NCBI GenBank assembly: GCA_020628305.1
Contig: JAHDFH010000001.1
Coordinates: 65,306-129,305, forward strand
Length of the DNA: 64,000 bases
Source of the DNA: Acidimicrobiales bacterium
GTDB taxonomy: Bacteria > Actinomycetota > Acidimicrobiia > Acidimicrobiales > SZUA-35
Direction of reading: 5' to 3'
Below the pieces are notes generated by a model. It saw only the letters and a list, made by a program, of their open reading frames with translations. It searched no databases and was not told the origin of the DNA. Numbering within the stretch: the first letter of the stretch is position 1; each line of letters opens with the position of its first letter. The translations under genes and the position numbers were made by a program. Below, piece by piece: positions 1 to 64,000 of the stretch.

Positions 1-465
1 TCCAGCGTGAACAGGGAGGCGGATAGTGCGTCCGGTATTTGCAATGCCACGAGTTATCGCCTGACGAATCCACCAAGTGGCGTAAGTTGAGAACTTGAAA
101 CCCTTGCGCCAGTCGAATTTTTCAACAGCGTGCATTAGTCCAAGGTTGCCTTCTTGGATCAGGTCTAGAAGGGGAAGGCCGGAAGCTTGATACTTCTTAG
201 CAATAGAAACAACGAGCCGAAGGTTTGACTGCACGAATGCACGTTCGGCATCACGGCCTTTGCGGACTGCTCGTTTGTGTTCACGCAATTTAGCTTGATC
301 GGTGTCGCTCTCCACTTCTAGCGCAGTGGAGGCTTCTTTGCCCGCTTCGATAGCTTTGGCGAGACGAACTTCGTCGCTCTTTGTTAGCAGAGGGTACTGA
401 CCTATGTCAGTCAGATAAAGTCTGACCAAATCTTCTTCGTCACGTTCAACGCGCTCTGAAGCCAA
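1..465 (-). CDS. RNA polymerase sigma-70 family factor, first 155 codons (gene runs off the left window edge)
   Basis: Absent from the ORF track because it is truncated. Reverse-strand reading from TTG at 465 (AGAGAGGA 6 nt upstream) gives [27 protein letters not shown]...[57 protein letters not shown], which matches sigma-70 regions 1.2 to 2.4. Confidence 0.85.
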
Positions 466-566
466 ATCGGTTCCTCTCTTGCTTGCGGGTAGATATCGAA
501 CGATATCCACTCAGTTGGGGATAAACACACAGAACGACCAAGAATTTGGCTAGTTTTGAACACTAG

Positions 567-1778
567 ATGAAACAGCTTCCGATTCCAGAGCCAGGCTCAT
601 TCAAGGCCGAACTCTACGTGTCTGAACACCTACACGATCTATTTGTTGGTGACATTCGAGCATCGAGCAAGTTGCGTGGTGGGCGCACAGCAGCACTAGC
701 AGCGCTACAAAGCCTTGACGAAGATGCATATGTACAGCATCGACAGGTTGTCTTTCCAGCTGCAAAGCGCCATGACTTTGTTGTGCCAGCATACTTAGGG
801 GCTGGGTTGCTTTCGCTGGAAGAGGTATGGAAAGCCACTAAAGGCTATTCGGATAATGCAAAACGCGTGATCAGAGCTGAGCTTCTTGAAGTCGAGTACG
901 CCCGCCACTGGTATATGACATACAGCAGTCAGTTAGCTGATGGTTTTAGAGCTGAGTTTAAAGAAACTGATTTGGTAAATGATTCTCTTGACAGTTCAAT
1001 GGGCTGTGTTGAACTTACCGTAAGTGAGCTTGTTGAGGATGGTTGGCTGTCGTCGCAACAACTTGAGTGGTTCATAAGTCTGTGGGTGGGTGCGGGCAAA
1101 ACTTTGCAATCAGGTATTGATTTTATGACCCAGCATTTGATTGGCGAAGATTCGGCTGCAAATACCTACATTTGGCAAAAGGTTTCAGGACTGCTGAATC
1201 AAGACCCGTTCAGACTCACGAGATGGGAAGTTGAGCGGCAGGCTCAAGGGCTATGCGCAAGCTGTGAACTTTCAGCAGCGTGTCCGATTGAAACAGAGTT
1301 GAAGCTGCCTGAACTAATATCCAAAGAACCAGGAGCAGCATCTTCTAGGGTCTCTAGCTCTTTAGATACCGTCGAAGTTGACGCTGTACTAATAACCACT
1401 GAACATTTATCTGGAGCGCAAGCAGGAATAGTTAACCCTGATAAGCGCTGCATATTTGTGTTTGACGAAAACCAAGCAGGCAAGCGCAGCGCAAAGCAAG
1501 CTATCTTCTGGCTTGAGTCGCTAGCTGAACTAGCTTTAATTAGCCCGTTGGAGATATACAGAGGAGATCTAGGTTCGGTGTTGGAGCTTTACAGGCGTGA
1601 TGGGATCTCCGTAGCGGCTAATCAAAGGTTGGGGCACCAGGAGCAGAGCTTGCTTTTGGGCCATGTCTCGCAGGTTCATCCTTGGCCGTGGCTTGTGGAG
1701 CCCAACGACGGCGATTGCTCTACCTTTGAAGCGTGGACTCATAGCCACAAAATTGGCGTGGGAAGCGATTTAATTTAA
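567..1778 (+). CDS. cryptochrome/photolyase FAD-binding-domain homolog with an unusual domain order
   Basis: Motifs in canonical order: GGRTAALAALQSL, VPAYLGAGLLSLEEVW, YARHWY, ELVEDGWLSSQQLEWFISLW, LIGEDSAANTYIWQKVSG, DPFRL. There is no N-terminal alpha/beta domain. The C-terminal 150 aa resemble that domain. Confidence 0.5.
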   Translation: MKQLPIPEPGSFKAELYVSEHLHDLFVGDIRASSKLRGGRTAALAALQSLDEDAYVQHRQVVFPAAKRHDFVVPAYLGAGLLSLEEVWKATKGYSDNAKRVIRAELLEVEYARHWYMTYSSQLADGFRAEFKETDLVNDSLDSSMGCVELTVSELVEDGWLSSQQLEWFISLWVGAGKTLQSGIDFMTQHLIGEDSAANTYIWQKVSGLLNQDPFRLTRWEVERQAQGLCASCELSAACPIETELKLPELISKEPGAASSRVSSSLDTVEVDAVLITTEHLSGAQAGIVNPDKRCIFVFDENQAGKRSAKQAIFWLESLAELALISPLEIYRGDLGSVLELYRRDGISVAANQRLGHQEQSLLLGHVSQVHPWPWLVEPNDGDCSTFEAWTHSHKIGVGSDLI

Positions 1779-1852
1779 CCCCAATTTTGGGGTTTGAAAT
1801 TTTATTATTGCTGTACGCTAAAGAATCGGAAACATCTAGAAAAGAGGCCAAG

Positions 1853-3220
1853 GTGTCGTCTCAAAGTCCGATTAAATGTCAACCAGAAGCGTGGAGCGGG
1901 GGAGATACTCTCCTGGCGAAGGCTGTTGCTCGGCCAATGGTCAGATTCATGCGCCAAGAAGCAGCCTCAGGGGTTCTGCTGCTTATAGCTACTGCCGCAG
2001 CCTTGCTGTGGGCAAACTTTGGGGGTGACTCCTACGGAGATTTCTGGCATACCAAATTAAAGCTTTCCCTAGGCGAGACTGAGATCCTCTATGAGACTCT
2101 TGGTCATCTAGTGAACGATGCTTTGATGGTGATCTTCTTCTTCGTAGTTGGTCTAGAAATCAAACACGAACTAGCTGAAGGTGACCTAAAGGATCCTCGA
2201 GTAGCCGCTCTGCCCGCAATCGCAGCGCTTGGTGGAATGCTGGTTCCTGCCGTACTGTATTTCGCCATCAATGCTTCGGGTGAGGGATCTGGCGGTTGGG
2301 GAATCCCAATGGCAACAGACATTGCCTTCGCCTTAGGCGTGCTTGCTCTTATGGGGCCACGAGTGCCACAAAAGCTCAAATTGTTCTTGCTCACATTAGC
2401 CATCGTGGATGATATCGGTGCAATTCTTGTGATCGCTGCTTTCTATACATCTTCAATTGCATTCGGATGGCTCTCACTTGCAATGGCTGGTGTCTTGCTA
2501 ATCATCCTTATGCGTCGTCTGGACGTTTGGTACATACCGGTTTATGTCCTTGTTGGGGTTGTTATTTGGTACGCAACGCTAAAGTCTGGCGTTCACGCAA
2601 CCATTGCAGGTGTGGTTCTGGGTCTGCTCGCACCAGCTAAGCCTTTGGTGGGCAAGCATCCTTACCGGGCAGTAGAGGACATGCTCAGCGGCGATAAAGA
2701 TCACGAAACCATAGACCCTCTTGATGTTCGCGAGGCGAACTGGCATGTTCGGGAGACAGTGGCTGTAACTACACGTTTAACGCATCTGCTGGCGCCTTGG
2801 ACCAGCTTTGTAATTATTCCCCTGTTTGCGCTGTCAAACGCCGGCGTAGTACTTTCATCTGACTCAATTAGCGCGGCTCTTTCATCATCTGTTGCTCTAG
2901 GCATTGTGTTAGGTCTAGTGATTGGCAAGCCGCTGGGAATTTTCTTGGCGACCTGGATTGCGGTAAAGCTTAAGATTGCGACTCTGCCTAAGGAACTAAG
3001 CTTCTCCCATGTTCTTGGTGGAGGAGCAGTCGCAGGTATTGGCTTCACCCTGTCGCTCTTTATTGCCCGTCTGGCATTCGAAGAGGAGGCAGTGCAGATA
3101 CTTGATGAATCAATCATGGGTATCCTCGCAGCTTCAGCAGCAGCGACCTTGCTTGGGTTTATCCTCCTAAGTCGTGCTTCCAAGAAGACTAGACCAGGCG
3201 TTGCAGAGTCAAGCGTCTAG
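1853..3220 (+). CDS. nhaA: Na+/H+ antiporter NhaA
   Basis: Multi-TM protein with FMRQEAASGVLLLIATAAALLWAN and the paired-Asp motif LAIVDDIGAILVIA. Start chosen at GTG 1853 (AAGAGG 5 nt upstream). The ORF is open from 1787 and ATG 1937 is an alternative. Confidence 0.9.
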   Translation: MSSQSPIKCQPEAWSGGDTLLAKAVARPMVRFMRQEAASGVLLLIATAAALLWANFGGDSYGDFWHTKLKLSLGETEILYETLGHLVNDALMVIFFFVVGLEIKHELAEGDLKDPRVAALPAIAALGGMLVPAVLYFAINASGEGSGGWGIPMATDIAFALGVLALMGPRVPQKLKLFLLTLAIVDDIGAILVIAAFYTSSIAFGWLSLAMAGVLLIILMRRLDVWYIPVYVLVGVVIWYATLKSGVHATIAGVVLGLLAPAKPLVGKHPYRAVEDMLSGDKDHETIDPLDVREANWHVRETVAVTTRLTHLLAPWTSFVIIPLFALSNAGVVLSSDSISAALSSSVALGIVLGLVIGKPLGIFLATWIAVKLKIATLPKELSFSHVLGGGAVAGIGFTLSLFIARLAFEEEAVQILDESIMGILAASAAATLLGFILLSRASKKTRPGVAESSV

Positions 3221-3225
3221 AACGA

Positions 3226-5208
3226 CTAGTAGGCGGTAGCTCCAGCGATTTCGCAGATCAAATCGCCCTGCACATCATCGTAGAGCACAGCATCTGAGCT
3301 TCCAGTTTCGCCTGGGCTTAATAGATCGAAGAATGCGGTACCGTTGCCAACCACTGTGTTGTTGCTAACGAACCTGACATCAACTAAAGCGGTCTCGATA
3401 TCTTCAGATAGTGGGTTTGTAAGCTCCACTTGTGCGGTCCAGTATTGGCTTCCAAAGCTCTCTTCGACAGAGCATGCGGTGATAACAGCTGTTGCTTCAA
3501 CAGCCAAGCTATTGGCCTCGAAATCAGCAAAGAAATCTATATCTTCCTCGATCGGAGACAAATCAGGTTCTGCAACTGCAATCTCGTTTGCCACTGCTTC
3601 GAAGTTGTCGCTGGCGACGCTTTCAAGCAGTAGGGATCCGTCAATTTCCTGGGCGATTGCATCAATCCAGTCTTCAAATTGTTGTAGCTCTTCATCATCG
3701 ATTGCCTTGAGGATGTCGACTGCCATGTAGGTTATGGTCGGAACGCCACCGATGTACCATTTGCCATCTCGTTCAACTGCGTGGAATCCCAGTTGCTTCA
3801 TATCGTCGAAAATCTCGTCCAACTTCAGCTGATCAGCTAAGGGGTTTTCCCCAAGTCCAAGATCACATTGAACATCATCTATTGGTTCACCAAAGACTGT
3901 TCCAGTCACGACCAAACAGTCCTCTTCCACCAGCGCTTCAAAGTTGATATCTCCTTCAGAGCTCGTGGCTGTAACCAATGCGTTTTGAGCTTTTAGGTTT
4001 ATGTCTGCTTTGCCATCAAAGAATTCTTGATCCACCTCGAAAGAGAAGTCGATCACAGCGGAGCTATCGTTTGATTCAATCAGCAGGTCAAACGTAGTAG
4101 GTACTCCGTCAATAGCACCTTCACCGGTGGCGCTAAGTAGATTTTCACGAAGTTCCACATTGGCTGTGAAACCTGGTGCAGTTATATCTGCTGTCATCGC
4201 TGTTAGCCAAACCTGGGTGCGCCCGTCTCTGTTCTCTGACGCTGATTCGAATTGAACATCCCAGTCGAATCCGGATTCAGCTTTGAAATTGAGCACTTGA
4301 GATTCGACGTCCAGAGCATCACCTGCAAGCAGACTCCAGTAATTGTAAACAGCTTTGAATTCAGCTGGATCAAGCGTTGCCATCACAGCTTCCATACGTC
4401 CTTGAAGGAGGAGCTCCATCATCTGGTTCATGGCTTCTTCTGGAGAATCAGCTCCAGCCGGTTGAAGACGGCGAGCGTAACTGGGCTCTATGGCGCCTTC
4501 ATCAACGCGTATGTACTCAGCAATGGTATGGCCAAGGCTCAAGAAGTAGCTTCCAGATTCTTTCACCACCATCATTCTTAGTGGTTCATTGTTGATGGTG
4601 CTCTCACCATCTTCGATAGTTTCAACCGAAAGTGGACCGAACGTCACTTTGGATGTAGCGGGTTCAGTTCCGGGGGATTCTTCACCAAGTAGAAGTGCAG
4701 CTTCATTTTCGTCGAAAGTAATTGTTAATTGACCGTCTATAACTGTCACTTCGTACAGCTCGTCAGTTTCTTCGAAATACTGTCTGGTTTCAAATTCAAA
4801 GGGGCGAGTCACTTCGATCTTCAAAGCATCACCAAGAGAGATCTGGTCTCCGTTGAGAGTGTCTGATTCAAACACCCCAAGGCGAACAAGTTCGCCAAAC
4901 AGAGCTGTTTGCGGCTTAACCCATGCTTCGTATTCCGAGGGGGCGATAGTTTGCAAGACTCCAAGTGGATCTTCCTGGCCCAGTGCTTCAAAGAAGGCTT
5001 CTCCAGCTGCTTCTGGGGTGGCAAAGCCATCAGCCGTATCGTCTAGAACAGAAAAGTTCAGGACAACAGCGACCCCGGCGATGAGGGCAAATATGGCTAC
5101 GACCAGAGCACCGCGCCTAAGCAGCTTGCCTGAATCATCATCATTTGGCTGTGAATACGGATCGATTGGCGGGGTATAGGGGTCGGGGGTTGTTTGAAAA
5201 TTGCTCAC
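3226..5208 (-). CDS. hypothetical, very acidic, membrane-anchored exported protein (660 aa)
   Basis: Long intact ORF. GTG start with AGAGGGA upstream. Single N-terminal TM (LLRRGALVVAIFALIAGVAVVLNF) followed by a D/E-rich ectodomain. No family recognised. Confidence 0.6.
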   Translation of the reverse strand: MSNFQTTPDPYTPPIDPYSQPNDDDSGKLLRRGALVVAIFALIAGVAVVLNFSVLDDTADGFATPEAAGEAFFEALGQEDPLGVLQTIAPSEYEAWVKPQTALFGELVRLGVFESDTLNGDQISLGDALKIEVTRPFEFETRQYFEETDELYEVTVIDGQLTITFDENEAALLLGEESPGTEPATSKVTFGPLSVETIEDGESTINNEPLRMMVVKESGSYFLSLGHTIAEYIRVDEGAIEPSYARRLQPAGADSPEEAMNQMMELLLQGRMEAVMATLDPAEFKAVYNYWSLLAGDALDVESQVLNFKAESGFDWDVQFESASENRDGRTQVWLTAMTADITAPGFTANVELRENLLSATGEGAIDGVPTTFDLLIESNDSSAVIDFSFEVDQEFFDGKADINLKAQNALVTATSSEGDINFEALVEEDCLVVTGTVFGEPIDDVQCDLGLGENPLADQLKLDEIFDDMKQLGFHAVERDGKWYIGGVPTITYMAVDILKAIDDEELQQFEDWIDAIAQEIDGSLLLESVASDNFEAVANEIAVAEPDLSPIEEDIDFFADFEANSLAVEATAVITACSVEESFGSQYWTAQVELTNPLSEDIETALVDVRFVSNNTVVGNGTAFFDLLSPGETGSSDAVLYDDVQGDLICEIAGATAY

Positions 5209-5243
5209 TACTGCTCCCTCTTTGAGTACGTAACAATCGGCCT

Positions 5244-5579
5244 TTAACGCCTAGACCTTAGCGCAGTAATAGCAGCTGTGTAGGTAAGAAATAGTGCCAG
5301 GCAGATAGCTGGGCCAACCTGGATCCCAGAGAACAGCAAAACAACTAGTCCTGTTATCCCCAGAATTGTGATACAAGCCGCAACGACTCGTCGCCCAACT
5401 TTGGCTAAACCAGCCAACCAAAGGCATAGCGAAGCGATGGCAACGGCTGGCAGCATAAGCCAAACCGCTTCGATCATTGCAGCCACATTGTTGTATGAAG
5501 GACTAAAGATAATTGCTGCGTCTAGTACTTCAAAGCTGCTTCTGCCTCTAGAACCGGTGGTGAACCAAGTCAGAAACAT
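5244..5579 (-). CDS. small hypothetical membrane protein
   Basis: Hydrophobic ORF lying between the PQQ dehydrogenase and the 660-aa gene on the same strand. The track ORF extends to 5747 but overlaps the upstream gene by 119 nt, so the internal ATG at 5579 is preferred. The start is uncertain. Confidence 0.4.
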   Translation of the reverse strand: MFLTWFTTGSRGRSSFEVLDAAIIFSPSYNNVAAMIEAVWLMLPAVAIASLCLWLAGLAKVGRRVVAACITILGITGLVVLLFSGIQVGPAICLALFLTYTAAITALRSRR

Positions 5580-5628
5580 TGCGACGATTTGCCCGCCGAG
5601 AGTAGCTGTAGCTAGCGCAAACCTGCTC

Positions 5629-7047
5629 TTATCTAGTGGTTGTGGTTGCAAGGCTGTCTCCTGGGAGGACCTCGATCTCGGCGTTAGTGTTAGTGCCTGG
5701 AAGTATCGAGTTTGGTCCCAATACGCTAACACTGACTTGCGAATCAACCAGGTCTAGTCTCGAAACAGCCCCATTCGCCTCCATCAGGTAAAGCTCTTCA
5801 TGTGCTGTGCCAATGGCAACCAGCTGGTCGAGATCTCGGTCTAGCTTAAGCTCTTGAGCTTGCCAACCAGATTCATCGACCGCTGCCAAGCCTCGCAGAT
5901 CAGCGCCGCAGTAGTCGCCGTAAACATAGACTCCTTCAAGCGGTTTCAAAACTTGTCCATCAATTCGGCGAGAGATTATCTCACCACGGTAGATATGGCC
6001 ACCAACTACAGAACAGTTGCCCTCGCCGGTTTCGTAGGTGAATATTGGGGCGATCCAGTCCTGAGCTTCAGTATCAGATTCTGTTTTCTCGATACCTTCG
6101 TACGCATCCCAGCCCAGATTTGCTCCTTTGCCACGTGACAGTGCATTGTCCAAGAGGTTGATCTCTTCAAAGCTGTTGTCTCCAACGTCAGCTATCCACA
6201 AGTCACCATTGGCTGAATCAAACGAGAACCTCCAAGGATTGCGAACCCCGTATAGCCAGATCTCGGCTAACCCAGCATCTGAGTTGCTAACAAAGGGGTT
6301 GCTCGCTGGGATTGCATAAGCCTGATCACCGATCGTCTCTGGATCTATCCTCAGAATTGATCCTAATAGTGTTTGCGTGTCTTGGGCCGTACTGGCATCA
6401 TCGCCACCATCGCCGAGGGCAATGTACAAAAAGCCGTCTCGCCCGGTTTGAATTTGACCTCCATTGTGGTTGTTTGCTGGCTGATCCACGCGCAGGATTT
6501 CCCTTTCAGAGTTAGGGTCTGCTACATCGCCCACCATTTTGAACTCGGAAACTACTAAGGCGTCGTCTGTGGTGTAGCTGAGATAGATTTCGTTGCCATT
6601 TGATGAGAACTCGACACCCAGTAGGCCATTTTCGAGTTCTTGCGAAACTCGCCTGGAAAGGTCAATGACTGGCTCTGAAACTGGTTGAAAATACTCTGCT
6701 TCGAAGATTCCGTTTCTGCCTCGAGATCCGAAATCAACAACTGAACGACGAACCTGGATGACTGTACCTTGTCGCTCTGTAAACCAGAGCGAATCATCCC
6801 CGGTTCTAACCGCCAGGTCCGTAGGAAAATCTAGTTCGAAAAGTACGTTCGCAGCGAGCTCGGTTTCGGCGAATTCAGGATCAACCGGAGATGTAGTGAC
6901 AGTAGGCTCAATTTCTTCAATCGAGCCAATAGTCACTTCTTCTGGGAGGGTGTCTTTTGTTTGAGTATCTTCAGCTGAACATGAAACACCAGCTGCAAGA
7001 CCGACGGTCACAATCACCCCAGCCAGAGTTAATTTCGAGCTACCCAT
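5629..7047 (-). CDS. PQQ-dependent sugar (glucose/sorbosone) dehydrogenase family lipoprotein
   Basis: Lipobox-like LAAGVSCS. Beta-propeller motifs HNGGQIQTGRDGFLYIALGDGG, GVRNPWRFSFD and LWIADVGDNSFEEIN. Confidence 0.8.
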   Translation of the reverse strand: MGSSKLTLAGVIVTVGLAAGVSCSAEDTQTKDTLPEEVTIGSIEEIEPTVTTSPVDPEFAETELAANVLFELDFPTDLAVRTGDDSLWFTERQGTVIQVRRSVVDFGSRGRNGIFEAEYFQPVSEPVIDLSRRVSQELENGLLGVEFSSNGNEIYLSYTTDDALVVSEFKMVGDVADPNSEREILRVDQPANNHNGGQIQTGRDGFLYIALGDGGDDASTAQDTQTLLGSILRIDPETIGDQAYAIPASNPFVSNSDAGLAEIWLYGVRNPWRFSFDSANGDLWIADVGDNSFEEINLLDNALSRGKGANLGWDAYEGIEKTESDTEAQDWIAPIFTYETGEGNCSVVGGHIYRGEIISRRIDGQVLKPLEGVYVYGDYCGADLRGLAAVDESGWQAQELKLDRDLDQLVAIGTAHEELYLMEANGAVSRLDLVDSQVSVSVLGPNSILPGTNTNAEIEVLPGDSLATTTTR

Positions 7048-7098
7048 ATATCTAGGTTAGCAAGACCGCTTCTTTGCGCCTCGTTGAAACTATGATCG

Positions 7099-7518
7099 GT
7101 GAAGATGATTAACCCAGTGAAAAAACTTCTGGCTGATCCAAAACTGCTTCGCTACGGTGCGGTTTCGGTGTTCAATCTTGCAAGTCATCAGTTCTTCTTG
7201 GCACTCGGGCAACAAATACTTGATTTAGAGCCCACCAAGGCAAACCTGTTAGCAGCGACTATCACAGCGATACCGGCTTTTTTCCTTTCACGTAATTGGG
7301 TGTGGCGTGCACAAATCACGCAAGGCTCGATGCGCAATGAGGCAGTTTGGTTCTGGGTTATTGCTTTGTTGGGGTTGATCATTTCAACGATTGTGGTATT
7401 TATTGTTTCCAGAACCGTTGAAAGTTGGTTGGCGATCCAAGCAGCAAGTCTCTTTGGGTACTTTTTGGTGTGGATTGGCAAGTTCTTTGTGCTTGACCGC
7501 TTGTTCTCAAAGACCTGA
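7099..7518 (+). CDS. GtrA-family membrane protein
   Basis: 139 aa with 4 predicted TM helices. LLRYGAVSVFNLASHQ...FFLSRNWVWR matches the GtrA pattern. Confidence 0.55.
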   Translation: MKMINPVKKLLADPKLLRYGAVSVFNLASHQFFLALGQQILDLEPTKANLLAATITAIPAFFLSRNWVWRAQITQGSMRNEAVWFWVIALLGLIISTIVVFIVSRTVESWLAIQAASLFGYFLVWIGKFFVLDRLFSKT

Positions 7519-7526
7519 AGCTGTCA

Positions 7527-8315
7527 GTGTGCTCGACTACCATCTGTTCAGTGAATTATTCTGCTGACGATATTTCTTTCGACTCGCTTGGAGCAGGCGA
7601 TAAAGATTTTCTGATTTTCTGGGCGCATGGCTGGGGTCACAACAAGAAGGCTTTCTCACAAGTCGCTGAATCCTTACAAGGGGTTGCAGATTCTATTCTC
7701 ATTGACTTACCTGGCTTCGGTGATTCTCCCAAGCCTGAATCGGTTTGGGGTGTCGATGAGTATGCAAGCTCAATATGTAGCTTTGTAGACGAACGGTCCA
7801 AAGGTAAGAAGGCTATTTGGGTTGGTCATTCATTTGGTGGGTCGGTCGGGGTTGGATTGGCCGGTAGTTTTCCAGAAACCTTGGATGGTTTGGTGCTCGT
7901 CGCAAGCGCTGGCCTTCGAACAGAGCGTCCCCTTGCTCAAAGGGTCAAAGTTTGGATTCGAGTTAGAACATTCAAGTTACTCAAGAGAATTTTCAACTTG
8001 TTGGGTCGAGACACAGATTCTCTATATGCGAAGTTTGGGTCGCCAGACTACAAACAGTCAGGCGAGATGCGGCAAATACTTGTTAGAACACTAAATCAAG
8101 ACCTATCAGCTGCTGCTCAAAAAATTAGTTGCCCGACTGTGATCATTTATGGTGAGAAAGACACAGCAACACCTCCTGCAGTTGGACAGCGTTACTCGAC
8201 CTTGATTGATAACTCAGAATTTGTAGTTCTAGATACGCTAGATCACTACACGCTGCTCAGCACGGGGCGACATCAGGTAGCGAAACGCATCAAACAGCTA
8301 ATAGAAGGGCTTTGA
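7527..8315 (+). CDS. alpha/beta-fold hydrolase
   Basis: HGWGHN oxyanion region, nucleophile elbow VGHSFGGS, and a C-terminal His region DTLDHYT. Confidence 0.75.
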   Translation: MCSTTICSVNYSADDISFDSLGAGDKDFLIFWAHGWGHNKKAFSQVAESLQGVADSILIDLPGFGDSPKPESVWGVDEYASSICSFVDERSKGKKAIWVGHSFGGSVGVGLAGSFPETLDGLVLVASAGLRTERPLAQRVKVWIRVRTFKLLKRIFNLLGRDTDSLYAKFGSPDYKQSGEMRQILVRTLNQDLSAAAQKISCPTVIIYGEKDTATPPAVGQRYSTLIDNSEFVVLDTLDHYTLLSTGRHQVAKRIKQLIEGL

Positions 8316-8316
8316 T

Positions 8317-9900
8317 ATGGAACTAGTTGGACTGCTAGCAATCGCTGCCTTTGGATACTTTAGCTATCGCAGGTTGCTCAGCTACCTGCATATTCTTCAG
8401 CAAGACGATTACAACAATAAAAGGTTTATTAGTTGGCTCATTTCATCTAAGTCTTTCGATAAGTACCTGTCACTCGTCCTGGTGCTGCTGGCTGTAGTTT
8501 TTTATACGGCTGGATTCAAAACCGAGGCAACAGCTGCGGCTGCAATAGTGTTCCTAGGTTTCGCCTTTATTCAGAATGATCCAACAAAGAAGGCAAAGAA
8601 AAAGCTGGTTTTGACTCAGCGAGCTAAACGCATTCTTTACACAGGTTTGGCACTCACTACGGTCTCACCCGTTACCTGGTTGACTTTGCACAGCTTCTGG
8701 CTATGGGTTGTAGCGGTTCAGCTTATCCCGCTGCTTCTATGTGTAGGCAACTGGCTACTCAGGCCGTATGAGGCAAAGATTCAACAAGGATTTAGACAAC
8801 AAGCAGTTGACCGTCTCAACCAAGTGTCTCCAACGGTGGTGGCTGTTACAGGCTCCTATGGTAAGACTTCGGTTAAGCACATGATGGGGCATGTCCTGGG
8901 CCTCAATGCTAAAGCAGTTGTTACCCCCGGCAGTGTTAACACAGATATGGGTGTAGCCCGAATTCTTAGAGAAGACTTGCGGGATGACACAGAATTCTTT
9001 GTGACAGAGATGGGAGCTTATGGAGTTGGCTCCATAGCTAGGTTGTGTCGCTTTACTCCGCCACACATAGGCATTATTACCGCCATTGGTCCCGCTCACT
9101 TAGAACGATTCGGGTCTTTAGAAAACACAGCAAAAGCCAAGTTTGAGCTAGCAGCTGCAGTTCTAGAAAAGCCCGAAGGCCGAATGATCTTGCACGAAAA
9201 CGTTATGCAGTATGGCAATGCCTTTGACTTTATTGCTGAAAATTCTGATCGTCTGGTGATTGTGGGCGAGGGGCCAGCCAGTCACGTAAGAATTGATTCA
9301 CGCTTGCAAACCAAAGAGGGCATGGAGATTCAAGTGGCCTGGAGCGGTGCCACCTATTCATTAAGAGCGCCGCTTTATGGCTTTCATCATGGTGACAATA
9401 TGGCAACGGCGTTCGCTGTTGCTGTGACATGTGGGATAGATCCTGACAAGGTAGTAACCGCTTTACGAAGTGCGCCTCAGATTAAACATCGCCTTGAAGT
9501 GAAAAAGCAGCCCGGAAGTGCCACATATATTGACGATGCATTTAACTCCAACCCCAAAGGGTTCGTTGCTGCCTTGGAATTAATGGCCCTTTTAGCAGAA
9601 GGTGAGGGACGAGCAGTTTTGGTAACGCCTGGAGTGGTTGAGCTTGGAGATGAGCACGATATCGTCCACGCTGAACTCGGTCATGAAGCGGCTAAAAACG
9701 CTGACGTAGTTCTAGTGGTCAACCCATCCCGCATTCCATCGTTTAGACAAGCCATCGATGCGGTCGGTGAAACGGAAGTACACGAGTTTGAAACCTTCGC
9801 AGAAGCAAGTGATTGGCTGGTCGCAAACACCATAGGCGGCGACGTTGTTCTGCTGGAGAACGATCTCCCTGACCTGTTTAACGACACGCTCAATATTTAG
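8317..9900 (+). CDS. Mur ligase family protein (MurF-like middle and C-terminal domains) with an N-terminal polytopic membrane domain
   Basis: About 165 aa of TM helices, then P-loop VAVTGSYGKTSVKH, then EMGAYGVGSIARLCRFTPPHIGIITAIGPAHLERFGSLENTAKAKFEL, HRLEV and IDDAFNSNPKGFVAAL. Starts 1 nt after the hydrolase stop. Confidence 0.75.
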   Translation: MELVGLLAIAAFGYFSYRRLLSYLHILQQDDYNNKRFISWLISSKSFDKYLSLVLVLLAVVFYTAGFKTEATAAAAIVFLGFAFIQNDPTKKAKKKLVLTQRAKRILYTGLALTTVSPVTWLTLHSFWLWVVAVQLIPLLLCVGNWLLRPYEAKIQQGFRQQAVDRLNQVSPTVVAVTGSYGKTSVKHMMGHVLGLNAKAVVTPGSVNTDMGVARILREDLRDDTEFFVTEMGAYGVGSIARLCRFTPPHIGIITAIGPAHLERFGSLENTAKAKFELAAAVLEKPEGRMILHENVMQYGNAFDFIAENSDRLVIVGEGPASHVRIDSRLQTKEGMEIQVAWSGATYSLRAPLYGFHHGDNMATAFAVAVTCGIDPDKVVTALRSAPQIKHRLEVKKQPGSATYIDDAFNSNPKGFVAALELMALLAEGEGRAVLVTPGVVELGDEHDIVHAELGHEAAKNADVVLVVNPSRIPSFRQAIDAVGETEVHEFETFAEASDWLVANTIGGDVVLLENDLPDLFNDTLNI

Positions 9901-9978
9901 CTTGCGGGTGGGTGTCGCTTGCAGCGCATCGCCCTCAGCTATAATTCACACAGGGTCTATTTCTTTTAAGGAGCTCTC

Positions 9979-11184
9979 GTGAAGAGAATTGCGGTATTTT
10001 TTGGCGGTATTTCGCCTGAGCATGACGTCAGCGTCATAAGCGGAATGCAAGTAATGGATGCACTCGACCCATCTAGCTATGACGTGATACCGGTCTATAT
10101 CGCTACCAGCGGCCAATGGTATACAGACCCAACTCTGCGCCAAAGAGAAACCTATCTTCCTAGCGCTGAACAGTTTGCCAATATGCGCAAGGTGTCGCTC
10201 GATCTGTCTCGTGCTGGCAAACCACGCCTTCTTACCACTGAGAAGAAATTGTTCGGATCTCAAGAAGCAAGTATCGAATTTGATGTTGCTGTTTTGGTGT
10301 TCCATGGCTTGATAGGTGAAGATGGCAATATTCAAGGTGTGTTCGAAACAGCCAACGTTCCCTACACCGGCATGAGAACTAAGGCCTCTGCGATCACCAT
10401 GGATAAAGTCGCAACGAAGCGAATCATCGATGAGGCGGGCGTGCCAATCCTTGATTACCGTGTTATACCTAGACCTCGACGTGGCCTCATAGTTACTCCA
10501 GAAGAGCTTCAAGCTCAAATTGGTGATTTTGACTTCCCATGTTGTGTTAAGCCAAACCATCTTGGGTCCAGCATTGGTGTGGCTAGAGTTGAAAATGTTG
10601 AAGAGCTTTCTGAAGTGTTGCCTGAGATCTTCGCATTCGACGATACAGCATTGCTGGAGCCATTTGTAGAGAACTTAGTGGAGATGAATGTAGCTGTTAA
10701 ACGCAGCGGTGGCGATGTTGTGACCTCAGCAATTGAGCGCCCTAAGTTCTCAGATGAACTACTTGATTTCAAAGACAAGTACATGAGCGGCAGTGGAGGT
10801 AAGACCGGCCAAAAAGGTGGTGCAAAAACTCCGGGGCAGTCATCAGAAGGGATGCTCTCGCTGACGCGCGAACTTAACCCCGAACTGGGCGATAAAGATC
10901 AACTAATCAGGGATATGGCGGCAAAGGTATTCGAGCAGCTCGATGGCTCTGGAGCTCCAAGACTAGACTTCATTTCTAATGGCGAAACAGGAGAGATTTG
11001 GTTCAACGAACTCAACCCAATTCCTGGCTCGTTTGGCTTCTTTCTCTGGGAGGCTGCAGCCAAGCCAGTACTTTTCGCAGAACTTTTGGATGAACTAATC
11101 GCAGAGGCTATTGAGTTGCATGCAGGTAGGCAGTTGCCTAAAGATCCAACACCAGAAGCGGCTCGACTCTTCAACAAACGATAA
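9979..11184 (+). CDS. ddl: D-alanine--D-alanine ligase family ATP-grasp enzyme (long form with a loop insertion)
   Basis: GTG start with AAGGAG 5 nt upstream. Motifs VFFGGISPEHDVSVISG, FHGLIGEDGNIQGVFE, KPNHLGSSIGV and NELNPIPGSF. A Gly/Lys-rich insert of about 20 aa follows FKDKY. Confidence 0.8.
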   Translation: MKRIAVFFGGISPEHDVSVISGMQVMDALDPSSYDVIPVYIATSGQWYTDPTLRQRETYLPSAEQFANMRKVSLDLSRAGKPRLLTTEKKLFGSQEASIEFDVAVLVFHGLIGEDGNIQGVFETANVPYTGMRTKASAITMDKVATKRIIDEAGVPILDYRVIPRPRRGLIVTPEELQAQIGDFDFPCCVKPNHLGSSIGVARVENVEELSEVLPEIFAFDDTALLEPFVENLVEMNVAVKRSGGDVVTSAIERPKFSDELLDFKDKYMSGSGGKTGQKGGAKTPGQSSEGMLSLTRELNPELGDKDQLIRDMAAKVFEQLDGSGAPRLDFISNGETGEIWFNELNPIPGSFGFFLWEAAAKPVLFAELLDELIAEAIELHAGRQLPKDPTPEAARLFNKR

Positions 11185-11185
11185 A

Positions 11186-12088
11186 TTATCTGACACGAGC
11201 TAAACGAAGACCGAGTCGACGCTTTCGGCGAGCCTTGGTGTTGGCGTCTCTAGCCAACATAGCGCCAGCAATCATTAGCGAAGAACTCACAACAAGAGTC
11301 ATTGTTATAGGTTCACCTAGAAGCAAGACAGCCAACAGAACAGTGGTTGGAATCTGAATGTACAGAGACATCGTGGCAGCAAGAGTGGAGTATTTTCCGA
11401 TTGCTCTTTGATAAAGGTGATAGTAGACAGCGGTTGATATTACAGCAAGGAAGAGGATGGCAAGATAGTGCTCAGTTTGCGGGTTGGCCACGGCAGTACC
11501 AGTTGCGACTTCCGCAGCAGCGAACGGCAGTACACACAAAGTCAGAGTGAGCGAGAAGTAGAAAGTCATAACTTTAGTGCCGATATGAGGGTGTTTTTCT
11601 TGTGCTGTGCGAGAAGCAAAACCATACATCGCATAGAGAACGACCGAAGTGAGCAGTATCGCCACCCCAGCGATCGGAAGTTCTGATGTTTCGCCAGCGA
11701 AGCCCGTGAGCCCAACGACTCCAAGTAGGCCGAGGCCCATACTGCTAACGTTTCTTGCACTCAGCTCAGCTTTGTTCTGTGAAGCATAGTAAGCGAGCGT
11801 AATTACCGGGACGAGTGCAAACATGGCGGGGACGATTGCAGCGGGAACAAGGTCCATCCCAACAAAGCTTGTCATAACACTTAGACTCCCGACAACGGAT
11901 ACCCCCAGCAGAGACTTGAACTCGCCTAAGTTGATTCCAGACTTGGGAGTGAGTATTGCTGTTGCGAGAAGGACTCGGATGAACAGAGTTGTAGCCACGC
12001 CGAACTCTTCGAAACCAAGCTTGGCTACTGGCGCTCCACTTGAAGCAAATGCGACCATAATGATTAGGGCTCTGCCACGAAAATCCAT
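11186..12088 (-). CDS. EamA/DMT-family transporter
   Basis: About 10 TM helices in a two-fold repeat architecture, with a basic C-terminal tail. Confidence 0.7.
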   Translation of the reverse strand: MDFRGRALIIMVAFASSGAPVAKLGFEEFGVATTLFIRVLLATAILTPKSGINLGEFKSLLGVSVVGSLSVMTSFVGMDLVPAAIVPAMFALVPVITLAYYASQNKAELSARNVSSMGLGLLGVVGLTGFAGETSELPIAGVAILLTSVVLYAMYGFASRTAQEKHPHIGTKVMTFYFSLTLTLCVLPFAAAEVATGTAVANPQTEHYLAILFLAVISTAVYYHLYQRAIGKYSTLAATMSLYIQIPTTVLLAVLLLGEPITMTLVVSSSLMIAGAMLARDANTKARRKRRLGLRLARVR

Positions 12089-12142
12089 TCTGGAGATTTC
12101 GTGCGAAACAGCTAGAAACTGTAGCGAAAATTTGGCAGGATT

Positions 12143-12319
12143 TTATTCAGCGATCGTCTGGTTCGAGGTGTTCACAGCAGCGTCGGCTTCAGTTGCTGTT
12201 GTGTACCAAACTCCGGCAGCGACGATGCCGCATAGGAGTAGCCCAAAAAGCATTGAAACGGCCAGTCTGGAGCCTTGATCGCGGCCAACGATCGAGATAG
12301 GTTCGAATTTGTACGCCAT
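12143..12319 (-). CDS. small single-TM protein (58 aa), hypothetical
   Basis: Below the track's length cutoff. ATG at 12319 is preceded by AGGCGAGG. Sequence MAYKFEPISIVGRDQGSRLAVSMLFGLLLCGIVAAGVWYTT... Sits directly downstream of the cytochrome c gene on the same strand. Confidence 0.4.
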   Translation of the reverse strand: MAYKFEPISIVGRDQGSRLAVSMLFGLLLCGIVAAGVWYTTATEADAAVNTSNQTIAE

Positions 12320-12382
12320 TTTGCCTCGCCTTTACAAGCCCAATATTACCACTTGGGTCAATATTTACGCCTTCGCTAGGGT

Positions 12383-13234
12383 TTATTCGGCTTCTTCTGT
12401 CGAATGAGGTCCTGGGCAGGGGCGGTTCTCTGGATCATCTGATCCTTCACCGGTCGCTCCAGGAGTGAAATTGGGGTTGGCGCAGGCTAGAAGGAAGTCA
12501 AAATCGATCTCTGTTTCGGCTCCTGATTCAGCCGCTTCTCGTACGTGTTCTGCCCATTCAGCGTTAGCTTCGGTAGACATATCTTCGCCGCTGAGCGTAG
12601 CCCGTTCGTGGTATATGACCAATTCAAGCTCTTCTTGGGTCAGAGCGTTTAGCTGTGCAGGCATTTGACCAAGTGTTCCAGATACTCGGCGATTGCCATC
12701 TGTACGCTCAGCGCCATAAGCTTCTCCGTTGATTGCTCCTGAACCCCGAGCGACGTGGACCATCATGTCGATAGCTTCCGGAAAGGTTTGAAGCACCTCT
12801 CCATCTGAAAGCTGGTAGCCGGAACCGCCACCACCGTTAGCCCCGTGGCATCCGGCGCAACCTGCGGCAACATAAATTTCTGCTGATTCAACAACTAGCG
12901 GATCTTCTGTTTCAGGCTGTTGAAGAGTCCCAGCTAGGCCATATGCCCAGACAGGGGCTGCAAGCACAACGGGCATGGCCCAGAATGGTATTTTCTTGCG
13001 AGAAGTGTAAGCCTTTATGTATTCGGGCGTTGGTTTGCTTGGCTCTGGTTCTGGATCAAGATAGGGAAGGTCTGCAGTTGGCACAACTGCTGCAGCAGTA
13101 GCAGGAGTCGCTGCAGTAACTGCTGTTGAAGCAGCGGTATCGGCTGCAGGGGCGTCGGCTTCAGCTGGCTTGCCAGTGGCCTTGCTCTTTGCTGCTTTGC
13201 TTCTTTTCAGAAGATGTTCAGGTATTTCGCTCAA
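12383..13234 (-). CDS. membrane-anchored monoheme c-type cytochrome
   Basis: One CAGCH heme motif plus a distal GQMPA Met. TM anchor IPFWAMPVVLAAPVWAYGLAG. Start chosen at TTG 13234 (AAGAGG 6 nt upstream). The ORF is open to 13267. Confidence 0.8.
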   Translation of the reverse strand: MSEIPEHLLKRSKAAKSKATGKPAEADAPAADTAASTAVTAATPATAAAVVPTADLPYLDPEPEPSKPTPEYIKAYTSRKKIPFWAMPVVLAAPVWAYGLAGTLQQPETEDPLVVESAEIYVAAGCAGCHGANGGGGSGYQLSDGEVLQTFPEAIDMMVHVARGSGAINGEAYGAERTDGNRRVSGTLGQMPAQLNALTQEELELVIYHERATLSGEDMSTEANAEWAEHVREAAESGAETEIDFDFLLACANPNFTPGATGEGSDDPENRPCPGPHSTEEAE

Positions 13235-13350
13235 CGTCTGCCTCTTGTGTATAAACCTTCCGCCCAAGAGGCTACCGCGCTGGGCGATTCAATGCACAAC
13301 ATTCGCTTCTGAATCGCGGCATAAGGAACGGTGCAGATCCAGCTGACCAA

Positions 13351-14331
13351 CTATCTGGCAAAGCTTTCCGGTGGCCCGGTTGTCACCGTGAAGTTGTCGA
13401 ACCGGGCATAAGTGGTCTTGCTGGGGGCCCAATCTTGTGTACTGCCGCCATAGAAGGACGAGTAAAGGAATACATCTACGTTAAAGTCGCCACTGGTGCG
13501 CCACAGAATGTCTTTCTCAAGTAGTCGGTGCTCACCATCGACCCAAATTTCAACTTCCCCATTTGAGACGTTCTTGTCATTGATTTTGACCCGCTCAACG
13601 ATTCTGTACCATTGGCCGGCTTCGTAGCGACCGCTAATTGGGTAGCCAACGCCATAGATTGTTGGACGGTTGGGGTGGTAGGCATAAACCGTGAGTTCGC
13701 CATCTGGGCGCCACATGAGTCGGGCTGAGAAACCGTCAGTTCCATCAGCACCTTTGCCTCCCGTTGGGTGGGTGCCGCCAGCAAGCCCTGGAAGCTTTCC
13801 CCCTTTAACCCATTCCCAGCCTGGCTCAAAGAAGACGTCGTAGGTGAGATAGAGCTCGTCTGACCCGGGAAGGTTCTTGGTAGGGGCACTGACACGCGGC
13901 GAACCCTTTTCATAGGGGGTGTAAGCCTGTTTGAGGTATCCGTCTTCGATTGTTAGGGCTTCGTTTGCTGCAAGGTGGTCAAACTCGTAGCCGAAAAGTC
14001 TGGCAAAAAGGTCCTCTGTTACGGGGCCTGAAACAGTTTCGAAATCGACACTGAAGATGGTTTGAGAGCTGGGGGAGGTAGGTGGTTTCGGAGCGGTCGA
14101 GCTTGCTGTGGTTTCCTTACTCGTCGACGTAGTTGTTTCCTCAGGTAGGGGTTCTGTGGTTGTTGGCTGAAATAGTGTTGTGGCTGAACGAGTCTGGATT
14201 GCTGGCCGGATAGTTGAGCTGGCAGTTATTAGCTGTTCAGACGTCTCTTCGGTAGAGGTCGAGGCTGGGGTGCAACCGAAAGCACAGAGCAAAGCAATAC
14301 TGATTGCTAATTTGTAGAACCTTGGTTTCAT
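13351..14331 (-). CDS. secreted lipoprotein with a polysaccharide-lyase-14-like (concanavalin-fold) domain
   Basis: Lipobox LLCAFGC, a Thr/Ser/Pro linker, then GGKLPGLAGGTHPTGGKGADGTDGFSARLMWRPDGELTVYAYH and FYGGS...WAP, recalled as the PF14099 pattern. Confidence 0.45.
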   Translation of the reverse strand: MKPRFYKLAISIALLCAFGCTPASTSTEETSEQLITASSTIRPAIQTRSATTLFQPTTTEPLPEETTTSTSKETTASSTAPKPPTSPSSQTIFSVDFETVSGPVTEDLFARLFGYEFDHLAANEALTIEDGYLKQAYTPYEKGSPRVSAPTKNLPGSDELYLTYDVFFEPGWEWVKGGKLPGLAGGTHPTGGKGADGTDGFSARLMWRPDGELTVYAYHPNRPTIYGVGYPISGRYEAGQWYRIVERVKINDKNVSNGEVEIWVDGEHRLLEKDILWRTSGDFNVDVFLYSSFYGGSTQDWAPSKTTYARFDNFTVTTGPPESFAR

Positions 14332-14489
14332 ACGCCGCCCTTGCAATCAGTTTAGACGATCTGCGCCAATAGATCCATGAAGATGGTTCTATTGGCCCTG
14401 TGGTGCGGGGCAACTTCACATGGAGCAAGCTGAAGCAAAATACTTACGCGAAGATCGCTCACTTTCAATTCAGAACTAGTAGATTATTC

Positions 14490-14975
14490 ATGGCAGTATT
14501 CACTGAGTATTCTTTTGGGTCACCTGTGGTTGCATTTATCTCCTCGCTAATAATTTCATTTCTCATGACGGGTGCCATCTTTTGGTACGCCAAGCGACGC
14601 CCCGTAGGAACCCCGCTGACATGGGGCGAAGCGATGCTTGCATCGGCGTATGTTTTCTTCTTAGTTTTCGTTATCTATGGTGTCGTTCCTCATCAGTGGT
14701 TAACTTGGGCTGAGAACGAGCAAGGTTGGCGCCCCGACAGGCTCTTCTTCGGCTGGGGCGACATTGTGAAGCCCAAAAGTCAGGGCGGGTGGTTTCCCTT
14801 CGACATTACTTACCGGGCGATCTCAGACACGGTGGCCGTTGTAATATACGGCATTTTCTTAAGTGGTCAGATCTGGGTGTGGGCAAAATGGCAGAACCGT
14901 GGCGATGATTCCAAAGCTAAAGCTGCGTTGGTGAAGAAAAGCACTTACGGCAGACCTTTGGTAAAGCAGGGCTAA
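14490..14975 (+). CDS. hypothetical polytopic membrane protein, first gene of the Rieske/cyt b cluster
   Basis: 161 aa from ATG 14490 (track ORF opens at 14400). 3-4 TM helices. Stop lies 3 nt before the ferredoxin gene. Confidence 0.55.
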   Translation: MAVFTEYSFGSPVVAFISSLIISFLMTGAIFWYAKRRPVGTPLTWGEAMLASAYVFFLVFVIYGVVPHQWLTWAENEQGWRPDRLFFGWGDIVKPKSQGGWFPFDITYRAISDTVAVVIYGIFLSGQIWVWAKWQNRGDDSKAKAALVKKSTYGRPLVKQG

Positions 14976-14978
14976 GGC

Positions 14979-15395
14979 ATGGCCGTTACGGATGCTAACC
15001 CTCCACTGCCGGAATTTAGGGACGACTATCTCCTGGTTGAGGTAGATAAGGACTACCTATCTAAAGCGGTTAAGCCCAAGCAGTTCATTCATATCGATCA
15101 GTCGGAGTGTATTGCCTGTGAGGGTTGCGTGGATATTTGCCCTTGGAAGTGTATTCACATGCAGCCAGTTGACGTCATAGAGGAAAGCTACGGCGTTGCT
15201 AAACCAGGAGAAGACCCTGGTGATGCGTTTATATTCACTATTGACGATGATGTCTGCACGCGTTGTGCGCTCTGTGTCGATCGTTGTCCCACGGGCGTGA
15301 TTATTTTAGGAAAGATCGAAGAACCTAAGGGTGGGGGAGATTTGCATCAGAGAACTACCTCTTATGGTTACGGATACGGAATGCGGTTGACGTAA
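14979..15395 (+). CDS. 2x[4Fe-4S] ferredoxin-fold protein
   Basis: Two complete CxxCxxCxxxCP motifs: CIACEGCVDICP and CTRCALCVDRCP. No signal peptide or TM helix. Confidence 0.85.
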   Translation: MAVTDANPPLPEFRDDYLLVEVDKDYLSKAVKPKQFIHIDQSECIACEGCVDICPWKCIHMQPVDVIEESYGVAKPGEDPGDAFIFTIDDDVCTRCALCVDRCPTGVIILGKIEEPKGGGDLHQRTTSYGYGYGMRLT

Positions 15396-15437
15396 AAGCG
15401 TCACATTAGGAAACACACAAAGTAGGATTTGACTTAC

Positions 15438-16229
15438 ATGGCCAGTCCACAAGTTCAAAAAAAATCAATAGCGGAGAGAGTGAGCGACAGCGTAGGCTCT
15501 TTGAGTGATAACGTGCAAGGCTCTCAGGCCTGGAACTCTATTTTTCGTCCAGGCTCAGTCTTCCGCAAAGGCTACACAGACAGTCCTAGAAACCGTTCGT
15601 ATGTGATTATGAACTCTGTTTTGTATCACCTGCATCCGGTGAAGGTGAAAAGGCACGCTGTCAAAGTGAGCTACACGCTATGTCTTGGTGGGTTGAGTTT
15701 TTTCCTCTTCATCTTGTTGACTATCACCGGCATCTTCCTGATGTTCTTCTATACCCCGGATGCCGCTAGAGCTTACGACGACACCTACACAATTGTCTCT
15801 GAAACGTCTCTCGGTTTGATGTTGCGAAATATGCACCGCTGGGGAGCCCATTTAATGGTTATTTCAGTTTTCTTGCATATGGCTCGCGTTTTCTATCATG
15901 GAGCTTACAAAGCTCCTCGAGAGTTTAACTGGGTGATTGGTGTCATTCTCCTCACTTTGACTCTCTTGCTATCTTTCACCGGGTATCTGCTTCCGTGGGA
16001 TCAGCTTGCGCTTTGGGCAGTAACTGTGGGCACTAACATGATGGGCTTTACTCCAGTCATTGGTGACCAGGTTAAGTTCGTTCTTCTCGGCGGTTCGGTT
16101 ATTGGCACAGAGACGTTGCTGCGTTGGTATGTGCTGCACGTACTGTTTGTACCGTTCGTGACGGTAATTTTCATGGCAATTCACTTCTGGCGTGTACGTA
16201 AAGATGGCGGCATCTCAGGACCGCTATAG
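15438..16229 (+). CDS. cytochrome b, N-terminal four-helix (b6-like) subunit
   Basis: His pairs in RNMHRWGAHLM and YVLHV...AIHFWRV. Also FTGYLLPWDQLALWA. Ends after helix D, as in PetB. ATG 15438 is preferred over TTG 15429. Confidence 0.9.
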   Translation: MASPQVQKKSIAERVSDSVGSLSDNVQGSQAWNSIFRPGSVFRKGYTDSPRNRSYVIMNSVLYHLHPVKVKRHAVKVSYTLCLGGLSFFLFILLTITGIFLMFFYTPDAARAYDDTYTIVSETSLGLMLRNMHRWGAHLMVISVFLHMARVFYHGAYKAPREFNWVIGVILLTLTLLLSFTGYLLPWDQLALWAVTVGTNMMGFTPVIGDQVKFVLLGGSVIGTETLLRWYVLHVLFVPFVTVIFMAIHFWRVRKDGGISGPL

Positions 16230-16236
16230 GAGAACA

Positions 16237-16980
16237 ATGGCCGACATTCCAGATCATCTCAAACAGCGTGCCAAAGCCGCTAAAGAAAAAGCAGAAGCGG
16301 CCAAGTCTGATTCTGGCGGTTCTGCCTCTGCGTCTGGTATCCCAGAACATTTACTGAAGCGCTCAAAAGCAGCGAAGTCAAAAGGTGATTCTCCATCTTC
16401 TGATTCTGTAGTTGCCTCAGCTGGCACCGCTCCGGCTGCAGGTGGAGGCGACACCGGTGCTGCCGCAATCCAAACCGGACCCGGTGGCCATACCCAAAGA
16501 CTTCTTACAGTTGTCAAAGCAGGGTCAATTCAAGACATCAAGTCCAAACCACTAGATAAAGTCCACACCTGGCCGCATCTCATAGTGGTGGAATTTGGGG
16601 CAATGCTCGCAGTTACTGCGTTTCTGATCGTGTTCTCAATCTTCGTCAATGCTCCACTCCAACGTCTTGCTGATGTGAACGCTACGCCTAACCCTTCGAA
16701 AGCGCCGTGGTACTTTCTAGGACTTCAAGAGTTGCTCACGCTATTCCACCCTATGGTCGCTGGGGTAACCATTCCGGGAGTTGGACTTTTCGCTTTAATG
16801 CTTGCCCCATATATTGATAAAACAGTTAGCAACAAGCCTGAAGATCGTAAGTTCGCAATTTCCGTATTTACTTTCTTCATGATGTTCTGGGCAATTCTTT
16901 CAATAATCGGCTCTTTCTTTAGAGGCCCCGGTTTCAACTTTGTGTTCCCCTGGGAAGAAGGGATCTTCTTCGAACTCTAA
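16237..16980 (+). CDS. cytochrome b C-terminal part / subunit-IV-like protein with a long N-terminal tail
   Basis: ATG 16237 has AGGAG upstream. KAPWYFLGLQELL (variant of the PEWYF motif) and 3 TM helices. The N-terminal 110 aa are low-complexity and carry two IP(D/E)HL..R.KAAK motifs. Confidence 0.85.
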   Translation: MADIPDHLKQRAKAAKEKAEAAKSDSGGSASASGIPEHLLKRSKAAKSKGDSPSSDSVVASAGTAPAAGGGDTGAAAIQTGPGGHTQRLLTVVKAGSIQDIKSKPLDKVHTWPHLIVVEFGAMLAVTAFLIVFSIFVNAPLQRLADVNATPNPSKAPWYFLGLQELLTLFHPMVAGVTIPGVGLFALMLAPYIDKTVSNKPEDRKFAISVFTFFMMFWAILSIIGSFFRGPGFNFVFPWEEGIFFEL

Positions 16981-16993
16981 GAGGGTGTGAATT

Positions 16994-17842
16994 ATGGTAG
17001 TTTTTTATGCAGTAGGCGCAATAGTTCTTCTGGCTGTGGTTGCAGCTGTGGTTTTGTTTAGAAGGCAAGATCGCGAATTGGCCACCGGTTCTTTGACTGG
17101 AGTAGAGGCTGATCGAAAGAGAATAATTAGAGACAAAGGCGATCTCGAAGGTAAAGACTTTGAAACGCAGGCTCTCGAAAAACGCTCTCAAGAGCTAGCG
17201 CCAGCAGAGCCAGATGGGCCAGTTATCATCCCACCAATGGATCCCGACCAACTTGGTGAGGCAAGACGAGCCTTCCTCAACCGCAGCATCATTGGGGCTG
17301 CAAGCTTAGGGCTAGCGATGCTCGGTGGGGCTATTTTGAAAACCCTTTGGCCGAGTGCAAGTGGTGGATTCGGCGACAAAATTGTCGTTGGTAACGTTGA
17401 CTCGATCAAAGAATCAATTCGCGACAGTGGAGGCTTCTTCTACTTTCCGCTTGGCCGGATGTGGATTACCGAGTATCCGACTTCAGCTGTTGTTAAGGCA
17501 GAAACAAGTTATGGTTTCTACCCTCAGGTAGAGCAGGGGCTAAAGGCTGGAGTGGTTGCTCTATTCCAAACTTGCCCTCACCTGGGCTGCCGAGTTCCTG
17601 AATGTGAAACATCTCAGTGGTTCGAGTGTCCATGTCACGGTTCGCAATACAACAGAGTTGGAGAGAAAAAGGGTGGTCCTGCTCCTCGAGGCATGGATCG
17701 CTTTCCCATGGAAGTTTCCTCTGATGGAGTGCTTACGGTTGATACTGGAACAATCATTCAGGGTCCACCTATTGGCGTAAACACAACTGGTCAAGAAGCG
17801 GAAGGACCAAATTGTCTTTCTGATGGTGGAGGTGAGCACTGA
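16994..17842 (+). CDS. Rieske [2Fe-2S] subunit
   Basis: CPHLGCRV and CPCHGSQY boxes. N-terminal TM helix. Confidence 0.9.
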   Translation: MVVFYAVGAIVLLAVVAAVVLFRRQDRELATGSLTGVEADRKRIIRDKGDLEGKDFETQALEKRSQELAPAEPDGPVIIPPMDPDQLGEARRAFLNRSIIGAASLGLAMLGGAILKTLWPSASGGFGDKIVVGNVDSIKESIRDSGGFFYFPLGRMWITEYPTSAVVKAETSYGFYPQVEQGLKAGVVALFQTCPHLGCRVPECETSQWFECPCHGSQYNRVGEKKGGPAPRGMDRFPMEVSSDGVLTVDTGTIIQGPPIGVNTTGQEAEGPNCLSDGGGEH

Positions 17843-19509
17843 TGGAAGCGCTTTTACTCCAAACAAACTACAGATCAATCGGCATTGCCTTTGCCCTGAT
17901 AACTTTCATTGGCTTTGTTATCATCTTCTTCGCCAACAGTCGTAAAGCTCGTAAAGAAATCGGTAACGAGATTGAGCTTGCTGCCAACCGCAAAGAATAT
18001 TACGACGACGAGGATATGGAAGGCCTGCGCCTTGATCGTTCTTTGTCCTTCGCTTTAGTGTCGTTGTTGTTCATTGCTCTGTCATTTGGTTTCTACATGA
18101 TTGCCGAGCCAGGCCGCCAAGAAGGTGCGGTTCAAAACAAGATCGAGACTTTCCAAAGGCGCGGTGAGGACACCTACGTTAATGGAGCACAATGCGTCAA
18201 CTGTCACGCAGCTGATGGCTCTGGTGGTGGGGCAGCGTATGTGCTCCAAGACGCTGATGGTCAATTTATAGCAAACGCTAACTGGATGGCTCCTGCGTTG
18301 AATAACGTGTTGCTTCGCTACTCAGAAGAAGAGATCACTTACATCCTTAACTTTGGTCGGAATGGCTCGCCGATGGCCGCATGGGGCACGCCTGGTGGAG
18401 GGCCGTTAACCTCTCAAGCTGTACAGAACGTTATTGAGTATTTGAAAACCCTTCAAGTCCAAAGCATCGAACCAACCGACATTGCAGCTGCCGGCAATGA
18501 GAACCCCGATAACAGCGAAAACGATTTGGACGACGAAGAATCTCAAAAGGCTCAGGAAGAAGCCGACCGTCTAACAGCTTCGGTTAGGGCTGAGGTTGAT
18601 AGGTCGCTCGCCGATGGTGAGTTTGCGACGGTCGGGGAGGCCGTGTTTAACCTGGGACTGTACTCAGGGTTTGGAGCGGGATCCTATTCTTGTGCCCGCT
18701 GTCATACATCGGGCTGGTCGCTCGGAATTGATGCGTCCCCGAATGTTCTAGATGAAGGTGTGGCCGCCTGCGGTGGTGGGACGACCGGTATTGGGTTCAA
18801 CTTGTGTGGCGGTTCGATCGAAACTCGCTTCCCCAATGACACTTGGAAGATGCCTGACGGCTCTTGGATGCCGCCCGAAGGCTTAACTAATGACGATGGC
18901 GAATCGATAGTTCTTACAATGGATGGTACTGAAATTGTTCTTGATGAACGAGGCCGCCCAGTCGATGCAGATGGTAACCCGTATCTTGTCTTAACTGATG
19001 GTTTGATTGATGCCCGCTCTGCGGCCCCTGCGGTGGATGAACCAGCTGAAGAGGATGAAATCATCGATGATGAGACTACCGCTGCGGTTGCTGCAGAAGT
19101 CGAAACAGGATCAGCTTTGCTCGGATTGGCTGGGGATTTAGCACAGTGTGACTTTGTTTCAGAGCTGTATACGCCCGCTGACGGAGCAACATATCCAGTG
19201 GATCCAGATTCTGAACCTGTGGTCGGTGAAGACGGTGAGCTCTCTTCACCTGAAGCTTTGAATCCTGATGATTTTTCAGAGCCTGTTTACACTTTGGATT
19301 CTGGACGTCTGGCAAGCGGTTGTGAAATTATCGAGATGCCGGAAAGAACTAGCGACGCCCACTATGACTTCATCTACGATGGGGCTAACGCCGGGCAAGG
19401 CTACGGAAATGGCGGCATGTCGAGCGCTGGTATGATGCCTGGTTTTGGCAAAATGCTACCTCCTGAGTACATCCAAGCAGTAGTCGACTATGAGCGAGGT
19501 CTTGAGTAA
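17842..19509 (+). CDS. membrane-anchored diheme c-type cytochrome (555 aa)
   Basis: Heme motifs CVNCH and CARCH. N-terminal TM helices. Long acidic insertions. The start overlaps the Rieske stop (TGATG). Confidence 0.85.
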   Translation: MEALLLQTNYRSIGIAFALITFIGFVIIFFANSRKARKEIGNEIELAANRKEYYDDEDMEGLRLDRSLSFALVSLLFIALSFGFYMIAEPGRQEGAVQNKIETFQRRGEDTYVNGAQCVNCHAADGSGGGAAYVLQDADGQFIANANWMAPALNNVLLRYSEEEITYILNFGRNGSPMAAWGTPGGGPLTSQAVQNVIEYLKTLQVQSIEPTDIAAAGNENPDNSENDLDDEESQKAQEEADRLTASVRAEVDRSLADGEFATVGEAVFNLGLYSGFGAGSYSCARCHTSGWSLGIDASPNVLDEGVAACGGGTTGIGFNLCGGSIETRFPNDTWKMPDGSWMPPEGLTNDDGESIVLTMDGTEIVLDERGRPVDADGNPYLVLTDGLIDARSAAPAVDEPAEEDEIIDDETTAAVAAEVETGSALLGLAGDLAQCDFVSELYTPADGATYPVDPDSEPVVGEDGELSSPEALNPDDFSEPVYTLDSGRLASGCEIIEMPERTSDAHYDFIYDGANAGQGYGNGGMSSAGMMPGFGKMLPPEYIQAVVDYERGLE

Positions 19510-20408
19510 TGGGTAACACTTTCCTGGCCTTCATCGATGGAGTTGATTTTAATATCTTCTTCAGAGGGCTCTTGTCCACTTTGACGATGTTCGTTGTTCT
19601 GTGCGGTGCTACTTACATGATCATCGCTACCAACGTTGGCGTTCGTAAAGGCATGTTAGTAGCATCAGCTGGATTCTTTGGCTGGATGTTTCTGATGGGA
19701 ATAATATGGACCATTTATGGAGCGGGTTGGGTTGGAGCGACACCAACGTGGGAACTGGTTGAGATCAACCGAGGAGATTTAAGTGTCGCAGAGACTGAGG
19801 AATCTAACGCCCTTGCTGGAGTCGACCTCTCAGAGCTAGTAACGGAGCAAGACCCAGATCTTGCCCAGGCTCAGGCTTTAGAGATCTCTAGAACTCAAGA
19901 TCTATCTGGCTGGGATTTTCTGCCAGCCTCTAACTCCACTCGAGGCGAAGCCCAGTCATCAGTCGATGAATACCTTCTCGAAACAGGTGCCTACGGTTCA
20001 ACTGAGGAATACGTAGCGCTTCAGTTCGGGGCATTCACAACTGGCGGAAAGCCAAAACTGAAAGACGACCCAACTGCAGTTGATAGATTCGTGCATTTCT
20101 TCGACGAGACATTTGCTAATCCGCTTCATAAACAAGAGCTAATAATGATCCAGGTTCAGGGAGCCAAGGATGTGTTCTCTTTCACAGGTGGGACCCCTCC
20201 TGTGGCTGAGATTGACTCCAATAAGGATGTAGTCAGCGTCATCATGGAACGTAATCGTGGTGGCCCAATTCCATCACTAATTAGTGGCTTGAGATTTACG
20301 CCGTTCATGTTCACTGTGGTCAATGGATTGATCTTTCTGATCTGTTCATGGGCGTTGCACAAACGAGATAAGAGAGAAGCGTTGGCCTTGGCGGGAGCGG
20401 CTGCTTGA
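19509..20408 (+). CDS. hypothetical membrane protein linking the bc cluster to nuoA
   Basis: 299 aa with 2 N-terminal TM helices, 1 C-terminal TM helix and a soluble middle. TAATG overlap with the cytochrome c gene and TGATG overlap with nuoA. Confidence 0.6.
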   Translation: MGNTFLAFIDGVDFNIFFRGLLSTLTMFVVLCGATYMIIATNVGVRKGMLVASAGFFGWMFLMGIIWTIYGAGWVGATPTWELVEINRGDLSVAETEESNALAGVDLSELVTEQDPDLAQAQALEISRTQDLSGWDFLPASNSTRGEAQSSVDEYLLETGAYGSTEEYVALQFGAFTTGGKPKLKDDPTAVDRFVHFFDETFANPLHKQELIMIQVQGAKDVFSFTGGTPPVAEIDSNKDVVSVIMERNRGGPIPSLISGLRFTPFMFTVVNGLIFLICSWALHKRDKREALALAGAAA

Positions 20409-20884
20409 TGGAACAGTACCTTCCAATCTTTGCTCTGTTGGTCTTAGCAGTGCTGTTCGCTGCGATCTCGTTTATTGCATCCCGTTTGCTAAGCCCGAGC
20501 CTTTCCACTGTTGAGAAATCAGCGCCGTATGAATGTGGCATAATCCCTAACCAGGAACCATCGGAGCGGTTTCCAGTCAAGTTCTATCTTGTTGCAATGC
20601 TCTTTGTAATATTCGACATTGAGATTATTTTCTTGTACCCATGGGCCGTTGAGTATATGAACTTGGGTGCCGCAGGCTATTTCGCGATTCTGTTGTTCTC
20701 CGCACTAGTTTTCGAATCGTTTATTTATCTGATTTCAAAAGGCGCCCTCGATTGGGGTCCTTTGCAACTCAACCGTAATCAGTCGGCGATAGCTGGAAAG
20801 CCAAACGCTTTTTCTACTGCCACTGCTGGTGTCCGCATCGTTGGCACTGAAGGACGTTTCGAACACGCGAAAGAAGTAGCTTAG
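20408..20884 (+). CDS. nuoA: NADH-quinone oxidoreductase subunit A
   Basis: YECGI...FPVKFYLVAMLFVIFDIEIIFLYPWA. C-terminal extension of about 40 aa. Confidence 0.9.
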   Translation: MEQYLPIFALLVLAVLFAAISFIASRLLSPSLSTVEKSAPYECGIIPNQEPSERFPVKFYLVAMLFVIFDIEIIFLYPWAVEYMNLGAAGYFAILLFSALVFESFIYLISKGALDWGPLQLNRNQSAIAGKPNAFSTATAGVRIVGTEGRFEHAKEVA

Positions 20885-21460
20885 ATGGGCATCTCGGACA
20901 TTCAGAGCCAGGGGATAGAAGGCCTTGACCATAACTTCTTGACAGCGCCCCTTGAAAAGCTTGTTAACTGGTCACGAGCAAGGTCTTCGTGGCCAGCAAC
21001 TTTCGGCCTCGCTTGTTGCGCTATCGAAATGATGGCTACTGGTGGTTCTCATTACGATCTTGCTCGTTTGGGCATGGAAGTATTTAGAGCTTCTCCAAGA
21101 CAGGCAGATGTGATGATTGTGGCGGGACGAGTTAGCCAGAAAATGGCCCCGGTCCTTAGACAGATTTATGACCAGATGATGGAACCTAAGTGGGTTATTT
21201 CCATGGGAGTTTGCGCATCCTCTGGAGGAATGTTCAACAACTATGCAATTGTTCAGGGTGTTGATCAGATTGTGCCGGTCGATGTGTATGCGCCTGGTTG
21301 TCCTCCAGGCCCAGAGACACTGCTTCATGCAATCACAACGCTTCACACTCAAATCGAAAATGGTGAACTTCTCAAACGGCGAGAGGCTAACGGTGGTGCC
21401 GGAGCCGGCATGTACATAGAACAACTAGACGGACAAACGCTAAGCATCGGAGCGGCATAA
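20885..21460 (+). CDS. nuoB: NADH-quinone oxidoreductase subunit B
   Basis: N2-cluster Cys motifs: [19 protein letters not shown] and PGCPP. Confidence 0.95.
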
Positions 21461-21464
21461 GTTC

Positions 21465-21543
21465 GGTAGGGGCGGTCCTATCCGGCTTTTGCTGTCATCC
21501 CTCGGCATCAAGCCTCAGGGAATGACTTGGTGGTCAGGTGTGG
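21465..21543 (+). repeat. bipartite intergenic repeat (module A + module B), copy 1
   Basis: GGTAGGGGCGGTCCTATCCGGCTTTT followed by GTCATCCCTCGGCATCAAGCCTCAGGGAATGACTTGGTGGTCAGGTGTGG. The B half is nearly identical to 38681-38734 and the A half to 39513-39539. Confidence 0.8.
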
Positions 21544-22352
21544 CGTACCCATCCTTCAGGGGAACCCAAATTAGGCATGGCAGTTTCGCCCTGAGCGTCA
21601 GGGGAAGACCGATAGCAGCGCACTCGGTTTACCTTCTCCTTGACACCTGAAAGCCAGAGAGATTCTTTGACTACTAAGCGGCGTTCAGCAATTTCCTCCT
21701 TCAAGCGCCCAGCAGCACCGTGTTCGAGGTTCCAGTTCTCCGTAGCATCTCCGAGTACCACCTCAGCTAGCCGCGTTATTTGAGCGTAACGTTCCATACA
21801 GACGGTGGCGATTTCGCTGAACAATACGTGATCTGTGGTTGTAAAGGCGATGTAGCACAGAAGCTCAGCAACTAGATCATCTAGCCTCAATTTGCTGGTG
21901 GTATCCAGCTCAGGTCGAAGAGCAACTTCCAGCTCGACTTTCGGGAAGGCCTCAGCTAGATCGACCAAAATAGTCACCCACCAAGTTGAGCCTTCGCTCG
22001 AAAAGGCATAGTTCTGGACGAGTGAGTCAAGATCAAGACCTCTTTTGAGGCGAGGGGAGAAGAGCGTGAAGCCTAGGCCCGAGGCTTGGAGAGAGTTGAG
22101 TGTTAGTTGTCTTGATTTATCGTCAAGGTTCAGAAGCGATACATTGTGTTTCAGCATTGCCCTGGATGTTCTTTCCAACCGTTCGAAACCCAGGAGGGCT
22201 AGGACGAGGTCCTCATACGGAATTCTGCCATGTCTGAGTAGCTTGAGGAATTCATCACGGTCGTCGTTAAAGAGCCTAAGATGGTCCTCAATTCCCCTCC
22301 ATGCAGCAATGGTGATTATCGGTTCCGCCATTAGTCGAAGTCTAGACAGCAA
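21534..22352 (-). CDS. hypothetical protein (272 aa), antisense to the nuo operon
   Basis: Intact ORF with no recognisable motif. The last approximately 10 nt of the ORF, including its stop codon, lie within repeat copy 21465-21543. Confidence 0.55.
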   Translation of the reverse strand: MLSRLRLMAEPIITIAAWRGIEDHLRLFNDDRDEFLKLLRHGRIPYEDLVLALLGFERLERTSRAMLKHNVSLLNLDDKSRQLTLNSLQASGLGFTLFSPRLKRGLDLDSLVQNYAFSSEGSTWWVTILVDLAEAFPKVELEVALRPELDTTSKLRLDDLVAELLCYIAFTTTDHVLFSEIATVCMERYAQITRLAEVVLGDATENWNLEHGAAGRLKEEIAERRLVVKESLWLSGVKEKVNRVRCYRSSPDAQGETAMPNLGSPEGWVRHT

Positions 22353-22450
22353 ACATCGAAAAAGTACCTATATCAGTGGTCAGAAATGTTGGTCAGGGTA
22401 GAGTTGAGCTCTGTGATCCGCCAAGCTAGTTTGTCAGTCCTGGAGAATCG

Positions 22451-22990
22451 ATGAGCGATTCAATTCCAGAGGTTGAAGATGTCGAAATTGAGATCCATGG
22501 AAGCAATTCTGAGGTGCTATTTGGCTGCCCCGTAAGCTACTCGATGGGTCAGACTGTTATCCACCCAAGTAGGAGTCACTGGCTTCAGGTCGCTACTAAC
22601 TTGCTTAACGACGGCTATAACATGTGTGTCGATTTGACTGCCGTTGACTACTTATCCAATGACACTAGGGAACTGCCAGAAGGCATAGTTCTTGAACGGT
22701 TCGAGGTTGTAGCTTCGTTTGTATCCCATGAAAGAGCTGAGCGCCTTAGGGCTCGAGTGCAAATTTCTGGATCTGATCCGACTATCGATTCCCTCTACGA
22801 GATTTATCCAGGAACAGACTTTCTAGAACGAGAAGTTTATGACATGTTTGGCATCACTTTCGAAGGCCATCCTGATTTGTCCCGAATCTTGATGCCAGAA
22901 GAGTGGCAGGGGCATCCACTGCGCAAAGACTTTGATGTTGGGGCTATCCCAGTGCAGTTTAAGTATCCACAGGGTGAGAAATATGATTGA
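22451..22990 (+). CDS. nuoC: NADH-quinone oxidoreductase subunit C
   Basis: EREVYDMFGITFEGHPDLSRILMPEEWQGHPLRKDF. Confidence 0.9.
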   Translation: MSDSIPEVEDVEIEIHGSNSEVLFGCPVSYSMGQTVIHPSRSHWLQVATNLLNDGYNMCVDLTAVDYLSNDTRELPEGIVLERFEVVASFVSHERAERLRARVQISGSDPTIDSLYEIYPGTDFLEREVYDMFGITFEGHPDLSRILMPEEWQGHPLRKDFDVGAIPVQFKYPQGEKYD

Positions 22991-24272
22991 TTCACCTGAG
23001 AAGCAGGTAGTTACTTCCCAGCTTGGGAAGCTTCCGAAGCTAGATTCTGTTCTTCGTATGTCTGAGGTGCAGGCGGCTGAAGCTGGCTCTTCTGCTTATC
23101 AAAACGATGACGAGACCATGATTATCAACATGGGGCCATCACACCCCTCAACGCACGGTGTGCTTCGTTTAATGCTCGAGCTTAAGGGTGAAATGGTGCT
23201 TCGGTCCAAGCCAATTATGGGGTACCTCCATACTGGCATGGAAAAAACCGGCGAAGAGCTTACCTACTTGCAGGGTGCAACAAATGTCACCCGCATGGAC
23301 TACGCCTCGCCTCTCTTCAATGAGCTAGCGTTTTCTCTGGCCGTTGAAAAACTTGTCGGGATGGAAATCCCAGAGCGAGCTACCTGGATTCGCATGCTGA
23401 TGTGTGAGCTCAACCGCATCTCCTCTCATTTGTTGTTTATGGCAACGAATGGCATGGATTTGGGTGCTGTGTCAATGATGATCTACGGCTGGCGAGAACG
23501 AGAGCAAGTTCTTCGATTCTTCCAAAAAGTTACAGGCCTGAGAATGAATCACAACTACATCCGCCCAGGGGGAGTGGCAGCCGATTTGCCACCGGGTTGG
23601 GAAGAAGATGTCAACTCCTTGATGGAGATGCTTCCTCCAAGGCTCGAAGAGTATGACACGCTAATGACGAACCAGCCGATTTGGCGGGAACGCCTTCAAG
23701 GTGTTGGGTTCTTAAGCAAAGAAGAGGCACTGGCTTTGTCGATTACTGGGCCACTCTTACGCTCTGCTGGGGTTGCCTGGGATTTGCGCAGCACAATGCC
23801 TTATCTTGCATATGACCAAGTTGATTTCGATGTTTTGGTTGGTAGTTACGGAGATTGCTTTGACCGGTACTCCATTCGCCTCAACGAAATTCGTGAATCG
23901 ATGAAAATCGTAAAGCAGATCGTCGAGAAAATGCCGGAGGGTGACTACCGTGTTCAGGATAAAAAGATCACGCCGCCACCTCGAGCTCGGATTGATGAGT
24001 CGATGGAAGCTTTGATCCACCATTTTAAGATCTTTACAGAGGGCTACAAAGTTCCGGCAGGCGAAGTATATGTGGCAGTAGAGTCTCCACGAGGCGAGCT
24101 GGGCTGCTACATAGTTTCAGATGGCTCATCAAAGCCTTACCGCATGCATATTCGTGGCCCTAGCTTTGTCAACCTTCAAGTGCTTCCACATATGTTGGCC
24201 AACTCTCAGATTGCTGATGCAGTAGCCATTCTTTCAAGTGTTGATCCAATTCTTGGCGAGGTAGATAGATGA
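22983..24272 (+). CDS. nuoD: NADH-quinone oxidoreductase subunit D
   Basis: NMGPSHPSTHGVLRL and C-terminal SVDPILGEVDR. ATG 22983 overlaps the nuoC stop. The track ORF's earlier start lies inside nuoC. Confidence 0.95.
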   Translation: MIDSPEKQVVTSQLGKLPKLDSVLRMSEVQAAEAGSSAYQNDDETMIINMGPSHPSTHGVLRLMLELKGEMVLRSKPIMGYLHTGMEKTGEELTYLQGATNVTRMDYASPLFNELAFSLAVEKLVGMEIPERATWIRMLMCELNRISSHLLFMATNGMDLGAVSMMIYGWREREQVLRFFQKVTGLRMNHNYIRPGGVAADLPPGWEEDVNSLMEMLPPRLEEYDTLMTNQPIWRERLQGVGFLSKEEALALSITGPLLRSAGVAWDLRSTMPYLAYDQVDFDVLVGSYGDCFDRYSIRLNEIRESMKIVKQIVEKMPEGDYRVQDKKITPPPRARIDESMEALIHHFKIFTEGYKVPAGEVYVAVESPRGELGCYIVSDGSSKPYRMHIRGPSFVNLQVLPHMLANSQIADAVAILSSVDPILGEVDR

Positions 24273-24907
24273 GTCGTTTAACTTCTGCTGCCGTGATTGA
24301 AGCTGAGGAGATTATTGCCCGCTATCCGAGGAAGAAATCGGCCCTCATTCCTTTGCTGCATTTGGCTCAGGCTCAGGATGGTTACGTCGCTGACGACGCA
24401 ATGGAACACATTGCGGAGTTGCTGGATATCACACCAGTCGAAGTTCTTGGGACGTGCTCATTCTATGAAATGTTTAAGAGAGAGCCTGTTGGTAAGTATC
24501 TAGTAAACATCTGCACCAATATTTCGTGCCAGCTGATGGGTGGCGAAGAGCTCCTCCACCATGCAGAAAAGACGCTAGGGATCAAGTCTGGTGGAACAAC
24601 TGAAGACGGCATGTTTACCATTGAAGATGTTGAATGTATTGCAGCTTGTACCGAAGCTCCCTGTATGCAGGTGAACTATCGCTATGCCGGACGTTTGGAC
24701 GAGGTCCGTTTCGACAAGATAGTTTCTGAGATAAGAGAAGGCAAGCTTGCCATACCAGCCCACGGCAATCTTGGTGATGTGAAACAGCACATCCCACAAG
24801 AACGCGAGTCTGGCATCAAGCCTCCAGAACAAACTGAAGCTCCTGCCTGGTTTGTTCGCCGCATGTCAGAATCTGAGAGTGAGGTAACTATCAATGCCAA
24901 CAAATAA
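24269..24907 (+). CDS. nuoE: NADH-quinone oxidoreductase subunit E
   Basis: 2Fe-2S Cys pattern: GTCSFYEMF, CTNISCQLMG, CIAACTEAPCMQVN. Confidence 0.9.
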   Translation: MSRLTSAAVIEAEEIIARYPRKKSALIPLLHLAQAQDGYVADDAMEHIAELLDITPVEVLGTCSFYEMFKREPVGKYLVNICTNISCQLMGGEELLHHAEKTLGIKSGGTTEDGMFTIEDVECIAACTEAPCMQVNYRYAGRLDEVRFDKIVSEIREGKLAIPAHGNLGDVKQHIPQERESGIKPPEQTEAPAWFVRRMSESESEVTINANK

Positions 24908-26285
24908 CTACCTCCCTCACCTTGATGGCTATGTGGACAACGAAGGTCCAAAGATTGTCACCTCAAGATTTAACGATCCAAACAACTACAAGATTTCTAA
25001 CTACAAAGCCTCCGGCGGTTACCAAGCTCTTGAATCAGCACTCGACATATCACCGGATGCTGTAGCCGCTGAGATCAAAGATGCGATTCTCCTCGGTCGT
25101 GGGGGTGCGGGCTTTCCTGCTGGCCTTAAGTGGGGCTTCCTGCCCGATGTCTACCCGCGTTACCTCGTGGTCAATGGTGACGAATCTGAACCTGGAACCT
25201 ACAAAGATAGACTCTTGATGGAGCATGATCCTCACCAACTTATTGAGGGTTGCCTGATTACTTGCTATGCGCTGGGTATTGAGACTTGCTTTCTTTATGT
25301 GAGGGGCGAGATGGCTCTTGCTCAAGAAAGGCTTGCCCAAGCCCTAAACGATGCCTACGCTCAAGGCTATATTGGCAAAAACATCTATGGAACTGACGTT
25401 GGAATCGACATCGTTCTGCACTGGGGAGCTGGAGCTTACATAGTTGGCGAAGAAACAGCACTGATTGAATCACTCGAAGGCAATCGTGGGATGCCTCGCC
25501 TTAAGCCCCCTTTCTTTCCAGCGGTGAAGGGCGTCTACATGAAGCCAACCATTGTTAACAATGTTGAGACGCTTTCAAACGTGCCTTGGATTGTTACTAA
25601 CGGTGCTGATAAGTACAAGGAGTTTGGTTCGGAGGCGTCTCCTGGTTCGCGCATGTTGGCCATCTCAGGTCATGTGAATAGGCCTGGCGTGTACGAAGTG
25701 GAACAGGGCGAAGTGACATTTAGGGAGCTTTTCTACGGTGATAACTACTGTCAGGGCATCCGAAACGATGGAGATGTCAAGATGTTCATCCCCGGCGGAG
25801 GCTCAGCCCCATGGTTCTTTGAAGAACAACTCGATCTGCCTTTAGAAGCTAAAGCTGTTGGAGCGGCAGGTTCTATGCTTGGGTCGGGAGCCATTGTGGT
25901 GATGGATCAAACAACTGACGCGGTTAAGGCCTGTTTGCGAGTAGTTCGTTTCTTTGCAAGAGAATCGTGTGGTAAGTGCACTCCCTGTCGTGAAGGCACT
26001 TCTTGGGAAGAGAAGATTTTGCAGCGCATTCTAGATGGTGCTGGCCGCCCAGAAGATCTCGATTTGCTACTTGATGTTGGTTCACAAATTTCTCCAGGAG
26101 ATTACCCGAAAGCGGCTTGGGAAGCTGAAGGTCTTGAAGCGGTTCCGTTCCCACCCAAGCAAACCACCATCTGTCCGTTGGGGCCATCTTCTGTAGCTCC
26201 AATCACTTCAGCCTTACGCCGCTTCCGGCCAGAGTTTGAAGCTAAGATTGCCGCCGGACGCACAACAGTTGGGGCGAGTTCATGA
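24894..26285 (+). CDS. nuoF: NADH-quinone oxidoreductase subunit F
   Basis: GRGGAGFPAGLKW, NGDESEPGTYKDR (FMN/NADH site) and ESCGKCTPCREG (N3 cluster). Confidence 0.95.
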   Translation: MPTNNYLPHLDGYVDNEGPKIVTSRFNDPNNYKISNYKASGGYQALESALDISPDAVAAEIKDAILLGRGGAGFPAGLKWGFLPDVYPRYLVVNGDESEPGTYKDRLLMEHDPHQLIEGCLITCYALGIETCFLYVRGEMALAQERLAQALNDAYAQGYIGKNIYGTDVGIDIVLHWGAGAYIVGEETALIESLEGNRGMPRLKPPFFPAVKGVYMKPTIVNNVETLSNVPWIVTNGADKYKEFGSEASPGSRMLAISGHVNRPGVYEVEQGEVTFRELFYGDNYCQGIRNDGDVKMFIPGGGSAPWFFEEQLDLPLEAKAVGAAGSMLGSGAIVVMDQTTDAVKACLRVVRFFARESCGKCTPCREGTSWEEKILQRILDGAGRPEDLDLLLDVGSQISPGDYPKAAWEAEGLEAVPFPPKQTTICPLGPSSVAPITSALRRFRPEFEAKIAAGRTTVGASS

Positions 26286-28699
26286 CAGCAACTGAATCCA
26301 GCGCAGTAAAGGCTACGACAGGCGTTCCATTTACGCTTAACGGTCAAGAACTTCATGCTGAAGAGGGTGAACTGCTGATTGAAGCTTGCGACAAGAATGG
26401 CGTGCACATCCCAAGGTTCTGCTACCACAAGCGTATGGAATCGGTTGGCATGTGTCGCATGTGTATTGTCGAAGTCGACACTGGCAGGGGTCCAGCTTTA
26501 CAGCCAAGCTGCATGCTGACAGTTACCCCCGAGATGAAAGTCGAAACCGAGTCTGAAGCAACTAAAGACGCCCAAGATGGGGTGCTTGAATTACTCCTGG
26601 CGAATCATCCTCTTGATTGCCCTGTCTGCGATAAGGGTGGTGAGTGCCCGCTGCAAGATAACGCTTTTGCGTACGGGCCGGGTGAGTCTCGCTTTGTTGA
26701 AGAGAAAAGGCATTTTGAGAAGCCAATTCCAATTTCTGATCTGGTCAAACTAGATCGTGAGCGTTGCATACTTTGTGATCGCTGCACCCGCTTCGCCTCA
26801 GATGTCGCTGGTGACTCCCTTATCCACTTTATTGATCGCGGCTCATCCACTCAGGTAAATACGTTTCCAGATCATCCGTTTGCGTCTTACTACAGCGGCA
26901 ACACAGTTCAGATCTGTCCCGTTGGGGCATTAACAGCTGCTCCCTACAGGTTTAAAGCACGCCCTTGGGATTTAACAGGATCGCCGTCTACTGCAACGGT
27001 TGATTCCAGCGGTTCACGAGTTCTTGTGCAGTCTTCTCAAGACAAGGTGGTTCGTATCCAAGGCGTTGACTCAGATGCAGTGAACTGGGGTTGGCTCAGC
27101 GACAAAGAACGCTTTATTTATGAGGCAAATGTTTCTGAGGATCGTATTTTGCAGCCAATGCGACGAGCTGTAGATGGATCCTTAGAGCCAATGCGCTGGA
27201 ACGATGCGCTTAAGCAAACTTCTGAAGCGCTTGGTAAGAAAGCTGCTGCAATTGGTGGTGCTCGCTTAACGCTTGAAGCGCAACACGTTTGGCAAAAAGT
27301 TTTAGCCGATGAGTTCTCGGTTGTGTCTTATGATGCTTCATTGGGCGACGATGTTTCGGCAGACGTAGTTGATTCACTCCCTAAGGCAACTTATGACTGG
27401 GCTTTCAACGCCGGATCTGTAGTGGTCGTGGTTGGGCAAGATTTGAAAGAGATCTTGCCGAGCATCTATCTGAGGCTCCGAGGTGTGGTTAAGGACGGAT
27501 CAGTTGAACTCGTGGAGTTCAATTACAAGTCCGGCAGCCTGGCGAAATTGGCTCGTAAGTCTGTTCAAAGCAGACCAGGTGAGTTAGCCAAAGATGTTAA
27601 GCAAGCCTTTACCGCAACTCCAGGCGAGCGCTCCAGTGATTTGAATTGTCTGGTAGACACCGACAAGCCATTGACTGTAATTTTCAGCCGACCAAACGTT
27701 GCTGAATCAGCTGACTATTTAACTGAGGCTTTGCAAGTGATTCAGTCGGTAAGACCTGACGCTCATTTCTTGCCGGCGTTCAGACGAGGTAACACTGTAG
27801 GCGCTCAACTAGCCGGCTTGACCCCAGGAGTCAGAGAGGTCGCTACTGAAGATGAGATCATTGTCGAGCAAGTTGCAGTAGTTGGACGCCCAACCGCAGA
27901 GATCCTCCAAGAAGCTGCTAACGGCGAGGTAGAAACTTTATTGCTGCTTGGCGCTGACCCTATTTCTGACTTCCCTGACAAAGCGTTGGCAGAAGCCGCA
28001 CTCGATGCTGTGAATACAGTCATTGCCGTTGACTGTTTCGAAAATCCATCCGTTGCATCGGCGAACGTTATATTGCCTGTTGCCATGTATGGAGAAGTTA
28101 ACGGTCACTTTGTTAACTCAGAAGGTCGACTTTCCCCGCTTGGAGCTAGGGTCACAGCCCCTGGATTGGTTCGCTCAGATTTGGAGATAGCTGCTTCATT
28201 AGCCAAGACAGCGCCGCAGTCAAACTCTGACGCACAAAGCTCTTTAGAAACTAGCCACATGCTTGGCTCAGAGCCAATTGCGTGGGATTTACTTGAACTC
28301 TCGAGCGAAGGCGCTCGCATCAAGACGCCAACCAAGCCAATTCAGCGTGTCAAGGCCGACGTTCCAACTGTAGCTGATGGCCTGCGACTGGTGATTGGCA
28401 ATAAGCTCTGGGATCAGGGAACTATCGTCGAAAACTCTCGGACCCTCGCCGGTCTTTGTGAGACTTTCAAAGTACGAATCAATCCTGCTGATGCAGATCG
28501 GTTTGGTTTGACAGCCGGTGCTGAGATTGTAGTTAAGAACGCTAAGGCCACAGCCTCTGTTCCGTTTATCACAGATTCATCAGTTGCTGAAGGTGTTCTC
28601 TGGGCCCCAGCGAATGTTAGAGGGTTTGATCCACGCTCGTTTGTCACGTTCTCCGAAAGTGTTTGTTATGTCGAGGTAAGTGCTGGAGAGCAGAAATGA
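26282..28699 (+). CDS. nuoG: NADH-quinone oxidoreductase subunit G
   Basis: N-terminal 2Fe-2S/4Fe-4S Cys clusters: CYHKRMESVGMCRMC, HPLDCPVCDKGGECPLQ, CILCDRCTRF. Molybdopterin-like C-terminal domain. Confidence 0.9.
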   Translation: MTATESSAVKATTGVPFTLNGQELHAEEGELLIEACDKNGVHIPRFCYHKRMESVGMCRMCIVEVDTGRGPALQPSCMLTVTPEMKVETESEATKDAQDGVLELLLANHPLDCPVCDKGGECPLQDNAFAYGPGESRFVEEKRHFEKPIPISDLVKLDRERCILCDRCTRFASDVAGDSLIHFIDRGSSTQVNTFPDHPFASYYSGNTVQICPVGALTAAPYRFKARPWDLTGSPSTATVDSSGSRVLVQSSQDKVVRIQGVDSDAVNWGWLSDKERFIYEANVSEDRILQPMRRAVDGSLEPMRWNDALKQTSEALGKKAAAIGGARLTLEAQHVWQKVLADEFSVVSYDASLGDDVSADVVDSLPKATYDWAFNAGSVVVVVGQDLKEILPSIYLRLRGVVKDGSVELVEFNYKSGSLAKLARKSVQSRPGELAKDVKQAFTATPGERSSDLNCLVDTDKPLTVIFSRPNVAESADYLTEALQVIQSVRPDAHFLPAFRRGNTVGAQLAGLTPGVREVATEDEIIVEQVAVVGRPTAEILQEAANGEVETLLLLGADPISDFPDKALAEAALDAVNTVIAVDCFENPSVASANVILPVAMYGEVNGHFVNSEGRLSPLGARVTAPGLVRSDLEIAASLAKTAPQSNSDAQSSLETSHMLGSEPIAWDLLELSSEGARIKTPTKPIQRVKADVPTVADGLRLVIGNKLWDQGTIVENSRTLAGLCETFKVRINPADADRFGLTAGAEIVVKNAKATASVPFITDSSVAEGVLWAPANVRGFDPRSFVTFSESVCYVEVSAGEQK

Positions 28700-29985
28700 T
28701 TGGCGCTCAACCATACCTAGCAGATGGCGTCGACCTTGGTGACATCGTGCTAGCCGTAAGCAAGGCCACCATTGCGTTTGTAGTTCTTTTAGTATCAGTG
28801 ATGTTGATGGTCTGGTTTGAGCGTAAGGTTGTGAGTCGCTTACAAAACCGTATTGGACCTAATGTTGCTGGACCGTTCGGAATCTTTCAAACACTTGCTG
28901 ATGGTATAAAGCTGTTCTTTAAAGAAGATCTCATTCCGGAAAGATCAGACCCACTTATTTTTAAACTTGCACCGTACTTGTCGCTGGTTCCCGCGTTTTT
29001 AACTTTCACAATTGTTCCTATCGCTGGGGATTTCAACGCAGATAACAATGGATCAGTAACCATCTTTGGGCGTGAAACTTTTCTTCAAGTAGCTGACGCT
29101 CCGGTTGGTGTGTTGCTGTTTCTTGCAATGAGTTCAGTTGGAGTTTACGGAATTATGCTTGCTGGTTGGGCTTCAGGTTCTAAATATCCTCTCATAGGAT
29201 CCGTCAGAGCTACAGCACAAGCCATCAGTTACGAAGCTGCACTTGGTCTATCTTTAGTTTCGGTCATCATTTTGTCGGGCTCATTGAGTACTAACGCTAT
29301 TGTTGATGTCCAAGCCGGCGCAGGCGCGGGATTCTTACCAAATTGGCACCTGATCACATCTGCATTCGTGCCATTTATAGTTTTTGTTATTGCAGGAACT
29401 GCAGAACTGAATCGTCCACCGTTCGACTTAGTCGAAGCAGAGCAAGAACTCGTCGGAGGTTTCCACACAGAGTACTCATCCATCCGTTTTGCACTTTTCT
29501 TCTTAGCTGAGTTCATGAATACAGTCACCATGTCAGCGATTATTGTGACTCTATTCCTGGGCGGACCAGCTGGCCCTAACCTTGGACTGCTGCCAGGCTG
29601 GGCTTGGGGCTTTGTCTGGTTCTTTGCGAAGCTTCTTGTATTCTTGTTTATGTTCGTATGGTTCAGAGCAACGCTTCCTCGTCTGCGATACGACCAGCTA
29701 ATGAACCTGGGCTGGAAGGTGTTGATTCCCGTATCGCTTGGCTGGCTATTGCTGCTATCTGGCCTACGCTTAGCTTCAGAAAATTCTGCTGGAGTAACTG
29801 AACTTCGTTTTATAGACTCTGACTCATTCAACACGGTGGTGTTCGCTGGCTTAGCAGTCTCAATTTTCTTGGTTGCCACTTTGTTGCTTTCAACGGCATT
29901 GCGAGACTCTAAAAAGAACAGACTCAAAGAACATGGCCTTGTAATGGTCGATGGCTCAGAGCCAATCAACACGGGAGCTTCGTAA
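28696..29985 (+). CDS. nuoH: NADH-quinone oxidoreductase subunit H (with a C-terminal extension)
   Basis: RKVVSRLQNRIGPN, GWASGSKYPLIGSVRA, ELNRPPFDLVEAEQELVGGFHTEYS. ATG 28696 overlaps the nuoG stop. Confidence 0.95.
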   Translation: MIGAQPYLADGVDLGDIVLAVSKATIAFVVLLVSVMLMVWFERKVVSRLQNRIGPNVAGPFGIFQTLADGIKLFFKEDLIPERSDPLIFKLAPYLSLVPAFLTFTIVPIAGDFNADNNGSVTIFGRETFLQVADAPVGVLLFLAMSSVGVYGIMLAGWASGSKYPLIGSVRATAQAISYEAALGLSLVSVIILSGSLSTNAIVDVQAGAGAGFLPNWHLITSAFVPFIVFVIAGTAELNRPPFDLVEAEQELVGGFHTEYSSIRFALFFLAEFMNTVTMSAIIVTLFLGGPAGPNLGLLPGWAWGFVWFFAKLLVFLFMFVWFRATLPRLRYDQLMNLGWKVLIPVSLGWLLLLSGLRLASENSAGVTELRFIDSDSFNTVVFAGLAVSIFLVATLLLSTALRDSKKNRLKEHGLVMVDGSEPINTGAS

Positions 29986-30620
29986 TGGGTTACCTAGCTG
30001 GATTTCCAATCACTCTTAAGAAATGGTTTGAAGGTGTTACAACCAAAAACTATCGTGCTGGTAAAGGTGGCAAATCAGATGTGAAGGCTCCCAAGCCCGA
30101 TCGTCTACATGGTCGACATGTGTTGAACCGCTACGAAGATGGCTTAGAGAAATGTATTGGCTGCGAACTTTGTGCGGGTGTTTGCCCAGCAAAGTGTATA
30201 TATGTTCGAGGTGCCGACAACAATCCCACAGATCCAACATCTCCTGGTGAGCGTTTTGGATTTGTATACGAGATTAACTATTTGCGTTGTATTCACTGCG
30301 ACTTGTGCGTTGAAGCCTGCCCAACTGAGGCGATCACAGAATCAAAGCTGTTCGAATTTTCCTTCGAAGATCGCAAGAGTGCGATTTATACGAAGAACGA
30401 GCTTCTTGTAGACGAAGACGGCAAACCTCAGCAGCTCCCTTGGGAAGATTGGCGTGAAGGCGAAGACAAAGCAACATCTGGTTGGATGAGAGCAACCGCT
30501 CCATCGGGGGATTCCAATTATGTTGGCAAGGTTGCATGGTCGGGAGAGCTTGGCTACGGCGTGCGTCAACCTGAGTCAGTTGAGCTGACCATTAAGCCAA
30601 AGTCAGGAGACAGTAAATGA
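29985..30620 (+). CDS. nuoI: NADH-quinone oxidoreductase subunit I
   Basis: CIGCELCAGVCP and CIHCDLCVEACP. Confidence 0.9.
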   Translation: MGYLAGFPITLKKWFEGVTTKNYRAGKGGKSDVKAPKPDRLHGRHVLNRYEDGLEKCIGCELCAGVCPAKCIYVRGADNNPTDPTSPGERFGFVYEINYLRCIHCDLCVEACPTEAITESKLFEFSFEDRKSAIYTKNELLVDEDGKPQQLPWEDWREGEDKATSGWMRATAPSGDSNYVGKVAWSGELGYGVRQPESVELTIKPKSGDSK

Positions 30621-31180
30621 TTGATGTTGTTGTCTTCGGAGTTTCAGCCATCATCGTCTTGGGTGGAGCGCTTGGTGTGGTCTTATCTAAGAACCCAGTT
30701 CGAGCAGCGTTGAGCCTCGTAGCGTCGTTCCTCGCAGTGGCAGTACTGTTTGTTATTCAACAAGCTCACTTCTTAGCATTGGTTCAAGTAGTGGTATACG
30801 GCGGAGCAATTGTTGTTCTCTTCTTGTTTGTTATTATGCTCCTGGGCGTTGACAAAGTAGAAGATTTAGATCTTCCTGAACGGTCACAGGTTGTGGCGGG
30901 CATAGTTTCGGGTTTGGCCTTCTTTGGACTGATTTGTGCAGGTCTCTTTGTCTCAGGACCTGGGGGAGATGAAGGCAACGTAGCGCTTACTGGGCAGATT
31001 GGGCGCAACCCGATTGATTCAACAGATGATATCAACCAGTTGGCGGCCGATATCTTCACTCGCAATCTTGTGCCATTTATGGCTACAGCTTTGTTGCTTA
31101 CTATTGCAACTATCGGTGCGGTTGTAATGGTGAAAAATTCAGAAGCTGACTCTTCGTTACCAGAAGCTGAGGTCAACTAG
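30617..31180 (+). CDS. nuoJ: NADH-quinone oxidoreductase subunit J
   Basis: Position in the operon. TM pattern with VQVVVYGGAIVVLFLFVIML. Confidence 0.85.
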   Translation: MIDVVVFGVSAIIVLGGALGVVLSKNPVRAALSLVASFLAVAVLFVIQQAHFLALVQVVVYGGAIVVLFLFVIMLLGVDKVEDLDLPERSQVVAGIVSGLAFFGLICAGLFVSGPGGDEGNVALTGQIGRNPIDSTDDINQLAADIFTRNLVPFMATALLLTIATIGAVVMVKNSEADSSLPEAEVN

Positions 31181-31485
31181 TGGAACTGACCGAAACATGG
31201 TTTCTGCTGCTGAGCGCAGCGCTTTTCTCAATTGGACTGGCAGGCATCCTGATCCGCAAGAATCCTTTGATTATGTTCATGTGTGCAGAACTTATGCTTA
31301 ACGCAGTCAATATCGCATTCATAGCATTCTCGGAGCGGCTGCAAGATATAGCTGGGCAGTCTGCGATTCTTTTTATTCTGGTCGTTGCCGCCGCCGAAGT
31401 AGTAATCGGTCTGTCGCTAGTAGTTTTGTTGCAGCGACGCAACAGAGACCTGGTAGTCGATGATCTATCGGAGCTGAGGGGGTAA
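31180..31485 (+). CDS. nuoK: NADH-quinone oxidoreductase subunit K
   Basis: 101 aa with 3 TM helices. MCAELMLNAVN...AAAEVVIGLSLVV. Confidence 0.9.
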   Translation: MELTETWFLLLSAALFSIGLAGILIRKNPLIMFMCAELMLNAVNIAFIAFSERLQDIAGQSAILFILVVAAAEVVIGLSLVVLLQRRNRDLVVDDLSELRG

Positions 31486-31488
31486 GAG

Positions 31489-33426
31489 ATGTTAGAACTT
31501 GCGTGGCTCATCCCTGGTTTTCCGCTTCTTGGAGCGCTCCTAAATCTTGCGGTGGGTCGAAGACTTGGCGAGCCTTCATCGGGTTGGCTAGCAGCAGCGG
31601 CATCAGGAGCGAGTTTTGTTACCACGGTTCTTGTATTCAACGAGCTCAGGAGCTTAGAAGCAGGGGAGCGCTTCCATATCGAGAAGTTGTTCGACTGGAT
31701 AACAGTTGGATCTTTCGATGTCGATGCTGGACTTTTGATAGATCCCCTGTCAATTACGATGGCATTGTTCATAACAGGTGTCGGATCCTTAATCCACGTT
31801 TACTCAGTTGGGTATATGCATGGCGACGCGAATTTTTCTAAGTTCTTCATCTACCTGAACTTATTCGTCACTTCAATGTTGTTGCTAGTTTTGGGCGACA
31901 ACCTACTTCTAACCTTCCTAGGTTGGGAAGGTGTCGGGGCTTGCTCATATCTGCTGATCTCATTCTGGTTTACAGATAAAGCCAATGCTACTGCCGGTAA
32001 GAAAGCCTTTGTTACTAACAGGGTTGGTGATTTTGGCTACATGCTGGCGTTGTTCTTGGTGTTCGAATCTTTGGGCTCGATAAAGTACGACGACATCGTT
32101 GCTGGAGCGTCAACACTGGCTCCAGTCACAGCAACCGCTATTGTATTGCTGTTCTTGTTGGCTGCTACTGGAAAATCTGCTCAGCTTCCACTCTTTGTAT
32201 GGCTTCCGGACGCAATGGCCGGTCCAACGCCTGTCTCAGCGTTGATTCACGCAGCCACGATGGTTACCTCAGGGGTGTTCCTTTTAACAAGGCTTAATCC
32301 AATTTTGGCAGAAGCGCAGGTGTGGGCACTTGGCACGATCGCGTGGGTAGGTGCCATTACAGCTCTAGTTGCGGCCACAGCGGCCGTTGCCCAAAACGAT
32401 ATAAAGAAGGTATTGGCGTACTCGACAGTCTCTCAGCTTGGTTACTTGTTCTTGGCTATTGGTTCAGGGGGATACGTTCCAGCGCTGTTCCATATGATCA
32501 CACATGCGTTTTTTAAAGCGTTGCTGTTCCTTGGCGCAGGATCAGTCATCCATGGCATGCATCACGAGCAAGACATGCGCAAGATGGGTGGCCTACGTAA
32601 GCTCATGCCAATCACGTCGGCCACCTTTATTGTTGGTTGGCTAGCTATCGCCGGTGTTCCTCCGTTTTCAGGATTCTGGAGCAAGGATGAGATCCTGCTG
32701 TATGCGTATAACGCAGATGCCGTTGGTGGCAAGGCGCTTTGGGTTATTGGTCTAGCAACAGCTCTGATCACTGCTTTCTACATGACTCGCCAAGTTCTAA
32801 TGACATTCTTCGGTAAGCCTAGATTTTCTGAGGATGTTCATCCGCATGAATCTCCAAAGACTATGACGACGCCACTCATCGTATTAGCTGGATTGGCAGC
32901 GGTAGCCGGGCTGTTGAACCTTCCGTTTAAGGGCATGCATTACTTGCAAGAATGGCTAGAACCATCGCTATTTGGGAACGAAGTTCATCTTGACGCTTCA
33001 TCAAATTCAAAGATTCTGCTGGCGTTGATTGCAACATTGGTCGCTGTTTCTGCGATTCTCATGGCTCGAAAGGTCTACGGGACATTGGGGACGGGGTCAT
33101 TTGTCCCAGCCTCTGGTAGCGAAGACGAGGGTAAGCCCATGACAGTGGCCCAGAAAATTGAGAAGCCAATTCTGGCAAGAGCTTGGGGCATCGACGAGGC
33201 ATATTCAAGACTCTTTGGACAGTTAGGAGAGAAGCTCTTTCACAAGTTCGCTTCCTTTGACCGTAGCGTCATAGATGGCGCAGTAAATGGGGTTTCTAAG
33301 TTGGCTAGCGGAGTTGGAACGACTCTTCGAGTCACCCAAACAGGCTATGTTCGCAACTACCTACAGTTCATGGCTTTTGGTGTGATTGCTCTTGGGGTTT
33401 GGCTCCTATGGAGGTTGTTTATATGA
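31489..33426 (+). CDS. nuoL: NADH-quinone oxidoreductase subunit L
   Basis: WEGVGACSYLLISFW, WLPDAMAGPTPVSALIHAATMV, FSGFWSKDEIL. Confidence 0.95.
   Translation: MLELAWLIPGFPLLGALLNLAVGRRLGEPSSGWLAAAASGASFVTTVLVFNELRSLEAGERFHIEKLFDWITVGSFDVDAGLLIDPLSITMALFITGVGSLIHVYSVGYMHGDANFSKFFIYLNLFVTSMLLLVLGDNLLLTFLGWEGVGACSYLLISFWFTDKANATAGKKAFVTNRVGDFGYMLALFLVFESLGSIKYDDIVAGASTLAPVTATAIVLLFLLAATGKSAQLPLFVWLPDAMAGPTPVSALIHAATMVTSGVFLLTRLNPILAEAQVWALGTIAWVGAITALVAATAAVAQNDIKKVLAYSTVSQLGYLFLAIGSGGYVPALFHMITHAFFKALLFLGAGSVIHGMHHEQDMRKMGGLRKLMPITSATFIVGWLAIAGVPPFSGFWSKDEILLYAYNADAVGGKALWVIGLATALITAFYMTRQVLMTFFGKPRFSEDVHPHESPKTMTTPLIVLAGLAAVAGLLNLPFKGMHYLQEWLEPSLFGNEVHLDASSNSKILLALIATLVAVSAILMARKVYGTLGTGSFVPASGSEDEGKPMTVAQKIEKPILARAWGIDEAYSRLFGQLGEKLFHKFASFDRSVIDGAVNGVSKLASGVGTTLRVTQTGYVRNYLQFMAFGVIALGVWLLWRLFI
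33079..33107 (+). repeat. G-rich-loop hairpin repeat, in-frame inside nuoL
   Basis: GGGACA-TTGGGGACGGGGTCATT-TGTCCC. It encodes GTLGTGSFVP in a lineage-variable part of NuoL. Confidence 0.6.
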
Positions 33427-35051
33427 ATCCCGCTCAGCCGATAAACGCAGATCTTGTGCTTAGCGCTCTAGTTATAGTTCCAGCAGTGTCTGCATTGCTG
33501 TGTCTGGCCGTTCCAAGACACATGGCTAAATTTGCAGCTCTTCTCGGGTCTGTACTCACCGGAATGATTTCGATGTTGATGTTAGCCAACTTTGACTCAA
33601 CAGTCGGGGTTTACCAGTTTGTCGAATCTTATGATTGGTTTGGTGGTATCTCCTGGAGCCTTGGAGTCGATGGCATATCGCTATTTCTGGTGGTGCTTGC
33701 AGGTCTGTTATTCCCAATTGCTATTGCGGCGACTGAGACCCCTGAGAACCAAGGTCGTTTCTACAGCTATGTGATGATGCTGCTTGCAGGTTCAATGGGC
33801 GCCTTTCTAAGCCTTGACCTAATACTCTTCTTTGCATTCTTCGAAGTGGTCCTCGTTCCGATGTATTTCCTGATTGGTGGTTGGGGACACGGCGACCGAA
33901 TCTATGCAGCGATGAAGTTCTTTTTGTATACCATGGCAGCTTCAGCTCTAATGCTGGTAGGAATTTTGGCTCTTGGCGTTCTCACGGCTGGCGATTCTGG
34001 AATTAGCTTCCATATAGAAGACATTCGCTCAGCACTAGCAGCGAATCCATTATCCGACACAGCTGCAATGTTGATATTTGTTAGTTTCATGATTGCGTTT
34101 GCTGCCAAGGTGCCTGTCGTGCCAGTTCACACTTGGTTGCCAGATGCACACACCGAAGCCCCAACTATTGGATCTGTAATTCTTGCTGGTGTCATGTTGA
34201 AGCTAGGAACTTACGGCATGATCCGCTTTGGCTTGGCGCTCTTCCCAGAAGCAGCGCTTGAGCTGGCGCCGGTCTTTTTGACTTTGGGCGTAGTTGGGAT
34301 TGTTTACGGCGCTGCTGTTGCAACCGTGCAGAAAGACCTCAAGCGGCTGGTGGCTTACTCCTCAATTGCTCACATGGGTTTCATTGTGCTTGGAATCTTT
34401 GCTTTCAACTCACAAGGTATTTCGGGGGCTGTCATTCAGATGGTCAACCACGGTATCTCTACCGGGGCACTGTTCATCCTCGTTGGCTGGATATACGCAA
34501 GACGTCACACTCGCCAAATTGCTGAACTGTCAGGTTTGCAAAAAGCTGCTCCCGTCTTTGCGGGTGTTATGACACTAGTGGTTCTTTCTAGTATCGGGCT
34601 TCCTGGCCTGAATGGTTTCGTCGGCGAGTTTCTAATTCTCATGGGTGCTTTCAACTCAGCTCGCTGGTGGGCAGTTGTTGCAGTAAGCGGGGTCATCTTG
34701 GCAGCGCTCTACCTTCTCTGGGCATATCAGAGAACGTTCCATGGCAGCCCAGAGGGTAATAACGCAACGATGCCTGATTTATCGATCAAAGAGCGTCTCG
34801 CCATCGCACCCCTTTTAGTTATGATTATCGGCCTCGGTGTCTATCCAAACTTTATGTTGGAGCGGATAGAGCCCACTGTTGATGTGTTGATTGCAAGTAT
34901 TGAGGAAGCAGATCTCGACTCTGGTCAGTTTATTGAAACCGAACCTGAGGCTCCAGCCAGTAGAGCTGGCAAAGATGGTCTGATAGAGGAGCTTGAGAAA
35001 GCTGAAAGTAAGAGTGAAGGCTATGGAGATGATCACGGAGGTGATTCATGA
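33423..35051 (+). CDS. nuoM: NADH-quinone oxidoreductase subunit M
   Basis: HTWLPDAHTEAPTIGSVILAGVMLKLGTYG. ATG 33423 overlaps the nuoL stop. Confidence 0.95.
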   Translation: MNPAQPINADLVLSALVIVPAVSALLCLAVPRHMAKFAALLGSVLTGMISMLMLANFDSTVGVYQFVESYDWFGGISWSLGVDGISLFLVVLAGLLFPIAIAATETPENQGRFYSYVMMLLAGSMGAFLSLDLILFFAFFEVVLVPMYFLIGGWGHGDRIYAAMKFFLYTMAASALMLVGILALGVLTAGDSGISFHIEDIRSALAANPLSDTAAMLIFVSFMIAFAAKVPVVPVHTWLPDAHTEAPTIGSVILAGVMLKLGTYGMIRFGLALFPEAALELAPVFLTLGVVGIVYGAAVATVQKDLKRLVAYSSIAHMGFIVLGIFAFNSQGISGAVIQMVNHGISTGALFILVGWIYARRHTRQIAELSGLQKAAPVFAGVMTLVVLSSIGLPGLNGFVGEFLILMGAFNSARWWAVVAVSGVILAALYLLWAYQRTFHGSPEGNNATMPDLSIKERLAIAPLLVMIIGLGVYPNFMLERIEPTVDVLIASIEEADLDSGQFIETEPEAPASRAGKDGLIEELEKAESKSEGYGDDHGGDS

Positions 35052-36613
35052 TCACATTTCAGACAGTCGCTAACCCGGATGCTTTCGAAGTCCCTATTGT
35101 TGAATGGGGAGCGCTCAGCCCTCTGTTAATTATGGCATTGGCGCCGATTCTGTTGGTAACGGTCAGCTCAGTTGTTCCCTCATTTAAGAAGGCATCTCTG
35201 CCAACGGTCTATACAGCCGGTGCTGCTTTACTATCTGCGGCTGTGACCGCAACATTATGGTCCGACAATAGGTTGTTGATGGACGGGGCACTAACCATCG
35301 ACCGCTTCACCTTGGTTGGCTGGTTGATTATTGCCGTAGGTGTAGCTGCAATAGCCATGCTCTTAGACAACTACATTGTCAAGCAGGGCTATTTTGAGCA
35401 GATCATTGAGTGGAACGTACTTCTAATGATTTCAGCTGCTGGTGGCATGATCGTGGTAGCTGCACAAGACTTAATTGTGTTATTTGTCGGCATTGAAGTG
35501 CTCTCCATAGCTACATATGTATTGGTTGGTCTGCATTTGCGAAAGCCAATAGCGCAAGAAGCAGCCTTCAAATACTTCATTCTGGGGGCAGTATCTTCCG
35601 GAGTATTCGCTTACGGGATAGCTCTGGTTTACGGCGCAACGGGTTCAACCTATTTATCTGAAATAGCAACCTCTGGTCGCAACTCACTAGGGTTGAACCC
35701 GGTAGTTGACTCATCGCTCATGCTCGTAGGAATTGCTCTAATGCTTGGCGGGTTTGCTTTCAAGGTTGGTGCCGCTCCGTTTCATTCTTGGACCCCTGAT
35801 GTTTATCAAGGGGCTCCAACCCCGATAACCGCTTACATGGCTAGCGCCGTAAAAGTGGCAGCTGCGCTTGGATTCGCCAGAGTTATGCACGACGCTTTTG
35901 GTGAGTTCTCTGTTGACTGGCAGCCATTGGTTTCAGTGCTTGCAGTACTTTCATTGGTGGCTGGTTCTTTCATCGGTCTTGCTCAGAAGAATCTCAAACG
36001 CATCTTGGCCTATTCTTCCATCAATCACGTTGGCTTTATATTGATTGCCATCTATGCGCTAGATGAGGGTGTTGAAGCGCTGTTGTTTTATTCAGCGAGC
36101 TATGCATTTACCGTTATCGGAAGCTTTGGCATTTTGATGATGATGACTCAAACTGAACCTGTTTTAGCTGAGTCTGATGACGAGAAGATGGTGATGATTG
36201 GGGCCAACAAGATTAGAAACCTGGAATCGGCTGACGGCATGACTCTCGATGATCTGGCGGGAGCCTCGAAACGGCATCCTCTGCTGGCGGGCCTATTCGC
36301 TGTGCTTCTGTTTTCTCAAGCTGGCGTGCCCTTTACGGTTGGCTTCTGGGCGAAGCTGCAAGCGATTCTCGCAGCAGTGTCTGTAGAGGCATACTTGCTA
36401 GCTGGGTTTGCCATTCTCGCTGCGGTCGTGGCAGCAGTGCTTTACTTGAGAATAGTCGTTGCTATGTATCTCAAATCTGATGACTCTGAACCGGCTCGCA
36501 CAAACTACTCAAAGCTTTCCCTCATCGCAGTCGTCGCTTGCGTGCTGCTAACCGTCGGCCTCGGAATCTATCCAGAGCCACTCTCAGATTTAGTTACCAA
36601 CGCCGGTAGCTAG
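35048..36613 (+). CDS. nuoN: NADH-quinone oxidoreductase subunit N
   Basis: FHSWTPDVYQGAPTPITAYM. Last gene of the operon. Confidence 0.9.
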   Translation: MITFQTVANPDAFEVPIVEWGALSPLLIMALAPILLVTVSSVVPSFKKASLPTVYTAGAALLSAAVTATLWSDNRLLMDGALTIDRFTLVGWLIIAVGVAAIAMLLDNYIVKQGYFEQIIEWNVLLMISAAGGMIVVAAQDLIVLFVGIEVLSIATYVLVGLHLRKPIAQEAAFKYFILGAVSSGVFAYGIALVYGATGSTYLSEIATSGRNSLGLNPVVDSSLMLVGIALMLGGFAFKVGAAPFHSWTPDVYQGAPTPITAYMASAVKVAAALGFARVMHDAFGEFSVDWQPLVSVLAVLSLVAGSFIGLAQKNLKRILAYSSINHVGFILIAIYALDEGVEALLFYSASYAFTVIGSFGILMMMTQTEPVLAESDDEKMVMIGANKIRNLESADGMTLDDLAGASKRHPLLAGLFAVLLFSQAGVPFTVGFWAKLQAILAAVSVEAYLLAGFAILAAVVAAVLYLRIVVAMYLKSDDSEPARTNYSKLSLIAVVACVLLTVGLGIYPEPLSDLVTNAGS

Positions 36614-36644
36614 CGCGGCATTAGGGACGCGGTCACTTGCCGCG
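36614..36644 (+). terminator. hairpin after nuoN (related to the G-loop hairpin family); candidate terminator
   Basis: CGCGGCA-TTAGGGACGCGGTCACT-TGCCGCG followed by TTTGG. It lies between convergent genes. Confidence 0.4.
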
Positions 36645-36649
36645 TTTGG

Positions 36650-36946
36650 CTACAGCGGCGGATACTGCTTCTTCACCAGCAGCCAACTGAGGTCGTCTTC
36701 GGTTGATGTTCTATTGGGTTTTTCATGACCGCAGCTGGTGCAGCGATGCAGAATGCGAAACTGATCTTTGGCGTCTACCTCGATACGGATCGGTTCCATC
36801 AGTCCCCGACAGCCACTGGAGCGGTCACCTGGTTCAACATCCACATGCAGAGACCAGAGACAACAAGGGCAGTGGTTTGTATAGCCATCGCCAACGACCT
36901 CTGATGCGCAGTTGCCGCACGTGAAGTTCTCTACAACGCGCTTCAC
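36650..36946 (-). CDS. RNHCP-domain zinc-ribbon protein
   Basis: FTCGNC...YTNHCPCCLWSLHVD...CTSCGH. GTG start immediately after the dus stop, with GGAGG upstream. Confidence 0.6.
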   Translation of the reverse strand: MKRVVENFTCGNCASEVVGDGYTNHCPCCLWSLHVDVEPGDRSSGCRGLMEPIRIEVDAKDQFRILHRCTSCGHEKPNRTSTEDDLSWLLVKKQYPPL

Positions 36947-38074
36947 TTAGCCTCCAGAGGCTGATGAATCGCCCTCAGGGTTGGCGATTAGATCATCAAA
37001 TGGGTCAGCAAGCCAGTTATCAGGCAACGCCACTTTCTGTGGGCCTCGGGTATGGCCCCTCATGTTTCGGTAGTTCTCTGCTGGGAGTTCGTGCAGCTCA
37101 AGTGTCCCGAGATGCGTTTCGAGTTCTTCGAGACTCTCGACTTTGCCGAGTCTGCCCCGAATCTCGCCACCAACGGGATAGCCCTTCAAATACCAGGCGG
37201 TGTGTTTGCGGAACTCGCGTATGCCTTTGTAGTCGCCAAACCATTCGATCAACTCCGAAGCGTGACGAACCATTAAGTCTGCTATTTCTAGAGTGTTCGG
37301 CGCTTTCGGTATCTCTTTACCTTTGAAAGCGGCAGCAAGTTGTCCAAACAGCCAGGGACGACCTAAACAACCTCGACCGATAACAACACCATCGCAGCCA
37401 GTTTCTGCCATCATTGCTAGAGCATCATCAACCACCCAGATATCGCCGTTTCCAAGCACTGGGATGGAGGTAACGGTCTCTTTGAGCTTTGCGATTGTGG
37501 ACCAATCAGCGCTTGGAGCGTAAAGTTGCTCAACGGTTCTGCCGTGGAGGGCTACTGCAGCGACACCTGAATCTTCAGCAACTTTGCCTGACTCTAGATA
37601 GGTTTCATGCTGAGCATCTATGCCAACCCGCATCTTTACTGTGACCGGAATTTCGCCGGCTGCTTGTACAGCATTTTCAACAATGCCCTTAAAGAGGTTA
37701 CGTTTGTAGGGGAGAGCACCGCCGCCTCCATTGCGGGTAACTTTGCGGACTGGGCAGCCAAAGTTGAGATCAATATGGTCGACTGCGTTAGTTTCAACCA
37801 ACATCGACACCGCCTTGTAGGCAATCTTGGGATCTACAACTGCTAGTTGAAGACTGCGAGGGCTCTCATCTGGCGCAAAATCAGCTAGGCGAGTGGTCTT
37901 TTCGTTCATCTCAACCAAAGCACGGGCCGAAATCATCTCAGATACATACAAACCAGCGCCGTAAGACCGGCAGATGCGGCGGAACGGCGAATTGGTAACT
38001 CCGGCCATCGGAGCCAACACCACAGGAATATCAACCTCAATAGGTCCAATTTTAAGCAGTGAAGAACGCACCAC
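36947..38074 (-). CDS. dus: tRNA-dihydrouridine synthase
   Basis: LAPMAGVTNSPFRRICR, DLNFGCPVRKV, ALHGRT. Confidence 0.9.
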   Translation of the reverse strand: MVRSSLLKIGPIEVDIPVVLAPMAGVTNSPFRRICRSYGAGLYVSEMISARALVEMNEKTTRLADFAPDESPRSLQLAVVDPKIAYKAVSMLVETNAVDHIDLNFGCPVRKVTRNGGGGALPYKRNLFKGIVENAVQAAGEIPVTVKMRVGIDAQHETYLESGKVAEDSGVAAVALHGRTVEQLYAPSADWSTIAKLKETVTSIPVLGNGDIWVVDDALAMMAETGCDGVVIGRGCLGRPWLFGQLAAAFKGKEIPKAPNTLEIADLMVRHASELIEWFGDYKGIREFRKHTAWYLKGYPVGGEIRGRLGKVESLEELETHLGTLELHELPAENYRNMRGHTRGPQKVALPDNWLADPFDDLIANPEGDSSASGG

Positions 38075-38090
38075 CTAATTGTAAAGGAAT

Positions 38091-38125
38091 ATCTGGACGT
38101 TGGGGACGGTACTAAGTGTCCAGAT
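38091..38125 (+). repeat. G-rich-loop hairpin repeat
   Basis: ATCTGGAC-GTTGGGGACGGTACTAA-GTCCAGAT (8-bp perfect stem) in the divergent dus/ybaK intergenic region. Confidence 0.7.
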
Positions 38126-38168
38126 TTGACTGCCTGTTAACTCATCGCCGAGACGTTAGCATTGCAAG

Positions 38169-38657
38169 ATGAGTGACCAAGTCAGAGAAGAGCTTCAAGC
38201 CAAGCTAGATGAGTTTCAGATTGAAGCAAAGATCATGGATTGTGACCCAGAGTTGGCGGACACAGCCCAGTTCTGCGAGCATTACGGCTTCGAACTAGAT
38301 GATTCAGCCAACACAATACTGGTTGCGTCAAAGACTCAGCCCAAACAGTTTGTTGCGTGCATGGTTCTAGCCACGGACCGGTTGGATGTTAACTCCAAGG
38401 TGAGGAAGAAGATGGAGGTCAGGAAGGTATCTTTTGCCTCAGCAGAAGAGACTAAAGAGCTCACTGGCATGGAAATTGGAGGAGTAACTCCTATCGGGTT
38501 AGATACAAGCTTAAAGCTGTGGATTGATGAGAGAGTTCTCGCCAGAGAGAAGGTTGTAGTCGGCGGGGGAAGCAGAAGTCATAAGGTGATTCTTGCAGCT
38601 AGCGAGCTGCTCAAATTACCAGCCGCTATTGTGGCCGATATTACCAAGGCGACATAG
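38169..38657 (+). CDS. YbaK/aminoacyl-tRNA-editing (deacylase) domain protein
   Basis: About 160 aa with the MEIGGVTPIG motif and a typical YbaK/ProX-like layout. Confidence 0.65.
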   Translation: MSDQVREELQAKLDEFQIEAKIMDCDPELADTAQFCEHYGFELDDSANTILVASKTQPKQFVACMVLATDRLDVNSKVRKKMEVRKVSFASAEETKELTGMEIGGVTPIGLDTSLKLWIDERVLAREKVVVGGGSRSHKVILAASELLKLPAAIVADITKAT

Positions 38658-38734
38658 GGGGCGCTGCGTCCCGTAGCACTAGAGATTCTCCCTCGGCATC
38701 AAGCCTTTGGGGAATGACGTGGTGGTCAGGTGTG
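38655..38734 (+). repeat. bipartite intergenic repeat (A-like + module B), copy 2
   Basis: TAGGGGGCGCTGCGTCCCGTAGCAC followed by TAGAGATTCTCCCTCGGCATCAAGCCTTTGGGGAATGACGTGGTGGTCAGGTGTG. Confidence 0.8.
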
Positions 38735-38777
38735 TTGCGGGAGCTCGAACGCATCCGACTGAGATGGTCAACTCGCG

Positions 38778-39476
38778 TTACAACCCCAGCAAGAACTCAG
38801 CAGTATCACCATCCACATCACCGATACTGGGAGCTTCGGCCAGCGGTCCAACGATCGCTTCTGTAATCTCAAGGGCTGCGACATAGCTGCCAGTCTCTGA
38901 CGCGTGGGAGCCATCGGCGTTATATAGCTCAAGGTCGCTTCCACTAGCTTTCACTGCTGCGAAAGCATCGCCTGCACGGGCGATCTTTCCACCGTTATCA
39001 GAAGCGATTCTCTCATACGATGCAGACACAGCATTTTGCATCGATTCATAAGTAGGGAATCCTTGATCTGGGAAGCCATTCTTCCATCCCCAGGTCTGAT
39101 ACCAAATAACTTGAGCTCCAGCTCGGTCAGCTAAGTGGTCTAACTGCTGAGCCGCAGGGTAAGTATTGACCGAAGCAAATTGAGGGATAGCAGGTGCAAC
39201 CGACTGCTCCTGAAAGATGATTATGTCGTAGGTTCCAGAGTTGATCGTTTCAACAACCTCATCGTTCTCAGCATGTTCATGAAGGTATGTGCCATTTGGA
39301 GCGATCATATGGGTGTCGATAGAAACCCCATTAGCGTCAGCAATCTCTTCAACCATGTCTGGCATGTCGTTGTACCAGGTGTGACTGTTGCCTATAAATA
39401 ACACGTTGTGGTCAGCTTCGCCGCCGCACCCCGCCAGTGCCATCAGAGCTATCAAGCCCAGCAGTAATCGCATCAT
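38778..39476 (-). CDS. SGNH/GDSL-like hydrolase lipoprotein
   Basis: Lipobox LMALAGCG. Block I VLFIGNSHT. C-terminal DGSHAS (Asp/His block). Confidence 0.5.
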   Translation of the reverse strand: MMRLLLGLIALMALAGCGGEADHNVLFIGNSHTWYNDMPDMVEEIADANGVSIDTHMIAPNGTYLHEHAENDEVVETINSGTYDIIIFQEQSVAPAIPQFASVNTYPAAQQLDHLADRAGAQVIWYQTWGWKNGFPDQGFPTYESMQNAVSASYERIASDNGGKIARAGDAFAAVKASGSDLELYNADGSHASETGSYVAALEITEAIVGPLAEAPSIGDVDGDTAEFLLGL

Positions 39477-39507
39477 GTGAGTGTATCGGCAACATATTTA
39501 CTTCTTT

Positions 39508-39539
39508 TAGGACGGTAGGGACGGTCCTATCCGGCTTTT
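39508..39539 (+). repeat. module A repeat, solo copy
   Basis: TAGGACGGTAGGGACGGTCCTATCCGGCTTTT. Contains the hairpin TAGGAC...GTCCTA. Confidence 0.75.
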
Positions 39540-39603
39540 ACCCGCCGATCAGTCTCGTTCCAGCTTTGGCCTGATCGATCAAGATCGACTAGGCTCTGTT
39601 GCA

Positions 39604-40950
39604 ATGCCTTCAACAAGAAAAAAGCCTAGAACTGAGCTGCGAGCATTTGGTTCAAGCAAACGAGAATCGCACGACTCATCCCAGTTCTATGACCGGTTTG
39701 AAGACATTGAGATTATTACCTCCGACGAGGTAAATCGCCCCGAAGAGCTGGTTGAACAGCTAGGGCTTGGCAAGAACTACGTAGGTGACAGTCGCAACCT
39801 GGCTTTCATCCCAGAGAACTCAATTGCATTGGTTGTGACCTCGCCTCCATACTTCGTGGGTAAAGAGTACGAAGAAGGCGGCTCTAAAAGCTATAGCGAG
39901 CACCTTCAGTTGTTGGCCGATGTCTTTAGAGAGTGTTATAGGGTTTTGGAACCGGGCGGTCGCATATGTGTCAACGTTGCTAACCTAGGGCGCAAACCCT
40001 ACCGCAGTCAATCAGCTGATGTTATTCAGATCCTGCAAGACCAGATCGGTTTTTTGCTTCGTGGTGAAATTGTTTGGGAGAAGTCTAAGACTTCATCTGG
40101 GTCTTGTGCCTGGGGTAGTTTCGCAAAAGCAAGCAACCCTGTGCTCCGAGACATGACAGAGAGAGTGATTGTAGCCAGCAAAGGTCAGTTTGATCGCGCC
40201 ATATCAGTATCGGCAAGAGAGAATGAGGGCCTGCCGCATCGCTCAACTCTTACCAACGATGAGTTTATGGATGCAACAACGGATGTTTGGACCATAGCCG
40301 CAGAATCGGCTAGAAGGGTTGGACATCCCGCTCCATTCCCTGAAGCTTTACCGGCCAAGCTCATCAACTTGTACACCTATGAAGACGATCTAGTGTTAGA
40401 TCCTTTCGCCGGGGTTGGTACCACAGTGATCGCAGCAGCCTCTTTGGGTCGTGTCGGGATCGGAATCGATAACGAGCTGAGCTATGTCGAAGCTGCGAAC
40501 CAGCGTCTCGAAGAGTTCGCCCAATCCGACCGTTTGTTTAGAGTCGATCAGAATCAGACTTATACCGAGGCCCTGCAAGCAGGTATGAAGCTTGGAGATT
40601 TAGCCGAGCGCTATTTGACTGATGAAGGTTTCACACTCGACACCTCGGCAAAGTCATGCAGTCATGCGGGTATCAGATTCGACTATCTCGCAACCCAAGA
40701 CGATAGGGCACAGCTTGTGGAAGTGGTTGGTCAGTATCTGTTAAACGGACAAGGCGTAACTGCCACCGATGAAGCTCTCGCAATTGTTGGGCGGGCGGCG
40801 CTTGTATTGGGCGTAACTTCATCACCAGTGCTTGTGTTAACCGCAGCTCTTCCTCCTGCTGGCAGCAAGGCTCGCAAAGTATTGACCTCGGCAGAACAGC
40901 AAGGTCTGATAGAGCTGCGCAAGATTCAGATTTGCTCAGGCGAAGATTAG
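39604..40950 (+). CDS. beta-class DNA methyltransferase (N4-cytosine/N6-adenine family; the SPPY motif favours m4C) with an extra C-terminal domain
   Basis: Motif IV VVTSPPYF precedes motif I LDPFAGVGTT. About 130 aa of unassigned C-terminal sequence. Confidence 0.85.
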   Translation: MPSTRKKPRTELRAFGSSKRESHDSSQFYDRFEDIEIITSDEVNRPEELVEQLGLGKNYVGDSRNLAFIPENSIALVVTSPPYFVGKEYEEGGSKSYSEHLQLLADVFRECYRVLEPGGRICVNVANLGRKPYRSQSADVIQILQDQIGFLLRGEIVWEKSKTSSGSCAWGSFAKASNPVLRDMTERVIVASKGQFDRAISVSARENEGLPHRSTLTNDEFMDATTDVWTIAAESARRVGHPAPFPEALPAKLINLYTYEDDLVLDPFAGVGTTVIAAASLGRVGIGIDNELSYVEAANQRLEEFAQSDRLFRVDQNQTYTEALQAGMKLGDLAERYLTDEGFTLDTSAKSCSHAGIRFDYLATQDDRAQLVEVVGQYLLNGQGVTATDEALAIVGRAALVLGVTSSPVLVLTAALPPAGSKARKVLTSAEQQGLIELRKIQICSGED

Positions 40951-42017
40951 CCTTCGACATAAGAAGTTGGAGAATCAGCTTGAGGTAGAAGAAGTTCTGG
41001 TTCGGCCGTTTCATCGGCAATGTCAAGACTCCAAATGTCCCACTCTGGTTGGAGCTGGGTTTCGGCATCTTCATCAACATGTAGCGCATAGGCAATGGTG
41101 TCATCGTTGAGCCATTCGACTTGGTCATCGACACTACGAGTCTCAGCTAGGCGAGTGGTCTCGTTCGTTTCTAGGTTGAGGGCAACAAGTTCAAAGCCAT
41201 TAGCGGTTGACTCTTTGAACACTAAGGTCTTGCCATCGGGAGATAGCGATGGGCAAGATCCAATCAGATCGGTCAACTCGAGGGTCTTGTCAGCGTAGGA
41301 TCCTTTGACAATTCGGATCTCTTCTTCGTTGCCCCAAGTGACGTAGAAATCGCCATCGTCTCCCCATGTCACGCCCCAGAATTTGCCTTTGATATCAGCC
41401 AGGAGTGCTGCGTCTTCGTCTGAGTAGTCAAAGTCACTAAGTCGAACTCTGTTTAGAGGGTCATCGGTTTCGAATACTTCAATAACAGTCACGAATGAAC
41501 CAAGATCCTGATAACCAGTGCCGCTGGCGAACGAAGTGTAGCTTGCGTACTGCCCGTCGTCGGATATTCGAGCTCGGGAGGGAAGTGTTACACCCCAAGA
41601 CAGAACATCGTTGTTGACGTTCTCCGATACATCATACAAAGTTGCTTGATAGCGCTGCTCTCCAGCCTTCCATAGGCACAGCCCGTAGTTTCCGGAGGCG
41701 TGGTAGCGTTCGCAACGGACGTTTGGAACAAAAGTTCTGGATCCGTCGGAGTTAATGGTGATTACTCGACCGTAGTCATCACCCGGGATGCGGTTAATTG
41801 CCAGCTGGTCGCCATCTTGTAGAACAACGACTTCTTCGGGTTCGGTATCGACTGCTGCTAGCTGGTCTACAAACTCGCCTGCTCTTCGCTCAGCTTCAGC
41901 ATTACGGGTTGATAAATCCTTTGATTGCTGAACGAAAGTGAAACCAACATAGCCAATGGCAACTGTCATGACAAGAGCTGAGATGGTGGCGAGTTTTCTG
42001 TTAGGAGACATCCGCAA
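40947..42017 (-). CDS. membrane-anchored beta-propeller (TolB/WD40-like) protein, hypothetical
   Basis: N-terminal TM helix. Repeated beta-strand pattern including SLSPDGKTLVF. Confidence 0.4.
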   Translation of the reverse strand: MRMSPNRKLATISALVMTVAIGYVGFTFVQQSKDLSTRNAEAERRAGEFVDQLAAVDTEPEEVVVLQDGDQLAINRIPGDDYGRVITINSDGSRTFVPNVRCERYHASGNYGLCLWKAGEQRYQATLYDVSENVNNDVLSWGVTLPSRARISDDGQYASYTSFASGTGYQDLGSFVTVIEVFETDDPLNRVRLSDFDYSDEDAALLADIKGKFWGVTWGDDGDFYVTWGNEEEIRIVKGSYADKTLELTDLIGSCPSLSPDGKTLVFKESTANGFELVALNLETNETTRLAETRSVDDQVEWLNDDTIAYALHVDEDAETQLQPEWDIWSLDIADETAEPELLLPQADSPTSYVEG

Positions 42018-43293
42018 GCTCCTCGGCGCCAGCTCTGTGGGTTAGAAGATTTTTCAAACCTATAGCTCCTACAATAGTCGCAATTACAACTGCTGCAGCG
42101 TACCAACGCAGTACCACTTCAGGGTTCTGCGTTTGGCTCCAGGCAAATCCAAACACAAGCGCCGAAGCGAACTTGGCAAGTGCAATACACATACTGATTG
42201 CTCCGAGCGTTGTTCCTCTGTTGTTTGGTTTCGAAATAGCTGATCCGAGCGCTGCTAGGACTCCATCGGTGCAGGCATAGTAGATGCCCAGAATTCCTAG
42301 CACACAAAGGATGCTAACAGATCCAAGTTGGCTGCCGCTTAGCCATAAATACAGTGGGGCTAAAAGGATCTGGCCAAAAAGAAACACCTTAACGAAACCG
42401 ACTCTGTCTGAGATAATGCCAATCGGAACTGCTGTGAGGACAAACGTTATGGCAGTGCCTGCATAGAGAAGAGGAAACCAGGCTGGATCCATGTCAGCGG
42501 TCTCAAAGATGTACAGATAGATCAATGGGTCACCTATTGTTGTCACTGCTAGAACCCCAGACAGCAAAGCAAGCCGCAGCACTAAGGGTTGGTTAATAGC
42601 CTGCCAAAGAGATACTTGTTCTTCTTCTGTGGACGAGGAGTCTTTTTGTGTGACTTCTTTGGGGTTTTTGACAACAAGAATGAGAATCGAGAAACCAATA
42701 ATTCCGGCCATCGTCGAAACTAAAAATACAGAGTCAAAAGCCTTTGGAGTGAGAGCCAAAATAGCAAACGCTGCGATTGGTCCTAGTAGCGCACCGGTTG
42801 TGTCGAGAGTTCTGTGCACACCAAATGCAGTGGCAAGTTTTGTATCGTCGACGCTACGAGAAATGATTGTGTCGCGGGGAGCTACACGAATTCCTTTGCC
42901 GACTCTATCAAGCAGAAGGAACGGCAGCGCCAGAGTTTGGCCGACAAAGGTCGAAAGGAACAGACCCGCACGGGTGAGAGTTGAAAGCCCATAGCCCCAA
43001 GCTGAGATTTTCTTTGGATCGGCTGATCGGTCAGCTACACGTCCACCAGCAAGCCGGAACGCTGCAGAAGCAGTTTGGTAAAAACCTTCAAAGGCTGCGA
43101 ACCCAAGGATGCCGAAACCTAATGAAGTAGTCAGAAAGAGCGGCAGAACAGCCACCACCATTTCGGAAGAAATATCTGTAAACAGACTGACGAAACCAAA
43201 CGCCAAAACGTTGCGCCCACCAGCTGAACGCAAGAAGCCTGTTTTGGATTCGCCAGCAGCTCCAAGGTTGCTGCGAATGTCAGTCAGATACAT
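42001..43293 (-). CDS. MFS transporter
   Basis: 12 TM helices. LAGGRVADRS loop motif. Confidence 0.8.
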   Translation of the reverse strand: MYLTDIRSNLGAAGESKTGFLRSAGGRNVLAFGFVSLFTDISSEMVVAVLPLFLTTSLGFGILGFAAFEGFYQTASAAFRLAGGRVADRSADPKKISAWGYGLSTLTRAGLFLSTFVGQTLALPFLLLDRVGKGIRVAPRDTIISRSVDDTKLATAFGVHRTLDTTGALLGPIAAFAILALTPKAFDSVFLVSTMAGIIGFSILILVVKNPKEVTQKDSSSTEEEQVSLWQAINQPLVLRLALLSGVLAVTTIGDPLIYLYIFETADMDPAWFPLLYAGTAITFVLTAVPIGIISDRVGFVKVFLFGQILLAPLYLWLSGSQLGSVSILCVLGILGIYYACTDGVLAALGSAISKPNNRGTTLGAISMCIALAKFASALVFGFAWSQTQNPEVVLRWYAAAVVIATIVGAIGLKNLLTHRAGAEELADVS

Positions 43294-43382
43294 CCATGCC
43301 TATCGGCCAAAACAGCTGCTTTTCAACCCAGATGTCTATGTAAGGTCTAGACTGATCGCAGCACAACCAGAGGAGCTCCAGA

Positions 43383-44078
43383 ATGTCTCTAGCATCAGCC
43401 GAAAAAGCGACAGAATCACAATGGCCAAGCGAAATCTCAAACAGGGAGTCTAAGGAGAAGATTGCAGCTTCTCTAGCTGAGAATCTTCAAGACGGCCAGG
43501 TAATCGGCGTGGGGTCTGGAACTACTTCATACCTCACTTTGCTGGCGCTGCAAGAAAGAGCTGAAACTAATGGGTTTGATTTCTCAATAGTAGCAACTTC
43601 GGTTGAGCTGGCTCGCACGGCAATGGCACTTGATGTGACAGTTCTGCAGCTAGGTCAAGTAGAAGTAGCGTGGGGTTTCGACGGAGCGGACGAGGTCTGC
43701 CCAGAAGGTCGCCTTATAAAGGGACGTGGCGGAGCGATGTTTAGAGAAAAGCTACAGATTGCTTCCCAGGCCAAGACATTTATTGTTGCTGATGAATCAA
43801 AAAAGGTGTCGAGGCTAGGGGAGAAGTTTCCAGTGCCTGTCGAAGTGGTGCCTCAAGCGATCGACTTAGTTCGTGACCAGCTGGGTTCATTAGGAGCAAC
43901 CGAAGCCCCAACACGCGCAGCGGGCGGGAAAGACGGGCCGGTCATTACAGAACAAGGAGGAGTGATCTTGGATGTTCGGTTCGACACCGTACCTCACGAA
44001 GCTGAGATTGAAGCTATTCCTGGCGTTTTAGCTTGTGGAGTGTTCGAGCGCTGGCCATACGAACTAGTGATGGTGTAA
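43383..44078 (+). CDS. rpiA: ribose-5-phosphate isomerase A
   Basis: GVGSGTTSY, DGADEV, IKGRGGAMFREK. Confidence 0.85.
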   Translation: MSLASAEKATESQWPSEISNRESKEKIAASLAENLQDGQVIGVGSGTTSYLTLLALQERAETNGFDFSIVATSVELARTAMALDVTVLQLGQVEVAWGFDGADEVCPEGRLIKGRGGAMFREKLQIASQAKTFIVADESKKVSRLGEKFPVPVEVVPQAIDLVRDQLGSLGATEAPTRAAGGKDGPVITEQGGVILDVRFDTVPHEAEIEAIPGVLACGVFERWPYELVMV

Positions 44079-44615
44079 GTGCTTGCTGAAAGCTACGAGA
44101 CCGAACGCCTCACGCTTGCCATTTTGCGGCAACGAAATGTTAATCAAATAGCTGACCTCGTTAAGAAGAATATAGCTCACCTGTCGCCTTGGATGCCCTG
44201 GGCGCATCCGGATGTAGTGGCTGAGACTGACTATGAAGAACTCGTACGGATTTGGGACGCCAAGCTCGAGTCTGGAACGGACCATCATTACGGCATATTT
44301 CTGTCTGCAAGTAGTGAATTAATAGGGGCTATGGGCGTTCATCAACGCGTCGGGCCCAACGCCCTGGAGATTGGCTACTGGATAGATCAAGATTCAGAAG
44401 CTAACGGTTATGTAACTGAAGCTGCCGCCAAGATCACAGAAGAGTGCCTCAAACTAGTGCCCAAGGTGGTAATTAAGCACGAAGCCGAGAACGTTAAAAG
44501 CCGTCGAATTCCCGAAAAGTTGGGTTATGTCGAAGTTGGTGCTGGGACCTGCCATGATGGCCGAGACTCAGTAGATTGGGTCAAGGAGCGAGCCGAGAGA
44601 GCCCCTACTAGCTAG
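44079..44615 (+). CDS. GNAT N-acetyltransferase (RimJ/RimL-like)
   Basis: GTG start abutting the rpiA stop. LEIGYWIDQDSEANGYVTEAA and SRRIPEKLGY. Confidence 0.7.
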   Translation: MLAESYETERLTLAILRQRNVNQIADLVKKNIAHLSPWMPWAHPDVVAETDYEELVRIWDAKLESGTDHHYGIFLSASSELIGAMGVHQRVGPNALEIGYWIDQDSEANGYVTEAAAKITEECLKLVPKVVIKHEAENVKSRRIPEKLGYVEVGAGTCHDGRDSVDWVKERAERAPTS

Positions 44616-44653
44616 AGATCCTCCTTCGGCGTTGAGCCTTGGAGGATGACGGG
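44614..44653 (+). repeat. module B hairpin repeat
   Basis: AGAGATCCTCCTTCGGCGTTGAGCCTTGGAGGATGACGGG. Stem ATCCTCC/GGAGGAT. Confidence 0.8.
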
Positions 44654-44734
44654 CAGGTTTGTTGGTGACCTGTGAGGATGGCGGGACACGTGTTGATCGT
44701 GGTTTGCGCTTGTTGGAGGGTGACGGGCATGTTT

Positions 44735-44788
44735 TGTGTGTGGTTTGCGTCATTCTAAGGCGCCTCGATGGCGCCGAGGAATCTCTAT
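44735..44788 (-). repeat. 54-nt perfect direct repeat, copy 1 (module-B variant in inverse orientation)
   Basis: TGTGTGTGGTTTGCGTCATTCTAAGGCGCCTCGATGGCGCCGAGGAATCTCTAT, identical to 45240-45293. The reverse strand reads GAGATTCCTCGGCGCC...GGCGCCTTAGAATGACG. Confidence 0.9.
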
Positions 44789-45114
44789 TCAACATCGGGA
44801 GGCATAAGATCTTGCCACTCAGGATTGTCCTGTGTTACGAGTTTAATCTTCTTTGAGCGAGAGTAATGTTTGAGTGTTTTTTCAGCAGCTATTGCTTCGG
44901 TCATAGTGGGAAAGTGTTCAGTCCAGACAAGCTTGTAAATGTTGTAGCGAGCTGTGAATCCAGTGTTTTGTTCAGAGCGGTGAGCTTGAATGCGTTGTAC
45001 TAGGTTCGCTGTTACTCCGACGTACAGCACAGAGTTAGCCTTGTTTGTCATTATGTAGGTGCACGGTTGTTTATCCATGTGACTCTTAAGCGCTTGTTGG
45101 ATCGGTTGAGTCAC
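44785..45114 (-). CDS. small stand-alone GIY-YIG nuclease family protein (UPF0213/YhbQ-like)
   Basis: YIMTNKANSVLYVGVTANLVQRIQAHR...YKLVW...AIAAEKTLK. Confidence 0.85.
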   Translation of the reverse strand: MTQPIQQALKSHMDKQPCTYIMTNKANSVLYVGVTANLVQRIQAHRSEQNTGFTARYNIYKLVWTEHFPTMTEAIAAEKTLKHYSRSKKIKLVTQDNPEWQDLMPPDVE

Positions 45115-45143
45115 ATTTTGAGTTCTCTGAGATGAAAGCTAGT

Positions 45144-45184
45144 TAGGGATCCTCCTTCGGCTTCGAGCCTCGGAGGATGACGGG
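45144..45184 (+). repeat. module B hairpin repeat
   Basis: TAGGGATCCTCCTTCGGCTTCGAGCCTCGGAGGATGACGGG. Confidence 0.8.
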
Positions 45185-45239
45185 TTTGGTGTGGGCCATT
45201 TTTGTGGACTTTGTGGGGTGTGATTTTTTGGAGGTTTAG

Positions 45240-45293
45240 TGTGTGTGGTTTGCGTCATTCTAAGGCGCCTCGATGGCGCCGAGGAATCTCTAT
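45240..45293 (-). repeat. 54-nt perfect direct repeat, copy 2
   Basis: Identical to 44735-44788. Confidence 0.9.
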
Positions 45294-45314
45294 CGAACTC
45301 TGGGTTGATGGTGC

Positions 45315-45358
45315 TAGAGGTCCTCTCCCTTGGCGTTGAGTCTGGGAGGATGACGTGG
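45315..45358 (+). repeat. module B hairpin repeat (diverged)
   Basis: TAGAGGTCCTCTCCCTTGGCGTTGAGTCTGGGAGGATGACGTGG. Confidence 0.7.
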
Positions 45359-45385
45359 ACGCGTTAAATAGCTCAGAAGCTTTGC

Positions 45386-45784
45386 TTGAGTACCTTTGGT
45401 GCATTAGAGTTAGGATTCGTGTCCGAATTCTTTAGAGAATATCTCATAGTCTTCTTCTTTATTCTCTTAGCAGTAGCTGCTGTAGGCGGCTTAATTGGCT
45501 TATCCTCGGCGATTAGGCCAAATCGTCCTTCAAAAGGCAAGATAAAAAACTATGAAAGTGGTGTGGACCCAACCGAGGGCGGCTGGTCACAAAGTCAGAT
45601 TAGGTACTACATATTTGCGCTTCTTTTCGTCATGTTTGACGTTGAAGCGGTTTTCATCTTTCCATGGGCGACCGTGTTGGAAGAGCTTGGCTGGTTTGGT
45701 CTTGTCGAGATGGTCATATTTATCTTTATTCTTGCTCTAGGGTTGGGTTATGCTTGGCGGAAAGGGGTGCTCAAATGGGCTTAG
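45386..45784 (+). CDS. nuoA: NADH-quinone oxidoreductase subunit A, second operon
   Basis: YESGVDP...[24 protein letters not shown]. Start uncertain (TTG 45386 or GTG 45419). Confidence 0.85.
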
Positions 45785-46275
45785 TCGAATCCGGCAAGAT
45801 CCCCAAAGGGTTGGGTACCCTCCTCAACATGAGCCGCAAATACTCACTCTGGGTTTATCAGTGGGGTCTTGCATGCTGCGCTATCGAAATGGCTGCCACG
45901 CTTGCATCGCCTCGATATGATGTGATGCGCCTTGGCGTTATTCCACTCCCTGCCAGTCCTCGTCAGGCCGATCTAGTTATCATCTCCGGAACCGTTACAG
46001 ACAAAATGGCTCCAGCCGTTCGACGACTGTATGAGCAGATGCCAGAGCCTAAATATGTGATTTCGATGGGCTCATGCGCTAACTGTGGAGGCCCTTACTG
46101 GGATAGCTACTCGGTCACTAAAGGTGTCGACCAGATCATTCCTGTAGATGTCTATGTGCCAGGGTGTCCGCCACGTCCAGAGGCCTTGTTAGAGGGTATT
46201 GTCCTTCTCCAAGAGCTGATTCAAAACGAGGATATGGCCGAGAAATGGAAAGGGGATCCCCTTGCCATCAGCTGA
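45775..46275 (+). CDS. nuoB: NADH-quinone oxidoreductase subunit B, second operon
   Basis: [31 protein letters not shown] 45775 overlaps the end of nuoA. Confidence 0.9.
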
Positions 46276-46975
46276 GGAAGAAGTAGCAGAAGTCCCTAAA
46301 GTCGACCACATCCGTCAGGAGCTCCTTGAAGAAGTCAAAAACCAGCTTGGCTCTGCTGTGATCGGCGAGCACCTTAGCCCTGGGAAAGACTTGTGGGTGA
46401 GAGTGCAGACGCAGAAATGGGCGGAGTTCGCACGAGTGATGAAAGAAAAGCTGGGGTTTGAGTTCTTTGATTTTCTCTCGTGTATCGACTGGAAAGATTC
46501 TCCCTATGGTAGAAGCTTGAGCTCTGCTGTTGATATTGAGCTAGGTAACACAGAACAAGAACCGCCCGCTGAAGCTCTAAGTACTGGAGTTGCCGGTGGA
46601 GATACCCGCTTTCAGATGATCGCCCGAGTCTACTCAATCAAGCACAACGTTGGAATTACCGTCAAGGCTGATCTTGGCGAATCAATGGCCATCGAGTCTT
46701 GGGCTGGGATTTTCCATGGTGCGGCGTGGCACGAACGCGAAGCTTACGAGATGTTTGGCGTTTCGTTTCAAGGTCACGACAACCTACGCAACATCTATTT
46801 GCCAACAGGTTTTGAGGGCAATCCGCTGCGTAAGGACTATCCGTTAATGGCTCGACTTGTAAAGCCTTGGCCAGGAATCGTAGATGTTGAACCTATGCCG
46901 GAGGTTGCCGAGCCAGCCAAGACGACACCGTCGGGCGCCTCAACTCAAAACCCAGACGCTGGAGGGGCTCCATGA
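46262..46975 (+). CDS. nuoC: NADH-quinone oxidoreductase subunit C, second operon
   Basis: [37 protein letters not shown]. Confidence 0.85.
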
Positions 46976-48144
46976 CGGCACAAATGGACCCTCAGCATGC
47001 TCAGTATGTTGCCGCTCAGGTAGCTGATGCTCGTGTTAATGTGGAGCTCGAAACCGAGGGGATGACCCTTAACATTGGCCCTCAGCACCCAGCTACCCAC
47101 GGAACTTTACGAATTATCGTACGCCTAGATGGCGAGCAGGTAACTGAAGTTGATCCCGTTCTTGGTTACATGCACAGAGGTTATGAAAAGCTCGCCGAGG
47201 TGCGTACCTATCCACAGGTCACAACCTTGATCAACCGTATTGACTGGGTTGGAAGCTTTGCTAACGAAGTACCATTTGTACTAGCTTCTGAGCAGCTCAT
47301 GGATATCGAAGCGCCAGAGCGGGCGCAATATATTCGCACGATTCTGTTTGAGCTGGGACGAATTGCCAACATTGTCCTCTTCCTTGGAGATATGGGAGTG
47401 CAACTCGGGGCTGTGACTCCAATGTTTTATGCTTTGCGAGACCGAGAGCTTATTCTCAATCAGATCGAGTCAGCTACAGGTGGGCGTTTTCATCCCAACT
47501 TCAACCGCATCGGGGGTGTAAAGGATGATCTTCCAGCGGGTTGGCTCCAGGACACAAAGTCAGCCATTGCAAAGATCATGAGTTTCTGCGATCAAGCGGA
47601 GGGTCTAATTGTTGGCAATGAGATCTTCCAGGAGAGAACCAGGGGTGTTGGTGTTATTCCGGCTGATGTTGCCCTCACTTACGGTCTAACCGGAGCAAAC
47701 GTCAGAGCATCAGGAGTTGACTGGGATCTTCGTCGAGACTCTGAGTCTCCTTTGCCTTATGACAAGGTGGATTGGAAAGTTTGGACCCACCCAGATGGTG
47801 ATTCTTTTGCTCGTTACTGGGTGCGCCTTCAAGAAGTAAGAGAGTCGTGTCGGATTGTAGATCAGCTTCTTGACTCGCTTCCGTCTGGACCAATAATGGC
47901 TAAAGTGCCGCGCATTATTAAAGTTCCGGCGGGCGAAGCCTACGTAGCAACCGAAAACCCTCTGGGTGAGATGGGTTACTACGTTGTGTCCAAGGGGGGA
48001 CTAGAACCGTTCCGTGTCAAGATTCGCACAGCAAGTTTCTCTAACATGTCAATCACGCCTTGGCTCCTTAAAGGTGCCTACATGCCAGATGTTGTAACCA
48101 TTTTGGCGTCGCTGTATTTCATTCTGGGAGATCTGGATCGCTGA
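46972..48144 (+). CDS. nuoD: NADH-quinone oxidoreductase subunit D, second operon
   Basis: NIGPQHPATHGTLRI, YFILGDLDR. Confidence 0.9.
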   Translation: MTAQMDPQHAQYVAAQVADARVNVELETEGMTLNIGPQHPATHGTLRIIVRLDGEQVTEVDPVLGYMHRGYEKLAEVRTYPQVTTLINRIDWVGSFANEVPFVLASEQLMDIEAPERAQYIRTILFELGRIANIVLFLGDMGVQLGAVTPMFYALRDRELILNQIESATGGRFHPNFNRIGGVKDDLPAGWLQDTKSAIAKIMSFCDQAEGLIVGNEIFQERTRGVGVIPADVALTYGLTGANVRASGVDWDLRRDSESPLPYDKVDWKVWTHPDGDSFARYWVRLQEVRESCRIVDQLLDSLPSGPIMAKVPRIIKVPAGEAYVATENPLGEMGYYVVSKGGLEPFRVKIRTASFSNMSITPWLLKGAYMPDVVTILASLYFILGDLDR

Positions 48145-49190
48145 TGCTCGGATTAGAACTCGCATACTGGCAGGAAACCATCATTAAGTTAGTTCTAGCG
48201 TTTGGCGTGGTCCTGGTTCCAGCTGGCGCAACTGTCTATCTTTATCTGTTCAAGATGGTTTCGTTTATGCAGAGCCGGCTAGGGCCAATGGAAGCAGGGC
48301 CTTACGGTTCGCTTCAATTGCTTGCTGAGCTTGGAAAATCGGCGCAGAAAGAAGATATTTTCCCAGAAAGGGCTGACCGATTTGTTTTTGCGGCGGCGCC
48401 CTATGTTGTGATTATTTCCTCGTTTCTGCTCGCTCTAGTGGTTCCATTCGGCCCTGATGCAATGTTCGTCAATTTCGATACAGGTATCTTTTTTGCTTTA
48501 GCAGTTTCGTCTGTTTCAGTTATTGGTGTTCTGATGGCCGGTTGGGCAAGCGCCAGTAAGTATTCGCTCATGGGTGGTCTGCGTGCTGCTGGCCAGTTGA
48601 TAGCGTATGAACTTCCTCTCGTTTTAGCGGTAGTTGGTGTTGTTATCCAGGCTGGCACATTGAATATGTCCAAGATCGTTGAAGCTCAGATCGAGGGTGA
48701 GATATTTGGCTGGGGAGCAATTGGTAACCCCTTCATTCTTACCCAGTTCGTTGCTTTCTTTATCTTCTTCATAGCTGTTCAAGCTGAGCTCACCCAAACC
48801 CCTTTCGACATGCCAATTGCGGAATCTGAACTTGTAGCGGGGTACATGACCGAGTACTCAGGGTTCCGTTTCCTCATGTTCTTTATTGGTGAGTTCGCAA
48901 CGGCAAACATTTTTGCCTTTCTCGGAGCGACCTTATTCTTAGGAGGCTGGTCTGTTCCTCCATTCGTCACCGATCTAATTGGTATAGATCCATACTCAGA
49001 AGCGTTCAACTACATCGGGCCAATCGTGATGATCACAAAGATGCTGCTCATCACCTTTGTGATTTACTGGGTGCGTTTCACCTACCCACGTTTTCGTGAA
49101 GATCAGCTGCAACGCTTTGCGTGGAAAGTTCTCATTCCATTGGCATTAGCCAATATCGCTGTAACCGGTGTAGCAAAGGTGGTTTTTTAA
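48144..49190 (+). CDS. nuoH: NADH-quinone oxidoreductase subunit H, second operon
   Basis: [49 protein letters not shown]. Directly follows nuoD, with no nuoEFG. Confidence 0.9.
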
Positions 49191-49191
49191 G

Positions 49192-49692
49192 ATGGCAATT
49201 CTTCCAGGTGTTATCAAAGGCCTTGGTATCACCTTTAAAGAGCTAACCAAAACCATGGTGAAGGGTGCTGAAACTGTTCAATATCCTCACGAGAAGGAAG
49301 ATCCAGCTCCACGCGCTCGAGGAGTTATTGCACTTCATGAAGACAACTGCACTTCGTGTATGTTGTGTGCCCGAGAGTGCCCAGATTGGTGCATATACAT
49401 AGAAGGCCACAAGGAGCTAGCACCGCCAAGGCGTGCCGGTGGTAAACCTCGCTCTGTTAACAAACTCGATCGTTTCGATATCGATTATTCACTTTGCATG
49501 TATTGCGGAATTTGTGTCGAGGTTTGTCCTTTTGAGGCATTATTCTGGTCACCAGAGTACGAATACTCTGAGCCAAAGATTGCTGACTTGCTTCACGACA
49601 AGTCTCGTTTGGGGCAGTGGATGGAAACCGTTCCAGAATTTGAACCATATGAGGCTGGCACTGAAGTCAAACTAAAGAAGGTGCCACGTTGA
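49192..49692 (+). CDS. nuoI: NADH-quinone oxidoreductase subunit I, second operon
   Basis: [12 protein letters not shown] and [12 protein letters not shown]. Confidence 0.9.
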
Positions 49693-50228
49693 ACCTTCTT
49701 CTCCAAGCCGAAACAGCGCTATCTGAAACAGGTGAATGGATTGCTAATGGTTTCTTCTATCTCATAGCAACTGTTGCTGTGGTGGCAGCGCTGAAGATGG
49801 TCTCTACAAAAAATGTTGTTCACGCAGCTCTGTATCTGTTGGTTGTGTTGTCGGCTGTGGCCGCAACATATGTGATTCTGGGTGCAGAGTTTGCGGCCGC
49901 TACGCAAGTTCTTGTTTATCTTGGAGCCATTATGGTGTTGATGCTCTTCGGTGTGATGTTGACTAGAGCTAAGCTTGGTAATGATGAAGAGCTAGATCAT
50001 GACCAACGTTGGATTGGGTCCTTGGTAGGTGTGGGAATGTTGGCTGTTATGAGCTATTCGTTATGGGAGTTCTACCAAGGTGAGCGCCTTCCCAGCGAAC
50101 AATCGCCGCAACGTACTCAAGAAGTAGCTTTGGAGATTTTTTCAACCTATATCGTTGCATTCGAAGCGCTGTCGGTTCTTCTGTTGGCAGCATTGATCGG
50201 CGCAATTGTTGTAGCGAGGAAGGATTAG
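49689..50228 (+). CDS. nuoJ: NADH-quinone oxidoreductase subunit J, second operon
   Basis: Operon position. [21 protein letters not shown]. Confidence 0.8.
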
Positions 50229-50232
50229 TCGG

Positions 50233-50532
50233 ATGTTTTTGAATCAGTTCCTTCTCTTTGCCGCAGTGCTCTTCTCGATTGGTGTTTACGGAGTTCTAAC
50301 CCGACGCAACGGTGTGTTAGTCCTAATGTCAATTGAGCTTATTTTGAACGCTGTAAATATCAATCTGATTGCCTTTGCTGCCTACAACCAGGATCTATCT
50401 GGTCAGGTCTTTGCTCTGTTCATAATTGCTGTTGCAGCAGCAGAAGTTGGTGTGGGGCTAGCGATTGTGTTGTTGATCTATAGAAACAGACGAAGCATTG
50501 ATATCACCGAGCAGAATGCGTTGAGGGGGTAG
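50233..50532 (+). CDS. nuoK: NADH-quinone oxidoreductase subunit K, second operon
   Basis: 99 aa. [11 protein letters not shown]...[12 protein letters not shown]. Confidence 0.9.
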
Positions 50533-50535
50533 CCG

Positions 50536-52818
50536 ATGTTGGGTGCAGAACTAGTAACACAAACCCCTTGGATTTTCGAAACCGTGTGGCTGATTCCTGG
50601 AATCATGGCGGCATCTTTCATGCTGATTCTGTTCTTTGGTAAACGCCTACCTCAAAAGGGTGCCGAGATTGGAATAGCCGCAATAATCGCGGCCTTTGCC
50701 CTATCTAGTTTTGCCACATACACATGGATTAGCGAAATCAACTCTGGTTCTGAGGCAGAATCTTATGAAGCTCTACCAGCAGCTACAGCCCCCATTGGAT
50801 TTGGCTCAGCTGTAGTTGAACCCATTGCATTCGCAGGGGAAGAGGGCGTAGTTCGGGGAGCGCCGATCATCACCGAATATGAGTGGTTTAGTGTTACTGA
50901 TCCGATGCAAGAGTCGGTTGCGGCCAAGTCCAGTGCACCTGCGATTGGTATTGGTACTTGGGTTGATGGCCAGTCGATAATGATGTTGTTCGTAGTGACC
51001 TTCATTTCCATGTTGGTACACATTTACTCAACTGAGTATGTGTCAGGTGATCGTCGCTACACCCACTATTTCGCCTTCTTATCGCTTTTCACAGCCTCCA
51101 TGCTGTTCATGGTTCTTTCAACTAGCACCATTCAGTTAATTGTCGGCTGGGAGCTAGTCGGTGTTTGCTCGTTTGCATTGATTGGTCACTGGTGGGAGGA
51201 CAAACCAAACTCAGACGCAGCACTGAAAGCCTTCTTGACTAACCGTGTTGGTGACATTGGCTTGTTAGTCGGCATGATAATTCTGTTCTTCGCAGCTGGT
51301 AACTCCTTCAGTATCGAAAAGATCAATCAAATGGCCGTTTTATCTGGTGAAGACGGGGGTATCTCCCAAGGTGTCTTGCTAGCAGCTTCTCTCTGTCTGA
51401 TGGCTGCTGTGATGAGCAAGTCTGGTCAGTTTATTCTCCATACTTGGTTGCCAGATGCTATGGCTGGTCCAACTCCAGTTTCGGCTCTGATTCACGCAGC
51501 CACAATGGTTGTTGCTGGCGTATATATGATTGGCCGCCTTTACCCGGTGTTCTGGGAAGGTCTGTCAATCTACGGATCTAACATCAATGCAATGGCTTTC
51601 ATTGGTGGTCTAACTACCGTTGGTGGCGGGCTGTTGGCTTTCGTGCAGCGTGACATCAAGAAGGTCCTGGCGTATTCGACCGTGTCGCAGCTTGGTTACA
51701 TGGTTATGGCTTTAGGCGTGGGAGCCTATACAGCCGGCATGTTCCATCTCTTCACCCACGCGTTTTTCAAAGCCTGTTTGTTCCTTGGTGCAGGGTCTTT
51801 GTCGCATGCCTGTCACCACAGCTTCGACATGAAAAAGGACATGGGTGGGTTGCGTAAAAAGATGCCACTCACGTTCGCTACCTTTATGATCGGATCGCTT
51901 GCTTTGGCTGGTCTTCCACCGCTAGCTGGCTTTTGGAGCAAGGACGAAATCTTGGTTGGAGCCGGCGTCTGGCCTGGCACTGAAGGTAACGGAACGTACC
52001 ACATTCCATTTATCTTTGGTTGCATCACCGCAGCGCTGACAGCAGCGTACATGACACGAGTGATATGGCTAACTTTCTTTGGTAAGTACCGCGGTCACGA
52101 AGAACCACACGAGTCCAGCTGGCGTATCAGAATGCCGCTGGTCCTGCTCGCTGGGTTTGCGACGGTGGCAGGTTTTCTAAATATGCCATCTGGTTTTGTT
52201 TCAGCAGTTGGCCTGCCGAAGAGCTGGGCTCACAAGTTTGAAGATTGGGTAGAGCCAGAAGGCGTTTCAACTTTCGTGTCTAAAGCCCAAAACGGTTTTA
52301 CTCACGCTAAGCCAAGCCTTTCGCTGGCGATTGTCGCATCTGGACTGGTTCTTATCTCAATCGCTGTTGTCTGGACTTACTACAAGAAATTGTTTGCCAA
52401 GGATGAAATGGCGACCGAGTACACAGACGGTTTTATGTCTCGTATGCCGTTGCTTGCAACAGGTCATAAGATCCTTACCAATAAGTACTATCTTGATCAT
52501 CTCTACACTGACAAGATTGCTGGAACTACCAAAGGTTCTTTGGCAAAGGTCTCATATTGGTTTAACCAAAACGTGTTGGATGCCATCGTCAACTCTGCTG
52601 GTTCAGTATCTGCAGCCGCTGGTCGAGCGCTTTACAAGCATTTCGATCAGGGTGTTATTGATAACGCAGTTAATTCTAGCGCTGGAGCCGCATCGTCTTC
52701 GGGCGGGGTATTGCGCAGACTGCAATCTGGTCAGGTGCGTCAGTACGCATCGCTGATGTTTGGTGCAGCAGTTTTGATAGCGGTTGTATTCGTATTCGCT
52801 CTCGGAGAACGAGGTTAG
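50536..52818 (+). CDS. nuoL: NADH-quinone oxidoreductase subunit L, second operon (long, 760 aa)
   Basis: WELVGVCSFALIGHWW, WLPDAMAGPTPVSALIHAATMV, LAGFWSKDEIL. Large loop insertion after the second TM helix. Confidence 0.9.
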   Translation: MLGAELVTQTPWIFETVWLIPGIMAASFMLILFFGKRLPQKGAEIGIAAIIAAFALSSFATYTWISEINSGSEAESYEALPAATAPIGFGSAVVEPIAFAGEEGVVRGAPIITEYEWFSVTDPMQESVAAKSSAPAIGIGTWVDGQSIMMLFVVTFISMLVHIYSTEYVSGDRRYTHYFAFLSLFTASMLFMVLSTSTIQLIVGWELVGVCSFALIGHWWEDKPNSDAALKAFLTNRVGDIGLLVGMIILFFAAGNSFSIEKINQMAVLSGEDGGISQGVLLAASLCLMAAVMSKSGQFILHTWLPDAMAGPTPVSALIHAATMVVAGVYMIGRLYPVFWEGLSIYGSNINAMAFIGGLTTVGGGLLAFVQRDIKKVLAYSTVSQLGYMVMALGVGAYTAGMFHLFTHAFFKACLFLGAGSLSHACHHSFDMKKDMGGLRKKMPLTFATFMIGSLALAGLPPLAGFWSKDEILVGAGVWPGTEGNGTYHIPFIFGCITAALTAAYMTRVIWLTFFGKYRGHEEPHESSWRIRMPLVLLAGFATVAGFLNMPSGFVSAVGLPKSWAHKFEDWVEPEGVSTFVSKAQNGFTHAKPSLSLAIVASGLVLISIAVVWTYYKKLFAKDEMATEYTDGFMSRMPLLATGHKILTNKYYLDHLYTDKIAGTTKGSLAKVSYWFNQNVLDAIVNSAGSVSAAAGRALYKHFDQGVIDNAVNSSAGAASSSGGVLRRLQSGQVRQYASLMFGAAVLIAVVFVFALGERG

Positions 52819-52843
52819 AAATGTTAGATGTTAGGAACTTACC

Positions 52844-54379
52844 ATGACTGATTTCTTAAACGACTGGGGCATCACCCTCATGGTGTTCACACCGCTGGTT
52901 GCAGCTTTTGCAATGATGCTGCTTCCGGGTAAACCAGACATAATCCACAAACAGGTTGCACTGGGAGCGTCAACCCTTACCGCTGTCTGGGGTGCTCTGT
53001 TGTTGTTCAACTTTGACTACGATTCAGCGTCGGTAATGCAGTTTGGTGTTGATCGCTCATGGATCGATGTTGTGAATGCACGGTATGACGTTGGTATAGA
53101 TGGCATATCGCTTCCACTGATTGCTCTGACGCTGTTCGTGGTGCCGCTTGTCATCCTTTACTCTTGGAATCATATTCCTAAACCCGGTAACGCCAAAGCG
53201 TTCCTTATCCTTACCCTGATTCTCCACACTGGTATGTTGGGAACGTTCGTTGCAAGAGATCTAGTTCTGTTCTTCGTTTTTTTCGAAGTTGTGCTTCTGC
53301 CAATGTATTTCATGATCGGTGTTTGGGGAGGGGAGCAGCGCCTCTATGCAGCAATAAAGTTCTTCCTCTACACCTTGTTTGGCTCTGCTTTGATGCTCGT
53401 ATCATTCCTAGCGCTGTACTGGTTGACCGGTTCAGAAACGTTCAACATGGCGCAACTAGCAGAGCTTGTCTCTACTTCAGATATCGCACTTGGCACTCAA
53501 GTTCTGATCTTTGGTGGCATGTTTATGGGCTTTGGAATCAAGGTGCCAATGTTTCCATTCCATACATGGCTGCCCGATGCGCACACTCAAGCACCGACGC
53601 AGGGTTCTGTAATTCTCGCAGCGGTACTCTTGAAGCTGGGGACCTATGGCTTCATCAGAATAGCGTTACCCATCTTGCCTGATGCGGCAGTTGAGTGGGC
53701 CCCTTGGATTGGTCTTCTAGCCGTGATTGGCATCATCTATGGCGCTCTGGGCTGCCTGGCACAGACAGATATGAAGCGCTTGATTGCGTTCTCATCTGTA
53801 GCGCATATGGGCTATGTGATGCTTGGAATCTCAACTCTCACGAGCTTCGGTATTTCTGCTGCAATCTTTGGCATGGTGGCTCACGGGCTTATCACTGGGA
53901 TGTTGTTCTTTATCGCCGGTTCGGTTAAGGATCGTTACCACACCCTTGAGATTAGTCGCCTTGGAGGTCTGCTTGTGCAGGCGCCACGCATGGGTTGGAT
54001 ACTTGGGTTCACCACGATGGCATCTCTCGGACTCCCTGGCTTGGCTGGCTTCTGGGGCGAGTTCCCAGCGATCTTGGCTGCCTACAACCCGGGTGGAGGA
54101 CTATCACAGCCGTTGTTCAGGGTTTACATGGTTGTGGCTGCTATTGGTACCGTTCTGGCAGCTGCTTACTTGCTGTGGCTGCTGCAGCGAACGGCTTTTG
54201 GTAACCCGTCGGAGGAGTTTGCTGATAACCCAGAGATCACAGATGCATCTAAATTGGAATACATATCCTGGGTACCATTTTTGATCATGATCGTGGTGCT
54301 CGGATTCGTGCCAGGACTAATTTTTGATGTTGCTGATGCTCCTGTTTCGGAGATGGCCGAAGTTTGGGTCGTTAAATGA
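52844..54379 (+). CDS. nuoM: NADH-quinone oxidoreductase subunit M, second operon
   Basis: HTWLPDAHTQAPTQGSVILAAVLLKLGTYG. Confidence 0.9.
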   Translation: MTDFLNDWGITLMVFTPLVAAFAMMLLPGKPDIIHKQVALGASTLTAVWGALLLFNFDYDSASVMQFGVDRSWIDVVNARYDVGIDGISLPLIALTLFVVPLVILYSWNHIPKPGNAKAFLILTLILHTGMLGTFVARDLVLFFVFFEVVLLPMYFMIGVWGGEQRLYAAIKFFLYTLFGSALMLVSFLALYWLTGSETFNMAQLAELVSTSDIALGTQVLIFGGMFMGFGIKVPMFPFHTWLPDAHTQAPTQGSVILAAVLLKLGTYGFIRIALPILPDAAVEWAPWIGLLAVIGIIYGALGCLAQTDMKRLIAFSSVAHMGYVMLGISTLTSFGISAAIFGMVAHGLITGMLFFIAGSVKDRYHTLEISRLGGLLVQAPRMGWILGFTTMASLGLPGLAGFWGEFPAILAAYNPGGGLSQPLFRVYMVVAAIGTVLAAAYLLWLLQRTAFGNPSEEFADNPEITDASKLEYISWVPFLIMIVVLGFVPGLIFDVADAPVSEMAEVWVVK

Positions 54380-55902
54380 TCTCATTTGATCTGCTAGCCA
54401 ACACGGAGCTCGCATTTGAGCGGCCAGCAATTGATTGGCATGCAGCTGCGCCTGAGCTTGTGCTTCTCGCTTGGGGTGCTTTGGTAACGCTTGTTGATCT
54501 TGTCTGGCTAGAAAAAGCCCGCCGGTTCATCCCAACACTCACAGGCTTTGGCTTTCTAGCTGCACTTATACCGGTAGTGACTCTTTGGGCAGATTCGGAT
54601 GCTTTGCCAAGGCAGATGTTTGATGGGGCTTATGTGACTGACGAACTTGCCCTTGTGTTCAAGGGGCTGTTCTTGTTGAGCGCTTATGTCGTTGTACTAT
54701 TGGGCGCTAACTATCTCAACGATGGCAATTACTATGATTCTGAGTTTTATCAGCTGATTTCTGCATCCGTGCTGGGCATGTTGATCATGGCATCAGCGAG
54801 AGACCTGGTGCCTATTTTCATTGCGATTGAGCTTGTTTCAATCCCGGCTTATCTGATGGCGGCGTGGCGTAAGAGAGACCTTAAATCGAACGAGGCTGGG
54901 CTGAAATATATGCTGATGGGTGTTTTCGCGTCGGCGATCATGCTTTATGGAATGTCGCTGCTTTACGGCATGGCTGGTAGTACCCAGATTTCGGCTATTG
55001 GAGAAGCTTTAACAGGGCTTAGTGACCGTCCACTGGTTATTCTTGGTGTGCTGTTTACGCTTATTGGTTTCGGTTTCAAGGTTTCGGCTGTGCCATTTCA
55101 CACATGGGCCCCCGATACTTATGAAGGTGCCCCAACTCCGCTCACAGCGTTCCTAGCGGTCGCATCAAAAACGGCAGGGTTTGTGGCGTTGTTGACGGTT
55201 ATTCTGATTGGCTTCGAATCTAAGTCAGAGCTTGTTGAGCCGTTCATGTGGGTGCTTGCTGCTGCCACTATGACCATCGGTAATCTGATTGCTCTACGTC
55301 AAACCAATATCGTTCGCATGCTTGCGTATTCTGGCGTAGCGCAAGCTGGCTACATGCTGGCTCCGTTGGCTGTGTACTCAGCGAATCCTGAGCTGTCTCG
55401 TTCAGCTGTAGTCAACTACCTGCTCATTTACGCAGCAATGAATCTGGGCGCTTTCGCAGTTGTGATTATCGCTGCACGCAAAACTAAGTCGGGGGAGATA
55501 TCGTCTTTTGGTGGCATGTTTCAGTACGCTCCAGGGTTGACCGTCGCCATGACGATCTTCTTATTCTCGCTTGCTGGGCTTCCACCTGTCGGGGGCTGGT
55601 TAGCCAAATGGAGGGTCTTTGAATCGTTACTCTTCTTTGGTGAAGGATCCACGGCACCAAGCCTTGCAGGAGTCTTACTAGCAGTGCTTGTTGCACTCAA
55701 CTCTGTAGTGGCAGCTTACTATTATCTGAGCGTTGCGAAGCAAATGTGGTTCATGCCTGCCGTCAACGATGACAACTCAACCATCAAGATCCCGTCAGCG
55801 CTCACCATAGCTTTGGCTATTGCAGTTGTCATCACCGTCGTCTCTGGCGTCACCAACCTCATGCCAGAGCTTTCCACCGCTGACTTCGGCTTAGGCCAGT
55901 AA
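54376..55902 (+). CDS. nuoN: NADH-quinone oxidoreductase subunit N, second operon
   Basis: FHTWAPDTYEGAPTPLTAFL. Confidence 0.9.
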   Translation: MISFDLLANTELAFERPAIDWHAAAPELVLLAWGALVTLVDLVWLEKARRFIPTLTGFGFLAALIPVVTLWADSDALPRQMFDGAYVTDELALVFKGLFLLSAYVVVLLGANYLNDGNYYDSEFYQLISASVLGMLIMASARDLVPIFIAIELVSIPAYLMAAWRKRDLKSNEAGLKYMLMGVFASAIMLYGMSLLYGMAGSTQISAIGEALTGLSDRPLVILGVLFTLIGFGFKVSAVPFHTWAPDTYEGAPTPLTAFLAVASKTAGFVALLTVILIGFESKSELVEPFMWVLAAATMTIGNLIALRQTNIVRMLAYSGVAQAGYMLAPLAVYSANPELSRSAVVNYLLIYAAMNLGAFAVVIIAARKTKSGEISSFGGMFQYAPGLTVAMTIFLFSLAGLPPVGGWLAKWRVFESLLFFGEGSTAPSLAGVLLAVLVALNSVVAAYYYLSVAKQMWFMPAVNDDNSTIKIPSALTIALAIAVVITVVSGVTNLMPELSTADFGLGQ

Positions 55903-55912
55903 CTATTGGTAA

Positions 55913-55936
55913 CCATTGGGGACAGGTCTCGGTCGT
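55913..55936 (+). repeat. direct repeat, copy 1, flanking orphan gene 55959-56609
   Basis: CCATTGGGGACAGGTCTCGGTCGT. Matches 56686-56710 except for one extra G. Confidence 0.8.
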
Positions 55937-55958
55937 CCAGCTAATTGGTGCCTTGATC

Positions 55959-56609
55959 TTATCTGCCAATGAACAGTCCAAGGTTGCTCTCTTTATTAAT
56001 CGGCCCTGGAATCACCAAGGTCGGCAGGTCGAAATCTTTGTACTTGATTGATGGAGTCATAGGTCTGTCGGAGTTAAAAATTGTTGGTCGCCTATTTGTG
56101 GTGACGCGAAGTGCGTAAACTGTGCGGCTGGTAGTTAGCCAAGGAACAGAGTGAAGAAAGTTGTTATCAAGGATGGCAGCGACAAACGGGAGCACAGATA
56201 CAAGTCCATGCATAGGTACGTCTCTTGGGGGGCTACTCATTGGTGCAACTGGGAGGAAGGGCAACAGGGGTTTTCTGAGTGGAACGAGCTCGAATAGTTC
56301 TTCATTTTGGACTACCTTAAAGCTTTTGCCTTTGGGAAAGTCGTTGGAGCTTGTCGGAACCAACACGGTCCCGGCAGGTTGTTCTGAGGAGTTTGGAATG
56401 GTGACGATAATTTGGAAATCTGACTTATCGTGGTGAACAATGATGTCGGTTAGTGGTCCAGTCGAGTTATAGATATCGAGTAGGGGTTCCACTCCAAACA
56501 GATCTTGAGCTAAAGCCCGCATGGCTTCTTCTAAACTGATTTGCCCAGAATCCAACAACTCTCGCAGATCGACTAGGAGTGCGTTACTGGTCACTTGTTT
56601 TTTCTGCAT
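55959..56609 (-). CDS. hypothetical protein (orphan)
   Basis: The ORF is open to TTG 56741 (260 aa), but its first 44 codons run through a copy of a noncoding-looking direct repeat (56686-56710). ATG 56609 is therefore preferred. No motif recognised. Confidence 0.4.
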   Translation of the reverse strand: MQKKQVTSNALLVDLRELLDSGQISLEEAMRALAQDLFGVEPLLDIYNSTGPLTDIIVHHDKSDFQIIVTIPNSSEQPAGTVLVPTSSNDFPKGKSFKVVQNEELFELVPLRKPLLPFLPVAPMSSPPRDVPMHGLVSVLPFVAAILDNNFLHSVPWLTTSRTVYALRVTTNRRPTIFNSDRPMTPSIKYKDFDLPTLVIPGPINKESNLGLFIGR

Positions 56610-56685
56610 CAATAGGTCCGCCTGGTCAACTTCTACGTTACCACGGTTCAGCGAAGTCCTAAACGCGTGTTGAGGAGGCCCATAG

Positions 56686-56710
56686 CCATTGGGGGACAGG
56701 TCTCGGTCGT
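56686..56710 (+). repeat. direct repeat, copy 2, flanking orphan gene 55959-56609
   Basis: CCATTGGGGGACAGGTCTCGGTCGT. Confidence 0.8.
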
Positions 56711-56876
56711 TGCGTAAAGTTTCGCCGGAGGACGGCACCAATCCGCAATCGTTGGATGTAGTGTCATTCAGCGAGGCAGAGGCCTCTGCACACCACCATC
56801 ACAAAACGGCGTCTTGTGAGGCTTATTGTTGAGGGGGGCTGTAACGAATATGGGTTTGGGTCGTCAAAGGATGTTC

Positions 56877-56916
56877 GAGATCCTCTGCGATCGTCGCGGC
56901 ATTGAGGGTGACGGCG
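56877..56916 (+). repeat. module B repeat, degenerate copy
   Basis: GAGATCCTCTGCGATCGTCGCGGCATTGAGGGTGACGGCG. It shares the GAGATCCTC head and the GAGGGTGACGG tail. Confidence 0.45.
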
Positions 56917-56929
56917 CTGATATTTGGGT

Positions 56930-57754
56930 TTACTCGTCTCGAAGTAGATCGTTCAATGCTGTTTTAGCTCTGGTTTGAGCATCAACGGTCTTGACAATAA
57001 CTGCAGCGTAGAGGCTGTGGCTACCATCTTTAGAAGGTAGCGAACCTGGCACAACAACTGAGCCTGATGGCACTCGACCGTACGTTATTTCGCCAGTCTC
57101 TCGGTTGAAGATCTTGGTTGACTGTCCAATGAAGACGCCCATTGAAAGAACTGATCCTTCTTCAACTATTACACCTTCAACGACCTCTGAACGAGCTCCA
57201 ATAAAGCAGTTGTCTTCAATAATGGTTGGGGATGCTTGAAGTGGCTCTAACACGCCACCAATTCCTACACCACCTGAAAGGTGAACGTTCTTGCCAATTT
57301 GTGCGCAGCTGCCAACTGTGGCCCAAGTGTCGACCATGGTGCCTTCATCGATGTAGGCACCAATGTTTGCATAGCTTGGCATGAAAACAACGTTAGGTCC
57401 GGCATAGACACCTCGGCGTACGTGAGCGTTTGGAACAACTCGTGTTCCTTCAGCTGCAAATCGCTCTTGGGTGTAGTCTGCATACTTGAGAGCTACTTTG
57501 TCGAAATACTTGGTGTGGCCAGCATCAATGAGTTGGTTGTCGTGTAAACGAAATGAGAGTAGAACAGCTTTTTTAGCCCACTCGTTAACTTGCCAGCCAG
57601 AATCTGTTGGCTCGGCTACTCGAAGATCACCAGACTCAAGCTGGGCGATAACAGAATTAACAGCATCTAGTTCTGGACCAGGACCTGCAGATAAGCCATC
57701 TCTGGCTTCCCAAGCTGCCTCAATAGTTGCCTGAAGTTCTGTATTGTCTGCCAT
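56930..57754 (-). CDS. dapD: 2,3,4,5-tetrahydropyridine-2,6-dicarboxylate N-succinyltransferase
   Basis: 274 aa with a hexapeptide-repeat core: [78 protein letters not shown]. Confidence 0.9.
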
Positions 57755-57790
57755 TGCATGCCTTTCGTAACGATTGACTCTGAGTCTATC

Positions 57791-57819
57791 GGGACATTGG
57801 GGACGGGGGTAGATGTCCC
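57791..57819 (+). repeat. G-rich-loop hairpin repeat
   Basis: GGGACAT-TGGGGACGGGGGTAG-ATGTCCC in the divergent dapD/lipoprotein intergenic region. Confidence 0.7.
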
Positions 57820-57881
57820 AACTAGCCCCGTCAAAGTTGGGTTGACATCAGTACGTCCCGCAGTACAACTACACTTATGGG

Positions 57882-58877
57882 GTGCGGAAACTTGTTCTAG
57901 CAATATGCGTTTCAACCATCGCCTTAGCGTGTGGTGAATCTGGCGAAGTGGCTCTTGAGACACAGTCTTCGTTAGTAACCACGCCGGATGCTGGTGAAGA
58001 AAATCTTTCTGAAAAACCTGGCAGTAGCTCTAGTGCGAACGATCAGACTACAATCTCGATCTCGACAACTCTTGATACCCAACAGTTGACTTCATCCTCG
58101 AGCACATCGTCATCGACCTCGGCAGTTGCACCCACCACAACAGCGACGACTGTAACAAGCAGCACAGCAGGCACAGCTAGCCCAGTCGCTGGCGGCTCTG
58201 GATCCGACTCATACTCAATCTCTAATATTCCCGGCGGCAAAGTATTGAGTGTTGACTATGCAACAGCCAATCTCGGAACTTCAACAAGTCGCTGTTCTGT
58301 GGCTTCTATTAACGCTAACTGGATGACTACAGCAACCAAAGACACGGCTAGCCCGAATCACTTGGGTATTGCTGTTGTGGACGGTGTAGTTATCCAAGGC
58401 ACCGACCCTGAGTACAGGGGAGTGTTTGGAGAACGAGTCACTTCTTTAAGCAGCAACGTAACTGACGACTGGTCCGGAAAGACGATGGTCAGTAGAACCC
58501 TGCGTAAAGGAAACTCGATTATTGAGAATCATTATGCGTGGTACACAACGGATACTTCAGGATTCAGCTGGGCAGTGTCTGGAGTGCCGCTTGTTGTAGA
58601 TGGAGAATATGATCCGAATCTGTCTACCTCAGCGCAAAGTAACTACACCTATGGTGCTGGGAATCACTCATTCATTGCGGTAAATCCGAACGGAACGCTT
58701 TCGTTTGGAGCGACGAACTCGCTGACAGCAAGGGCGCTGGCCGATCTCTTAGTTGCCCAAGGCAACGTTGATGTAATGATGTTAGACGGTGGCGGGTCGA
58801 CAGAGCTCAACATCGGCGGGCAACCTGTGGTAGCTGGTACTTCACGCAAACCAATCTGGTTTGGCATGGGCTGCTGA
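57882..58877 (+). CDS. secreted lipoprotein, phosphodiester glycosidase (NAGPA)-like domain
   Basis: Lipobox TIALACG. Ser/Thr-rich linker. C-terminal MMLDGGGSTEL motif. Confidence 0.5.
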   Translation: MRKLVLAICVSTIALACGESGEVALETQSSLVTTPDAGEENLSEKPGSSSSANDQTTISISTTLDTQQLTSSSSTSSSTSAVAPTTTATTVTSSTAGTASPVAGGSGSDSYSISNIPGGKVLSVDYATANLGTSTSRCSVASINANWMTTATKDTASPNHLGIAVVDGVVIQGTDPEYRGVFGERVTSLSSNVTDDWSGKTMVSRTLRKGNSIIENHYAWYTTDTSGFSWAVSGVPLVVDGEYDPNLSTSAQSNYTYGAGNHSFIAVNPNGTLSFGATNSLTARALADLLVAQGNVDVMMLDGGGSTELNIGGQPVVAGTSRKPIWFGMGC

Positions 58878-58880
58878 AGA

Positions 58881-58910
58881 TGGGACAATTTACCCCGTCC
58901 CCATTGTCCA
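58881..58910 (-). repeat. G-rich-loop hairpin repeat (inverse orientation)
   Basis: The reverse strand reads GGACAAT-GGGGACGGGGTAA-ATTGTCC. Confidence 0.7.
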
Positions 58911-58925
58911 GATAAGCTAGGCCAG

Positions 58926-59888
58926 GTGACATCCGTTCGCTTTGATGATTTTATGCAGAAGGCATTGTATGGAGATGGCGGCTTTTACACTTCTGGTTCG
59001 GTGACAACCGGTTCTAGAGGTGATTTTATTACCAGTCCAAATGTTGGTCCTCTGTTTGCTGAAGTCGTAGGACGGTACTTTGAAACTGTTTGGCAGCAGT
59101 CTGGCCAGGGTGAAATAACAATCTATGATGTCGGCTGTAACAAAGGTGACTTTCTAAACGCTCTATCAAAGAGCGACGTTGCTAGAGACAAACCCTGGAG
59201 ACTGGTTGGAGTGGACTACCTGCATGGCGACTTAACACCTGAAGAGTTTAATGAAGTCAATCTGGCCAACTCCATCGTGTTCGCTAACGAACTGCTCGAC
59301 AATATGCCGTTTCGAGTGTTGAGGAAAGTAGGAAAGGAACCATCGGGGACAGGTCCAAATGGTGCTTTTCAAGAACTGTTTGTGGTCAGTGGTCAACGCA
59401 CCTGGCAATCTACAAATGACTTTCCTGCGTGGGTGTCGAGCCTAGTACAGGAGCTAGAGATCGGAATAGAGTTTCCAGTTCATCAACAAGCAAGGGCCTG
59501 GGTTGAACAAGTGCTTGAACGAAAACCACTTAGCTTGCTTTGTATCGACTACGGCATGGCATCTAGCGCCGAACTAGCGGATCGTGGAGATTGGCTAAGG
59601 CTGTACCAAGACCATCAAGTGTCAACCGACTCAACTAACCTCAACAGCTCTGCCGATATCACCACCGATGTAAGTTTCGATCAGCTGCCTAAGGCCGTGA
59701 ACCTTCAGACACAGGCTCAATTTTTGAAAGAGCACGGAATTGATGAGCTTGTAGCTGAAGCAGAAAAACTAAATCCAGCAGATGCGCTAGCCAACCTGGC
59801 AGCTATGAAGATCAAAAGCAGAATCAGTGAGTCAGCGACGCTACTTGACCAAGCTAGTTTTGGTAGTTTTCTAGTGGCTGGTTGGTAG
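58926..59888 (+). CDS. class I SAM-dependent methyltransferase, MidA/NDUFAF7 (COG1565) family
   Basis: FDDFMQKALYGDGGFYTSG...GDFITSPNVGPLFAEVVGRYF and IYDVGCNKGDF (SAM motif I). Confidence 0.7.
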   Translation: MTSVRFDDFMQKALYGDGGFYTSGSVTTGSRGDFITSPNVGPLFAEVVGRYFETVWQQSGQGEITIYDVGCNKGDFLNALSKSDVARDKPWRLVGVDYLHGDLTPEEFNEVNLANSIVFANELLDNMPFRVLRKVGKEPSGTGPNGAFQELFVVSGQRTWQSTNDFPAWVSSLVQELEIGIEFPVHQQARAWVEQVLERKPLSLLCIDYGMASSAELADRGDWLRLYQDHQVSTDSTNLNSSADITTDVSFDQLPKAVNLQTQAQFLKEHGIDELVAEAEKLNPADALANLAAMKIKSRISESATLLDQASFGSFLVAGW

Positions 59889-60039
59889 CTGTTAGCTGCG
59901 AACCTGCATACCGGAAAGCGCTTGTTAGGGGCCATCTATCTTGTCCCTTGGCGTAGGAGGCTGTGCCTAAACTAGCTAAAAGGAATGATGATCTACTGAA
60001 GTTTGGTTGAACGTCATCGATCAAACTGTAGAGGAAGAA

Positions 60040-60074
60040 GCAACCCCGAAAGTGTTGAGGGTGGCGGGGGTTGC
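60040..60074. terminator. candidate bidirectional terminator hairpin between convergent genes
   Basis: GCAACCCCG-16 nt loop-CGGGGGTTGC (9-bp GC-rich stem). No clear U-tract on either strand. Confidence 0.35.
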
Positions 60075-60075
60075 G

Positions 60076-60861
60076 TTAGTGAGTCGGTCTCGTGCTTGTG
60101 GGGGTGAATAGAGATTCAACGCCACGTGGTAGGTCTGATGCTACGGAGTATTGAGAAGGGTCGGTAGGGGCGAATAGTGGTGCGAGGCCGCGTGGTAGTT
60201 GATTAACTTGGTCTAGGTCTGGTGCAGAGTCCTGAGTATGGTCGGTGAGAGAACGAACGTACTGGCTAATGGCAGCGCCAAACAAATCTTTTCTAAATCT
60301 TCTGAGGAGCTTTTGAGCTTCAGATGCACCTAAGGCAAACTCTGTAAGGAGCGGTACCTCGACGGTCCTATCTTTCAGCGCTCTATCTTTGGCGTCCATA
60401 ACCTCTTTAAGTATTTCCCAACACTCTTGGCCGTTATTTGTCCCAGTCAAGTCGCGGTACATAGCTTCAGCATTTAATAGAGCGCGACCAGATAGGTCTT
60501 GGCGATCTTCGTCACTGAATGGGATTTGCTTAGGCTTTATCAGGTGTGCACCTGCCGCAATCAAAATAAGGACGTGAATGGGTGCTTGTCCAGTGTCAAT
60601 GATCCTTCTGAGATTAACAAAATCAGAACAAGCAATGCTATCGATTACATTTTGCTCTAGAGATAGTTCTTTTCTTGGAGTAGTTCGATGCAGCTCCTCC
60701 CTCAAAGCACGCCTTAATGCTAGGGGGTTACCTCCGGCGGCCTTGGTGTCTCTTACCTTGGCTGTGTCACTGGATGATGTTGAGGGCGCAAGGTCGACGA
60801 TGGATCGCTCATCTGTAACAAACCGTTTGATAACCGTTATTTCATCAGGGGTGTAAATCAC
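60076..60861 (-). CDS. hypothetical protein (261 aa) with a tandem C-terminal LPRGxxxLFxPT motif
   Basis: Intact ORF with a predicted helical body. C-terminus reads ...QLPRGLAPLFAPTDPSQYSVASDLPRGVESLFTPTSTRPTH. Confidence 0.5.
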   Translation of the reverse strand: MIYTPDEITVIKRFVTDERSIVDLAPSTSSSDTAKVRDTKAAGGNPLALRRALREELHRTTPRKELSLEQNVIDSIACSDFVNLRRIIDTGQAPIHVLILIAAGAHLIKPKQIPFSDEDRQDLSGRALLNAEAMYRDLTGTNNGQECWEILKEVMDAKDRALKDRTVEVPLLTEFALGASEAQKLLRRFRKDLFGAAISQYVRSLTDHTQDSAPDLDQVNQLPRGLAPLFAPTDPSQYSVASDLPRGVESLFTPTSTRPTH

Positions 60862-60909
60862 TTGATGATTTTATCTAGTCTGAGAGGATCTTGAGCATTA
60901 AAATTTGAA

Positions 60910-61572
60910 CTATTTCAGTGTTTTTGTTGGCTGAGTGGGTGGAATCCTTACACTTTGTTGAGCCCTTTGAACCTTTATGCGATTCATCTGCCTTGCAGCT
61001 TCAGTTCTGAGTCGTGAGGGAGCACCGTTCATGCGATTGATTTTGCCTAAAGTGTGAATTCTGTCAGGCATGGATAAGCGGGCGTTGGCTGCTGCTTCGT
61101 CACGATCTTTGGCGTGTAGGAACTTGTCCATGTCATCAAACGTTGCCGAGTCCGCCCGCAGCTTGAGTGTTAGATATGCACGTCCAGCTAGAACGTTATC
61201 ATCTGTAGCAGCAGCGATAAACGCAACCACTAGATCAGGAGTCTTAATATTGTGGATTAAAGCTTTGATCCTTTCTTTGTTGGGTTTTCGTTTGCTGAAT
61301 TCCTTTAAACATACATCTAGCAGTGCAGTATCAAGTTCTTCCCCAACTACTCGCTCACATGCGAGAAGAAGGCCCGGTGCGTGCGGTGAGTCGCTGGCAC
61401 TCAGAAAACGAACCGTCTCAGAGTGCAGGGCCCAGGAGGGGTGCCACTTGTTCGCAAGCTCTTCCCATCTTGTTGGGTTCTCAGCAATCTCTCTATGGCT
61501 GAAGACGCGAAACTCTTGCTGCACAAGCTCTGCTATTACAGATCTAAATCCATGATCGATAATCTCCGCCAC
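60910..61572 (-). CDS. hypothetical protein (220 aa)
   Basis: Intact ORF immediately upstream of 60076-60861 on the same strand. No motif recognised. Confidence 0.5.
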   Translation of the reverse strand: MAEIIDHGFRSVIAELVQQEFRVFSHREIAENPTRWEELANKWHPSWALHSETVRFLSASDSPHAPGLLLACERVVGEELDTALLDVCLKEFSKRKPNKERIKALIHNIKTPDLVVAFIAAATDDNVLAGRAYLTLKLRADSATFDDMDKFLHAKDRDEAAANARLSMPDRIHTLGKINRMNGAPSRLRTEAARQMNRIKVQRAQQSVRIPPTQPTKTLK

Positions 61573-61621
61573 CTAAACATTGTACCGAAGTAGCATCTCG
61601 CATGGTAATCGCCTATGCGCT

Positions 61622-61688
61622 GTAGGGGATGTCTATCCGTGGCTTGTTAGAGATCCTCCTTCGGCGTTGAGCCTCGGAGGATGACCGC
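61622..61688 (+). repeat. bipartite intergenic repeat (A-like + module B), copy 3
   Basis: GTAGGGGATGTCTATCCGTGGCTTGT followed by TAGAGATCCTCCTTCGGCGTTGAGCCTCGGAGGATGACCGC. Confidence 0.8.
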
Positions 61689-61697
61689 TAAACAATC

Positions 61698-61718
61698 GAA
61701 TAGGACCGTCCCTACCGG
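61698..61718 (-). repeat. module A repeat, inverted copy
   Basis: GAATAGGACCGTCCCTACCGG is the reverse complement of CCGGTAGGGACGGTCCTATTC (compare 39513-39533). Confidence 0.7.
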
Positions 61719-61719
61719 T

Positions 61720-63159
61720 CTAAACAACTACTTCTGGGTAGAGCGGGTAGTTGGCTAGTAGCTCAGCGCAGCGTTTGCGGCAGCTTTCCACTACATCAGC
61801 ATCGATGTTGTACTTGGCTTTTGAGTCTTGACCGTTCTCATCAACTTGTGGACTAGTAGCTTTCAAAACAGTGGCAATAATGTCGGCAACTTCTTCCATG
61901 TCAGCTGGAGTCATACCAAGTGTTGTTAGAGCTGGAGTGCCGAGTCTCACACCAGAGGTGTACCAAGCGCCGTTCACATCGTTTGGTACAGAGTTGCGGT
62001 TACAAATAACGCCCGCATCTTGTAATGCTGCTTCCGCATGACGGCCAGTAAGGCCAAACGAAGTTACGTCAACAACGCAAAGGTGGTTGTCGGTTCCGTC
62101 TGAAACTAAACGAGCGCCTCTAGCTTTGAGACCTTCAGCCAAAGCGTATGAGTTGTCTGCAATGCGTTGAGCATATTCTTGAAACTCTGGTTTACGAGCC
62201 TCTGCAAATGCAACTGCTTTGGCCGCCATGATGTTGGCGAGCGGCCCGCCAAGAACCATAGGGCAGCCCTTGTCAATGAACTTGGCTAGTTCAGCGTCGT
62301 TAGAAAGAACAATACCACCACGAGGTCCACGCAAAGACTTATGAGTAGTCGATGTCACAATATGTGCATGCGCTACCGGATCATAATCGCCAGTGAGGAC
62401 CTTGCCTGCAACAAGACCGGAGAAGTGAGCCATGTCAACCATGAGCACTGCACCAACCTCGTCAGCAATGGCACGCATCTTAGCAACGTTAACTCTGCGA
62501 GGGTGAGCTGAATATCCAGCTACAAGAATAAGTGGCTTAAACTCTCGACAAAGGTTAGCTACCTCTTCATAATCGATCTGCTCAGTTTCCGGATCTACAC
62601 CGTAGCTCCGCTGGTCAAACATTTTTCCTGAAATGTTGTGACGGAACCCGTGCGTAAGGTGTCCACCGGCATCGAGGGACATACCTACCAGGCGTTGATT
62701 GCCGAAACGCTTTCTTAGCTCAGCCCAATCAGCATCAGACATCTCGTTGACGTTCTTCAAGTTAAGATCGGCCAGCATTGGCGCTTCAACTTTTTGTGCC
62801 AGAATCGCCCAAAAAGCTACCAGGTTGGCATCAATTCCCGAATGAGGCTGAACATAGGCATAGTCTGCACCGAAAAGCGCTTTTGCATGATCTGCAGCAG
62901 CAGTCTCTACCTTGTCGATGTACTCACAGCCCGCATAGAAACGGCGCCCAGGGTTGCCTTCTGCATACTTGTCACTCAGCCAGTTACCCATTGCAAGAAG
63001 TGTCGCTGGCGAGGCATAGTTTTCAGAAGCAATCAGCTTGAGCTGGCTGCGCTGGTTGTCTAACTCACCACGGATGTGATCGGCAATGTTTGGTTCTACA
63101 GCTGCAACAACCTCAAGGGCGGATTGAAAAGCTTGTGATTCGATACTGAGCTCGGGCAT
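61720..63159 (-). CDS. glyA: serine hydroxymethyltransferase
   Basis: [41 protein letters not shown] and [14 protein letters not shown] (PLP Lys). ATG 63159 has AGAGGA upstream. The ORF is open to 63240. Confidence 0.9.
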
Positions 63160-63263
63160 GGTGTGTTCCTCTGTCATGGGTTGAAATTTCTTCGCCCAGG
63201 CGCTCGGCATATGTCTAGCTGTTCCCTGGTGGTGAACCACCTTAACGCCAGTAGCAGCTATGT

Positions 63264-63884
63264 ATGAGTGTAGTTGATTCTCGAGTGCTGTCCAATCATA
63301 ATTTGGCTATGTCGAAGAGTAATTCACCCCAAGGTTTAGTTCTGTTTCATGGAGCGGGGGGAGATAAAAATCATTCCACGCTTATCGCTTTAGAGCAGGG
63401 CCTAGACCTGGCAGTAGCTCGACATAACTTTCCATACAGAGATAAGAACCCCGGAAAGCCTGCTGGGCCCAACGCAATGCCGACCTTGGTCAAGACAGTT
63501 GTTGCAGCAGTAGAGCAAGCAGCCGCAAACTTGGGAGTGCCAACCTCTCAAATAGCAGTTGGTGGGAGATCGCTAGGAGGCAGAGCAGCTTCAGTTGCAG
63601 TTTCTGAAGGGCTAGAAGTTGCCGGTCTTTTGCTATTGAGCTACCCTCTGCATCCGCCTGGCAAGCCCGAACGGCTCCGAACTGAGCATTTTGGAAGAAT
63701 TAGCTGCCCGATTTTGGTGATTCAGGGTAAATCTGACCCCTTTGGTAAGCCTGAAGAAATTGAGAAGCATTTCGCAATATTTGGCCGAAAGTCCACTCTC
63801 AAAGCGGTTATTGGGGCGCACCAACCTAAAGATCAAGACAAGCTGATAGTCGAGGCGACCCAGTCGTGGATGGGTAGCTTGTGA
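63264..63884 (+). CDS. alpha/beta-fold hydrolase (COG3571-like)
   Basis: VLFHGAGG, nucleophile elbow [23 protein letters not shown]. Confidence 0.6.
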
Positions 63885-64000
63885 AATAGAGGCAAAAATT
63901 GCTCCAGGGGCGTAAAAATAGCAGGCATTTCACCGATAGTTTTAGGTGAGCCAGATTGACGTCACAGAGGAGAATTCAGACAGCCTTGATCATGATCTCC

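What the first reader, a model, noticed from the sequence alone, without database searches (positions are those of the whole stretch)
567..1778. Photolyase/cryptochrome homolog that appears circularly permuted and retains an FeS-BCP-like four-Cys set
What the sequence shows:
- Residues of about 35-215 carry the FAD-domain landmarks in canonical order: GGRTAALAALQSL; VPAYLGAGLLSLEEVW; YARHWY; ELVEDGWLSSQQLEWFISLW; LIGEDSAANTYIWQKVSG; DPFRL.
- The protein begins only about 35 aa before these landmarks, so the usual N-terminal alpha/beta (antenna) domain cannot be present upstream.
- Residues of about 270-370 read VLITTEHLS...CIFVFDENQAGKRSAKQAIFWLESLAEL...LEIYRGDLGSVLELYRRDGISVAANQ. This resembles that missing domain, whose usual pattern is a beta1 strand, then vFi.D...s.rr..F..esL..L...L.v..Gd...l..l....i..v.
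- Cys147 plus C230-x2-C233-x5-C239 (nt 1254-1283) recalls the C-x(~88)-C-x2-C-x(~12)-C ligands of the [4Fe-4S] cluster in FeS-BCP/CryPro photolyases.

Inference: this is a domain-order-swapped member of the family. I am not aware of a described permuted photolyase. The gene is divergent from a sigma-70 gene.
Basis: partly seen in the sequence, partly recalled or inferred. Interest (0 to 1): 0.55.

Follow-up and report, generated by a model that had tools for sequence, protein, structure and literature searches.

The report
Degenerate reversed-order iron-sulfur photolyase homolog
This gene encodes a member of an already described class of "short" photolyases (NewPHL/SPL), which have the two domains in reversed order and an iron-sulfur cluster, but this copy has lost the residues that hold the flavin and the damaged DNA, so it is probably no longer a DNA-repair enzyme.

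Summary
ORF 567..1778 (+) encodes 403 aa: a photolyase-type helical domain at the N-terminus, four cysteines (C147, C230, C233, C239), and a roughly 130-aa alpha/beta domain at the C-terminus. No antenna domain lies upstream.

This is the NewPHL class (Emmerich 2020, "reversed domain order", C-terminal Z-domain), also called SPL (Xu 2021). The actinobacterial member RfSPL carries FAD and an Fe-S cluster on the same C-x83-C-x2-C-x5-C motif and repairs CPDs.

New evidence supports a permuted antenna domain:
- An AlphaFold model (pLDDT 89.8) gives a five-strand beta-alpha fold.
- Foldseek hits are weak but include cryptochrome and photolyase N-domains.
- hhalign against canonical N-domains gives P = 2e-4, collinear; the reversed control gives P = 0.83.

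What is unusual is this particular copy:
- It keeps only 4 of 12 published FAD, CPD and Trp-chain residues.
- It alone among 148 family representatives lacks the invariant Arg and Asp that form the FAD salt bridge in the RfSPL model (L166, G193).
- It matches 59% of highly conserved columns, against a family median of 97%.
- It is 37% identical to its syntenic ortholog, while the neighbouring genes are 68-86% identical.
- All four cysteines and the reading frame are intact.

Most likely it is a flavin-pocket-degenerate, Fe-S-retaining derivative. Interest is moderate to low.

The parts
567..1778 (+). Complete ORF (403 aa plus stop): a divergent NewPHL/SPL-class protein
   Evidence: The ORF is listed. 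Forty-eight homologs cover 76-100% of it (44 of them at least 93%). The AF2 model has pLDDT 89.8 and pTM 0.91.
669..1211 (+). [quoted passage not shown]
   Evidence: Homology is shown. Degeneracy is shown.
1005..1007 (+). Cys147: the first putative [4Fe-4S] ligand, in the helix before DGWL
   Evidence: It is invariant in 148/148 representatives. It aligns with the residue numbered Cys155 in RfSPL.
1062..1064 (+). Leu166 in place of the family-invariant Arg (E. coli R344, RfSPL R174; FAD salt bridge)
   Evidence: Arg is present in 147/147 other representatives. The salt bridge is described.
1143..1145 (+). Gly193 in place of the family-invariant Asp (E. coli D372, RfSPL D202; FAD salt bridge)
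   Evidence: Asp is present in 147/147 other representatives.
1254..1283 (+). C230-x2-C233-x5-C239: the three further putative [4Fe-4S] ligands
   Evidence: They are invariant in 148/148 representatives. They have the same spacing as RfSPL Cys239/242/248. pLDDT in this region is above 90.
1377..1751 (+). Residues ~271-395: C-terminal alpha/beta 'Z-domain' (five beta strands alternating with helices), probably a permuted counterpart of the canonical N-terminal antenna domain
   Evidence: Secondary structure comes from the AF2 models. hhalign gives P=2e-4, collinear, to canonical N-domains. Foldseek results are and HMM cross-hits against decoys.
466..566 (.). A 101-bp intergenic region between the divergent sigma-70 gene and the ORF. 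It leaves no room for an upstream antenna domain.
   Evidence: The N-termini of the closest homologs coincide with the window protein's start.
1..465 (-). 5' part of a divergently transcribed sigma-70-family gene (context only). It is 86% identical to the sigma gene at the same position next to ortholog P0003.
1787..3220 (+). NhaA Na+/H+ antiporter gene immediately downstream (context only). Its likely true start is the GTG at 1853. Relatives have an RsbW-like gene between the SPL gene and nhaA, which is absent here.
   Evidence: Pfam PF06965 matches at E=5e-141. Synteny is shown.

Best explanation
The ORF encodes a protein descended from the NewPHL/SPL class of the photolyase/cryptochrome superfamily, within the actinobacterial Fe-S-bearing branch that includes Rhodococcus fascians RfSPL.

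Its architecture is the reversed one already published for that class:
- a Cys4 site (C147, C230, C233, C239) that in RfSPL holds an iron-sulfur cluster;
- a C-terminal alpha/beta Z-domain that, by my profile and model comparisons, is most likely a permuted counterpart of the canonical N-terminal antenna domain, packing against the helical domain.

In ordinary members, light-excited FADH- splits cyclobutane pyrimidine dimers. NewPHLs were shown to do this only in single-stranded DNA.

This particular copy has evolved fast and has replaced most residues that bind FAD and the dimer, including both partners of the invariant Arg-Asp salt bridge over the flavin. It has kept an intact reading frame, the fold-defining residues and all four cysteines.

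I therefore infer that it is still made and still carries the Fe-S cluster, but no longer works as a flavin-dependent photolyase. Its present role is unknown; an Fe-S-dependent DNA-binding or redox role is the most plausible.

Shown: homology, architecture, Cys conservation, residue losses and rate acceleration. Inferred: loss of FAD binding and repair, retention of the cluster, and permutation as the evolutionary origin.
For: Class membership by descent:
- 48 full-length homologs; 47 of the 49 aligned sequences (all but the window protein and one homolog) hit PF03441.
- The profile matches class I photolyase at E=1.9e-22.
- The family includes Rhodococcoides, Pseudonocardia and Ilumatobacter proteins.
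- P0037 carries all 12 residue numbers published for RfSPL.

Published description of the class: reversed order and Z-domain; four Cys, FAD, Fe-S and CPD repair in RfSPL.

Fold:
- AF2 gives pLDDT 89.8 and pTM 0.91, with beta-alpha-beta topology in residues 273-393.
- Foldseek of the full model finds class I photolyases (E=3e-5) and PhrB over 275-282 columns.

- hhalign P=2e-4, 82 collinear columns, against P=0.83 reversed.
- HMM hits of 9.0, 6.0, 5.3 and 5.0 bits, all collinear in residues 2-100 of canonical photolyases, against decoy maxima of 0.2 and 2.7.
- Foldseek probability 0.95 to CRY1 and class II photolyase N-domains.

Degeneracy:
- 4 of 12 key sites are kept, whereas 34 of 48 relatives keep 12 of 12.
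- The Arg344 and Asp372 equivalents are invariant in 147/147 others but are L166 and G193 here; S238 is replaced by P and G381 by I.
- 63 of 106 highly conserved columns are kept, against a median of 97%.
- The SPL proteins are 37% identical to the syntenic ortholog, while NhaA is 68% and sigma 86%.

Still under selection:
- Random-substitution simulations gave no stop-free ORF in 300 runs at 60% identity.
- Conserved columns are retained at 55-59% against 28-32% for variable ones.
- The four Cys are 148/148.
Against: - No biochemical data exist for this protein. FAD binding can tolerate substitutions, and N378, W382, A377, Y222 and W338 equivalents are kept.
- The window protein is a singleton: its nearest relative is 38% identical. 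Neither dN/dS nor conservation of the degenerate state can be tested.
- A recent loss of function with the frame still open cannot be excluded.
- Structural support for Z-domain/antenna homology is weak. Foldseek E is 0.03 or higher and TM is 0.43-0.48, with universal stress proteins and other Rossmann-like folds scoring similarly. hhalign probability is only 47%.
- Emmerich et al. reported that the predicted secondary structure of a proteobacterial Z-domain does not match a typical Rossmann motif.
Confidence: 0.7

Rival explanations
1. It is an ordinary, active SPL/NewPHL-type CPD photolyase like RfSPL, DsNewPHL or MmNewPHL. It would use FAD, with the Fe-S cluster as an accessory cofactor.
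For: The architecture and Cys4 motif are the same as in the characterised RfSPL. E274, N378, W382, A377, Y222, R226 and W338 equivalents are kept. The AF2 model is confident.
Against: It has lost R344 and D372, which are invariant in 147/147 relatives. It has also lost S235, S238, G381, W277, N341, M345, W384 and W359. Pfam FAD_binding_7 does not detect it, although it detects 47 of the 49 aligned sequences. Divergence is strongly accelerated.
Confidence: 0.1
2. It is a functionless relic. The gene lost its role, possibly together with the neighbouring RsbW-like gene, and is decaying, with the frame still open by chance.
For: Losses are spread over both domains: 19 of 51 conserved columns in the helical domain and 20 of 43 in the Z-domain. 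It is a singleton lineage. The RsbW-like gene found downstream in the three closest loci is missing here.
Against: The ORF is an intact 403 codons. Under unconstrained substitution only 6 of 300 simulations remain stop-free at 80% identity, and none at 60% or below. All 18 family-invariant columns, including the four Cys, are kept. Conserved columns are retained about twice as well as variable ones.
Confidence: 0.15
3. The C-terminal domain is not a permuted antenna domain. It would be an unrelated or independently acquired alpha/beta 'Z-domain' that merely seals the flavin site. In that case SPL/NewPHL would be an ancestral minimal photolyase, as both describing papers prefer, and the resemblance would be convergent.
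For: Emmerich et al. favour the ancestral scenario. They note NewPHLs with only about 53 residues after the catalytic domain, and a secondary-structure order unlike a typical Rossmann fold. Foldseek shows no significant hit, and generic Rossmann-like or HUP folds score like photolyase N-domains. Single-protein Pfam PF00875 hits are marginal, at E=0.08 in 2 of 49.
Against: The profile-profile match is collinear from beta1 to beta3 at P=2e-4, against P=0.83 for the reversed control. HMM hits lie above decoys and always in the N-terminal 100 residues, in register. The same register was found independently against 1tez and CraCRY. Emmerich's own Fig. 5 legend notes striking similarity to the antenna-binding domain.
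Confidence: 0.3
4. It is a truncated or rearranged FeS-BCP/CryPro (bacterial 6-4 photolyase) rather than an SPL.
For: It has a four-Cys arrangement like PhrB. Foldseek aligns the most columns (275-282) to PhrB.
Against: Sequence profiles hit class I/III and DASH photolyases (E as low as 1e-22) but not PhrB or CryB at E of 10 or below. There is no PF04244 hit. The last Cys spacing is x5, not x12. There is no N-terminal lumazine-binding domain.
Confidence: 0.03

Closest known systems
SPL subgroup 'Ac', type member RfSPL of Rhodococcus fascians (Xu et al. 2021, PMC8476157)
   Same: It is about 400 aa with the photolyase helical domain at the N-terminus and no antenna domain upstream. It has a C-terminal extension of about 150 aa. 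The four Cys have nearly identical spacing (RfSPL 155/239/242/248; here 147/230/233/239). It is actinobacterial. Family member P0037 shares all published RfSPL residue numbers and aligns end to end with the window protein.
   Different: RfSPL keeps the FAD and CPD residues and was shown to contain FAD and Fe-S and to repair CPDs. The window protein keeps 4 of 12 of those residues and lacks the Arg-Asp pair. Identity to the P0037 type is about 32%.
NewPHL (DsNewPHL, MmNewPHL; Emmerich et al. 2020, PMC7736829)
   Same: It has the reversed domain order: an N-terminal catalytic domain most similar to class I CPD photolyase, and a folded C-terminal Z-domain of about 150 aa that packs on the flavin side. 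Xu et al. state that it is the same class as SPL.
   Different: The characterised NewPHLs are proteobacterial, have no Cys4/Fe-S site, and keep all catalytic residues. I did not compare their Z-domains directly with this one.
FeS-BCP / CryPro bacterial (6-4) photolyases (PhrB 4DJA, CryB)
   Same: A [4Fe-4S] cluster is ligated by one Cys in the helix preceding the HHxxR/NxxR motif and three Cys after the catalytic core. Foldseek aligns 275-282 columns.
   Different: They have canonical domain order with an N-terminal lumazine-binding domain. Their Cys spacing is x87-x2-x12. They repair 6-4 lesions. No sequence-profile match was found here.
Class I CPD photolyases (1TEZ/1OWL, 1DNP)
   Same: They give the best sequence and structure matches for residues 35-216. 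Their N-terminal alpha/beta domain is the best sequence-profile match for the window's C-terminal domain.
   Different: They have the opposite domain order, no Fe-S cluster, an antenna chromophore, an interdomain linker with a phosphate-binding loop, and an intact flavin pocket.

Membership tests
NewPHL / SPL class | [quoted passage not shown] | tested here: met
   NCBIfam E=2.6e-4 for the protein alone. Family profile against 1tez E=1.9e-22. hhalign E=1.5e-21. Foldseek E=3.2e-5.
NewPHL / SPL class | No N-terminal alpha/beta antenna domain | tested here: met
   The start coincides with the closest homologs. The intergenic region before the divergent sigma gene is 101 bp. tblastn with E. coli Phr finds no antenna-domain coding sequence elsewhere in the window.
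NewPHL / SPL class | Folded C-terminal Z-domain/extension (~150 aa) after the catalytic domain | tested here: met
   Residues ~271-395 are conserved across the family. They are predicted as a five-strand alpha/beta domain, with full-model pLDDT about 90 and pTM 0.91.
NewPHL / SPL class | Strict conservation of FAD-binding and CPD-binding residues (E. coli R344, D372, A377, N378, G381; E274, W277, N341, M345, W384; W359, W382) | tested here: not met
   The window keeps 4 of 12, whereas 34 of 48 relatives keep 12 of 12. R344 and D372 are invariant in 147/147 other representatives and are L166 and G193 here.
SPL subgroups Ac/C (Fe-S bearing) | Four conserved cysteines arranged as in RfSPL (C-x83-C-x2-C-x5-C) | tested here: met
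   C147-x82-C230-x2-C233-x5-C239. They are invariant in 148/148 representatives.
SPL subgroups Ac/C (Fe-S bearing) | Bound FAD, bound iron-sulfur cluster and light-driven CPD repair | not testable with these tools
   This needs purified protein. It has been shown only for RfSPL.
Circularly permuted two-domain photolyase (evolutionary claim) | C-terminal domain homologous to the canonical N-terminal antenna (PF00875-type) domain | tested here: inconclusive
   Supportive but not decisive. hhalign P=2e-4, probability 47%, collinear, against P=0.83 reversed. HMM hits exceed decoys. Foldseek E is 0.04-0.09 with probability 0.95 to CRY1 and class II photolyase, among other Rossmann-like folds. PF00875 reaches E=0.08 in 2 of 49 members.
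Circularly permuted two-domain photolyase (evolutionary claim) | C-terminal domain occupies the same position against the helical domain as the antenna domain | not testable with these tools
FeS-BCP / CryPro | Canonical order with an N-terminal lumazine-binding domain; PF04244-type sequence; C-x87-C-x2-C-x12-C | tested here: not met
   There is no N-terminal domain, no PF04244 hit and no PhrB/CryB hit with the sequence profile. The last spacing is x5.

The most novel reading that the evidence does not exclude
This may be a natural flavin-free, [4Fe-4S]-only descendant of a photolyase. The photolyase helical fold plus permuted antenna domain would be kept solely as an iron-sulfur module, for example for DNA binding or redox sensing. 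That would resemble the flavin-less primase PriL C-terminal domain, which has been compared with FeS-BCPs (from my own knowledge, not tested here). The strong motif-level similarity between the actinobacterial Z-domain and the canonical antenna domain would also mean that SPL/NewPHL proteins derive from two-domain photolyases by permutation. They would then not be the ancestors of the superfamily, contrary to the preferred scenario of both describing papers.
Probability: 0.3. Interest if true: 0.55.

Novelty: new variant of a known kind. Interest (0 to 1): 0.33.

Why it matters
Two smaller points have value.

First, profile and model comparisons on the actinobacterial branch support the idea that the C-terminal Z-domain is a relocated antenna domain. 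[quoted passage not shown]

Second, this copy is the only one of 148 family representatives that has dismantled the flavin pocket while keeping the cluster ligands. If it is expressed and stable, it would be a natural experiment separating the role of the Fe-S cluster, whose function in photolyases is still unknown, from flavin photochemistry.

Tried and rejected
- Pfam on the window protein alone gave no hit. phmmer of the single protein against PDB sequences gave only noise. Family profiles were needed.
- The look-up of encoding contigs had no record for the window protein. The genome-contig scan found only relatives of 32-33% identity.
- I considered a functional link to the divergent sigma-70 gene and to an RsbW-like anti-sigma kinase gene. 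The sigma gene is adjacent only in the closest syntenic contig. The RsbW-like gene follows the SPL gene in only 3 of 8 relatives' loci and is absent from the window. I treated this as lineage synteny, not evidence of function.
- I considered a WhiB-like relation because of the identical C-x2-C-x5-C spacing. The only support is a non-significant PDB hit to WhiB3 (E=1.6), so I rejected it as evidence.
- I looked for a frameshifted upstream domain or a separate antenna-domain gene and found none. The only weak tblastn hit lies in a D-Ala-D-Ala ligase ORF.
- The E. coli-type promoter/terminator scan of 350-2000 was uninformative.
- My first residue mapping with mafft --keeplength mis-numbered E. 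coli residues. I redid it without that option.
Full report
1. WHAT IS THERE

ORF 567..1778 (+) starts with ATG and encodes 403 aa. The Cys147 codon is nt 1005-1007, and C230-x2-C233-x5-C239 is nt 1254-1283.

Upstream, a sigma-70-family gene runs off the window on the minus strand. Its TTG start is at 465, preceded by a GAGAGGA Shine-Dalgarno-like sequence. That leaves a 101-bp intergenic region (466-566). Downstream lies an NhaA antiporter gene (Pfam E=5e-141).

2. HOMOLOGY OF THE N-TERMINAL HALF

- On its own, the protein is missed by Pfam and by phmmer against PDB sequences. It matches NCBIfam crypto_DASH at E=2.6e-4 over residues 20-227, which aligns to profile positions 192-415 of 431.
- A search of 5.8 billion proteins found 48 homologs of about 400-480 aa. 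They cover 76-100% of the query; 44 of them cover at least 93%. Forty-seven of the 49 aligned sequences hit PF03441 FAD_binding_7; the exceptions are the window protein and one homolog.
- The family profile matches class I CPD photolyases at E=1.9e-22, profile 39-216 = 1tez residues 207-397.
- hhalign against 45 canonical class I photolyases gives E=1.5e-21.
- An AlphaFold2 model built on the family alignment is confident (pLDDT 89.8, pTM 0.91). Foldseek finds class I photolyases (1owm, E=3.2e-5, 212 columns). It aligns the most columns (275-282) to the Fe-S photolyase PhrB.
- No NewPHL/SPL structure appears among the PDB matches.

3. THE CLASS IS ALREADY DESCRIBED

Emmerich et al. 2020 (PMC7736829) defined NewPHL:
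- They describe "a reversed domain order" and a Z-domain of about 150 aa.
- Their Fig. [quoted passage not shown] Xu et al. 2021 (PMC8476157) described the same class as SPL:
- About one third of members (subgroups C and Ac) have four conserved Cys.
- In RfSPL (406 aa) these are Cys155/239/242/248. They model onto PhrB Cys350/438/441/454.
- Its C-terminal extension could not be modelled.

Family member P0037 carries all 12 residue identities and numbers quoted for RfSPL. The window's four Cys align with them. A profile search brings in named actinobacterial proteins from Rhodococcoides, Pseudonocardia, Ilumatobacter, Phycicoccus and Frigoribacterium.

The window protein therefore belongs by descent to the Fe-S-bearing actinobacterial SPL branch.

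4. IS THE C-TERMINAL DOMAIN A RELOCATED ANTENNA DOMAIN?

Fold. AF2 predicts strands at residues 273-276, 294-300, 328-333, 347-350 and 369-371, alternating with helices. An isolated-domain model agrees (pLDDT 76.8).

Structure search. Foldseek of the isolated domain gives no significant hit. The best E is 0.027.
- The list is dominated by Rossmann-like/HUP folds such as universal stress proteins and PPAT.
- The highest-probability hits (0.95) are mouse CRY1 and Methanosarcina class II photolyase, with TMq 0.43-0.48.

Sequence level:
- HMMER placed profile columns 303-344 on residues 25-66 of 1tez.
- The C-half profile matched residues 31-87 of Chlamydomonas aCRY at E=0.15.

Larger test. I assembled canonical N-domains from an exhaustive search with an E. 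coli Phr fragment.
- hhalign of the 148-sequence SPL C-half against 119 canonical N-domains gives P=2e-4 (probability 47%), with 82 collinear columns from beta1 to beta3.
- The same alignment reversed gives P=0.83.
- The aligned motifs are aVWLTAESLGd-DPALaA with LvWFRxDLRvxDNxAL, and P-VFVFDepLL..LrLS.KRLvFl.EtLAeLA with the beta2-alpha2 segment.
- The SPL C-half HMM scores 9.0, 6.0, 5.3 and 5.0 bits on canonical full-length photolyases, always collinear within residues 2-100. Reversed sequences reach at most 0.2 bits and five-fold shuffled sequences 2.7 bits.
- Control domain pairings score P=0.21 and 0.49.

I read this as suggestive of true homology, and hence of permutation, but not proof.

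5. WHAT IS UNUSUAL: THIS COPY IS DEGENERATE

I mapped E. coli photolyase numbering onto the family. Against the residues Xu et al. list as FAD-binding, substrate-binding and Trp chain, the window protein shows these changes:

| Kept | Replaced |
|---|---|
| A377, N378, E274, W382 | R344→L166, D372→G193, G381→I202, W277→E108, N341→S163, M345→E167, W384→K205, W359→L180 |

- It also has S235→F71 and S238→P74 in the phosphate-binding TSxLS motif.
- It keeps 4 of 12 listed sites, whereas 34 of 48 relatives keep all 12.
- In 148 family representatives the Arg344 and Asp372 equivalents are invariant in the 147 others and absent only here. These are the salt bridge over the flavin, R174/D202 in the RfSPL model. 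All four Cys are 148/148.
- The window protein matches only 63 of 106 columns that are at least 90% conserved in the others. The family median is 97%, and the next-lowest full-length member is 84%.
- Losses fall in both the helical domain (19 of 51) and the Z-domain (20 of 43), but hardly in the Cys region (2 of 10).

6. RATE AND SELECTION

The contig carrying P0003 is syntenic: sigma-70 divergent, SPL, then NhaA.

| Comparison | Identity |
|---|---|
| Sigma, window vs P0003 contig | 86% |
| NhaA, window vs P0003 contig | 68% |
| SPL, window vs P0003 | 37% |
| SPL, P0003 vs outgroup P0007 | 46% |
| NhaA, P0003 contig vs P0007 contig | 61% |

The window lineage is therefore accelerated.

The gene is nevertheless not a long-standing neutral relic. 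In random-substitution simulations of the ortholog's gene, only 6 of 300 runs were stop-free at 80% protein identity, and 0 of 300 at 60% or below. Conserved columns are retained about twice as well as variable ones, at 55-59% against 28-32%.

7. MOST LIKELY MECHANISM

Ordinary members use FADH- photochemistry to split CPDs. NewPHLs were shown to do so only in single-stranded DNA. The Z-domain seals the flavin site and, in the Ac/C branches, a [4Fe-4S] cluster of unknown role is present.

For this copy I infer a protein that still folds and still binds the cluster but has lost flavin binding and CPD repair. Its present role is unknown; Fe-S-dependent DNA binding or redox sensing is plausible. 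Loss of FAD binding, retention of the cluster and any new role are inferences.

8. RIVALS

- An active photolyase: disfavoured by the residue losses.
- A recently dead relic: cannot be excluded, and is disfavoured by the frame and the Cys retention.
- A Z-domain unrelated to the antenna domain: still open, at about 0.3.
- A rearranged FeS-BCP: rejected, because there is no profile match, the spacing differs and the protein is closer to class I.

9. CONTEXT AND VERDICT

- Homologs come from Actinomycetota, Acidimicrobiales and Nanopelagicales MAGs and from cultured actinobacteria. The window's organism was not identified.
- The finding is real and its reading essentially correct, but it describes a published class. 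The added value is supporting evidence for the permutation scenario and the discovery that this copy has a dismantled flavin pocket.
- Novelty: a new variant of a known kind. Interest is about 0.33.

Noticed in passing
L002:6347-6772, L003:7242-7679, L005:1852-2313 (relatives' loci); absent from window 1779-1852: In the three loci closest to the window, the SPL gene is followed directly by a small HATPase_c_2 (RsbW-like anti-sigma-factor kinase) gene, and then by nhaA in two of them. The window has lost this gene, and tblastn finds no copy anywhere in the 64 kb. Five more distant loci lack the pairing.
   Followed up: partly
Family members P0049, P0040, P0031, P0014, P0034, P0046, P0032, P0039, P0042, P0045 (alignment A1): About 10 of 48 relatives have replaced CPD-binding residues (E274→A, N341→D/G, M345→R, W384 lost) but keep the FAD Arg-Asp pair and the four Cys. 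They may form a cryptochrome-like, non-repairing subgroup of Fe-S SPLs. The two describing papers that I read do not mention such a subgroup.
   Followed up: partly
window 1-465 (-) vs L002:3921-4853: The divergent sigma-70-family gene is 86% identical to the one at the same position beside ortholog P0003, while the adjacent SPL proteins are only 37% identical. This is a striking local rate contrast.
   Followed up: yes
window 63187-63265 (-): A ZMP/ZTP riboswitch (Rfam RF01750, 53.1 bits, above the gathering score) lies at the 5' end of ORF 61720..63240 (-). The listed ORF start overlaps the match by 54 nt. I did not annotate that ORF.
   Followed up: no
window 15429-19509 and 22932-35051 (+): Two respiratory gene clusters are present. 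The first has cytochrome b, Rieske and cytochrome c genes. The second is a run of complex I (nuo) subunit genes (49 kDa, 51 kDa, NuoG-like, NuoH, NuoL/M-type). I did not annotate the ORFs on either side of it.
   Followed up: partly
window 3226-5208 (-): A 660-aa acidic ORF has an N-terminal hydrophobic segment and no Pfam match at E of 0.001 or below.
   Followed up: no
window 1254-1283 (+): The C-x2-C-x5-C spacing of the last three Cys is the same as in actinobacterial WhiB-like Fe-S proteins. The family profile gives only a non-significant PDB hit to WhiB3 (E=1.6). This is probably coincidental.
   Followed up: partly
window 1-64000: ARAGORN detected no tRNA or tmRNA gene anywhere in the 64 kb.
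   Followed up: yes

What the first reader, a model, noticed from the sequence alone, without database searches (positions are those of the whole stretch)
13181..16383. Identical 15-aa peptide IPEHLLKRSKAAKSK at the N-termini of two different respiratory proteins, encoded with different codons
What the sequence shows:
- The monoheme cytochrome c (12383-13234, minus strand) begins (M)SEIPEHLLKRSKAAKSK (nt 13181-13228).
- The subunit-IV-like protein begins MADIPDHLKQRAKAAKEK (16243-16290) and then repeats GIPEHLLKRSKAAKSK (16336-16383).
- The two identical 15-aa stretches differ at 9 or more synonymous codon positions: ata/atc, cct/cca, ctt/tta, aaa/aag, aga/cgc, agc/tca, gca/gcg, agc/tca, aag/aaa.
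- In both proteins the motif sits at the extreme N-terminus. It is followed by 50-70 aa of Ala/Ser/Thr/Pro low-complexity linker and then the first TM helix.

Inference:
- The codon differences argue for conservation at the peptide level rather than a recent DNA duplication.
- The position implies a cytoplasmic tethered peptide.
- It may be a short linear docking motif that targets or connects respiratory components to a shared cytoplasmic partner. I do not recognise it as a named motif.
Basis: seen in the sequence. Interest (0 to 1): 0.6.

Follow-up and report, generated by a model that had tools for sequence, protein, structure and literature searches.

The report
Shared tethered peptide on respiratory proteins
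Two respiratory membrane proteins of an Acidimicrobiia bacterium carry the same short helix-forming peptide on flexible cytoplasmic tails; across the class the peptide is also found on a subunit of an unusual complex I and on a few phage proteins, so it looks like an undescribed docking tag whose binding partner is still unknown.

Summary
IPEHLLKRSKAAKSK occurs at 13181-13225(-) in a membrane-anchored monoheme cytochrome c. It occurs again at 16339-16383(+) in the subunit-IV protein of a b6-type Rieske/cytochrome b complex, which has a second, diverged copy at 16246-16290. The two identical peptides share 30/45 bases, as expected for independent codon choice.

The motif is not low-complexity noise. 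The core I-P-x-H-L-x-x-R-[SA]-x-x-A-[KR] is present in 120/120 subunit-IV homologs (two copies each) and in 118/120 cytochrome c homologs. Synonymous sites are scrambled and the surrounding linkers are variable. Carriers are almost all class Acidimicrobiia.

The motif also heads NuoC in a clade of complex I operons that lack nuoEFG. It is repeated up to seven times on a relative of an ORF that flanks the bc operon (19509-20408). It starts small proteins on two phage contigs.

AlphaFold2 models it as a helix followed by a disordered linker. No Pfam, NCBIfam, PDB or full-text literature match covers it.

Best reading: a cytoplasmic helical docking motif shared by respiratory components. The receptor is unknown. 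The operon's acidic 2x[4Fe-4S] ferredoxin is a candidate only, and I could not test it. Interest is moderate to high.

The parts
13181..13225 (-). Motif copy in the monoheme cytochrome c (IPEHLLKRSKAAKSK, residues 4-18)
   Evidence: 118/120 homologs carry [TS]EIPEHLLKRS[KR]xAK. AlphaFold2 models a helix at residues 6-20.
12383..13234 (-). Membrane-anchored monoheme cytochrome c, 283 aa. Layout: N-terminal motif, disordered linker, one TM helix (residues 84-99), periplasmic c-type domain (CAGCH).
   Evidence: PF00034 28.6 bits against a cut-off of 21.3. AlphaFold2: pLDDT > 90 for the haem domain and < 50 for residues 21-59. The gene lies divergent from the bc operon in at least 16 other genomes.
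13241..13246 (-). Shine-Dalgarno-like AAGAGG, 6 nt upstream of the TTG start at 13234
   Evidence: Read from the sequence. Supports 13234 over the in-frame TTG at 13267.
13058..13174 (-). Ala/Pro/Thr-rich disordered linker of the cytochrome c (residues 21-59)
   Evidence: pLDDT < 50. Sequence and length vary among homologs.
16237..16980 (+). Subunit-IV-like protein (PetD family) of a split b6-type cytochrome b, 247 aa. It has a ~110-residue cytoplasmic N-terminal extension and three TM helices.
   Evidence: PF00032 28.3 bits against a cut-off of 20.7. AlphaFold2 models helices at 112-147, 163-193 and 201-229.
16246..16290 (+). Motif copy 1 (IPDHLKQRAKAAKEK, residues 4-18); family consensus IPEHLRKRAxEARKKAE
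   Evidence: Helix at residues 6-24, pLDDT about 80.
16339..16383 (+). Motif copy 2 (IPEHLLKRSKAAKSK, residues 35-49); family consensus IP[AE]HLL[QE]RSKSAK
   Evidence: Helix at residues 37-49, pLDDT about 60.
16387..16542 (+). Low-confidence (pLDDT < 50) segment between copy 2 and the first TM helix (residues 51-102). Residues ~51-80 are a variable Ser/Ala/Gly/Pro-rich linker; residues 81-102 belong to the conserved GPGGHTQRLLTVVK... block.
   Evidence: pLDDT < 50 for residues 51-102. Column identity is at most 40% with many gaps in the variable part, against at least 90% in the motif columns and in the conserved block from residue 81.
14979..15395 (+). Context and candidate receptor (not shown to bind): 138-aa 2x[4Fe-4S] ferredoxin-like subunit, net charge -11, first gene of the conserved Fd-cyt b-subunit IV-Rieske core
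   Evidence: Pfam Fer4 families. Present in essentially all Acidimicrobiia loci scanned. Charge.
15429..16229 (+). Context: b6-type cytochrome b (4-helix half) with LCLGG, the Cys that binds haem cn in b6-type complexes
   Evidence: PF00033 158 bits. Sequence. The role of this Cys comes from established knowledge of b6f and Firmicute b6c complexes.
16994..19509 (+). Context: Rieske protein (16994-17842) and 555-aa dihaem cytochrome c (17842-19509)
   Evidence: Pfam hits. Two CxxCH motifs in the translation.
19509..20408 (+). Context: 299-aa membrane protein ending the operon. It has no motif here. Relatives in other lineages (P0243, P0351) carry 7 and 3 motif units on an added cytoplasmic N-terminus.
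   Evidence: BLASTP E = 3e-8 and 8e-8 over one TM segment of about 53-55 residues only. Sequences.

Best explanation
The peptide is a lineage-specific short linear docking motif of class Acidimicrobiia. Its core is I-P-x-H-L-x-x-R-[SA]-x-x-A-[KR].

It folds into a basic alpha-helix that starts just after the proline. One face carries the conserved Ile, Leu and Ala residues, flanked by His, Arg and Lys. The helix sits on long disordered cytoplasmic tethers.

It is displayed by several components of the respiratory chain:
- twice on subunit IV of the b6-type Rieske/cytochrome b complex;
- once on the divergently encoded membrane-anchored monohaem cytochrome c;
- in some clades on NuoC of a complex I paralogue that lacks NuoEFG;
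- in other clades, up to seven times on a relative of an ORF flanking the bc operon (19509-20408).

The inferred function is to dock these proteins onto one common cytoplasmic, or cytoplasm-facing, receptor. That would hold the components, or a shared redox partner, together. A few phage proteins copy the tag to reach the same receptor.

Shown: the motif, its peptide-level conservation, the helix-plus-tether anatomy, cytoplasmic placement and modular distribution.
Inferred: binding as such, and the identity of the receptor.
For: Conservation
- 120/120 subunit IV homologs (63-82% identity) carry both copies.
- 118/120 cytochrome c homologs (54-72% identity) carry one copy at the N-terminus.
- Motif columns are at least 90% identical; the adjacent linker columns are at most 40% identical and gappy.

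Peptide-level selection
- 51-55% of the motif codons that encode the same residue differ synonymously between genomes.
- Within the window, base identity is at the level expected for independent codon choice.

Anatomy
- AlphaFold2 models a helix (subunit IV 6-24 and 37-49; cytochrome c 6-20) followed by pLDDT < 50 linkers and then TM helices.

Modularity
- 61 of the best 120 NuoC homologs, in a marine Acidimicrobiia clade, start M[AT]E[IV]PEHLLK[RK]A.
- In all three contexts examined, the motif-bearing nuoC lies in a nuoABCDHIJ... operon lacking nuoEFG (seen through nuoN on L139 and L140; the L033 view ends at nuoJ).
- P0243 and P0351 carry 7 and 3 units upstream of an extra TM helix. That helix would place the units in the cytoplasm.
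- P0283 is a separate 748-aa membrane protein with two copies.
- Phage contigs L003 and L004 encode small proteins that start with the motif. Their neighbours are an HNH endonuclease, a kinase and a terminase.

Specificity
- A profile search of 1.84 billion representatives gave only 241 hits at E <= 1e-3.
- In the genome scan, about 104 of 120 tiles are true hits, nearly all titled Acidimicrobiia or unclassified Actinomycetota. Of these, 103 are the bc locus.

Co-variation
- R8->K occurs in both the cytochrome c and subunit IV copy 1 on the same contig.
Against: - No receptor has been identified and no binding has been shown.
- The only readout available from the structure tool was per-residue confidence of single chains. 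It cannot show docking.
- Some apparent extra carriers are assembly chimeras. For example, the TIR fusion P0292 follows a cytochrome b6 C-terminus on a 1.2-kb contig with 2x coverage.
- The His is replaced by Y, E, K, D or Q in divergent copies, so the recognition code is looser than the core suggests.
- The R8->K co-variation is probably a single evolutionary event.
- A basic Ala-rich helix could act without a protein receptor, for example on lipid head groups or nucleic acid.
Confidence: 0.55

Rival explanations
1. Ferredoxin-capturing antenna (a specific sub-case of docking). The basic helix binds an acidic ferredoxin: either the 2x[4Fe-4S] subunit encoded at the head of the bc operon or a soluble relative. 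It would hold that ferredoxin next to the n-side haem cn of the b6-type complex and next to NuoI of the complex I that lacks NuoEFG. Both enzymes would then share the same electron-input protein.
For: - The motif-bearing NuoC is found only in operons lacking the NADH-oxidising NuoEFG module. Enzymes of this kind need another electron donor (PMC11238625 and PMC3144371 describe 11-subunit enzymes lacking the N-module).
- The cytochrome b has the haem cn cysteine. Ferredoxin has been proposed as a donor to haem cn in b6f (PMC5600118).
- A ferredoxin gene always precedes cytochrome b.
- The ferredoxin is the only strongly acidic cytoplasmic product of the operon, at net -11 against +3/+4 for the motif.
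Against: - There is no direct test.
- It does not explain why a cytochrome c with a periplasmic haem domain carries the tag.
- It does not explain the carriers of unknown function.
- Co-occurrence of the ferredoxin and the motif was examined only in loci that were selected by the motif.
Confidence: 0.2
2. Membrane-surface or anionic-lipid binding helix. The basic helix lies on the cytoplasmic leaflet, for example on cardiolipin-rich patches. It would concentrate its carriers in the same membrane domain without any protein receptor.
For: - Net charge is +3 to +4 and the hydrophobic moment is moderate (0.27-0.38).
- Most carriers are membrane proteins.
- Several copies in one protein would add avidity.
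Against: - Mean hydrophobicity is about 0 (-0.13 to 0.12). There are no aromatic residues and no large hydrophobic face.
- Position-specific conservation of Pro, His, Arg and Ala over hundreds of sequences is more than charge-driven lipid binding needs.
- NuoC already belongs to a membrane complex.
Confidence: 0.12
3. Assembly or quality-control tag. The helix is recognised by a chaperone, insertase or protease (for example of the FtsH type) that controls biogenesis or turnover of respiratory subunits. Phage proteins would use it for regulated stability.
For: - It sits at the extreme N-terminus in most carriers, followed by an unstructured tail.
- Carriers are subunits of multi-subunit complexes.
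- Small phage proteins carry it.
Against: - Conserved internal copies (subunit IV copy 2), C-terminal copies (P0294, P0354) and arrays of up to 7 (P0243) are hard to explain as a degron or targeting signal.
- Most other subunits of the same complexes lack it.
Confidence: 0.08
4. Not a functional unit. The identity would be a recent duplication or gene conversion, a low-complexity coincidence, or an untranslated stretch upstream of the true start.
For: - The exact 15/15 identity is peculiar to this clade.
- The surrounding sequence is compositionally biased.
Against: - Base identity is at the level expected for independent codon choice.
- The motif is conserved family-wide with scrambled synonymous sites.
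- Zero matches are expected by chance in the window.
- Ribosome-binding sites and homolog N-termini fix the starts upstream of the motif.
Confidence: 0.02

Closest known systems
Bacterial short linear docking motifs on disordered tails (SSB C-terminal tip, beta-clamp-binding motif, FtsZ C-terminal peptide)
   Same: - A conserved peptide of 10-20 residues forms an island on a variable, disordered tether.
- It is appended modularly to unrelated proteins.
- Such motifs are copied by phages.
- Presumed role: recruiting several clients to one hub.
   Different: - Those motifs have known receptors and act in DNA replication or cell division.
- Here the clients are respiratory-chain proteins and the receptor is unknown.
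- The motif is mostly N-terminal and is repeated within one protein.
- The resemblance is recalled from general knowledge. It was not tested as family membership.
N-terminus of PetD (subunit IV) in cyanobacterial and chloroplast cytochrome b6f
   Same: - Same protein family (PF00032).
- Same n-side location of the N-terminus.
- In Chlamydomonas the PetD N-terminus is a functional interaction and regulation site for the STT7 kinase (PMC13287000, title and abstract).
   Different: - The Acidimicrobiia extension is about 110 residues longer.
- It has two helical motif copies.
- Its motif is shared with a cytochrome c and with NuoC.
- No sequence similarity to the PetD N-terminus was established.
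Ferredoxin-docking elements of 11-subunit complex I-like enzymes (photosynthetic NDH-1)
   Same: - Both enzymes lack NuoEFG.
- Both would need to capture an acidic electron donor. In NDH-1, extra basic subunits near NdhI do this (from memory of the NDH-1 structures). Background on N-module-less enzymes is in PMC3144371 and PMC11238625.
   Different: - In NDH-1 the docking elements are separate folded subunits (NdhS, NdhV, NdhO).
- Here it would be a tethered helix fused to NuoC, and also present on the bc complex.
- Ferredoxin binding is a hypothesis only.
Encapsulation peptides of bacterial microcompartments
   Same: A terminal helix of about 18 residues is joined to the cargo by a poorly conserved linker, and unrelated enzymes share it.
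   Different: - The carriers here are integral membrane proteins and a complex I subunit, not lumen enzymes.

Membership tests
Cytochrome b6f subunit IV / PetD family (host protein 16237-16980) | Match to PF00032 above the gathering score; three TM helices; gene directly follows a 4-helix b6-type cytochrome b | tested here: met
   28.3 bits against a cut-off of 20.7. AlphaFold2 models three TM helices. The gene follows cytochrome b (PF00033, 158 bits).
Class I c-type cytochrome (host protein 12383-13234) | CxxCH haem-binding motif and a match to PF00034 above the gathering score | tested here: met
   CAGCH in the translation. 28.6 bits against a cut-off of 21.3. Domain pLDDT > 90.
Short linear docking motif (SLiM) | Short conserved island inside an otherwise variable, disordered region | tested here: met
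   Motif columns at least 90% identical; linker columns at most 40% identical and gappy. Linker pLDDT < 50.
Short linear docking motif (SLiM) | Modular occurrence on unrelated protein families | tested here: met
   Found on subunit IV, cytochrome c, NuoC, relatives of the ORF 19509-20408 product, P0283 and small phage proteins.
Short linear docking motif (SLiM) | A defined receptor domain that binds the peptide | not testable with these tools
No interaction data exist.
Twin-arginine (Tat) or Sec signal peptide | N-terminal basic region ([ST]-R-R-x-F-L-K for Tat) followed directly by a hydrophobic h-region and a cleavage site | tested here: not met
   There is no RR-x-FLK. The motif is followed by about 60 polar or disordered residues. 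Internal and C-terminal copies exist.
Membrane-targeting amphipathic helix (MinD/FtsA type) | Terminal helix with a large hydrophobic face (Phe, Leu, Ile, Trp) and positive mean hydrophobicity | tested here: inconclusive
The ranges overlap at the MinD end. Position-specific conservation exceeds what lipid binding needs. Lipid binding itself was not tested.
Any curated protein family or domain covering the motif | A Pfam, NCBIfam or PHROG model, or a PDB chain, that matches the motif region | tested here: not met
   No model covers the N-terminal regions. The PDB profile search gave only one chance 8-residue match at E = 1.7. Full-text search for IPEHLL, IPAHLL, IPEHLRKR and PEHLLKRS found 0 papers.
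Recent intragenomic duplication or gene conversion | DNA identity between the copies above that expected for independent codon choice | tested here: not met
   30/45 bases observed against 32.9 +/- 2.5 expected; 6/15 codons against 5.2 +/- 1.8.

The most novel reading that the evidence does not exclude
The motif is a ferredoxin-capturing, or more generally a redox-partner-capturing, antenna. It would be shared by a b6-type bc complex, its satellite cytochrome c and a complex I that lacks NuoEFG. Acidimicrobiia would then wire two proton-pumping quinone enzymes to the same tethered cytoplasmic electron carrier, and their phages would tap into it. Finding the receptor would also name the long-sought electron donor of an 11-subunit complex I in an aerobic actinobacterial lineage.
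Probability: 0.2. Interest if true: 0.85.

Novelty: new variant of a known kind. Interest (0 to 1): 0.6.

Why it matters
Bacterial respiratory chains are usually thought to be organised by contacts inside the membrane. Here, different respiratory enzymes of an abundant marine, freshwater and soil class display the same cytoplasmic peptide tag. The carriers are a bc complex, a cytochrome c and a complex I without its NADH module. That points to an unrecognised organising or electron-input partner.

The tag is short and sharply defined, so it gives a direct experimental handle. A peptide pull-down or a multimer-prediction screen could reveal that partner. The same experiment might identify what feeds electrons into 11-subunit complex I enzymes. 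Phage proteins carrying the same tag suggest that the hub is worth hijacking.

Tried and rejected
1. AlphaFold2 on a fusion of the subunit IV tail and the ferredoxin, with a paired 24-row alignment (A3). The ferredoxin hypothesis therefore remains untested.
2. Look-up of the exact window cytochrome c (P0121) to identify the organism. Nothing was on record.
3. Per-genome census from the genome scan. For example, the 3.6-Mb contig of L028 shows its cytochrome c tile but not its subunit IV tile. I make no claim about the number of carriers per genome.
4. The TIR-domain carrier P0292 is rejected as a probable assembly chimera. It follows a cytochrome b6 C-terminus on a 1.2-kb contig at 2x coverage. 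Many other hits are truncated or frame-shifted subunit IV ORFs, and some end in adapter-like sequence.
5. Two further viral scans added no convincing carriers. L136 and L138 are chance-like.
6. Haem or metal ligation by the conserved His is rejected as the general function. The His is replaced by Y, E, K, D or Q in divergent copies.
7. An mRNA-level or translation-initiation feature is rejected. The codons are scrambled, and internal and C-terminal copies are conserved.
8. Cluster look-up for taxonomy of the odd carriers gave almost no names. The contexts of P0242, P0264 and P0250 were uninformative.
9. Literature searches on Acidimicrobiia bc complexes and on nuoEFG-less enzymes found only background and nothing on the motif.

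Full report
**Observation**

The window has 49% G+C. At 14400-20408 it carries an operon for a b6-type Rieske/cytochrome b complex:
- a 191-aa membrane protein;
- a 138-aa 2x[4Fe-4S] ferredoxin;
- a 4-helix cytochrome b with the LCLGG haem-cn cysteine;
- a subunit-IV-like protein (PF00032);
- a Rieske protein;
- a 555-aa dihaem cytochrome c;
- a 299-aa membrane protein.

nuoA-nuoH follow from 20405. A membrane-anchored monohaem cytochrome c gene lies upstream on the other strand, at 12383-13234.

- 13181-13225(-);
- 16246-16290(+);
- 16339-16383(+).

They are the only copies in the 64 kb. No shuffle of the window produced a match.

The two identical 15-residue stretches share 6 of 15 codons and 30 of 45 bases. 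Drawing codons independently from this window's own usage predicts 5.2 +/- 1.8 codons and 32.9 +/- 2.5 bases. So there is no trace of a recent DNA copy or of gene conversion.

Both starts are credible. Each has a ribosome-binding site at the right distance. Homologs almost always begin M-[TS]-E-I-P-E-H.

**Conservation**

All 120 best subunit IV homologs (63-82% identity) carry both copies:
- copy 1 at residue 4 (IPEHLRKRAxEARKKAE);
- copy 2 some 30-60 residues later (IP[AE]HLL[QE]RSKSAK).

Among the cytochrome c homologs (54-72% identity), 118 of 120 carry [TS]EIPEHLLKRS[KR]xAK, nearly always at the N-terminus. The other two have IPEYLLKKS.

The shared core is I-P-x-H-L-x-x-R-[SA]-x-x-A-[KR].

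Motif columns are at least 90% identical. The adjacent linker columns are at most 40% identical and full of gaps.

I collected the DNA of 76 subunit IV loci and 22 cytochrome c loci. In these, 51-55% of the motif codons that encode the same residue differ synonymously. Selection therefore acts on the peptide.

In 14 other genomes that hold both genes, the cytochrome c motif and subunit IV copy 2 differ at several of the 15 positions, typically 3-5. The perfect identity seen here is a feature of this clade.

**Anatomy**

AlphaFold2 with family alignments gives the following.
- Subunit IV: helices at 6-24 (pLDDT about 80) and 37-49 (about 60), low-confidence (pLDDT < 50) stretch 51-102, and TM helices at 112-147, 163-193 and 201-229.
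- Cytochrome c: helix at 6-20, disordered stretch 21-59, TM helix at 84-99, and a confident haem domain.

In helical register the conserved residues 1, 5, 8, 9, 12 and 16 fall on one face.

The motif is basic (+3 to +4) and polar, with mean hydrophobicity about 0 and hydrophobic moment 0.27-0.38.

Three arguments place the motif in the cytoplasm:
- basic residues precede the cytochrome c TM helix;
- the subunit IV N-terminus is on the n side in b6f complexes (established knowledge);
- the motif also occurs on NuoC, a cytoplasmic peripheral-arm subunit.

**Distribution**

I built a 19-column profile of the motif and searched 1.84 billion representative proteins. It gave 241 hits at E <= 1e-3. 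Most are subunit IV or cytochrome c proteins or fragments of them.

Several odd fusions are artefacts. The TIR fusion P0292 directly follows a cytochrome b6 C-terminus on a 1.2-kb contig at 2x coverage.

Genuine additional carriers exist.
- P0283 is a 748-aa multi-TM protein with two copies, encoded by its own gene on a 49% G+C contig.
- P0243 and P0351 carry 7 and 3 copies of a longer unit of about 30 residues, IPEHLLRRSAEAKAKATGxxVEEILAEL. The units precede an extra TM helix and a membrane domain with a short (53-55 residue) TM-segment similarity to window ORF 19509-20408 (BLASTP E = 3e-8 and 8e-8).
- On L010, P0243 follows a protein that by eye resembles window ORF 14400-14975 (not aligned).
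- P0294 has four C-terminal copies and lies next to fur.
- P0389 sits among RhuM, OLD-nuclease and Fic genes.

A degenerate DNA pattern for EIPEHL..R...A was scanned over one genome per species.
- About 16 are chance matches in other phyla.
- About 104 are real, and nearly all are titled Acidimicrobiia or unclassified Actinomycetota. Named taxa include Ilumatobacteraceae, Microthrixaceae, Iamia, Aquihabitans, Aldehydirespiratoraceae and Spongiisociaceae.
- A few of the real ones are MAGs labelled Bifidobacterium or Acidobacteria. These are probably mislabelled.
- Of the real ones, 103 are the bc locus. The order Fd-cyt b-subunit IV-Rieske is conserved, and the cytochrome c is divergent upstream in at least 16.
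- The remaining one, L033, is NuoC.

**NuoC**

Of the best 120 homologs of the L033 NuoC, 61 (47-83% identity) begin M[AT]E[IV]PEHLLK[RK]A.AAR. Many come from Tara and other marine MAGs. The remaining 59, apart from one N-terminally truncated fragment, are more distant and lack the motif.

In all three contexts examined, the tagged nuoC lies in a nuoABCDHIJ... operon without nuoEFG (seen through nuoN on L139 and L140; the L033 view ends at nuoJ). In two of them this operon sits immediately downstream of a conventional nuo operon (its nuoG-N on L139; only its distal genes on L140).

The window's own nuoC (22451-22990) belongs to an operon that has nuoEFG, and it has no tag.

**Phages**

A scan of IMG/VR found two convincing N-terminal copies.
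- L003 9878-10201 encodes a 107-aa protein on a 231-kb contig with 37% G+C. Its neighbours are a PHROG HNH endonuclease and a kinase.
- L004 encodes a protein of about 89 aa near a terminase large subunit.

Two further viral scans added nothing convincing.

**What it is not**

- No Pfam, NCBIfam or PHROG model covers the motif, and no PDB chain matches it.
- No paper in the library contains the strings IPEHLL, IPAHLL, IPEHLRKR or PEHLLKRS.
- It is not a Tat or Sec signal. No h-region follows, and internal and C-terminal copies exist.
- It is not an mRNA feature. The codons are scrambled.
- It is not an obligatory metal or haem ligand. The His is replaced by Y, E, K, D or Q in divergent copies.
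- It is a poor candidate for a membrane-inserting helix.

**Interpretation**

The pattern is a short conserved helix on long disordered cytoplasmic tethers. It is often multivalent. It moves between different subunits of the same respiratory machinery in different lineages, and phages copy it. This is the signature of a docking motif for a common receptor. I commit to that reading at about 0.55.

The steps that are shown are conservation, anatomy, placement and distribution. The binding itself is inferred.

One co-variation fits a shared receptor but is a single event. R8->K occurs in both the cytochrome c and subunit IV copy 1 on contig L141, and it recurs in a NuoC sub-clade.

**Candidate receptor**

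The most interesting specific candidate is a ferredoxin. Four observations point that way.
- The operon always begins with an acidic (net -11) 2x[4Fe-4S] protein that has no membrane anchor.
- The cytochrome b is of the haem-cn type, for which ferredoxin input has been proposed (PMC5600118).
- The only NuoC proteins that carry the tag belong to enzymes lacking the NADH-oxidising module. Such enzymes need another electron donor (PMC3144371, PMC11238625).
- The motif and the ferredoxin have opposite charge.

I could not test this. The idea also does not explain the tag on a cytochrome c whose haem is periplasmic. I give it about 0.2.

Lipid-surface binding (about 0.12) and an assembly or turnover tag (about 0.08) remain possible. 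Artefact explanations are excluded.

**Verdict**

The motif appears to be undescribed. Its link to a nuoEFG-less complex I and to phage proteins raises its interest. The receptor is the missing piece, and standard experiments could find it.

Noticed in passing
window 14979-16229: The bc operon encodes an acidic 138-aa 2x[4Fe-4S] ferredoxin directly upstream of a b6-type cytochrome b that has the haem-cn cysteine (LCLGG). The Fd-cyt b-subunit IV-Rieske order is conserved in essentially all Acidimicrobiia loci scanned. A ferredoxin subunit on a b6-type complex is unusual in itself.
   Followed up: partly
L033 2920-3684; L139 10001-10759; L140 10001-10747: Many marine Acidimicrobiia have a second, 11-gene nuoABCDHIJKLMN operon without nuoEFG. 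On L139 and L140 it lies right after a conventional nuo operon and ends with a Methyltransf_28 (NDUFAF7-like) gene. Only this paralogue's NuoC carries the motif.
   Followed up: partly
window 13351-14346 (-): A PL14 polysaccharide lyase gene with a lipoprotein-like N-terminus sits between the cytochrome c gene and the bc operon. In other genomes the two motif sites are 2.0-2.4 kb apart, against 3.06 kb here. This looks like an insertion specific to this lineage.
   Followed up: no
window 14400-14975 and 19509-20408; L010: Two membrane proteins of unknown function flank the bc operon; neither has a Pfam match above threshold or any NCBIfam match. On L010 a relative of the 299-aa protein (P0243), there carrying seven motif units, follows a protein that by eye resembles the 191-aa one and lies away from any bc genes. 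They may form a pair.
   Followed up: partly
P0243, P0351, L044, L064, L078: In some high-G+C lineages the motif is the first helix of a longer unit of about 30 residues, IPEHLLRRSAEAKAKA[LT]G[IV]xVEE[AI]LAEL. This is helix, G-hydrophobic-x turn, helix, somewhat like a helix-hairpin-helix. The window's version keeps only the first helix.
   Followed up: no
window 21534-22352 (-): An opposite-strand 272-aa ORF with no Pfam match interrupts the nuo operon between nuoB and nuoC.
   Followed up: no
L134 (context of P0389); L132 (context of P0294): Two carriers of unknown function sit in suggestive neighbourhoods. P0389 lies among RhuM, an OLD-family nuclease, DUF2130 and Fic genes, which suggests a mobile or defence island. 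P0294, with four C-terminal copies, lies directly downstream of fur and next to a ZIP transporter.
   Followed up: no
hits (e.g. P0292, P0266, P0350, P0375): Many metagenome proteins carrying the motif are chimeric or frame-shifted ORFs. Some end in what looks like adapter-derived sequence (LLYTSPSPRD, LSLIHI). Architectures taken from such databases need a check of their genomic context.
   Followed up: yes
L047, L072, L090, L040, L076: MAG records titled Bifidobacterium or Acidobacteria carry the typical Acidimicrobiia bc operon with the motif. These are probably binning or labelling errors in the public records.
   Followed up: no

Follow-up and report, generated by a model that had tools for sequence, protein, structure and literature searches.

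The window analyzed here is a stretch of DNA of 64,000 nucleotides in which nine tightly packed genes lie on the same (+) strand at positions 14490–21460. The ORF list and a junction script confirm the original prediction on this point, and its gene order and assignments are upheld by matches to Pfam and NCBIfam families (Fer4 dicluster, Cytochrome_B, Cytochrom_B_C, Rieske, cytochrome c, Oxidored_q4 and Oxidored_q6). The first gene encodes M161, a 161-residue protein with three transmembrane (TM) helices predicted by a TM scan (14490–14975), and is followed by the gene for Fd, a 138-residue cytoplasmic 2x[4Fe-4S] ferredoxin-fold protein (14979–15395; Fer4 families of Pfam). Next in order are a four-helix cytochrome b6-type subunit (b6; from 15429 with a TTG start or 15438 with ATG, to 16229; NCBIfam cytb_ExtP), a subunit IV-like protein with three TM helices (SUIV; 16237–16980; Pfam Cytochrom_B_C), a Rieske [2Fe-2S] protein (16994–17842; Pfam Rieske), a membrane-anchored dihaem cytochrome c of 555 residues (17842–19509; Pfam Cytochrome_CBB3 and Cytochrom_C) and M299, a 299-residue protein with three TM helices (19509–20408; ORF list and TM scan). 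The last two genes are nuoA (from 20408 with ATG or 20405 with TTG, to 20884; NCBIfam NuoA) and nuoB (20885–21460; NCBIfam NuoB). Upstream, on the opposite (–) strand, a membrane-anchored monohaem cytochrome c is encoded at 12383–13267 (Pfam Cytochrom_C).

The nine genes are separated by gaps of +3, +33 (or +42), +7 and +13 nt, followed by three 1-nt stop/start overlaps (TGATG, TAATG and TGATG) and a final junction of 0 nt. The gaps reported earlier (+3, +42, +7 and +13) all stand, although +42 holds for the ATG start of b6 and +33 for the TTG start. The first seven genes (14490–20408) form a conserved module, and their arrangement is non-random, because the order recurs in each of 85 related loci. 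The module had been described as translationally fused to nuoA-nuoB; the stop and start codons do overlap, but there is no fused protein.

The rest of the complex I operon, nuoC to nuoN, is found at 22451–36613 (+ strand; NCBIfam NuoC, D, E, F, G, H, I, J, L and N), with the true nuoI between nuoH and nuoJ (29985–30620, + strand; NCBIfam). Complex I is here encoded by a complete 14-subunit operon, its own NuoI included. A 990-nt gap between nuoB and nuoC, absent from the earlier description of the locus, contains an ORF on the opposite strand (21534–22352, –) that interrupts the operon.

In the window, nuoA and nuoB directly abut the module. The link to complex I is tight in Acidimicrobiales, where the M299–nuoA gap has a median of 18 nt (65 loci), but it is absent from five distant lineages (L086, L089, L091, L092 and L093), in which no nuo genes follow the module; the juxtaposition is a gene-order trait of Acidimicrobiales only. 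In the window the M299 stop codon overlaps the nuoA start codon, and in most Acidimicrobiales the junction is short, which could be taken as a sign of a physically coupled complex I–complex III machine, with Fd either bridging the two complexes or serving complex I. We consider such a machine very improbable: the seven-gene module stands without adjacent nuo genes in those five lineages, complex I already has a full subunit set with its own NuoI, the nuo operon is broken after nuoB by the opposite-strand ORF, and gene adjacency does not demonstrate contact. The tight junction argues for co-transcription of the module and the nuo genes, and not for a shared machine or a physical association.

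The b6 subunit is 266 residues long, and its best relative in the PDB is cyanobacterial b6 (E 9e-46). The b-haem ligands H136/H150 and H237/H252 align with H86/H100 and H187/H202 of the cyanobacterial protein, and the putative haem-ci cysteine C85, located in a CxGG motif (LCLGG) that is conserved among orthologues, aligns with b6 Cys35. The residues of the haem-ci pocket are kept (C85, F253 and R257), and among 84 sequences 67% of b6 columns reach a conservation of 95% or more. On the n-side, b6 carries an N-terminal extension with the invariant motifs W.S.FR and HxHP (H67 and H69). HxHP and RxRK are invariant across the cytochrome b subfamily, and correspond to H67 and R257/K258 in the window b6. 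Their spacing in long-loop members is 204 residues, which equals that of Kuenenia His43/Arg247 and His62/Arg266, with the numbering taken through proxy sequences for Kuste4571; both residue pairs have been placed in the Kuenenia models, and the N-terminal His is the proposed ligand of an extra haem b (PMC12954380). SUIV has a long cytoplasmic N-terminal extension with two IP(D/E)HLxxR(A/S)KAAK motifs, and its Qo motif, which is also retained in distant lineages, is APWY (the sequence reads SKAPWYFLGLQE). The APWY clade has been defined previously (PMC4122944), and a split cytochrome b has already been noted in Ilumatobacter, the clade being APWY / subfamily G (PMC4122944, PMC5600118). Judged by its motifs, the window cytochrome b is a member of this known clade.

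As in cyanobacterial and chloroplast b6f, the window complex has a split b6 and SUIV, four histidines at b6 spacing, the haem-ci Cys35 of CxGG, a b6 C-terminus reading ...RK.GISGPL and a CPCHGSQY Rieske box. It differs from b6f in its Qo motif (APWY instead of PEWY), in the approximately 50-residue N-terminal extension of b6, in having a dihaem cytochrome c in place of cytochrome f, and in having no PetG/L/M/N genes; moreover, its operon holds a dedicated ferredoxin gene, whereas for b6f an interaction with ferredoxin/FNR has only been proposed. The Geobacter ExtOPQ-type module shares the APWY and CxGG motifs (PMC4122944), and b6 passes the ExtP model (NCBIfam cytb_ExtP, 296.6 bits, cutoff 290); SUIV remains well under the cutoff of the ExtQ model (memb_ExtQ, 54.6 against 150) and, unlike in ExtOPQ, no porin-cytochrome genes lie near the window module. 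The Ext name refers to a selenite/tellurite phenotype and has no bearing on the window module. With QcrCAB (bcc) of Mycobacterium and Corynebacterium, the complex has in common the phylum Actinomycetota, a dihaem cytochrome c as partner and multiple TM segments in the Rieske protein, but QcrB is unsplit (about 535–556 residues), and QcrCAB has neither haem ci nor a ferredoxin. An identity as actinobacterial QcrCAB was rejected from the NCBIfam scores (bc1_QcrB_actin, 124.5, cutoff 500; bc1_QcrA_actin, 30.1, cutoff 275).

The Rieske protein contains the boxes CPHLGC and CPCHGSQY, and is anchored by an N-terminal TM helix together with a second, Tat-like anchor (RRAFLNRS). Its best solved relative is the Kuenenia Rieske protein 9rk4_A (E 4e-14), followed by b6f PetC. 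Serine and tyrosine in the Rieske box are associated with a high potential (PMC12954380), and by the Ser and Tyr of CPCHGSQY the window protein would belong to the high-potential type. The dihaem cytochrome c, which is syntenic in all loci compared, has the haem motifs CVNCH and CARCH, two predicted N-terminal TM segments and an acidic low-complexity insert. The divergently encoded monohaem cytochrome c has an N-terminal cytoplasmic motif, (S)EIPEHLLKRSKAAK, in common with SUIV, and a motif count finds it only in these two genes. Nearly all of the 85 loci have a homologue of this cytochrome directly upstream of the module and in the opposite orientation; the anchored protein probably accepts electrons from the complex or shuttles them.

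Fd carries the cluster motifs CIACEGCVDICP and CTRCALCVDRCP. A sequence scan detected no hydrophobic segment and no signal-like N-terminus, in agreement with the original description of a protein without signal peptide or TM helix. In an alignment of 30 orthologues, the mean column identity is 82% and eight of eight cluster cysteines are invariant, as are the N- and C-terminal tails outside the cluster motifs, which fits the expectation for a bound subunit. Identities to the window protein across the class are 72–89% for Fd, 79–89% for b6 and 71–90% for NuoB; Fd is conserved on par with cytochrome b and NuoB. In the AF2 model, the ferredoxin core has pLDDT values of 73–87, and the tails are of low confidence. 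The nearest fold analogues found by Foldseek include the membrane-complex dicluster subunits PscB, PsaC, NuoI and NdhI, with matches of a generic kind (E about 1e-3, TM about 0.4). Among solved structures, the best sequence or fold matches of Fd are PscB, PsaC, NuoI/NdhI, FwdF and MvhB, all with the same 2x[4Fe-4S] bacterial ferredoxin fold and docking extensions; the likeness is generic only, and the partner complex differs.

We analyzed the distribution of the module in related genomes. All 85 Acidimicrobiia loci (85/85) show synteny of the genes for Fd, M161 and M299 with those for the split cytochrome b and the Rieske protein, and the module order is identical as far as the contigs extend. 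The order is likewise identical in five distant actinobacterial-type lineages (L086, L089/L090, L091, L092 and L093), where synteny is kept even though Fd is only 35–44% identical to the window Fd. The position of Fd between M161 and b6 is invariant in more than 90 loci from several lineages; M161 is always directly 5′ of Fd, with a median gap of 4 nt. The Fd family comprises more than 2100 protein clusters, and its members occur in at least 597 species genomes. The fold does not strictly require Fd, as Rieske-b-SUIV occurs without it in at least one lineage belonging to the same cytochrome b subfamily.

Public records label the Fd family as "NADH-quinone oxidoreductase subunit I" or "ferredoxin", a common annotation that is corrected here. 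That Fd could be a NuoI/NdhI-type paralogue that has diverged, or a generic ferredoxin that stands here by chance and is unrelated to the bc complex, would agree with these labels and with NuoI being its top NCBIfam match. The score against the NuoI model is, however, 41.8 bits with a cutoff of 113 (TIGR01971), and the window has a genuine nuoI at 29985–30620. Fd has its own invariant position between M161 and b6 in several lineages, and the synteny data effectively refute a paralogue or chance placement, to which we attach next to no probability; an identity of Fd as NuoI itself was rejected.

Homologues of Fd were searched for among 1.8 billion representatives. The best single-stretch relatives outside its own family are C-terminal domains of approximately 600-residue GltD-like proteins: Fd is 35–42% identical to P0248 and P0254 over 84–117 residues, and these domains have an inter-cluster insert of similar length. 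Two of four GltD-like relatives (P0248 and P0261) are encoded directly upstream of a Rieske gene, and in one case genes for cytochrome b and a multihaem cytochrome c follow as well. The Rieske protein beside one such relative matches the Kuenenia Rieske protein 9rk3_A (E 2e-31), and the cytochrome b of a GltD-like/Rieske cluster of this kind is 53% identical to b6 over residues 24–265, the N-terminal extension included. Because ferredoxin domains are promiscuous, the identity of 35–42% to the GltD-like domains is supportive but short of conclusive.

These relatives direct attention to anammox bacteria, whose Rieske/cytochrome b complexes contain a cytoplasmic FeS-flavoprotein subunit (PMC5600118, PMC12954380). 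The earlier statement that bc1 and b6f complexes contain no dicluster ferredoxin consequently holds for the canonical complexes but not for those of anammox. In comparison with the Kuenenia stuttgartiensis complexes Kuste4569–4574 and Kustd1480–1485, which have an NAD(P) oxidoreductase subunit, the window module has: (i) the same cytochrome b subfamily, a split b, the N-terminal HxHP extension and the RxRK motif; (ii) a homologous n-side dicluster ferredoxin domain; and (iii) a Rieske protein of the high-potential type with Ser (PMC12954380), for which the Kuenenia protein is the best solved relative. Unlike the anammox complexes, it lacks both the GltD-like FAD/NAD(P) domain and the Fer4_20 clusters, Fd being free-standing with 138 residues, and no Pyr_redox_2 or Fer4_20 gene is present within the module in any of the 85 loci. 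Moreover, its cytochrome c is dihaem (two CxxCH) instead of hexa- or octahaem, SUIV has three TM helices instead of five, two membrane proteins (M161 and M299) are added, and the host is an aerobic actinobacterium in which the neighbouring genes are those of complex I or of cbb3-like oxidases.

Profile searches with the 138-residue protein returned Fer4 families, and those with the 161- and 299-residue proteins returned none; neither M161 nor M299 has a match in Pfam, NCBIfam or the PDB. The outer loop of M161 is rich in Trp (PHQWLTWAE), and the cytoplasmic C-terminus of the protein carries a conserved YGRPL motif. M161 has weak, position-consistent homologues in the distant modules, and is a candidate accessory subunit or Fd anchor. 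M299 has two N-terminal TM helices and one C-terminal TM helix; the soluble domain between them, of approximately 190 residues, is probably extracytoplasmic. The M299 gene closes the module, and its position and architecture are the same in Acidimicrobiia and in the distant modules.

It is conceivable, though unlikely, that Fd is a soluble ferredoxin or a haem/FeS assembly factor that is co-transcribed without forming a stable subunit, and that M161 and M299 serve in assembly, for example in attaching haem ci covalently. Consistent with this, M161 and M299 resemble no known family, the Trp-rich loop of M161 recalls haem-handling proteins, and cytochrome c maturation genes adjoin the module in distant lineages. 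On the other hand, the TM prediction puts the Trp-rich loop on the p-side, across the membrane from haem ci, and there is no Pfam match to the CCB haem-ci maturation families. Furthermore, Fd is conserved like the catalytic core and has invariant tails, which would be unusual for a diffusing ferredoxin or a chaperone, and its closest relatives are domains of oxidoreductase subunits that co-migrate with the anammox complexes (PMC12954380, PMC5600118).

Based on the observed gene content, cofactor motifs, synteny, conservation and homology, we infer how Fd is bound, along which path electrons would travel and in which direction. Fd and both membrane genes are syntenic with cytochrome b and Rieske, and Fd is not NuoI; we therefore propose, with a probability of roughly 0.65, that the locus encodes a b6f-like complex in which Fd is an n-side subunit that connects a partner in the cytoplasm with haem bH/ci. 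The original suggestion of a cytoplasmic FeS module on a Rieske/cytochrome b complex is thus retained as the best reading; the cytochrome b clade itself is already known. The products of 14490–20408 are predicted to form a seven-subunit menaquinol:cytochrome c oxidoreductase of the APWY / subfamily G type. On the p-side, quinol would be oxidized at the Qo site (APWY) made by b6 and SUIV, and one electron would pass via the Rieske cluster and the dihaem cytochrome c to a terminal oxidase, a final step that may involve the anchored cytochrome c of the divergent gene. On the cytoplasmic face, Fd would dock through its conserved N- and C-terminal tails to a surface formed by the invariant extended N-terminus of b6, SUIV and probably M161, which would create an electron wire linking haem bH/ci with a soluble redox partner in the cytoplasm. 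This wire may include an extra inter-monomer haem on His67, as modelled for the anammox complexes, where the extra haem is an AlphaFold3 prediction (PMC12954380). In evolutionary terms, Fd would represent the cytochrome b-proximal domain of the anammox-type NAD(P) oxidoreductase subunit, minus its flavoprotein part.

Electrons could leave or enter the complex through Fd. We lean slightly towards the exit branch, in which quinol oxidation by the high-potential-type Rieske protein would drive a low-potential electron to ferredoxin-type acceptors in competition with the Qi site; in the alternative entry branch, reduced ferredoxin would feed haem ci and, through it, menaquinone. As a more tentative and broader proposal, which we hold to be possible but doubtful, the main complex III of Acidimicrobiia and other deep Actinomycetota would be a branched device whose permanently bound Fd exchanges electrons with haem ci, possibly via the extra axial haem on His67. 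Such a device might generate a low-potential reductant from menaquinol, through Qo-site bifurcation against the high-potential Rieske protein, or act as a built-in ferredoxin:menaquinone reductase.

Acidimicrobiia and other deep Actinomycetota are abundant aerobes of oceans, lakes, soils and activated sludge. For b6f, the role of haem ci and a direct feed of electrons from ferredoxin into the complex are open questions, and the Rieske/cytochrome b complexes of anammox bacteria have been proposed to drive electrons uphill to NAD(P)+. A module that is widespread among cultivable aerobes (cultured hosts include Ilumatobacter, Iamia and Acidimicrobium) could open both sets of questions to experiment, with a minimal, ferredoxin-only n-side subunit, a haem-ci-type cytochrome b and a high-potential-type Rieske protein as useful features. 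The constant presence in the gene cluster of Fd, a relative of the docking domain of the anammox complexes, points to a possible exchange of electrons between the complex and the cytoplasm. In either of its two modes, the branched device proposed above would realize, in a natural and stable form, the long-debated ferredoxin–haem ci route of b6f cyclic electron flow, and would be a flavin-free counterpart to the proposed NAD(P)H-generating anammox complexes. M161 and M299 define two conserved families of membrane proteins, both new and associated with complex III.

Nine consecutive same-strand genes occupy positions 14490–21460, as the original prediction had it; the run was reproduced by an ORF table and a junction script. 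The script returned gaps of +3, +33, +7 and +13 nt, followed by three one-base stop/start overlaps (TGATG, TAATG and TGATG) and a junction of 0 nt, where the +33 gap corresponds to a TTG start of the b6 gene at 15429 and the ATG start at 15438 gives +42. Pfam and NCBIfam identify a 138-aa dicluster Fer4 protein (Fd), a 266-aa protein of the Cytochrome_B N-terminal type (b6), a subunit IV-like Cytochrom_B_C (PetD-like) protein (SUIV), a Rieske protein, a cytochrome c that carries two CxxCH motifs, and the complex I subunits NuoA and NuoB. No family in Pfam or NCBIfam covers the products of 161 aa (M161) and 299 aa (M299), and profile searches against PDB sequences and Pfam returned nothing credible, in agreement with their initial description as unknown membrane proteins. 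A hydropathy scan places three TM segments in each of M161 and M299, and none in Fd, which is cytoplasmic. Promoter and terminator scans performed no better than on shuffled sequence, and Rfam gave zero matches. Some entries of the representative library looked like natural M161–Fd and Fd–b6 fusions, but inspection showed frameshifted reads from noisy assemblies.

The best solved relative of b6 is cyanobacterial b6 (E 9e-46). The haem-ci cysteine of the CxGG motif, Cys35 in cyanobacterial b6, corresponds to the conserved C85; the four histidine ligands are found at b6 spacing, the C-terminus reads ...RKDGGISGPL, and the Qo motif of SUIV is APWY in place of PEWY. These marks match the “APWY clade” of Kao and Hunte, in which the split cytochrome b of Ilumatobacter was already listed and no member had been characterized at the time (PMC4122944), and which is the “subfamily G” of Dibrova et al. 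(PMC5600118). The b6 protein also passes the NCBIfam ExtP model (296.6 vs 290). An identity as actinobacterial QcrB/QcrA was considered and rejected, as the window proteins fall far below the cutoffs of those NCBIfam models. For the Rieske protein, the best solved relative is the Kuenenia Rieske protein 9rk4_A (E 4e-14), with b6f PetC ranking behind; its box II, CPCHGSQY, contains the Ser and Tyr that go with a high midpoint potential (PMC12954380).

Homologues of Fd form more than 2100 protein clusters, of which the best 120 are all 137–141 aa long, 74–100% identical and annotated as Acidimicrobiales or Microthrixaceae. With each species represented by a single genome, a scan placed Fd in at least 597 genomes, of which the best 80 belong almost without exception to Acidimicrobiia (Iamiaceae, Microthrixaceae, Ilumatobacter and Aldehydirespiratoraceae). 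Source names on the homologues are “Actinomycetota” or “Acidimicrobiia” only, plus one “Methylomirabilales” bin, and public labels for the protein are NuoI, PreA or ferredoxin. We compared the window proteins with 85 loci by tblastn, reading the order as far as each contig extends, and found the same order in all 85: a divergent monohaem cytochrome c, M161, Fd, b6, SUIV, Rieske, dihaem c, M299 and nuoA–nuoD. The placement of Fd and both membrane genes beside the split cytochrome b and Rieske genes is thus upheld in relatives. Identities to the window proteins are 79–89% for b6, 72–89% for Fd, 71–90% for NuoB, 70–83% for NuoD, 54–81% for SUIV, 46–78% for Rieske, 39–70% for M161, 34–58% for dihaem c and 27–56% for M299; Fd is conserved like a core subunit.

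The module is also syntenic across lineages. Searching 1.8 billion representative proteins with a profile recovered distant full-length Fd homologues of 122–149 aa (35–44% identical), on contigs that keep the layout of a small membrane protein, Fd, the N-terminal part of cytochrome b, SUIV (APWY), Rieske, dihaem c and a 167–341-aa membrane protein. In these lineages b6 is 66% and the SUIV core 54–61% identical to the window proteins, and the two membrane proteins are recognisable but weak relatives of M161 and M299. Beside the distant modules lie genes for cytochrome c maturation, for a cbb3-like oxidase (COX1+FixO) and for a Rex-like regulator; no nuo genes follow these modules. The Rex-type redox-sensing gene (Put_DNA-bind_N + CoA_binding) adjoins the module downstream in three distant contigs (L089, L092 and L093), and in the Acidimicrobiales locus L005 (1–301) a Rex-type gene lies near hem genes, upstream of the module; this neighbour hints at NADH/NAD-dependent regulation.

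The original prediction had joined the complex III and complex I genes in one unit. Its support is the short M299–nuoA junction in Acidimicrobiales (median gap 18 nt in 65 loci); against it stand the distant modules without nuo genes, and the real unit is the seven genes from M161 to M299 (14490–20408). The absence of nuo beside distant modules and the tight junction in Acidimicrobiales together indicate that the complex I linkage is an order-level gene-order trait, and in that order gene arrangement is consistent with co-transcription of module and nuo genes. The nine-gene run stands as predicted, except that a break immediately after it had been missed: nuoB is separated from nuoC by a 990-nt interruption (21461–22450) with an opposite-strand 272-aa ORF (21534–22352, −), after which the full nuoC–N set follows, genuine nuoI included. 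In 62 related loci nuoB and nuoC overlap or abut (median gap −1 nt), and a homologue of the ORF is absent from all 85 loci compared. The ORF has no family in Pfam-scale, NCBIfam, PADLOC (defence) or PHROGs (phage) libraries, and no flanking repeats. Since it splits nuoB from nuoC, nuoA and nuoB are in this genome tied more closely to the bc module than to the other nuo genes.

In a 30-sequence alignment, the cluster-binding cysteines of Fd are invariant, as are its N-terminal (DANPP.P.F..DY.L.EV) and C-terminal (GD..QR...GY.YGMRL) tails. An AF2 model from this shallow alignment was unusable (pLDDT 42); with 77 sequences, distant homologues included, pLDDT rose to 70.9, with the ferredoxin core (residues 35–112) at 73–87 and the tails at low confidence. 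Foldseek against the PDB returned PscB, FwdF, HdrA, NuoI/NdhI and PsaC, with weak significance throughout, and a sequence profile run against the same database returned FwdF, MvhB and NuoI/NdhI. The predicted fold and the profile matches say that Fd is a bacterial dicluster ferredoxin with putative docking extensions, and nothing more specific.

Outside the family and the repetitive polyferredoxins, Fd is matched best in the representative library by the C-terminal ~110 residues of ~600-aa GltD-like proteins (P0248, P0254, P0261 and P0264) with Fer4_20 and Pyr_redox_2 domains. These C-terminal domains are 35–42% identical to Fd, and the inter-cluster insert is of similar length in both. The gene directly after P0248 encodes a Rieske protein that matches the one from Kuenenia (9rk3_A, E 2e-31); P0261 is followed by genes for a Rieske protein, a cytochrome b and a multihaem cytochrome c, and P0254 by multihaem cytochromes, while P0264 lies on an error-prone, uninformative contig. 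The GltD-like protein/Rieske gene arrangement is that of the anammox Rieske/cytochrome b complexes, with which an NAD(P) oxidoreductase subunit co-migrates (PMC5600118, PMC12954380). As judged by sequence, Fd is homologous to the cytochrome b-proximal domain of these anammox-type subunits. Within the same cytochrome b subfamily, one lineage carries Rieske–b–SUIV but lacks Fd, which makes Fd an add-on defining a sub-type. A Fer4 gene near such a plain Rieske–b–SUIV cluster was rejected as an unrelated polyferredoxin.

The window b6 and the cytochrome b encoded beside P0261 share 53% identity over residues 24–265, N-terminal extension included. In an alignment of Planctomycetes, Nitrospirota, Tectomicrobia, Myxococcota, Sericytochromatia and actinobacterial forms, W.S.FR, HxHP and RxRKD are invariant, and in long-loop members the second Arg of RxRK comes 204 residues after the first His of HxHP. 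Exactly this spacing separates His43/Arg247 in Kuste4571 and His62/Arg266 in Kustd1481, the Kuenenia cytochromes b, where AlphaFold3 places these residues around an extra dimer-axis b-type haem near the oxidoreductase FeS chain (PMC12954380). The window equivalents would be His67 and Arg257, matched by spacing in long-loop relatives rather than by alignment with Kuenenia. Actinobacterial forms keep the CxGG cysteine, are without the 14-residue loop and have a 6-residue insertion near the N-terminus (alignment A6). The cytochrome b of a GltD-linked cluster (L094, 2959–4548) is a long 529-aa fused form with WGLGG in place of CxGG, so haem ci and an n-side FeS partner do not always occur together.

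We propose that Fd is a true electron-transfer subunit, with a probability of roughly 65%. Fd would dock on the n-side, on a surface to which b6 (through its extended N-terminus), SUIV and probably M161 (through its cytoplasmic C-tail) contribute, and would link haem bH/ci to a soluble partner by passing electrons between them. The quinone is presumably menaquinone, as reported for cultured Acidimicrobiia, and together with a high-potential-type Rieske protein it would yield a very low-potential b-haem chain, favoring an exit branch to ferredoxin-type acceptors. The same low-potential argument has been made for the anammox complexes (PMC12954380). Alternatively, reduced ferredoxin could deliver electrons through haem ci to menaquinone, an entry branch that would fit the anatomy equally and leave the Q cycle undisturbed; we divide the two directions roughly evenly, with a slight leaning to exit. 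The clade, and the n-side FeS module as an idea, are already known, which limits the original suggestion of an undescribed variant. In the literature searched we found no description of the free-standing ferredoxin subunit of the Acidimicrobiia complex. Nor did that literature contain the two companion membrane protein families, the universality of Fd, M161 and M299 in Acidimicrobiia and related Actinomycetota, or the fixed nuo linkage in Acidimicrobiales.

The motif (T/S)EIP(E/D)HL(L/R)KR(S/A)..AK occurs twice at the cytoplasmic N-terminus of SUIV (16237–16400, +) and once at the N-terminus of the divergent anchored cytochrome c (13180–13267, −), with no other copy in the window. Both proteins keep it across Acidimicrobiales loci, but the distant lineages lack it; it may give the two a common docking peptide for a partner in the cytoplasm, conceivably Fd. 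A lipoprotein-like polysaccharide lyase family 14 gene (13351–14346, −) lies between this cytochrome c and M161; since the two are adjacent in most related loci, the lyase gene appears to be a local insertion.

A second, separate complex I-like operon (45386–55902, +) encodes a nuoA-like gene (45386–45784), nuoB, nuoC, nuoD, nuoH, a NuoI-like Fer4 protein, nuoJ and three antiporter-like subunits. It contains no nuoE, nuoF or nuoG, which identifies it as an 11-subunit NDH-1 without the N-module. Such enzymes are often thought to use ferredoxin, not NADH, and a ferredoxin-using NDH-1 would be consistent with low-potential carriers taking part in the respiration of this organism. Just upstream of this operon is a small ORF (44785–45114, −) with a GIY-YIG-like N-terminus (YIMTNK..VLYVGVT).
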